DNA from: an uncultured Clostridia bacterium
GTDB taxonomy: Bacteria > Bacillota > Clostridia > Christensenellales > UBA1242
Length of the DNA stretch: 24,000 bases
Assembly (NCBI GenBank): GCA_934772045.1
Contig: CAKVMH010000001.1
Span: forward strand, 283,646 to 307,645
Direction: 5' to 3'
Both the position numbers and the translations under genes were made by a program. Below the pieces are notes generated by a model. That model saw only the letters and a program-made list of their open reading frames with translations. It searched no databases and was not told the DNA's origin. Position 1 is the first letter of the stretch. Every line of letters starts with the position of its first letter. Shown here piece after piece: positions 1-24,000 of this stretch.

Positions 1-173
1 TCATTAAGTGCATCGGCTGGAGATTCTGTAGGTGTAGCGGTTAATAATAATTTAATTTCATGTTCAAAACGCCCAATAACTGCTAGCACAAACACAAGTG
101 GCACAATTGTTAAAGTATTAAACAAAAATGATATTGTTAGTTTATTGCCCACTTTAAGCCAATCTCGCACCAT
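1..173 (-). CDS. Partial CDS (5' end only, continues past window start): N-terminal membrane-anchor segment of an unidentified protein
   Basis: Minus-strand frame is open from ATG (173-171) to the window edge: MVRDWLKVGNKLTISFLFNTLTIVPLVFVLAVIGRFEHEIKLLLTATPTESPADALN. This is a basic N-terminus followed by a ~23-aa hydrophobic helix. No clear SD or promoter. The + strand frame 1 is also open (1-228), so strand choice is uncertain. I favour minus because the + frame product has no Glu and is S/T/A-rich like an antisense shadow. Confidence 0.35.
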   Translation of the reverse strand, partial: MVRDWLKVGNKLTISFLFNTLTIVPLVFVLAVIGRFEHEIKLLLTATPTESPADALN

Positions 174-315
174 AACCGCATCAGGCGCACCAAGTGCTAT
201 GCTTACAATAGTTTTGATTGCTAATTAAATACGGACTTACCTGTTTCGCTATATGATAGTTTTTGAAGATTAAAAAAATATATATTTTAATCCGTTTAAA
301 ACAGTTTATTGTAAC

Positions 316-346
316 ACAAAAAAATCCACATTGAAAAATGTGGATT
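316..346 (-). terminator. Intrinsic terminator downstream of the GT2 gene
   Basis: Perfect 10-bp stem AATCCACATT (323-332) / AATGTGGATT (337-346) with a GAAA loop. On the minus strand it is followed directly by a U-run (A-run 318-322 on +). Confidence 0.75.
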
Positions 347-382
347 CTTGCTTTTTCTTAATTAAAAGCATCAGTTTTTAAT

Positions 383-1750
383 TTATACTTCACTGTTTTC
401 AACAGTGCTTTGTTTTGTTTCGGTTGAAGCTTCACTCGTTTCGTGAGCAACTTCTTCTTCCATATTATTAAGTTTTTCAAAGTTTGTTGTATCAGTGTGT
501 GGGATAACTTTCCAACCGCAATTCTTTTGGAATAATGCGACAATATCAATAGGGAATTGAATTAAGATGAAAAGTGGCCAAATAAAGCACATTAAAATCT
601 TTTTCCACCATGGGACATCTTTAATACGTTTCCTTTCAGCAATGAAGATGATAACAGCATTAACAAAACAACTTATGTAGAACATTAGCATTGACCAACC
701 CATAATTCGTAGCCAATGTAACAGTGCAGAATTAAATGCAACGCCGGCCAACGGTGCGAACATGTAGCAAATGAATTGAGCAAGACCGATACCAAAAGTA
801 ACCAAACAAATAGGTGTACAATTTATGAAGATGTCATATAGTGAAACTTTATTGCGGTGACTGTATTTTGGTGAAAAGAAACTTTTAATTAAGTCTTTAA
901 ATCTTGTTGCCAAAACAAGCAAATGTCCGCGTGACCACCTAACCCTTTGGCGCCACATAATTTTAAATGTGGTTGGTTGTTCATCGTAAAACACTGCATC
1001 GTCACAGAATTGAATTTTTGTGTTATTGATAACTTGGTCTGCGGTAAATTCCCAGTCTTCAGTCAAAGTGACATAAGGCCAACCATTTTCAACAATTTTT
1101 GAGTTAACAACATAACCACAACCTTGTACACGTGTTGAACAACCTAATGCTGTACGTCCACGGCTTTCCAAACGGCAACCAGACATAAAGTACAAGCCGT
1201 ACATACCAGAAATCATATTCGTGCCAAAGTTTTTAGAATTCCTGAAAGATGTTATAACACTTTGCCCACCAGTTGCGTCAAAGGCGTCATTCATTTTTTC
1301 AAAATAATCTGCACTTAAAATGTTGTCTGCATTGAAAAGAAAGAACCCATCGTAGTTTTGAACGCCATAATCTTTGCGGATTTGGTCAAATAAATATCTA
1401 AATGCGTAACCCATTGTACGTTCGTCAGGGTTGTTATATTCATATACAGTTGCACCGAGCTCCCTTGCAATTTGTGCGGTTTTATCAGTACAATTGTGTG
1501 CGATTACAAAGACGTGCAACTTATCTTGTGGATATTTATTTTTATAAACACTTTTAATTAAATTACCAACAACGGCCTCTTCATTTCTTGCTGGAATGAT
1601 AATGCCATATTTGTGTTGAACCTTTGCTTTAGGAAATTTCTTCTTAGCAAATAAGCCTACAATTGCAAAAAATGCAAAATGAATTGTAAATAGTGCGACT
1701 AATGAATAGATGACACCGAAAATAATGTCGATAATGCTAACATAATTCAT
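383..1750 (-). CDS. Membrane-integrated family-2 glycosyltransferase, processive type (PgaC/IcaA/cellulose-synthase-like topology)
   Basis: Part of ORF 383..1861. GT2 signatures IIIPARNEE, FNADN (DxD-like), LTEDWEF and QRVRWSRG (QxxRW), with an N-terminal TM and several C-terminal TM helices. Start moved to ATG at 1750 (MNYVSIIDI...) because AGAGAGG sits 6 nt upstream. The longer ORF start would overlap the upstream gene by 50 nt. Confidence 0.85.
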   Translation of the reverse strand: MNYVSIIDIIFGVIYSLVALFTIHFAFFAIVGLFAKKKFPKAKVQHKYGIIIPARNEEAVVGNLIKSVYKNKYPQDKLHVFVIAHNCTDKTAQIARELGATVYEYNNPDERTMGYAFRYLFDQIRKDYGVQNYDGFFLFNADNILSADYFEKMNDAFDATGGQSVITSFRNSKNFGTNMISGMYGLYFMSGCRLESRGRTALGCSTRVQGCGYVVNSKIVENGWPYVTLTEDWEFTADQVINNTKIQFCDDAVFYDEQPTTFKIMWRQRVRWSRGHLLVLATRFKDLIKSFFSPKYSHRNKVSLYDIFINCTPICLVTFGIGLAQFICYMFAPLAGVAFNSALLHWLRIMGWSMLMFYISCFVNAVIIFIAERKRIKDVPWWKKILMCFIWPLFILIQFPIDIVALFQKNCGWKVIPHTDTTNFEKLNNMEEEVAHETSEASTETKQSTVENSEV

Positions 1751-1811
1751 ATATAACCTCTCTAGCGGAAACAATAATACCACACTTTCAATAAAAAGAA
1801 AAGGGGTTTTT

Positions 1812-2897
1812 TCAATTTTGTAAAAAATTGTGTATAACTTTGGCGATAACTTCGCTTCCATTGTTATATTTTGTTGTCACAGCGTTGTTTAAATAGTTCT
1901 GTAAATTGTCGCTTTCAATCATATTCTTTAACTCTGCATACAACTTTTTTGGGTTTTCGCATTTTATGCCATAACCATTTTCGGTTATGTACCTATAATT
2001 CTGCGCTTCTTGCCCTGGAATGTGCCCAGTAACCACAACCGCGGTGCCACTTCTTGTGCCTTCAAGCAACATGTTTGGGCCAGCTTTTGTTAAAAGTATG
2101 TGCGCTGAGCTTAAAAGTTCATTCATATTGGTGACAAAACCCAAAACCTCAACATTTTTTAAATTGCCTTTTTCTTGTTCAGTTTTGAGGGTGTTAAATA
2201 ATTTTTCATCTCTACCACAAACGAACTTGATATTTACATTGCTTAACTTTGAAGCTTCGCTAGCAAACCTTAAATTCTTTTTTAAATTGATTGATGGGTT
2301 TACCATTAAAATGTTAATCGTGCCATTGACATGTTTTGGTGTGGTTAAAATGTGGATATCCTCCCTAATTGGGAAACCTGATATTACCAATTGCTCCTTT
2401 TTAAAACCGAGTTTTAGATATTGGTCGTAAACTTGCTCGGTAGGCACAAAACTTACAACAGCACGTTTATCGCGCCAAACCTTAGGTGGATTGATCAAAT
2501 CAATGACGGCAATCATAAATGGAATATTTAACTTGTTCTTTTTAAGCAATTTAGAAACCGCTTTTGTAAACATGCAATGGTCAGATATAATTAAATCTGG
2601 TGCATATTCTAAAATTTGTTTTAACATTTCATTTTTGCAATGATTGTAAATAAATTGGTGCATAATGTTTGGAAAATGTTGTGTAAAAGAATGGCTAATT
2701 TTCCAAATGACTGGGTGGTTAGTGGTTAAAGGAACATAACAGTTTTCCATTTTTTCACCCATTTTACCCATTGTTTTGAAACAATCTAATTGTTTGGTTT
2801 CATAGCCCATTTCGCGTAATTTATTTTCAATCGCATTAGCGCCTGATTTATGTCCGGTGCCAGTGCGTTCGGACATTAAAATTAAAACTTTTTTCAT
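1812..2897 (-). CDS. Diacylglycerol glycosyltransferase, MGDG-synthase/UgtP-like (GT28 family)
   Basis: 361 aa. N-terminus KKVLILMSERTGTGHKSGANAI matches the MGDG-synthase N-domain pattern (GxGH). C-terminus GFVTNMNELLSSAHILLTKAGPNMLLEG...IPGQEAQN matches the GT28 C-domain as in B. subtilis UgtP. SD AGGGTGGA lies upstream of the ATG. Likely co-transcribed with the GT2 gene. Confidence 0.8.
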   Translation of the reverse strand: MKKVLILMSERTGTGHKSGANAIENKLREMGYETKQLDCFKTMGKMGEKMENCYVPLTTNHPVIWKISHSFTQHFPNIMHQFIYNHCKNEMLKQILEYAPDLIISDHCMFTKAVSKLLKKNKLNIPFMIAVIDLINPPKVWRDKRAVVSFVPTEQVYDQYLKLGFKKEQLVISGFPIREDIHILTTPKHVNGTINILMVNPSINLKKNLRFASEASKLSNVNIKFVCGRDEKLFNTLKTEQEKGNLKNVEVLGFVTNMNELLSSAHILLTKAGPNMLLEGTRSGTAVVVTGHIPGQEAQNYRYITENGYGIKCENPKKLYAELKNMIESDNLQNYLNNAVTTKYNNGSEVIAKVIHNFLQN

Positions 2898-2943
2898 TCG
2901 TCCACCCTAAAGCACATTTTATTTGCCAATTCTGTGTGCATAC

Positions 2944-2972
2944 ATTTTAGCACTTAATAAAAAAAAATTCAA
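2944..2972 (-). promoter_or_regulatory. SigA-type promoter for the glycosyltransferase operon
   Basis: On minus strand: TTGAAT (2972-2967), 17-nt spacer, TAAAAT (2949-2944), about 45 nt upstream of the ATG at 2897. Bracketed by a perfect 10-bp inverted repeat (2922-2931 / 2984-2993). Confidence 0.55.
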
Positions 2973-3101
2973 CCAAAATACACAATTGGCAAAAATTGTA
3001 AATTTAAATTGAACTTTTAATGTATTGTTTACAAAAGTTTTGAATTGTAAGGTGGGTTAATTTAGGGTATCACCACAAACAAAATCTAGCTAATATCTTT
3101 T

Positions 3102-3782
3102 TTAATTTTTATAATGTATTTTAACTTGGTCACCTTCAATGTGCTCTGCTAAGATGACGTTTTTAAGGTCGTGCTTGCTTTTAATTTCACAGCAATTAAA
3201 AAGCCAGGCAGTGTCCTTATTTAAAACAGCCAGCGCACTTTTGTTGACATTTCCGTCAATGATAAGGTAAATGGCAGGCTCGGTTTTAGGTTCGAACTCA
3301 GTTTTAATGTCTTCCAAAATTGTTTGGCGGTAACGATCTTTTGGTAACACACTTATATCGCCGTTGTTTTCTAAATAAACATACGAAATTTCTTCCAAAT
3401 CAAAATAACTTTTTGCACGGCACAAACCTAAAAGGTCGTTTACATCTAATTTGGACTTTTTTAAATTAGCATAATTAATTTTGCCGTTTGTAACCAATTC
3501 AATTTGTTTACCTTTAAGCAATCTTTTAAAAGGAATTTTTCGCTCTAAAAAATTGATAAGCAAGGTTAAAAACAAAAAAACAACCATGCCAATAATGTAG
3601 TGATACCACGGATTTTCATAGTCAGTGCACCATTGTCCTGCGATGTTGCCAATGGTTATGCCCACAACATAATCCACAACCGTTAACTGCGCAACTTGTT
3701 TTTTGCCAAGCATTTTTGCGATGATAAATATTGAAATGTATGAAAATACAGAATAAACCACAATGGTTAACCAATTAGGCAT
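3102..3782 (-). CDS. DUF421 (YetF/YdfS-like) membrane protein
   Basis: 226 aa. Three N-terminal TM helices with QLTVVDYVVGITIGNIAG, then a soluble C-terminal domain, typical of the Bacillota YetF family. Strong SD AGGAGG upstream. Confidence 0.75.
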   Translation of the reverse strand: MPNWLTIVVYSVFSYISIFIIAKMLGKKQVAQLTVVDYVVGITIGNIAGQWCTDYENPWYHYIIGMVVFLFLTLLINFLERKIPFKRLLKGKQIELVTNGKINYANLKKSKLDVNDLLGLCRAKSYFDLEEISYVYLENNGDISVLPKDRYRQTILEDIKTEFEPKTEPAIYLIIDGNVNKSALAVLNKDTAWLFNCCEIKSKHDLKNVILAEHIEGDQVKIHYKN

Positions 3783-3970
3783 GCTTACCTCCTAAGCATA
3801 GTGTGGTTAAAACGTGGAAAATAATTTATTGTTAGCCGAACATTTTTTAATTTAAAAGGAGTTTACACGATGCATTAATTTAAATATGTAATGTAAGTTT
3901 AAAAATTGTGGATTAGCAAGAGATACCAACATGTCTGTTAAAAAGGTTTTTAATTTGCAATTTTTATATT

Positions 3971-3995
3971 AAAAAAGCAACTTAATAAGTTGCTT
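3971..3995 (-). terminator. Intrinsic terminator after the kinase gene
   Basis: Stem AAGCAACTT (3975-3983) / AAGTTGCTT (3987-3995), 3-nt loop. A-run 3971-3976 on + gives the U-run on the minus strand. Confidence 0.65.
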
Positions 3996-4043
3996 AAAAT
4001 TAATTTCAGTTATTTTAAAGAAAGAGATTTAATGTTATACTTC

Positions 4044-4595
4044 TTAGTTTTTTGGTTTTGTCTTTTTGTGTTTAGCATTTTGTTTAACGCTATAAAGTTG
4101 ACCATTATAATATGTTTCAATAACATCAAAACCTTCATGCAGGGTAGGCAGGTTATTTTTAATGCGTTTAAAATATAGGTCGATTGTTGTTTCTTTATCT
4201 TTGATTTTATGTGAAGCTGAATTGTTTGTTTCACGTTTAAGCATTTGGTTTAAGCAGGTTAATTTGTCCACCAACAAAAGTTTACAAACAATTTCTGCAC
4301 TATGGCGTTTTGCTATCATCAAAAATTTGTGTCTGCGTCTAGTTGGCATATTGGTATAATCAATCACGCAGTTAATGTTGGCGGATAAATTCCTTTCAAG
4401 TTCAGCATACATTTTATTTAAAATTTTATTTCTAATTTTGTGGTCGTATGGCTTTGTGGAAATTTTTTTAAGTGGCAAGGTTTTGTAAATTTCATCGGCA
4501 GAAATAACAATAGTGTTTTTTTCAAGTTTAAGTTTGTTTGCGCATGTTGTTTTGCCGGCACCAACACAACCTATAAGGATAAATACTTTACTCAT
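4044..4595 (-). CDS. Small P-loop kinase (AAA_33 / polynucleotide-kinase-like ATP-binding protein)
   Basis: Walker A GCVGAGKTT six residues after MSKVFILIG, and SADE shortly after, typical of this kinase fold; 183 aa. Start set to ATG 4595 because the longer ORF start (4634) lies upstream of the promoter at 4603-4630. Confidence 0.7.
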   Translation of the reverse strand: MSKVFILIGCVGAGKTTCANKLKLEKNTIVISADEIYKTLPLKKISTKPYDHKIRNKILNKMYAELERNLSANINCVIDYTNMPTRRRHKFLMIAKRHSAEIVCKLLLVDKLTCLNQMLKRETNNSASHKIKDKETTIDLYFKRIKNNLPTLHEGFDVIETYYNGQLYSVKQNAKHKKTKPKN

Positions 4596-4602
4596 ACTTA
4601 AT

Positions 4603-4630
4603 ATTATATGAAAAAAGCACAAAATGTCAA
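4603..4630 (-). promoter_or_regulatory. Consensus SigA promoter, leaderless configuration, for the kinase gene
   Basis: Minus strand: TTGACA (4630-4625), 16-nt spacer, TATAAT (4608-4603), then 7 nt (ATTAAGT) to ATG 4595. No SD. Confidence 0.6.
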
Positions 4631-4650
4631 CCATGACAGATTGTGCTTTT
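4607..4650 (-). terminator. Intrinsic terminator of the upstream hypothetical gene, overlapping the kinase promoter
   Basis: 10-bp stem AAAAGCACAA (4613-4622) / TTGTGCTTTT (4641-4650), 18-nt loop. On the minus strand the stem is followed by a T-run. The loop contains the TTGACA -35 box. Confidence 0.55.
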
Positions 4651-4731
4651 ATATAATTGTCGTAACCAAGCCCCTAAATTGCCAACTAAGGGTGTAAAAA
4701 GTGAAAATTATTAAAACTTCTAAACTAAAAA

Positions 4732-5076
4732 TTAAATAACATCGGTTTGATTTTCAATAATATTTTTTTTGTCCGTTTCAACAAGCATTTGCAAAAGTTC
4801 AGGTGTAAATTTTGTCAAAACTTCCGCCCATGAGATGTTGTGCAATTGACCTTTTTCATCACAAACAACAAAAACAATGTTTTGGTCGCTATAATAAATG
4901 GTTGAAAATTCTGGCAATGCTTCATAAATTGCATTTTCGTTAAATTTTTCGTTGCGTAATTTGCGAATGATATTCCTTCCGTAAGGGGTCAAACGCATAA
5001 GTGCCAATTTACTTCTGTTGGATAATTTAAAATAATCTTGCTTAGGCAGAATGATATTTGAACCTTCAATAGTCAT
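4732..5076 (-). CDS. Hypothetical protein (114 aa), no recognisable motif
   Basis: Part of ORF 4732..5124. Start moved to ATG 5076 (MTIEGSNI...), which has GAGGT 8 nt upstream. The longer start lies inside the promoter at 5096-5124. Confidence 0.6.
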   Translation of the reverse strand: MTIEGSNIILPKQDYFKLSNRSKLALMRLTPYGRNIIRKLRNEKFNENAIYEALPEFSTIYYSDQNIVFVVCDEKGQLHNISWAEVLTKFTPELLQMLVETDKKNIIENQTDVI

Positions 5077-5095
5077 TTTTAACCTCGTTTTCGTG

Positions 5096-5124
5096 AATAT
5101 ACCACGAAAGCGCAAAATTGTCAA
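5096..5124 (-). promoter_or_regulatory. SigA-type promoter for the hypothetical gene
   Basis: Minus strand: TTGACA (5124-5119), 17-nt spacer, TATATT (5101-5096). Confidence 0.6.
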
Positions 5125-5274
5125 TACCCCTATTAAAACGCAACGCTTTAAAAAACGACAGCAAATTGCACAACAGCAAGGTGCAAAACAAAAAATACCA
5201 CCTTTTATCTGTCAATGAAATGGCAAATTAGTTTTTAAATGTGGTATTATAATAAAATTATCAGATTTAAAAGA

Positions 5275-5348
5275 TGGAGCGGGTGATGGGAGTCGAACCC
5301 ACCTTACAGGCTTGGGAAGCCCGCGTACTACCGATGTACTACACCCGC
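5275..5348 (-). tRNA. tRNA-Gly (anticodon CCC), CCA encoded
   Basis: Reverse complement is GCGGGTGTAGTACATCGGTAGTACGCGGGCTTCCCAAGCCTGTAAGGTGGGTTCGACTCCCATCACCCGCTCCA. It folds as a cloverleaf with acceptor GCGGGTG/CACCCGC, anticodon loop TTCCCAA, T-arm GTGGG-TTCGACT-CCCAT and discriminator U. Confidence 0.95.
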
Positions 5349-5440
5349 ACAAAGGTTTACCGACTGCGGATGCACTAACATGCCCGCACAAAAGTTTACT
5401 GACTGCGGATGCACGCCCACCCGCATAATATCTTACCGAC
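5344..5440 (-). repeat. Tandem ~39-nt repeats in the tRNA-Gly 5' leader, each re-using the first bases of the acceptor stem
   Basis: 5344-5375 and 5383-5414 are 32-nt near-identical copies (CCCGCACAAA[G/A]GTTTAC[C/T]GACTGCGGATGCAC). A third partial copy lies at 5416-5440 (CCCACCCGCATAATATCTTACCGAC). Confidence 0.7.
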
Positions 5441-5554
5441 AAAATTGACTTATTTTGCAGTGTTTACATATTAACACACAAAATCGAAATTAGCAAGCAT
5501 AAATGTGCAAGTTAAATGAAAAGCAAAAATTTTTACAAAATATTTAAAAAAACC

Positions 5555-5583
5555 TTGACAATAGAATGTTTTTTAAGTATACT
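5555..5583 (+). promoter_or_regulatory. SigA-type promoter of the tRNA-Met/tRNA-Glu unit
   Basis: TTGACA (5555-5560), 17-nt spacer, TATACT (5578-5583), 11 nt before the tRNA-Met 5' end. Confidence 0.7.
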
Positions 5584-5594
5584 CTCAAGTATCT

Positions 5595-5670
5595 GGCGGT
5601 GTGGCTCAGCGGTTAAAGCAATCGGTTCATACCCGATAGATCGGTAGTTCGATTCTACCCACCGCCACCA
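5595..5670 (+). tRNA. tRNA-Met (anticodon CAU), elongator-like, CCA encoded
   Basis: GGCGGTGTGGCTCAGCGGTTAAAGCAATCGGTTCATACCCGATAGATCGGTAGTTCGATTCTACCCACCGCCACCA. G1-C72 is paired and there is no GGG/CCC anticodon stem, so it is not an initiator. It closely resembles Bacillus elongator Met, though a lysidine-modified Ile2 cannot be strictly excluded. Confidence 0.9.
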
Positions 5671-5956
5671 CACAAAGCAACAGGTTTGTGTCATAGAAGT
5701 GGGTAATTTCCCATAAATGAGGTTTTGAAAAATAAACATAAATCGCGAAGCAACTTGTTTGCAAAACCTTTACATTTAATATTAATTAAATTAGTTTTAA
5801 ATGTACCGATTAATAGGAAACAAAGTAATGAAAAGAAACCACAAGGAAGCGGGTATCCGTTCCGTGGTGTCTTGTCATAAATGTGGGCAATTGCCCATAG
5901 ATGAAGTTTGCGTAAATTTATTTAGCAAACGATAGAGTAGGGCAAATTGCCCACAT

Positions 5957-6031
5957 GGTCCCATGGTCAAGTGGTTAAGACACCGCCCTTTCACGGCGGT
6001 ATCAGGGGTTCGAGTCCCCTTGGGACTACCA
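5957..6031 (+). tRNA. tRNA-Glu (anticodon UUC), CCA encoded
   Basis: GGTCCCATGGTCAAGTGGTTAAGACACCGCCCTTTCACGGCGGTATCAGGGGTTCGAGTCCCCTTGGGACTACCA. Anticodon loop CTTTCAC, with a canonical Glu-type D-arm. Confidence 0.95.
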
Positions 6032-6037
6032 AAAAAA

Positions 6038-6060
6038 GAGGAGCGTTAGCGCTCCTTTTT
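6038..6060 (+). terminator. Intrinsic terminator of the tRNA unit
   Basis: GGAGCG (6040-6045) / CGCTCC (6050-6055), loop TTAG, then TTTTT (6056-6060). Confidence 0.8.
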
Positions 6061-6067
6061 GTATAGA

Positions 6068-6097
6068 AAAATCCACCAGATTATATGGTGGATTTTT
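6068..6097. terminator. Bidirectional hairpin terminator (backs up the tRNA unit and serves the convergent HIT gene)
   Basis: AAAATCCACCA (6068-6078) / TGGTGGATTTT (6087-6097), with A-run and T-run on either side. Confidence 0.65.
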
Positions 6098-6241
6098 TAC
6101 TGCTGTTTTATCTATAAACTTTATTTGTTCAATTTTTTTACAAACAAAAGCGAACTAAATGTTTATTGCAATTAACAACAAATCAAATTTAAGTAAAAAT
6201 TATTTTTGTTACATTATTATTTTGCATCATTATGTTGCATG

Positions 6242-6784
6242 TTAAAAAGATGTCTTCTTTAGTTCCGATTTTAAAGTGTTTGTTATTTCTTTTATCTTTT
6301 TAAAAGTGTCTGGTGTTCGTAAATTCGCTTTTGCGTAATCAAAAACATTCCTAATTTGTTTTGTTGGGTTACCAAAAAGTTCCTTCATCCAGTCGTGCCT
6401 AGGCATAATCCAAACATGTAAATGACTGGTGGGCTTTTCTTCAAAAATAATGTTATAAAATTTGCAAACACCACAAGTTTTTAATATTTTAACTGTTTCA
6501 TTTACAAGTTTAAACATTGCATTTCTTTCATCATCGGTCAGTTCGCAAAGGTTTTCCACATGTCGTTTTGGTGTTACAACATAAAACCCCGTAATAGGCA
6601 ATTCCCAATCTTGCGAAAGTGTAAACATATCATTTTCAAAAGCCATTCCAGCCGGCAAAGAAAATTTGTGGTTCACATAAGCACAACTTAAGCAACCCTC
6701 AAATTCCTTTATTTCATTTCCTGCATAATCAATCACATTCCACCACCCATAACAATGTTTACGACGTGTTAAAACTTCATTCAT
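6242..6784 (-). CDS. HIT-family (histidine-triad-like) nucleotide hydrolase/transferase with a variant triad
   Basis: 180 aa. GCLSC near the N-terminus (CxxC as in HIT proteins), YVVTPKRHVENLCELTDDE (HIT core) and SHLHVWIMPR in place of the canonical HxHxHxx. Confidence 0.75.
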   Translation of the reverse strand: MNEVLTRRKHCYGWWNVIDYAGNEIKEFEGCLSCAYVNHKFSLPAGMAFENDMFTLSQDWELPITGFYVVTPKRHVENLCELTDDERNAMFKLVNETVKILKTCGVCKFYNIIFEEKPTSHLHVWIMPRHDWMKELFGNPTKQIRNVFDYAKANLRTPDTFKKIKEITNTLKSELKKTSF

Positions 6785-6895
6785 TTCCTGCCTGGTTATT
6801 TAAATAAGCAAGTGCCATGCCTAATCATAAAACGCGTTCAACGACATTGAATTAAACCGACATTGAATTAACACCCAAACTAAAAGTAAAACTAA

Positions 6896-7990
6896 TTAAA
6901 CATTAAATTTAAACACGATTATGTCGCCGTCTTGCACAACATAATCTTTGCCAGCACTTATAATCTTACCTTTTTCACGGCAGAGGTTATAATCGCCCAA
7001 CGTTATCAAGTCGTCGTATTTAACAACGTCTGCACGGATAAACCCACGCTCAAAATCGGTGTGGATTTTTCCTGCTGCTTGTGGGGCAAGTGTGCCACGG
7101 TGGATTGTCCAAGCGCGCACTTCTTTTTCGCCTGCGGTGATGAAACTTATAAGCCCAAGCAAATGATAACTTGCAACAATCAATTTTTCAAGCCCAGAAC
7201 TTTCAATGCCCAGTTCTTGCTTAAACATTTCGCGGTCTTTTTGTGGCATGTTTATCAGTTCTTCTTCTGTCCTTGCGCAAAGCGAAATAACTTCTGCCTG
7301 TTCAGCCAAAGCAATTTGTTTTATTTTTTCAATATTTTCGCGTTGGAAATCGTCCAATTCGTCGCTTGTGTTTGCCACATAAATGATAGGCTTGCTTGTG
7401 ATAAGGAAAAATCCGTCCACAATTTTTTGCTCTTCCGCGTTAAGTTTAAGCATGCGCGCTGGTTTTTGATATTTAAGCAACTCCAAAATCTCATTAAGCA
7501 ATTCAAATTCCTTAATTGTTTGCTGGTCGGCTTGCCCACCGTGAACAATTTTTTTAATGCGGTCAATGCGTTTTGTAACCGCGTCAATATCGCTTAAAAT
7601 AAGTTCCAAATTAATGGTGTCAATATCGCGCACAGGGTCAATGCTTCCGTCCACATGTATAATTTTATCGTTTTTAAACACGCGCACCACATGCACAATT
7701 GCGTCAACTTCGCGGATATGGCTCAAAAACTTATTGCCAAGCCCAGCACCTTCGCTTGCGCCTTTAACCAAACCTGCAATGTCCACAAATTCAATTTGCG
7801 CTGGAATAATTTTATTTGTGTGGTACATTTCAGCCAATTTATTCAACCTTTCGTCCGCCACATCGACAACGCCCACATTTGGCTCGATCGTACAAAAAGG
7901 GTAATTTGCACTTTCTGCACCGGCCTTAGTAATTGCATTAAATAATGTGCTTTTGCCAACATTTGGCAGACCAACAACGCCTAATTTCAT
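6896..7990 (-). CDS. ychF: Ribosome-binding ATPase YchF (Obg-family GTPase/ATPase)
   Basis: MKLGVVGLPNVGKSTLFN (G1), DIAGLVKGAS (G3), a coiled-coil insert and the C-terminal TGS-like end ...DGDIIVFKFNV. Start moved to ATG 7990, which has a GGAGAG SD. The 24-aa N-terminal extension in the ORF track is unlikely. Confidence 0.95.
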   Translation of the reverse strand: MKLGVVGLPNVGKSTLFNAITKAGAESANYPFCTIEPNVGVVDVADERLNKLAEMYHTNKIIPAQIEFVDIAGLVKGASEGAGLGNKFLSHIREVDAIVHVVRVFKNDKIIHVDGSIDPVRDIDTINLELILSDIDAVTKRIDRIKKIVHGGQADQQTIKEFELLNEILELLKYQKPARMLKLNAEEQKIVDGFFLITSKPIIYVANTSDELDDFQRENIEKIKQIALAEQAEVISLCARTEEELINMPQKDREMFKQELGIESSGLEKLIVASYHLLGLISFITAGEKEVRAWTIHRGTLAPQAAGKIHTDFERGFIRADVVKYDDLITLGDYNLCREKGKIISAGKDYVVQDGDIIVFKFNV

Positions 7991-8062
7991 TTTATTTTCT
8001 CTCCAACTCTTAAGTAATATTTGATATTTCCTAATAATACAATAATCTAAGGAAAATTTCAA

Positions 8063-8812
8063 GTGAAAAATATCTTAAAATACACATTAATTGGCTTTAT
8101 CCAAGGCATAACCGAATTTTTGCCGGTTTCAAGCAGTGGGCACATTGTCTTGTTTGGCTCGCTTTTTGAATTGGACAACCTTTTGTTACTAAGTGTGGTT
8201 GCGCACATCGGCACACTGTTTGCGGTTATCTTTTGTTATCGAAAGCAAATTGTGGAACTAATAAAAAATCCATTTAACTCAACAAATTTATGCCTAATAA
8301 TTGCAACTGTTCCAACTGTAGTAATGGTGCTAATTTTCAACAATTTTTTGGAAGCAAATTTTTCAATCCATGTTCTGGTTTGGGGGTTTTTATTGTCGGC
8401 ATTGTTGCTTGCTGTGGCAGACTTCAAAAAGACCAACAACAAACCAATAAACAAACGCAACGCACTTTACATGGGCATTGCACAGGGGCTTGCCTTGTTA
8501 CCGGGAATTTCGCGCAGTGGGGCAACGCTAACATGCGGTTTGTTGGTTGGCGTTGAAAAGCAAAAGGCGTTAGACTTTTCCTTTTTGATGAGTATACCAG
8601 TCATCATTGCAAGTGCGGTTTATGAAAGTTTTAAACTTTTCAGTTGCCAACTTACAATCAATTGGCTGGGCATTATAATTGTCATGATAACTTCATTTGT
8701 TTTCGGCATTTTATCAATAAAAATCATGTTGAAATTAGTCAATAAAAATAAGTTAATTTACTTCAGTTTCTATTTAATACTGCTAAGTTTATTAATTTTG
8801 TTTTTGGTTTAA
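8063..8812 (+). CDS. uppP: Undecaprenyl-diphosphate phosphatase (BacA/UppP)
   Basis: Signature motifs EFLPVSSSGH and PGISRSGATL. Polytopic membrane protein of 249 aa. GTG start with AAGGA 9 nt upstream. Divergent from ychF. Confidence 0.9.
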   Translation: MKNILKYTLIGFIQGITEFLPVSSSGHIVLFGSLFELDNLLLLSVVAHIGTLFAVIFCYRKQIVELIKNPFNSTNLCLIIATVPTVVMVLIFNNFLEANFSIHVLVWGFLLSALLLAVADFKKTNNKPINKRNALYMGIAQGLALLPGISRSGATLTCGLLVGVEKQKALDFSFLMSIPVIIASAVYESFKLFSCQLTINWLGIIIVMITSFVFGILSIKIMLKLVNKNKLIYFSFYLILLSLLILFLV

Positions 8813-8899
8813 AACTGCCGTTTAATGGGTTAAAATAAAGTAAAAAAGCATAAAACTATCGACAAAATTCGACAAAATACGATATTTCTTCGTAAATCA

Positions 8900-8927
8900 T
8901 TGCAGTTGTGGGGCTTTGCCTTAAAAT
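8900..8927 (+). promoter_or_regulatory. Promoter of the XRE gene, leaderless configuration
   Basis: TTGCAG (8900-8905), 16-nt spacer, TAAAAT (8922-8927), then 6 nt to ATG 8934. No SD. A perfect tandem TCGACAAAAT x2 lies at 8859-8878 just upstream. Confidence 0.5.
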
Positions 8928-8933
8928 GATTTT

Positions 8934-9140
8934 ATGAATATAGGTAAAGTTATTAGGGATTTAAGGAAGGAACATAAGATAACGCAATCGCAACTTGCAA
9001 TGGCAATCAATTCAACACAAGACACCATTTCCCTTTGGGAACTTAATAAAAGTTGCCCAGATGCGTTTTATATTGTCAAACTTGCCAAATATTTTAGTGT
9101 CAGTGCGGATTATTTACTTGGCTTGCAAGATGTCATGTAA
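8934..9140 (+). CDS. XRE-family (Cro/cI-type) helix-turn-helix transcriptional regulator, 68 aa
   Basis: IRDLRKEHKITQSQLAMAINSTQDTISLWE is a textbook HTH_3 pattern; the C-terminal end is ...SADYLLGL. Confidence 0.8.
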   Translation: MNIGKVIRDLRKEHKITQSQLAMAINSTQDTISLWELNKSCPDAFYIVKLAKYFSVSADYLLGLQDVM

Positions 9141-9264
9141 ATTGGAGCAGTTAATTTAAACTTAAAATTACTTATTCATTTGCTATGCCATGTTAAATGG
9201 CGTTTTCAGTGTGTTTTTTGCTTGCGCACACTTTTTGTTGATTTTTCTGTCTAACCACAAAATA

Positions 9265-9293
9265 TTGACATTATGTAATGTTTGTGATAATAT
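9265..9293 (+). promoter_or_regulatory. Near-consensus SigA promoter driving the large ncRNA
   Basis: TTGACA (9265-9270), 17-nt spacer, TAATAT (9288-9293). Predicted start is near 9300, 3 nt before the closing helix of the RNA. Confidence 0.7.
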
Positions 9294-9299
9294 AATAAC

Positions 9300-9948
9300 A
9301 TAACGAAGGCGCAGTATTCTAGTCGTCTAGGTTAAGTGAGGATGCTGAAACAAGCATAATTGGCACAACTATGAAGTTTCTGGTGCTGGCTTTGATTGCC
9401 CAAATTGGGGCTGGTGCTGGGAGTTAAGGTTTTTGGGTGGTGTGTAACGGCATACACATTTAAGCCCAACTATCGCGGAGACCCAAGTGGGTAGGTTGAG
9501 TGTTATTAGCTGCTTATCTATCGCTTGGATTGGGAACCTGCATACGGCGAAAGTTGTGTGCAGTGTAGCCTGCTTTGAGTGGTTAAACTGGGATTGAGCG
9601 ACAACTTAAATTTATTGCAAAGTACACGCATACTTTTAGGTTGCTTTTGAAATTTTAACCGCAAAATAAAGCTAAATTTAACTGATGACGTTAAGGAAAA
9701 CTTCTAGGCTGTTCGTATGAGGTGCTTTGGGGATTATAGTGTGGTCTCAGTGGCGATTCGGTGCAAGTTTTGCATAAAGGGAAACCGCTTTGTTGGTAAC
9801 GGCAAAGTGCAAGATTGGGAAATCCAACCGAACCTTATGCCGCAAGGTTTACTCAAGGTATTGCCTTCGTAATTTGGAAACAACACTTTTAAGTGTGTAA
9901 ATAAACATAAAAAGAAAAAAGCAGGTAAGTTTTCACCTGTTTTTTTCG
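9300..9948 (+). ncRNA. Large stand-alone structured non-coding RNA, family unassigned (ROOL/OLE/GOLLD-class candidate or new class)
   Basis: Has its own promoter and terminator, and no + strand ORF of 60 aa or more. An 8-bp long-range helix 9303-9310/9863-9870 closes a ~568-nt domain. At least 10 hand-foldable helices include an 11-bp stem with a GAAA tetraloop (9538-9563). G-U pairs fix the + strand. G+C is 31/60 and 28/60 in 9361-9480 versus 16/60 in the flanking 9141-9200. Confidence 0.7.
9921..9947 (+). terminator. Intrinsic terminator of the ncRNA
   Basis: CAGGT (9922-9926) / ACCTG (9935-9939), plus a G-U closing pair, 8-nt loop, T-run 9940-9947. Confidence 0.6.
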
Positions 9949-10073
9949 TTGTGAACACAACAAACCATATTTTTAAATGGGAACAAAATAAATTGGTTTA
10001 TTATGAGTTTTCTTTTGGCAAAAATAAACCAATTTGCTTCGCTTTTGCTCGCAAATATGGTTTGTTGTTAATC

Positions 10074-10102
10074 ACAAAAAAAAGTGGCTTAAATGCCACT
10101 TT
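10074..10102 (-). terminator. Intrinsic terminator of the 10165-10590 gene
   Basis: AAAGTGGC (10081-10088) / GCCACTTT (10095-10102), 6-nt loop. A-run 10074-10080 gives the U-run on the minus strand. Confidence 0.7.
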
Positions 10103-10164
10103 TAAATTCTTAAACTGGAATAATGTAACCTATTTTATTATGAAAATTGAATTAACTTAACAAA

Positions 10165-10590
10165 TTAGTCCCTTCTTCTGTTAGGAATTGAAAGCACCAA
10201 CAACAATGAAACTACGCCGACGCCAATAGCAACGTATTCACCAACTTTGTTTGAGAATTGAACAGAAACGTCTGCAGACCCGCCCAAGGCCATAGAAAAT
10301 TTAACATTGTACATGTTTGAAATAATCATGTAGTTTTTATCTTCTAAATTGCCAAAATCTTTGGTGTCGTTTAAATAAATTTTATTGCCTTTCAATTTAT
10401 AAAAACCGGTGTTTTCGCCTAATTTGTAACTGCCGTCCCATTTAAATTGCAATTCAACAGTTTCAGTTTTGTCGCCAACTTTGTAATTATATTTATAAGT
10501 ACCAAATGGCAAGATAAACATAGGGTAGCCATAACATAAAACAACAAATGCAATTGCAAGTGTTAAAAATATTTTCCTAAAAAAGTGCAT
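10165..10590 (-). CDS. Hypothetical membrane-anchored protein (N- and C-terminal TM helices, beta-rich middle)
   Basis: 141 aa, strong SD AAGGAGAAGGG. N-terminal hydrophobic segment IFLTLAIAFVVLCYGY and C-terminal VAIGVGVVSLLLVLSIPNRRRD. No recognisable family. Confidence 0.6.
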   Translation of the reverse strand: MHFFRKIFLTLAIAFVVLCYGYPMFILPFGTYKYNYKVGDKTETVELQFKWDGSYKLGENTGFYKLKGNKIYLNDTKDFGNLEDKNYMIISNMYNVKFSMALGGSADVSVQFSNKVGEYVAIGVGVVSLLLVLSIPNRRRD

Positions 10591-10784
10591 AAACCCTTCT
10601 CCTTTATTTTTAGTATAGTGAAAAATTTAACGAAAGTCAACAAACTGTGTCAGTTTTTGTATTTTAATTTCGCATTGTAATTTTGCTTATCGTGCACATT
10701 AAAAAATGCTTGACCAACGGCTAAACTTTATTTAAACTTAAAATATACATATTCATGTAAAATGAAAATTATTCAGGGGGAAGA

Positions 10785-12551
10785 ATGAAAAAACGCGCAG
10801 ACATTGATGAAAAATATAAATGGGATATAGGGTTATTTAAAACACAAAAAGAAATTGAAAATGTGTTCACCACAATGCAATTTTTAACCGATGAAATGCC
10901 AAAATTTTATGGCAAATTTAACGATAAGGATAAGTTTTTTGAATACCTTACCACATATGAAAAACAGGAGCAATTAATACAACAATTTTGTTTTTATTTG
11001 TCCAACACTTATGCGACAGACAACTCAAATGTGGAAATCCTTAAACTTATGCAACGCTATGAAATCATGGCGCAAAAGTTGGGCAAAGCAACCGCCTTTG
11101 TTTCACCACAAATGGCGCGTTTAAGTGAAAAATATTTGCGCGAATTGCTTAGCGATAAGCGTGCAAAAGGTCATGAAAATTTTATTCTTGACATCATTCG
11201 CAACAAGCCACACACATTAGATGAAAAATCGGCAGATTTAATTGCAAAAATTTCAAACAGTTTCAACAACAGTTCATCAGTTTTTGACATTATAACCGAC
11301 AGTGAAATGGAATTTAATTTAGCATTGGACAGCAAAAATAAACCACATAAACTTGACAATGCAACCTATCACACTTTGCTCACAAGCAAGGACAGGGTTT
11401 TAAGAAAAAATGCTTTTAAAAATTTCTTATCACAATATGGAAAGTTGAATAAAACCTTTGCTGAACTTTATGTAAGCGACATGAAATCAGATAACGACAA
11501 TACAAAATTGCATAATTTCAGTTCACTTTTAACCGCGCAACTTTTCGACGAACAAGTGCCAGAAATTGTGTTTGAAAACAACATAAAATATGTTAACAAA
11601 CACATTGATTTAAACAAAAAATACATTCGCGCACTTGCCAAAAATCAATGGCTGAAAGACATTGCTTACTACGACCTTTTTATGGACGAAAAAGTAAATG
11701 GAAAAGTAACAATTGAACAAGCAAAGCAGACAATTTTAAATGCGCTTGCACCACTTGGGCAAGACTATTTGTCACGCGTGAACAAAAAATTGACAGATAA
11801 ATCTATCGATTACATGCCAAACCAAAACAAAACAACAGGGGGATACTGTTCAAATTGCTACGGTGCAAAAACTTTAATTTTGATGAACTGGCAAGACGAT
11901 TTCAACAGTATGTCCACATTAATACACGAAATGGGGCATTGCATTAATGCTGAATATTTCAACGAGTTTCAACCAATGGACGACGCATCAATCAGCATTT
12001 TCAGTGCGGAAATTGCAAGCACAGTAAATGAAATTTTATTAAATCAATACATGCAAAAAACGGCAGACAAAAGGCATAAAAAATATTATTTAAACGAATT
12101 TTTAAATTCGGTTAGAAGCACAATTTTTAGGCAAACTTTGTTTAGCGAGTTTGAATTGTATGCCCACACAAGCATAGAAAATGAAACACCAATCACATAC
12201 AAAGAATTGAATGAAAAATACTTTGAATTGAACAAAAAATATTATGGTGGGGCATGTGCTCTTCCAAAGGAATTGCAATTTGAATGGTCACGCATTCCAC
12301 ACTTTTACCGCCCATATTATGTCTATTCATACTCAACCGGCATGTTAACAGGCATTACCATTGCAGTCAAACTTTTAAACGAGCCTAACTTTGCAAACCA
12401 TTACATTGAATTTTTAAAGAATGGTACACACCGCCCAGCAATTGAAGTGCTAAAAGAAATCGGCATTGATTTAACAACAGCAGAGCCATTTGAATACGCC
12501 TTTAAGTTTATCAAAAATCAATTAGATGAATACATTTCACTTAAAAAGTAA
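10785..12551 (+). CDS. pepF: Oligoendopeptidase F (M3B metallopeptidase)
   Basis: 588 aa. Zinc site TLIHEMGHCINAEYF (HEXXH). The N-terminal KYKWDI and overall length are typical of PepF. SD GGGGGAAG. Confidence 0.9.
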   Translation: MKKRADIDEKYKWDIGLFKTQKEIENVFTTMQFLTDEMPKFYGKFNDKDKFFEYLTTYEKQEQLIQQFCFYLSNTYATDNSNVEILKLMQRYEIMAQKLGKATAFVSPQMARLSEKYLRELLSDKRAKGHENFILDIIRNKPHTLDEKSADLIAKISNSFNNSSSVFDIITDSEMEFNLALDSKNKPHKLDNATYHTLLTSKDRVLRKNAFKNFLSQYGKLNKTFAELYVSDMKSDNDNTKLHNFSSLLTAQLFDEQVPEIVFENNIKYVNKHIDLNKKYIRALAKNQWLKDIAYYDLFMDEKVNGKVTIEQAKQTILNALAPLGQDYLSRVNKKLTDKSIDYMPNQNKTTGGYCSNCYGAKTLILMNWQDDFNSMSTLIHEMGHCINAEYFNEFQPMDDASISIFSAEIASTVNEILLNQYMQKTADKRHKKYYLNEFLNSVRSTIFRQTLFSEFELYAHTSIENETPITYKELNEKYFELNKKYYGGACALPKELQFEWSRIPHFYRPYYVYSYSTGMLTGITIAVKLLNEPNFANHYIEFLKNGTHRPAIEVLKEIGIDLTTAEPFEYAFKFIKNQLDEYISLKK

Positions 12552-12567
12552 AATATTTAAAAAAGAA

Positions 12568-12596
12568 TTGCAAAAACTAAGTTGATTTGTTATAAT
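12568..12596 (+). promoter_or_regulatory. SigA-type promoter for the small tail-anchored protein gene(s)
   Basis: TTGCAA (12568-12573), 17-nt spacer, TATAAT (12591-12596), followed by a GGAG SD and ATG 12609. Confidence 0.65.
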
Positions 12597-12608
12597 TTAG
12601 GAGTGAAC

Positions 12609-12974
12609 ATGCTGGATAAAAAATCATTTTCAGTTTTAAAAGCATTGAATAAGTTGACTGATGGTACCGCATATAAAGTGGCAACCAGTGAAGAAATTAT
12701 TGCATTGCTTAGCCAAAAAAGCCAGTACGATAACGACAGCATAAGGCAAATTATGGATTTTTTGGAAAAACAAGAGTATTTGATTATCAAATTTAGTGAA
12801 GAAAACACATATTGTTATTCACTTCTTCCCAAAGCACGCATTGTGTTGGAACAGGACACGGGCAAACCAAAAGCAAAAAAGAATATAAATTCGTTTTTAC
12901 ATTATGCTTATGTCGCACTGGCTTCATTCGTTGGGTGCTTGCTTGCGTTGGTTGTTTTCTTTTATGTTTTTTAG
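12609..12974 (+). CDS. Tail-anchored small protein: N-terminal winged-helix-like domain plus a single C-terminal TM helix (121 aa)
   Basis: MLDKKSFSVLKALNKLTDGTAYKVATSEEIIALLS...IRQIMDFLEKQEYLIIKF..., then a basic linker and FLHYAYVALASFVGCLLALVVFFYVF at the extreme C-terminus. Start ATG 12609 has a GGAG SD. The TTG start in the ORF track lies inside the -10 box. Confidence 0.65.
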   Translation: MLDKKSFSVLKALNKLTDGTAYKVATSEEIIALLSQKSQYDNDSIRQIMDFLEKQEYLIIKFSEENTYCYSLLPKARIVLEQDTGKPKAKKNINSFLHYAYVALASFVGCLLALVVFFYVF

Positions 12975-13057
12975 TCGTTTTGCAAACATCAAACTCTAAT
13001 TATAAAAATCACAATTTTCAAATAAAATTTAAAAACACAAATTATTAGTCAAAAATT

Positions 13058-13423
13058 ATGTTAACTTTTAAAGAAAAATACGTAATGGAATATGTCTATC
13101 AGAAATGTCAAGGCAAAAAGTCTTGTCTTATTTCTCCGCGCGAAATTATTTCATTTGTTGCGGACAAATATGTCATTTCTACTGACGAACTTGAAAAGAT
13201 TATGACAAATTTAAGTTACGATAACTACATCGAACTTTTTAAAAGTGACAAAAAAGGTAGCCCAGTTTTTTGTGTTTCGCTTAAAATTAAAGGTGAAGGT
13301 TTTCATCGTGAACTTACCAACAACAAGCGCAACTTGTGGTATCAAATTGCCACAAAGGTTGGTTTGGCATTGCTTGTAGGCATAATTGGTTTAATTTTCG
13401 CCATTATAAAAATCCGCTTTTAA
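13058..13423 (+). CDS. Paralog of the preceding gene: winged-helix-like domain plus C-terminal TM helix (121 aa)
   Basis: Same length and architecture as 12609-12974. Aligned motifs include ML..K, (E/R)EII, (Q/K)IM..L....Y(L/I), a beta-hairpin region, a basic linker and the terminal TM VGLALLVGIIGLIFAIIKIRF. No obvious SD. Confidence 0.6.
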   Translation: MLTFKEKYVMEYVYQKCQGKKSCLISPREIISFVADKYVISTDELEKIMTNLSYDNYIELFKSDKKGSPVFCVSLKIKGEGFHRELTNNKRNLWYQIATKVGLALLVGIIGLIFAIIKIRF

Positions 13424-13487
13424 TAAAAGTGCGCGGTCGTATTTAATATTTCAATCCATGAGTGTAAGTACAAGTTTGTATTAATTG

Positions 13488-13961
13488 GTCACTCTGAGTG
13501 TTGGCAATTACACTCTATATGATATGTACACCATGAACGTTAGTGAATATGTCGTACTAAGTGTGTCGCCCTGTTAAGTTTGTCACCCTTTTATGTATGT
13601 CACCCTGAGCGCACGCGAAGGGTCTTGCACGAAGCGCTTTTTACGATCAATATATCAAAAGCAAAACAAGTTTTGCAAGATTCTTCGCTTCGCTAGAATC
13701 TGAAGATTTTTTCGAAATCATTCAGGTTCTTCGCTATGCTAGAATGACAGATAACTGAAAATATACATAAACATAAATAACATTATTTTTTTAAAATCAT
13801 TCAGGTTCTTCGCTACGCTCAGAATGACACGTGTATTCAATCTTATGTCATTCTGTTAAGTATGTACTATGTAAGTATGTCACCCTGAGTGGAACGAAGG
13901 GTCTTGCGCGAAGCGTTTTTTACCATTAATGTTTTAATCAACGCTACGCTCAGAATGACAG
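13488..13961. repeat. Nest of short hairpin repeats (core GTCAYYCTGAG-N-CGAAGRRYC) in both orientations
   Basis: Forward full copies at 13599-13637 and 13879-13915. Forward heads at 13488-13500, 13565-13578, 13582-13592 and 13847-13860. Reverse copies at 13678-13700, 13716-13750, 13795-13830 and 13941-13961. About 80-nt composite units at 13562-13645 and 13843-13925 are direct repeats of each other. Confidence 0.8.
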
Positions 13962-14015
13962 ATGTATTATCACCAGTTTATCTGGTGTTTTTTATTTTAA
14001 AAAGCAAAGAGTGGT

Positions 14016-14121
14016 TTGCATGTTTTTATTGTTATAAGGAAAATTCTGCATACTTATGTTTTTATTATTATAAGAAAAATGCTACATATGCATGTTTTTA
14101 TTTTGACAAGAAAAAAGTTGC
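14016..14121. repeat. Three imperfect tandem 36-bp repeats upstream of the S8 protease gene
   Basis: Core ATGTTTTTATT..TTATAAG.AAAAAT starts at 14020, 14056 and 14092, an exact 36-bp period. The third copy contains TTGACA (14103-14108). Confidence 0.7.
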
Positions 14122-14227
14122 TTTTACAAGTTTATTATGTAATAATAAAAATACTAATTAAATTTTTAGTTATACTAAATGTAATAAGCATTTGTTGGCT
14201 TGCAACAAGTGCAATAGGGGTAAACAT

Positions 14228-17200
14228 ATGAAAAAGAAAAAGTATTTACTTTTTGTTTTGAGCTTGATTTTTTTGTGCTCAGCAATTTTTGTTTTTAATC
14301 CATTTTCTTTCAAAAGCACATCAGCTTCAACTGAAGATGGAAGTCTAAATGATTTTTTGCAGTTTGAACAGCAAATTAAGGATTTAAACAGTGAAGACGA
14401 ACTCATGTTAAACAATAACGAAACACTGTTAAATAATAACGAAAACTTGTTGTCAGTGCTAAGCGAATCCGACGATTCAAATTCGGATTTAGGCGATTCT
14501 TTAATTTTCTCAGACGATGAAAATGAAGAAAGTGAATTTTATCTTAAAAGGCTTATTGTCCAAGGCAATATCACAAACAATTTCGGTGCAACAAAGGACA
14601 TTTGTTACAAAAACCTTCACGTTTTGTGTTACCCAACTGAACAAGCAACCGCATATGCTTATGGGCAATTCAAAAAAGCAAATTACAATGTAATTATTGA
14701 TAAATATGAAACTGCCGATAGTTATGCGGATACTGATTACGACTACACTTCCTACACCGACAGCTGGAGCGCAGAAGCAATTGACGTTGGTGGCTTTAGG
14801 CAATATTTAACCGATAACAATGTGAATAATGAGGTCGTTGTAGCCGTCCTTGACACTGGCATAAACACTTCACATGAAATGTTTAAAGATAGGTTGTTAA
14901 AAGACGAAAACGGGAAAATTGTAGGCTATTCTTATTACAATTCTACATACCAATATAGCTACGATAATCTGTCATTTGATTCAAGCGACACAAGTAAATA
15001 CAGTTTTGAAGATGATGGAGGCCATGGCACACACGTTGCCGGTATAATTTGTAACCTAACACCAGCCAATGTTAAAATTTTGCCAATCAAAATCGGTAAT
15101 TCAGCTGGGAGAGGCACTAGCACTTCGATACTAACGGGATATTTAAAGGTGATAGAGGTCTATTCAAAAAAATATAACATTGTTAGCACAAATTTAAGTT
15201 TCTCTGGTGCAGGGAAAGATTCAGAAAGTGATAAAAATTTATTTAACAAGAAATGTTATGAACCATTATTGGCTTTAAACATTTTACCGATAACGGCAGC
15301 AGGGAATGAAACCAACGAAAACAACATCGAAGGGTTAAAGGCTGTGGTCGTTTCAGCCTTAGAAGAAAATAGTAAGCACTACTCATTAGCTGACTATTCA
15401 AATTATGGCAAAATTGTGGATATTTCAGCCCCAGGCACCCGTATTAATTCGGCATACATTTCAGATACAGATAGTGCGGTAACCGATGTGTATGAATCAC
15501 TTAATGGCACATCAATGGCTTCACCACAAGTTGCAGGCGCAGTGGCATTGTTAAATTTAAACCCAAGCTTTTCAAGCCTTTCCGCTTCCGAGATTGAACA
15601 AACATTGTATGATTTATCTTTAGATCTGGGTAAACCAGGGTACGATACATATTATGGGTATGGCATGCTCAACTTAAAGTATTTTGAAATGCCTAACACC
15701 CAAGCAAATTTGTCATTTTATAAAGATGGTGAGTTAATCTCCGACGAGGAAAATGAAAGCTGTATAAATTTTGAAGATAAAATGACATTGACAATCACAA
15801 GCTCGGACAAAGATTTCCAAATATTTTACACCACCGATAAAACAATACCAACAAAAGCAAAAAGCTTAAATTCTTCAATCCCTACAGCTGATTACATAGG
15901 AAGTTATACTACAGATTTGAAAGTGCCAAATATAATTTATCTTTATGTTATAGGATTAAAGGTGGTTGACAACAAAATTGTTGCCCGCACAAATTTATAC
16001 AATATTTCATTTTTTAACATTAACACCCCAATAGAAGATTGTTTTGAAATAGACAGTGATGGAACTCTGACCAATTATATTGGGAACTACAAAGAGTTAA
16101 CTATACCTGGAACAATTAAAGGTCTAGAGGTAAAAAAACTCGGATATTCGTTATTTAAAGGTTCAAACCTTCAATCTGTCACTTTGCCAGAATCATGTAC
16201 GGGTATTTCAGGATATGTGTTTAAAAATTGTAAAGATTTAAAATATATTTATGCCCCAGGGGTTGTAAAAATCTGGTTTGCTGGTTTTACGAATTGCACA
16301 TCTTTAACCTCAGTTTCCGATCAAGCTCCACCAGCAGGCACAACCACAGGCGCATATCTCCCTAATTATACTATAACTATGGGAGCAATATTTTTTAATT
16401 GTATAAATTTAAAGACTGTTAGTTTATCCAAATTAAAAGCAGTTGAATTGAAAGATTTTTATGGTTGTTCAAGTTTGGAATATGTCAACCTTCCAGCAGT
16501 TACTTCTATTGGCGACTATGGTTTTGCGTTCTGCACAAATTTAACTGGGTTTAACATTGGTGAAACATTGGAAACAATTGGCAATGGTGTTTTTGGTAAA
16601 TGTTCCAATTTAAAAACTTTCACAGTTGACGCAAATAATGCAAATTTTTATACCGATGGGCTTGGTTTATATTCTAAAGATTCACTTGTAAGCTTTGCTT
16701 CTGGCAACAAAAATATTGACTATTCAATTTTGAGTTCAGTCACTATAGGCGGTACAACTTATAACATTACTACGATTCCTGAATACGTATCAAGCGAATC
16801 AAGTTTGACAAGCTTAACTATCCCTGAGTCAATCAATTACATAGGGAAATTTGCCTTCTCTCGCATTGGCACCCTATATTACAATGCTATTAATTGTGTA
16901 TCGACCGGATATATGAGTAAAGATGCCGCTGGTGTACCTACAGTAGGTGCAGTTATTGATAATATTGGAACAATTGTTATAGGGGAGAATGTTCAGCAGG
17001 TTCCTGAAAGGCTATTCCAATGGAGTATCTTTTCTAATGTTATCATCAATTCGTATTCGACAATTTTTGGGGAATATTGTTTTCGTGGTGAAGATAAACT
17101 AAAAAATAAATTAGTGTTTAATTTTGATGAACAAATTGATTTGGATTACTTAAATATGTGTGCGGATACGGCTTTAATGATGATTGGTGGCATTAACTAT

Positions 17201-19615
17201 ATTTATGCAAAAAGGAACGATGTTCCAGTTGAATCAAATTATTGGACTTCAGCGTTAACATATAAAACCTATGATTCAGACTCGGGTTATTGGATTTACA
17301 GCAAAACAAAACTTGAGACAAACAGTCACACTATAACCACAAGTACAAACGGCAATGGCACAATAACTCCGTCAGGAAATGTCTCCGTCAATGAAGGGAC
17401 AAGCCAAACCTTCACATTTGAACCAAACGTCGGTTACCGCGTAAAGAGCGTGATTGTTGACGGTGTAGCCTTAGAGGGCGAAGAATTAACAAATGCGATA
17501 AGCGATGGTTACACATTTACAAATGTTACTGAGAACCACGCAATTACTGTTGAATTTGAAATACAAACTTTCACAATTAAAGCCAGTGCTGGTGTCAATG
17601 GTTCAATCAGCGACGTTGGTGATAACGAAGTAAATTATGGTGACAGCAAAAAGTTTACATTCACGGCTAACACTGGATACTATGTAAAAAGCATAATAGT
17701 TGACGGCACACCTTTATCAGAAACAGCCTTAGAAAATGCCATTAACAATGGTTACACATTCACAAACGTTACCCAAAACCACACTATTAGTGTTGAGTTT
17801 GAAATACAAACTTTCACAGTTTCGGCTTCAAAAGTGGGCGGTGGAACGATAAGCCCAAGTGGAAACATCTCAGTAGATTTTGGGTCTAGCCTGACTTTCA
17901 CATTTACGGTGGGCGCAGATTACCATATAAAGAGTTTGACTGTTGACGGCGTAGAATTAACAGAAGAGGCATTAGTGGACGCCATCAACAATGGATATAC
18001 ATTTACAAATATAAGCGAAAATCACACTATTAAAATAGTGTTTGAAATTGACAGTTACCTAATTACGGCCAGCGCGGGCGATAATGGCGCGATTAGTCCG
18101 TCTGGGAGCGTGCCTGTAGACGCTGGAGCAAATCAAACATTTACATTCACGCCTGACATTGGCTACAAAATCGGCAACATACAAGTTGACGGCGAAGATT
18201 TGGGCGAAATTCCTAGCTACACTTTTAAAAATGTTAAAGAACAACATACAATATCTGTAAGTTTTGTTAAAATTGTTAGCACAATCACCGCAACAGCTGG
18301 CAAAAATGGCACGATTTCCTCATCTGGAACACAAAGCATAGAGTATGGTGAAAGTGTCACTTACATATTTAAACCGAATACTGGCTACAAGGTTAAAGAT
18401 GTTCTGGTTAATGGTGAATCGAAGGGTGCTATCGAAAGTTACACATTCAGCGATGTTTTAACGGATCAAACAATTCATGTAGAATTTGAAAAAAAAGTTT
18501 TAACAATCAATGTCATATGCGGTGAACATGGCAGTATTGCACCAACCGGAACTAATGGCGTTGTAAATGTTGAGTATGGTGATAGTATAACATTTACGAT
18601 TACTCCAGACGAAGGATATGGGATTGACTACATCAAATTAAACGATGTTGAAATTGACATTAAAGACACTATTGTTTTTGGAAATGTAACAGAAAATCAA
18701 AAGATTGAAGTTGTTTTCACAAATAGTTATTTAATCAGTTCGGATGTTAGTGCTGGCAACGGTACAATTACACAATCAACAATGGTTGGATATGGCGACA
18801 GTGTAACATTTACAATCACACCAGATGAAGGGTACAATATTAAAGATGTCAAAATTGACGGTGTTAGTGTGGGTGCAGTAAGTTCTTACATTTTCACCAA
18901 TGTTAAAAAGGTTTACACAATCTCGGTTGAATTTGAAATTAAAAAATTCAATATAACTGTCAATGTGGAAGGACAAGGAAATTTAAGTTGCGATAGCACA
19001 CTTGAAAATGTACCTTACGGCGAAAGCAGAGTGTTTACAATTTCCGCCTACGAAGGCTGGGAGTTTAACAAAGTTTATGTAAATGAAGAGGTTATTGATG
19101 TTAGCAACAACGCGTTGACAATAAGTCAAATTGATAAGGATATAACCATTCGAGCAGTGTTCACTGAAAAGGTTAAAGAACCAGTAATCGAACCTGAAAC
19201 AGATAACAAAACCACAACAAACAGCGTTGACACAACAACTATTGCAATTATTTGTGGTTCTGCAGTGTTTGCTTTATTGTTGGCAGGGGTGCTTATAAAA
19301 GTCTTTAAAAATAAAAATAGGAAAACTGCAATAACTTTGTCCACTCCAAATGAAACAATTAATAATGTTCAACCACAGCCGGACAACGCATACAGTGAGC
19401 CAAGCCAATCTCAACCGGCAAATTATGTTGAGCAGGTGCAAGACCCATGGTTATTGCAGGCAAGAAATTTTGCTCAAAGTAGGCAAAACGACTTTATTGC
19501 ATTCTGCAATAGGTATAGCCTTGATTACAGCAATAATTACGATAAAGCAGTTTCATCGTATTATCGGGCTTATTTAAAGTATTTACAATCAAAAAATCCA
19601 TCTAATAAAAATTGA
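14228..19615 (+). CDS. Giant membrane-anchored surface subtilisin: signal peptide, propeptide-like region, S8 domain, chitobiase-C-like domain, BspA-type LRRs, 8 tandem Ig-like repeats, TM helix and cytoplasmic tail (1795 aa)
   Basis: Catalytic triad in subtilisin context: VAVLDTGIN (Asp, 14852-14854), HGTHVAGII (His, 15023-15025), NGTSMASPQVAG (Ser, 15512-15514), plus AAGNE. QIFYTTDKTIPT is a chitobiase/Fn3-associated motif. The LRR_5/BspA-like region lies at about 16040-17120 (F..C..L..V.LP). Repeats at 17327-19171, TM at 19241-19297. Start ATG 14228 has an AGGGG SD 7 nt upstream. Confidence 0.9.
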   Translation: MKKKKYLLFVLSLIFLCSAIFVFNPFSFKSTSASTEDGSLNDFLQFEQQIKDLNSEDELMLNNNETLLNNNENLLSVLSESDDSNSDLGDSLIFSDDENEESEFYLKRLIVQGNITNNFGATKDICYKNLHVLCYPTEQATAYAYGQFKKANYNVIIDKYETADSYADTDYDYTSYTDSWSAEAIDVGGFRQYLTDNNVNNEVVVAVLDTGINTSHEMFKDRLLKDENGKIVGYSYYNSTYQYSYDNLSFDSSDTSKYSFEDDGGHGTHVAGIICNLTPANVKILPIKIGNSAGRGTSTSILTGYLKVIEVYSKKYNIVSTNLSFSGAGKDSESDKNLFNKKCYEPLLALNILPITAAGNETNENNIEGLKAVVVSALEENSKHYSLADYSNYGKIVDISAPGTRINSAYISDTDSAVTDVYESLNGTSMASPQVAGAVALLNLNPSFSSLSASEIEQTLYDLSLDLGKPGYDTYYGYGMLNLKYFEMPNTQANLSFYKDGELISDEENESCINFEDKMTLTITSSDKDFQIFYTTDKTIPTKAKSLNSSIPTADYIGSYTTDLKVPNIIYLYVIGLKVVDNKIVARTNLYNISFFNINTPIEDCFEIDSDGTLTNYIGNYKELTIPGTIKGLEVKKLGYSLFKGSNLQSVTLPESCTGISGYVFKNCKDLKYIYAPGVVKIWFAGFTNCTSLTSVSDQAPPAGTTTGAYLPNYTITMGAIFFNCINLKTVSLSKLKAVELKDFYGCSSLEYVNLPAVTSIGDYGFAFCTNLTGFNIGETLETIGNGVFGKCSNLKTFTVDANNANFYTDGLGLYSKDSLVSFASGNKNIDYSILSSVTIGGTTYNITTIPEYVSSESSLTSLTIPESINYIGKFAFSRIGTLYYNAINCVSTGYMSKDAAGVPTVGAVIDNIGTIVIGENVQQVPERLFQWSIFSNVIINSYSTIFGEYCFRGEDKLKNKLVFNFDEQIDLDYLNMCADTALMMIGGINYIYAKRNDVPVESNYWTSALTYKTYDSDSGYWIYSKTKLETNSHTITTSTNGNGTITPSGNVSVNEGTSQTFTFEPNVGYRVKSVIVDGVALEGEELTNAISDGYTFTNVTENHAITVEFEIQTFTIKASAGVNGSISDVGDNEVNYGDSKKFTFTANTGYYVKSIIVDGTPLSETALENAINNGYTFTNVTQNHTISVEFEIQTFTVSASKVGGGTISPSGNISVDFGSSLTFTFTVGADYHIKSLTVDGVELTEEALVDAINNGYTFTNISENHTIKIVFEIDSYLITASAGDNGAISPSGSVPVDAGANQTFTFTPDIGYKIGNIQVDGEDLGEIPSYTFKNVKEQHTISVSFVKIVSTITATAGKNGTISSSGTQSIEYGESVTYIFKPNTGYKVKDVLVNGESKGAIESYTFSDVLTDQTIHVEFEKKVLTINVICGEHGSIAPTGTNGVVNVEYGDSITFTITPDEGYGIDYIKLNDVEIDIKDTIVFGNVTENQKIEVVFTNSYLISSDVSAGNGTITQSTMVGYGDSVTFTITPDEGYNIKDVKIDGVSVGAVSSYIFTNVKKVYTISVEFEIKKFNITVNVEGQGNLSCDSTLENVPYGESRVFTISAYEGWEFNKVYVNEEVIDVSNNALTISQIDKDITIRAVFTEKVKEPVIEPETDNKTTTNSVDTTTIAIICGSAVFALLLAGVLIKVFKNKNRKTAITLSTPNETINNVQPQPDNAYSEPSQSQPANYVEQVQDPWLLQARNFAQSRQNDFIAFCNRYSLDYSNNYDKAVSSYYRAYLKYLQSKNPSNKN
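17327..19171 (+). repeat. Intragenic array of eight tandem ~74-83-aa domains (divergent InlB B-repeat / bacterial Ig-like type)
   Basis: Each unit follows the pattern (F/Y/L)T(I/V)..S.G.NG.I.P.G...V..G.S.TFT..P..GY.(V/I)K...VDG......YTF.NV...H.I.VEFE. Units 1-3 share near-identical 3' ends (NGYTFTNVT[E/Q]NH.I.VEFEIQTFT). Confidence 0.85.
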
Positions 19616-19629
19616 TGTGATAACATTAA

Positions 19630-19657
19630 AAGGTAACTTTAATAGGTTGCCTTTTTT
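19630..19657 (+). terminator. Intrinsic terminator of the S8 protease gene
   Basis: AAGGTAAC (19630-19637) / GTTGCCTT (19646-19653) with one G-U pair, 8-nt loop, then TTTT. Confidence 0.7.
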
Positions 19658-19828
19658 GTCGTTATTGTAAAATATGTTGCAATATTGCTTCTAAATTTCT
19701 ATGTGTCTTCAATTTAATGCAGTTCAAATGCTTGGGCTATTAGTATATATTACTAAGCAAAATGAAAGCAAATTAAGTGCTCTATACAATATGAAAATAT
19801 TTAAACAAAAATCAAATTTTTAAAACAC

Positions 19829-19857
19829 TTGTTAAATTTGTACATTTGATGTAAAAT
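19829..19857 (+). promoter_or_regulatory. uvrB promoter, leaderless configuration
   Basis: TTGTTA (19829-19834), 17-nt spacer, TAAAAT (19852-19857), then 6 nt (AAAACT) to ATG 19864. No SD. Confidence 0.6.
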
Positions 19858-19863
19858 AAAACT

Positions 19864-21819
19864 ATGGAATATAGGAAATTTGAACTTAAATCTAAATACA
19901 AACCAACAGGTGACCAACCACAAGCGATTGCGTCATTGGTTGAGGGTATAAACGATGGATTGACCAGCCAAGTTTTAAAAGGCGTAACCGGAAGTGGCAA
20001 AACTTTTACAATGGCAAATGTCATTGCGCAAGTGAACCGTCCAACTTTGGTGCTTGCACATAACAAAACTTTGGCTGCACAATTGTGTAATGAGTTTAGG
20101 GAGTTTTTCCCTAACAATAGGGTTGAATTTTTTGTTTCGTATTACGATTATTATCAGCCAGAAGCCTACATTGTTTCAAGCGATACCTATATTGAAAAGG
20201 ATATGAGCGTAAACGACGAAATTGACAAGCTTCGTTTGAGTGCCACCAGCAGTTTGCTTGAAAGGAGCGATACAATTGTTGTTGCGTCAGTTTCGTGTAT
20301 TTATGGTTTAGGTGAACCAAAAGAGTTTTTAGATTTACACATTTCTTTGCGTGTTGGTGACAAAATGCCACGTGAAGAGCTTATTAAAAGGCTTATCAGC
20401 ATACAATATGAACGCAACGATGTAGATTTCCATCGAAGCACCTTCCGCGCACGCGGGGATGTTGTGGATATTTTCCCAGCCGACAGCAGTGAACACGCTA
20501 TTCGTGTTGAATTTTTTGATGACGAAATTGAAGCAATAAGCGAATTTGAAGTGGTGACAGGGCATGTTATCGACAGGTTAAAGCATGCTTCAATTTTCCC
20601 TGCAAGCCACTATGCGGTGGGGAGCGAAAAATTGCAACAGGCACTCGAACAAATTAAAACCGACGCCAATGCGCGTGAACAATTCTTTGCAGAACAAGGT
20701 AAATATATTGAAGCACAACGAATTAAGGAACGCACCAATTACGACATTGAAATGATGCAAGAAATGGGCTATTGTTCGGGTATTGAAAACTATTCGCGCT
20801 ATTTTGATGGGCGTGAACCAGGCGAACCACCTTACACTTTGCTCGATTATTTCCCAAAAGGTTTCTTGCTTTTTGTGGACGAAAGCCACATAACGCTTCC
20901 ACAAGTGCGCGGTATGTATAATGGCGACCGTGCGCGCAAAACAAGCCTTGTAGATTATGGTTTCCGTTTGCCAAGTGCGTATGACAACCGTCCACTCAAT
21001 TTTGAAGAGTTTAATAGGCGCATTGGTCAAGCAATTTATGTTTCAGCCACACCAAATGAGTATGAATTGGGGCTTTCTGGCAACACTGTTGAGCAAATTA
21101 TCCGCCCAACTTACTTGTTGGATCCTGAAATTGAAGTTCGTCCAAGCAATGGGCAAGTGGATAATTTATTTGATGAAATTACAAAAACAGTTGCTAAAAA
21201 AGGTAAAGTTTTGGTGACCACTTTAACCAAGAAAATGGCGGAAGATTTATGCACATATTTTGGTGAAAATGGTGTTCGTGTTAAATACTTGCACAGCGAC
21301 ATTGACACACTTGAACGCGTTAAAATCATCAACGAATTGCGTGCAGATGAATTTGACGTTTTAGTGGGCATAAATTTGTTGCGTGAAGGGTTAGATTTGC
21401 CAGAAGTTACATTGGTTGCCATTTTAGATGCAGACAAAGAAGGCTTTTTAAGGAGTGCCACATCATTAATTCAAATCATTGGTAGGGCAGCGCGTAACAG
21501 TGAAAGTAAGGTTATAATGTACGCTGACAGCATAACAGAAAGCATGAAGAAGGCCATCGATGAAACAAATTATAGGCGCGCAAAACAACAGGCTTATAAT
21601 GAAGAACATCATGTCAAACCTATGACAATCAAAAAAGGAATTGTCGACTCACTTAAAATTAGGATAGATGACGATAACAAAAAGATGACCAAGCCAGAAA
21701 TTGCAAAACAAATTGAGCAAATGAAAGGCATGATGAATACTGCATCAAGCCAACTCGACTTTGAAACCGCAATAAAACTGCGCGACGAAATTGCAAAACT
21801 AAAACGCAAACTCCGCTAA
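19864..21819 (+). CDS. uvrB: Excinuclease ABC subunit B
   Basis: 651 aa. [10 protein letters not shown], Walker [15 protein letters not shown] box ([10 protein letters not shown]), helicase motifs [10 protein letters not shown] and GRAARN, and the C-terminal UVR domain ([17 protein letters not shown]). Confidence 0.97.
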
Positions 21820-21830
21820 GTATTAATTTT

Positions 21831-21861
21831 AAAAATGCACCAATTTCTTGGTGTATTTTTT
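21831..21861 (+). terminator. Intrinsic terminator of uvrB
   Basis: AAAAATGCACCAA (21831-21843) / TTGGTGTATTTTT (21848-21860), loop TTTC, one G-U pair, with a trailing T-run. Confidence 0.75.
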
Positions 21862-21949
21862 CATATTCAAAAAACATCACTTACATCTTTAGTCGAAGAA
21901 AAGCAATTATTCATGTTCCTTTTGATGTGTGGAAAAGAGTGCTAAAATG

Positions 21950-22075
21950 AGTGCGAAAATTAATAAAAATAATAAAAAATAAATAAAAAATGCGAAAAAT
22001 CATAAAAAATTAATAAAAAAATGATAAAATAAATAAAATTTTTTAATTTTTAATAATTTTTATTTTAATTTTTTA
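21950..22075. repeat. Helically phased A-tract / T-tract block (intrinsically curved DNA) within a ~500-bp extreme-AT intergenic region
   Basis: Nine A4-A7 tracts recur about every 10 bp from 21955 to 22038, switching to phased T-tracts at 22039-22075. G+C is 4/60 in 21961-22020 and 1/60 in 22021-22080. Confidence 0.7.
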
Positions 22076-22338
22076 ATTAAAAAACGAATTTTATTTTGAA
22101 TATTTTTTTGAACCTGTTTTTATTTATAATTTTTTATTTTCGTATTTCGTTTAGTTTGCTTAAATTTAAGGAAAAAATGAAATTTTAAAAATATTTGAAT
22201 AAAATTAATTAATTTTTCAATTTTTCACCGATTAATTAAAAAATTAATTTAACTTTAACAAAATTAAATTTTTGATAACATTCAAATAATATTCAAAAAA
22301 ATTAGTTTCTTTTATTTATATATTTTTAATACAATTGT

Positions 22339-22367
22339 TTGATTTTTTTGTCGAAATAGTATAAAAT
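22339..22367 (+). promoter_or_regulatory. Candidate promoter for the downstream surface-protein gene
   Basis: TTGATT (22339-22344), 17-nt spacer containing a T7 run, TAAAAT (22362-22367). An alternative is TTGACA 22412-22417 with a weak TTAAAT 18 nt downstream. Both are weakly supported in this AT-rich context. Confidence 0.3.
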
Positions 22368-22398
22368 ACTATTAAGTAAATTTAATGATTTTGGCGTG

Positions 22399-22431
22399 AT
22401 TTAGTTTGGCTTGACAACAAACTAAATTTTT
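22399..22431 (+). terminator. Terminator-like hairpin in the leader of the surface-protein gene (possible attenuator)
   Basis: Perfect 10-bp stem ATTTAGTTTG (22399-22408) / CAAACTAAAT (22418-22427), 9-nt loop GCTTGACAA, then TTTT. It lies 50 nt upstream of the start codon. Confidence 0.45.
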
Positions 22432-22481
22432 GCAATTAAATTGAAATATTTACTTTAACGATGAAATTTGGAGATGCGTGT

Positions 22482-24000
22482 ATGATGAAAGTTAGCAAAA
22501 GAACTGGTAAAATTATTGTAACATCAATCGTCACATTTTTGATGGCTTGTCTTTTTGTGTTTACAGGTGTGGCTGTTGTTGTTTCGGTAAAAAAGAAAAG
22601 TCAAGGGAAGGGTAGCATCACACCAACCAACCCAATAGTGTGGTCGGTTGACGATTACGATGGTGAACAGCCTAACACACTCAACTGGTTAAGTGGGGAT
22701 AGCTTTGCAAACCGTGGTAGCAAAGCATACACCATAAACTCAGCTGAATCGTTTTTGAAATTCATTGAGATAGTAAATAGTGACTCAGCAACTGAGTACA
22801 ACTATTTCAAGGATTACACAATATATCTCAACAAATCCATCAACATGAATGGTTACCATATTTCATCAATAGGTAAAAAGATAACAGAAGATGGAAAAAC
22901 CTTCTCATCATTCCAAGGTGTATTCGATGGTTCATACTACACAATTCAAAATGCAGTAATAGATGGCAATGGTTTATTCGGTTACACAGAAAATGCAACA
23001 ATTAAAAACATTGGCTTATACAACTGCACGATAGACAGTGCTGAACAATATGTCGGTGGCATCTTAGGTGAAGGCGTAAACACAACAATTGAAAACACAT
23101 TTGTTCGCTTAGGTTCAATTAAATCTAACAAAACCCTTGGTGGTATTGCAGGTAAGATAACAATTGATCGTACCCTAAACAGCACAGTTCCACAAGACAT
23201 AATTCGCAACAGCTTTGTAGACAGTACATTGACATCAAACAGCCTTGCAGGCATAGTAGGTGAAATAGTATCTAAAGACAACGCAATGGAAAACGGCGGT
23301 GTAGTGTCTAACTGTTACTTCTCAACAGGCAAACGTGCATATTACACAAACAACATGCGCATAAGGTACACAAACATATTAGCATTAGAACAATCTAAAG
23401 ATTTCAGCTCATTCAATGTACGTACATACTCTCCAAGCCTACTCAGGGAAACCAACGCATGGACAAACTATACATACATTGAAGGCAGTAAAGCACTTAA
23501 TTTCAACTATCCACTACTTGCAGAATTTGTAAAAGTGTTCATGACAGGTTCATCATACGAAAACGTAACAGTAAAGAACGGCGAAGTTAAAAACGCAACT
23601 ACACTTTACGACGCATTTAAATCTGTAGAAGCGAACGAACAAGCAGAAGTAAACATCATTGTTGAAAAAGTGTTCATGAATGAAACTGCTGTTGCTGGCG
23701 AGGAAACAACAATTAAACTGAATTCGACAGTGGACACTATGATTTTAAGGGGTGAGAAGTCACCTCAAACACTTTTTGTCAGCACCGACGCTTCAACACT
23801 TGTGCTTGGTGATACTAACGCAACATCATCAACTCCAGCCCTTGTGCTTGACGGTGACCGCGATAGGGTTGAAAAACAGGGCCTTAAATCTGGCGTTATG
23901 GTTATGGCTGAAGGCAAGGACTTTAAAATGGGCAAAAACGTTGTCATTCAAAACAACGTTAATAATGTAAGCCCATACGGCGGTGGCTTGCTTGTTATCG
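22482..24000 (+). CDS. Large surface protein, 5' part only (runs off window): N-terminal TM/signal anchor, GLUG-motif repeats and a parallel beta-helix-like region
   Basis: The frame is open from ATG 22482 (GGAG SD 8 nt upstream) to the window end; it is absent from the ORF track because there is no stop. Begins MMKVSKRTGKIIVTSIVTFLMACLFVFTGVAVVV. GLUG-like units: YVGGILGE, TLGGIAGK, SLAGIVGE, VVSNCYFS. Later NVVIQNNVNNVSPYGGGLLVI is typical of beta-helix adhesins. Confidence 0.85.
   Translation, partial: MMKVSKRTGKIIVTSIVTFLMACLFVFTGVAVVVSVKKKSQGKGSITPTNPIVWSVDDYDGEQPNTLNWLSGDSFANRGSKAYTINSAESFLKFIEIVNSDSATEYNYFKDYTIYLNKSINMNGYHISSIGKKITEDGKTFSSFQGVFDGSYYTIQNAVIDGNGLFGYTENATIKNIGLYNCTIDSAEQYVGGILGEGVNTTIENTFVRLGSIKSNKTLGGIAGKITIDRTLNSTVPQDIIRNSFVDSTLTSNSLAGIVGEIVSKDNAMENGGVVSNCYFSTGKRAYYTNNMRIRYTNILALEQSKDFSSFNVRTYSPSLLRETNAWTNYTYIEGSKALNFNYPLLAEFVKVFMTGSSYENVTVKNGEVKNATTLYDAFKSVEANEQAEVNIIVEKVFMNETAVAGEETTIKLNSTVDTMILRGEKSPQTLFVSTDASTLVLGDTNATSSTPALVLDGDRDRVEKQGLKSGVMVMAEGKDFKMGKNVVIQNNVNNVSPYGGGLLVI

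What the first reader, a model, noticed from the sequence alone, without database searches (positions are those of the whole stretch)
9265..9948. Stand-alone ~570-650-nt ornate structured RNA of unassigned family
Between the XRE gene and the convergent gene at 10165-10590 lies a self-contained transcription unit with no + strand ORF of 60 aa or more. It has a near-consensus promoter (TTGACA 9265-9270, 17 nt, TAATAT 9288-9293) and a hairpin plus U-run terminator (9922-9926/9935-9939, T-run 9940-9947). The predicted 5' end (~9300) immediately enters an 8-bp long-range helix, ACGAAGGC 9303-9310 / GCCTTCGT 9863-9870, that closes a ~568-nt domain. Inside it I can hand-fold many helices: 9342-9346/9353-9357; 9433-9438/9464-9469 stacked on 9439-9446/9453-9460; 9483-9490/9521-9528 with inner 9492-9496/9516-9520; an 11-bp stem 9538-9548/9553-9563 capped by a GAAA tetraloop; a long-range 9565-9572/9705-9712; 9619-9624/9631-9636; 9762-9766/9770-9774; 9788-9792/9803-9807; and 9831-9836/9844-9849. 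Several helices use G-U pairs that would be A-C mismatches on the opposite strand, which fixes the + strand. G+C is 31/60 and 28/60 in 9361-9480 versus 16/60 in 9141-9200. The motif GGTGCT occurs three times (9382, 9413, 9721). The large ornate bacterial RNAs (ROOL ~580 nt, OLE ~610 nt, GOLLD ~800 nt) share this size, a closing helix, GNRA capping, stand-alone expression and a setting in a Bacillota genome near tRNA genes and a phage-type XRE gene. I cannot match it to any of them from memory, so it is either a member of one of these poorly understood classes or a new class.
Basis: partly seen in the sequence, partly recalled or inferred. Interest (0 to 1): 0.85.

Follow-up and report, generated by a model that had tools for sequence, protein, structure and literature searches.

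The report
OLE RNA gene, separated from oapA
This is a normal-looking gene for OLE RNA, a known large membrane-associated bacterial RNA, in a small-genome gut bacterium; what is unusual is that it lacks one protein-docking hairpin and no longer sits beside its partner gene oapA.

Summary
The locus is not a new RNA class. Rfam assigns window 9290-9883 (+) to OLE RNA (RF01071) over the full model: 341 bits against a threshold of 50, E = 6e-97.

Eight of its 12 internal helices match or fit the family structure. Four are chance complementarity.

Across 112 OLE sequences the consensus structure covaries strongly, and so does the closing helix P1, which Rfam does not annotate.

The closest relatives are Christensenellales of family UBA1242 (Ca. 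Onthoplasma), gut bacteria with genomes under 1 Mb. Three features stand out:
- The whole clade lacks the P13 hairpin, the main OapB docking site.
- The palindrome in the dimer kissing loop is GUAC instead of GGCC.
- In the window lineage an inversion has removed oapA from its usual place just downstream of ole. In my sample 100 of 102 other loci have oapA there.

An intact OapA gene lies next to tyrS, very probably in the same genome. OLE is more conserved than the flanking genes, so it looks functional.

Verdict: a new member of a known kind with modest variant features. No transcript or binding data exist for this organism. Interest is low to moderate.

The parts
9265..9270 (+). -35 hexamer TTGACA of the ole promoter
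   Evidence: Consensus scan. Invariant in all 7 clade members although the upstream sequence has diverged.
9285..9293 (+). Extended -10, TGaTAATAT, 17 nt after the -35. The transcription start is inferred near 9300.
   Evidence: TGnTAATAT is conserved in all 7 clade members. The start site is inferred, not measured.
9290..9883 (+). OLE RNA (Rfam RF01071), full-length match
   Evidence: 341 bits against a gathering score of 50, E = 6.2e-97, model positions 1-616 of 616, not truncated. 131 of 147 consensus pairs are canonical in the window.
9303..9870 (+). OLE core closed by helix P1 (9303-9310 pairs with 9863-9870)
   Evidence: Across 112 OLE RNAs P1 is 90% paired, and 7 of 8 pairs change on both sides (helix 1).
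9311..9322 (+). Conserved 5' segment GCAGUAUUCUAG, 5' strand of a long-range helix with 9704-9712
   Evidence: 99.2% of cells paired, 6 compensatory cells, against 23-45% when the partner is slid.
9341..9358 (+). Hairpin that I take to be P4a (numbering inferred). The loop is UGAAACAA instead of the family's CCUAAAAAUC.
   Evidence: This hairpin holds most of the window's mismatches to family-conserved columns, and all 7 clade members share them.
9377..9423 (+). 20-bp G-U-rich hairpin with a GCCCA loop.
   Evidence: 20 of 20 pairs canonical. helix 3: 95% paired, 17 pairs change on both sides.
9428..9474 (+). Hairpin with an internal loop and the conserved AAYGGCAU apical loop
   Evidence: helices 4-6: 77-98% paired.
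9538..9563 (+).
   Evidence: all 11 reader pairs match Rfam. helices 10-11: 89-95% paired, with covariation.
9572..9672 (+). Long composite arm (P9 series, numbering inferred) ending in the apical loop L9.3
9622..9625 (+). Self-complementary GUAC in the apical loop. This is the position of the GGCC dimer kissing loop in other OLE RNAs.
   Evidence: GGCC in 92 of 112, GUAC in all 7 clade members, and AGCU, GAUC or GCGC in others. The kissing loop and its palindrome covariation are reported in PMC12286853.
9704..9712 (+). CUAGGCUGU, 3' strand of the long-range helix with 9311-9322
9721..9862 (+). 3' domain: nested helices 9721-31/9852-62, 9740-44/9840-44, 9757-62/9827-32, 9766-73/9809-16 and 9787-95/9800-08 (GUAA loop)
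   Evidence: every one of these pairs is canonical. helices 22-27.
9763..9765 (+). Junction where the P13 hairpin (the OapB docking site) is missing. About 3 nt stand in place of about 21.
   Evidence: 2 residues against 21 model positions; a 21-nt spacer against 39-41 nt in 114 of 126 pattern matches; 17 nt against a median of 36, shorter than all 105 non-clade OLEs.
9914..9947 (+). Intrinsic terminator. The hairpin is flanked by an A-tract and a U-tract, so it could act in both directions.
   Evidence: -16.2 kcal/mol, z = -7.0. One search scores it on the - strand. Related species carry different terminator hairpins at the same place.

Best explanation
This is the ole gene of an uncultured human-gut Clostridia bacterium related to Ca. 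Onthoplasma (GTDB Christensenellales, family UBA1242, genomes under 1 Mb).

Inferred transcript: it starts at a sigma-70 promoter with an extended -10, near 9300, and ends at the hairpin plus U-run at 9914-9947. That gives a primary transcript of about 645 nt with a 568-nt core closed by P1.

Shown by sequence and covariation: the core adopts the OLE fold.

Inferred by homology with Halalkalibacterium halodurans and Clostridium acetobutylicum: the RNA dimerises, in part through the self-complementary apical loop (GUAC here). It binds the membrane protein OapA and forms a membrane-anchored ribonucleoprotein that helps the cell cope with stresses such as alcohols, cold, excess Mg2+ and poor carbon sources.

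Two features are specific to this lineage:
- The P13 hairpin that docks OapB is deleted in the whole clade. The particle is probably a reduced OLE-OapA core.
- An inversion of the uvrB-to-142-aa block has separated ole from oapA. OapA (P0121, 182 aa, DVIGD motif) is encoded beside tyrS with its own promoter-like -10 sequence.

In the nearest relatives ole and oapA each already have their own terminator and promoter. Unlinking therefore need not have disturbed expression.
For: Identity:
- Rfam full-length OLE hit, 341 bits, E = 6e-97.
- 131 of 147 consensus pairs are canonical in the window.
- On 112 OLE RNAs the structure is 80.2% paired against 39-44% when slid. The covariation score is 0.409 against 0.10-0.13, and 0 of 500 shuffles reach it.
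- P1 and the 5'/middle long-range helix both covary.

Expression signals:
- The promoter is invariant in 7 clade members.
- The terminator hairpin folds at -16.2 kcal/mol.
- The strand is fixed by G-U pairs: -181.9 against -126.1 kcal/mol.

Still under selection:
- Window versus strain L002: 2 differences in 571 nt of OLE against 70 in 4317 nt of flanking genes (Fisher p = 0.015).
- The window matches 83.4% of family-conserved columns. Clade members that still have an adjacent oapA match 82.5-84.8%.

Partner protein:
- Relatives L005, L129, L137, L042 and L049 carry a 182-209-aa CNNM-like DxxxD protein directly after ole.
- P0121 is 73% identical to these and lies beside tyrS with no OLE within 6 kb.
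- P0121 and four window proteins share the same longest contig, 771,805 bp, and have similar contig counts, 29 against 33-52.
- P0121 and window-type contigs co-occur in samples ERZ28615273 and ERZ28614815.

Rearrangement: blastn shows the inversion.

Dimer loop: GUAC is present in all 7 clade members against GGCC in 92 of 112, which fits the kissing-loop covariation in PMC12286853.

Biology of OLE and OapA: PMC11332333, PMC7936274 and PMC12286853.
Against: - There are no transcript data for this organism. The start site, the 3' end and any processing are inferred.
- oapA is not adjacent, unlike 100 of 102 other loci sampled.
- The same-genome assignment of P0121 rests on identical longest-contig length and sample co-occurrence. 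I could not read that contig.
- P13 is missing. The presumed P4a loop differs from the family consensus.
- The window matches only 83% of family-conserved columns against 98% for typical members.
- 16 of 147 consensus pairs are non-canonical, mostly in two hairpin arms, 9482-9529 and the apical part of the 9572-9672 arm.
- The presence of OapB and OapC was not tested.
- The within-lineage conservation test rests on one strain pair (p = 0.015).
Confidence: 0.9

Rival explanations
1. The gene is a decaying relic. After the rearrangement removed oapA from the locus, ole lost its function and is drifting. This would resemble the rare defective OLE genes reported in organisms without OapA.
For: oapA is absent from about 44 kb around ole. 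The window matches fewer family-conserved positions than typical OLE RNAs, 83% against 98%. PMC11332333 mentions rare defective ole genes in OapA-less organisms.
Against: The lower match is clade-wide. It is identical in relatives that keep oapA adjacent. OLE is about 4-5 times more conserved than flanking genes between two strains of the unlinked lineage. The promoter is intact. An intact OapA gene is very probably in the same genome. The window still scores 341 bits.
Confidence: 0.06
2. The region is a new class of large structured RNA unrelated to known families.
For: None after testing.
Against: There is a full-length Rfam OLE match at E = 6e-97. nhmmer finds homology to 120 OLE loci from named Bacillota.
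Confidence: 0.01
3. The region belongs to a mobile element or prophage, given the XRE regulator and nearby tRNAs, or it is a long leader or cis-regulator of a neighbouring gene rather than an independent RNA gene.
For: The 68-aa XRE/HTH_3 protein lies directly upstream. Its best NCBIfam match is a phage RstR-type repressor, but below the cutoff. tRNA genes lie 3.3 kb away.
Against: ychF-uppP-XRE-ole is syntenic in four related species inside housekeeping DNA, and no integrase or phage genes were seen among the called genes and Pfam hits listed. More distant clade members, L042 and L049, have ole without XRE. A conserved promoter and a terminator bracket the RNA. The next gene is convergent.
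Confidence: 0.02

Closest known systems
OLE RNA, full-length type (Rfam RF01071; Halalkalibacterium halodurans, Clostridium acetobutylicum)
   Same: The helix order and nearly all universally conserved nucleotides are the same. So are the P1 closure, the size of about 570-590 nt, the GNRA-capped helices, a palindromic apical kissing loop and an OapA partner with a DxxxD motif. The host is an anaerobic member of Bacillota.
   Different: There is no P13 hairpin, so the P12.2/P13/P14/P15 four-way junction becomes a three-way junction and the main OapB site is gone. The presumed P4a loop reads UGAAACAA rather than CCUAAAAAUC. The kissing-loop palindrome is GUAC, not GGCC. ole has its own promoter and terminator and is not next to oapA. 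The host is a gut symbiont with a genome probably under 1 Mb, not an extremophile.
OLE 'variant 1' (PMC11332333; mostly order TANB77, also other clades)
   Same: The OapB-binding end of P13 is missing, and the host is an uncultured gut bacterium with a reduced genome.
   Different: Variant 1 is described as having shortened P7, P8 and P9. With my inferred numbering these arms measure 48, 26 and 101 nt here, within the range of full-length OLEs in my sample (medians 44, 31 and 99). The host clade appears to be Christensenellales UBA1242, not TANB77.
OLE 'variant 2' (PMC11332333; order RF39)
   Same: Both are trimmed OLE RNAs in gut bacteria with reduced genomes.
   Different: Variant 2 lacks P7 and P8 entirely. 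Both are present here.
ROOL and GOLLD RNAs
   Same: They are large ornate bacterial RNAs that form homo-oligomers.
   Different: There is no sequence or structure match: neither family reached its Rfam gathering score anywhere in the window. ROOL and GOLLD are linked to phages and form nanocages. OLE is chromosomal, dimeric and bound to the membrane through OapA.

Membership tests
OLE RNA (RF01071) | Covariance-model score at or above Rfam's gathering threshold over the full model | tested here: met
   341 bits against 50, E = 6.2e-97, model 1-616 of 616, not truncated.
OLE RNA (RF01071) | Family secondary structure present and supported by covariation | tested here: met
   131 of 147 consensus pairs are canonical in the window. 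On 112 OLEs the structure is 80.2% paired against 39-44% when slid, and the covariation score is 0.409 against 0.10-0.13.
OLE RNA (RF01071) | Blocks of universally conserved nucleotides, such as GCAGUAUUCUAGUC, GCCCA, AAYGGCAU, GUAGCCUG, UAAAGGGAAACCG and GGGAAAUCC | tested here: met
   About 110 alignment columns are invariant across all 112 sequences, the window included. The window matches 83.4% of columns that are at least 90% conserved in non-clade OLEs. The misses cluster in the 9341-9361 hairpin and at P13.
OLE RNA (RF01071) | P13 hairpin with a GNRA loop and a single-nucleotide bulge (the high-affinity OapB site) | tested here: not met
   There are 2 residues where the model has 21. 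The spacer is 21 nt against 39-41 nt. It is shorter than in all 105 non-clade OLEs. PMC11332333 documents this as a tolerated variation within OLE, so it does not exclude membership.
OLE RNA (RF01071) | Self-complementary tetranucleotide in the L9.3 apical loop (dimer kissing loop) | tested here: met
   GUAC lies at 9622-9625 in an apical loop. All 7 clade members have it.
OLE RNA (RF01071) | oapA immediately downstream of ole (typical, not strictly defining) | tested here: not met
   No OapA homologue is found in the window or in about 44 kb around it. 100 of 102 other sampled loci have it, at a median gap of 31 nt.
OLE RNA (RF01071) | OapA (CNNM-like membrane protein with a DxxxD motif) encoded in the same genome | tested here: met
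   P0121 is 182 aa, carries DVIGD and gives a weak PF01595 hit. It shares the longest-contig length of 771,805 bp with four window proteins and two samples with window-type contigs. This is an indirect link, not a read of the contig.
OLE RNA (RF01071) | Host in Bacillota, typically an anaerobe or extremophile | tested here: met
   The nearest OLEs are in Ca. Onthoplasma sp. and an uncultured 'Christensenellaceae' MAG. Onthoplasma is placed in GTDB Christensenellales family UBA1242. The window's own taxon is inferred from these relatives.
OLE RNA (RF01071) | OapB and OapC encoded in the genome | not tested
   I had no genome-wide access and no query sequences. The literature says both are absent from some OLE-bearing clades with reduced genomes.
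OLE RNA (RF01071) | Membrane localisation, 1:2 RNA:OapA complex and stress-tolerance phenotypes | not testable with these tools
   These need experiments. They are known only for H. halodurans.
OLE variant 1 (PMC11332333) | Shortened P7, P8 and P9 | tested here: inconclusive
   The arms I number P7, P8 and P9 measure 48, 26 and 101 nt, against medians of 44, 31 and 99 in 105 other OLEs. The helix numbering is inferred from text because figures are not available. My comparison set was also selected with a 3' pattern.
OLE variant 1 (PMC11332333) | Loss of the OapB-binding nucleotides at the end of P13 | tested here: met
ROOL / GOLLD / raiA / HEARO | Covariance-model match | tested here: not met
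   The gathering-threshold scan of the whole window found only OLE and three tRNAs.

The most novel reading that the evidence does not exclude
This clade may carry an undescribed minimal form of the OLE particle. All the 5'-domain arms are kept at normal length, but the P13/OapB module is cleanly deleted. The presumed OapA-binding and dimer-bridge loop (P4a) and the kissing-loop palindrome (GUAC) are remodelled. ole and oapA are independent transcription units. That independence would have allowed the window lineage to separate them on the chromosome without loss of function. If true, OLE plus OapA alone is the essential core, and it is kept even in genomes under 1 Mb.
Probability: 0.35. Interest if true: 0.4.

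Novelty: new member of a known kind. Interest (0 to 1): 0.3.

Why it matters
OLE is one of the largest conserved bacterial RNAs whose biochemical function is still unknown. This locus adds no new class. It does offer a natural reduced version in a gut bacterium with a genome probably under 1 Mb:
- It has no P13/OapB module.
- Its dimer loops are altered but still self-complementary.
- ole is physically unlinked from oapA yet still under purifying selection.

This supports the view that the RNA plus OapA is the indispensable core. The GUAC loop adds an independent compensatory variant that favours the proposed dimer kissing loop. The case also shows that the near-universal ole-oapA adjacency is not required for retention. 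For annotation, it warns that absence of a neighbouring oapA does not mark an ole gene as defective.

Tried and rejected
1. A remnant of oapA after OLE. The A-rich stretch 9906-9924 aligned with the start of oapA in L042. A multiple alignment shows it is just A-rich similarity. In strain L002 it is the start of an unrelated 82-aa ORF. tblastn finds no OapA trace.

2. oapA carried to the far end of the inversion, after uvrB. No OapA trace was found in the 10 kb beyond uvrB (L007, L008).

3. A DNA link between the tyrS-oapA locus and the window. There is no shared flanking sequence. The link was made instead through longest-contig length and shared samples.

4. Classification as variant 1 by arm length. 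This is not supported, because the arms are of ordinary length.

5. It loses to the alternative partner 9311-22.

6. The short ORF 9951-10160 as a gene. It has no family hit. Its ATG in L002 is AAG in the window. I treat it as probably spurious.

7. The hairpin after XRE (9208-9232) as a strong terminator. Its fold is no better than shuffles (z = -0.03), so I make no claim.

8. I did not build my own covariance model, because OLE exceeds the tool's 400-column limit. I used nhmmer, MAFFT and pair counting instead.

Full report
**What is there**

A gathering-threshold Rfam scan of the whole window gives one strong hit besides three tRNAs. It is OLE RNA (RF01071) at 9290-9883 on the + strand: 341 bits against a threshold of 50, E = 6.2e-97, covering model positions 1-616 of 616. 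No other family reached its gathering score.

**Checking the observation**

- The promoter is as described. TTGACA lies at 9265-9270, a 17-nt spacer follows, and TAATAT lies at 9288-9293 preceded by TG, which makes an extended -10.
- The terminator hairpin extends through flanking A and U tracts to 9914-9926/9935-9947. It folds at -16.2 kcal/mol with z = -7.0. The T-run is 9940-9946.
- The longest + strand ORF in the region is 51 aa.
- The G+C counts and the three GGTGCT sites are exact.
- All 13 hand-folded helices are fully complementary.

I mapped the Rfam consensus structure onto the window. Of 147 pairs, 131 are canonical. Three conflict with it: 9619-24/9631-36, 9762-66/9770-74 and 9831-36/9844-49.

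Its three GGTGCT copies are strands of those two stems.

The + strand folds at -181.9 kcal/mol (z = -2.8) and the - strand at -126.1 kcal/mol. This confirms the strand call from G-U pairs.

**Covariation**

I aligned 112 distinct full-length OLE RNAs, giving alignment A1.

Its covariation score is 0.409 against 0.10-0.13, and none of 500 shuffles reaches it.
- The closing helix 9303-10/9863-70 is not in Rfam's structure line, but it is real. It is 90% paired, and 7 of 8 pairs change on both sides.
One position is a C-A mismatch in 84 of 112 sequences.
- The same 3' strand pairs better with the conserved 5' segment, 9311-15 plus 9319-22. That pairing is 99.2% paired with six compensatory cells.
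- The three conflicting helices are not supported.

**Who carries it**

Exact-protein look-ups place the window on human-gut metagenome contigs (Hadza and MERR22 assemblies). The window has 34.8% G+C.

The nearest OLE RNAs outside the lineage fall in two groups:
- Metagenome relatives L005, L129 and L137, at about 85% identity.
- Two genome records, Ca. Onthoplasma sp. (L049) and an uncultured 'Christensenellaceae' MAG (L042), at about 80% identity.

Onthoplasma belongs to GTDB Christensenellales family UBA1242. Nearly all of its genomes are under 1 Mb, and they keep sporulation genes. The window's taxon is inferred from these relatives.

**Clade-level peculiarities of the RNA**

1. The P13 hairpin is absent. 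In H. halodurans this hairpin carries the GNRA loop and the bulge bound by OapB (PMC7936274). Here there are 2 residues against 21 model positions. The spacer is 21 nt against 39-41 nt in 114 of 126 pattern matches. It is shorter than in all 105 non-clade OLEs.

2. The hairpin 9341-9358, which I take to be P4a, has the loop UGAAACAA instead of the near-invariant CCUAAAAAUC. This accounts for most of the window's mismatches at family-conserved columns.

3. The apical loop of the long arm carries GUAC (9622-9625) in all seven clade members. Elsewhere 92 of 112 OLEs have GGCC, and a few have AGCU, GAUC or GCGC. Kretsch et al. reported that this loop forms a symmetric intermolecular kissing loop and switches between palindromes (PMC12286853). 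GUAC is a further palindrome consistent with that.

The other arms are of ordinary length. The RNA therefore matches the published 'variant 1' only in the loss of the OapB site (PMC11332333). My helix numbering is inferred from text, because figures are not available.

**The partner gene**

In L042 and L049 a 185-aa membrane protein with a DVIGD motif starts about 45 nt after OLE. In L005, L129 and L137 the homologue (182-209 aa, weak CNNM hit) follows OLE after OLE's own terminator. A promoter-like sequence for it is visible in L005, L129 and L137.

In my sample, 100 of 102 other OLE loci with enough downstream sequence have this protein as the next gene, at a median gap of 31 nt. The exceptions are L002, a strain of the window lineage, and an Ammoniphilus MAG.

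The window has no such gene in about 44 kb. blastn against L129 and L137 shows why. The block from uvrB to the 142-aa gene is inverted in the window lineage. Only about 65 nt of the old ole-oapA spacer remain, at 9938-10002.

**OapA is not lost**

A homologue cluster (P0010 and P0121, 73% identical to the L005 protein) lies beside tyrS, with a -10-like sequence (TGCTATAAT) upstream and no OLE within 6 kb.

- P0121 and four window proteins share exactly the same longest-contig length, 771,805 bp.
- Their contig counts are similar, 29 against 33-52.
- P0121 occurs in two of the same samples as window-type contigs, ERZ28615273 and ERZ28614815.

I conclude, indirectly but with good confidence, that ole and oapA lie on the same near-complete chromosome but are unlinked.

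**Is the unlinked ole still functional?**

- The promoter TTGACA-17-TGnTAATAT is invariant in all seven clade members.
- The window matches family-conserved columns as well as clade members that keep oapA adjacent: 83.4% against 82.5-84.8%.
- Between the window and strain L002, OLE has 2 differences in 571 nt. Flanking genes have 70 in 4317 nt (Fisher p = 0.015).

This argues against decay. It rests on one strain pair and no transcript data.

**Mechanism, by homology**

The RNA folds, dimerises, binds OapA dimers in the membrane and forms a stress-responsive particle (PMC11332333, PMC12286853). Here the particle probably lacks the OapB module. Expression, processing, binding and phenotype are all inferred, and the presence of OapB and OapC is untested.

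**Verdict**

This is a confidently assigned member of a known family with modest variant features.

Noticed in passing
window 9940-10083: Nested perfect inverted repeats (9957-9972/10053-10068 and 9990-10002/10023-10035) lie between the OLE terminator and the terminator of the 141-aa gene. Each arm resembles a single hairpin element found after the OLE terminator in L129 (5741-5806). The structure sits at the left junction of the inversion and may mark how the rearrangement happened.
   Followed up: partly
window 1-5713 compared with 6897-9867: The first 5.7 kb is 98% identical to contig L005, while the adjacent ychF-uppP-XRE-ole segment is only 78-85% identical. This mosaic suggests recent recombination or transfer between related species.
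   Followed up: no
window 10162-21870: The block from the 141-aa gene through pepF and two 121-aa paralogues to uvrB is inverted relative to L129 and L137. It also carries an extra 1807-aa S8-peptidase/LRR surface protein (14192-19615) that those relatives lack. A 7307-aa DUF285 giant protein starts near 22461.
   Followed up: partly
window 9951-10160: This short + strand ORF is 69 aa from GTG. In strain L002 it is 82 aa from an ATG that is AAG in the window. It has no Pfam hit, it would contain the OLE terminator hairpin, and it is probably not a gene.
   Followed up: partly
L013 (Ammoniphilus sp. MAG), OLE at 4542-5180 on the - strand: This is the only other OLE locus in my sample without an OapA gene downstream. 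None was found by tblastn anywhere in the 8-kb locus, which includes about 4.5 kb downstream of OLE. It may be a second, independent case of ole-oapA unlinking.
   Followed up: partly
L037, L067, L114: OLE RNAs occur in genome records labelled Muribaculaceae, Deltaproteobacteria and Pseudomonas sp. ISL-84. These are probably mis-binned or contaminant Bacillota contigs, as PMC11332333 suspected for its 24 non-Bacillota hits.
   Followed up: no
window 9311-9322 with 9704-9712: A long-range helix joins the most conserved 5' block (GCAGU..CUAG) to CUAGRCUGU. It is 99.2% paired in 112 OLE RNAs with rare compensatory changes, yet it is not annotated in the Rfam structure line. The same is true of P1.
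   Followed up: yes
L004 11634-12830 (beyond the window's left end): A collagen-repeat protein of BclA type (exosporium-like) lies near the locus. This fits the report that UBA1242 genomes keep sporulation genes and that OLE correlates with sporulation genes.
   Followed up: no
sample MERR22-1_SAMEA4766268 (L001 and L138): The window lineage (ole without an adjacent oapA) and a sister species with the ancestral ole-oapA layout were both assembled from the same biosample (S001 and S002 assemblies). The two lineages therefore coexist in that host.
   Followed up: no
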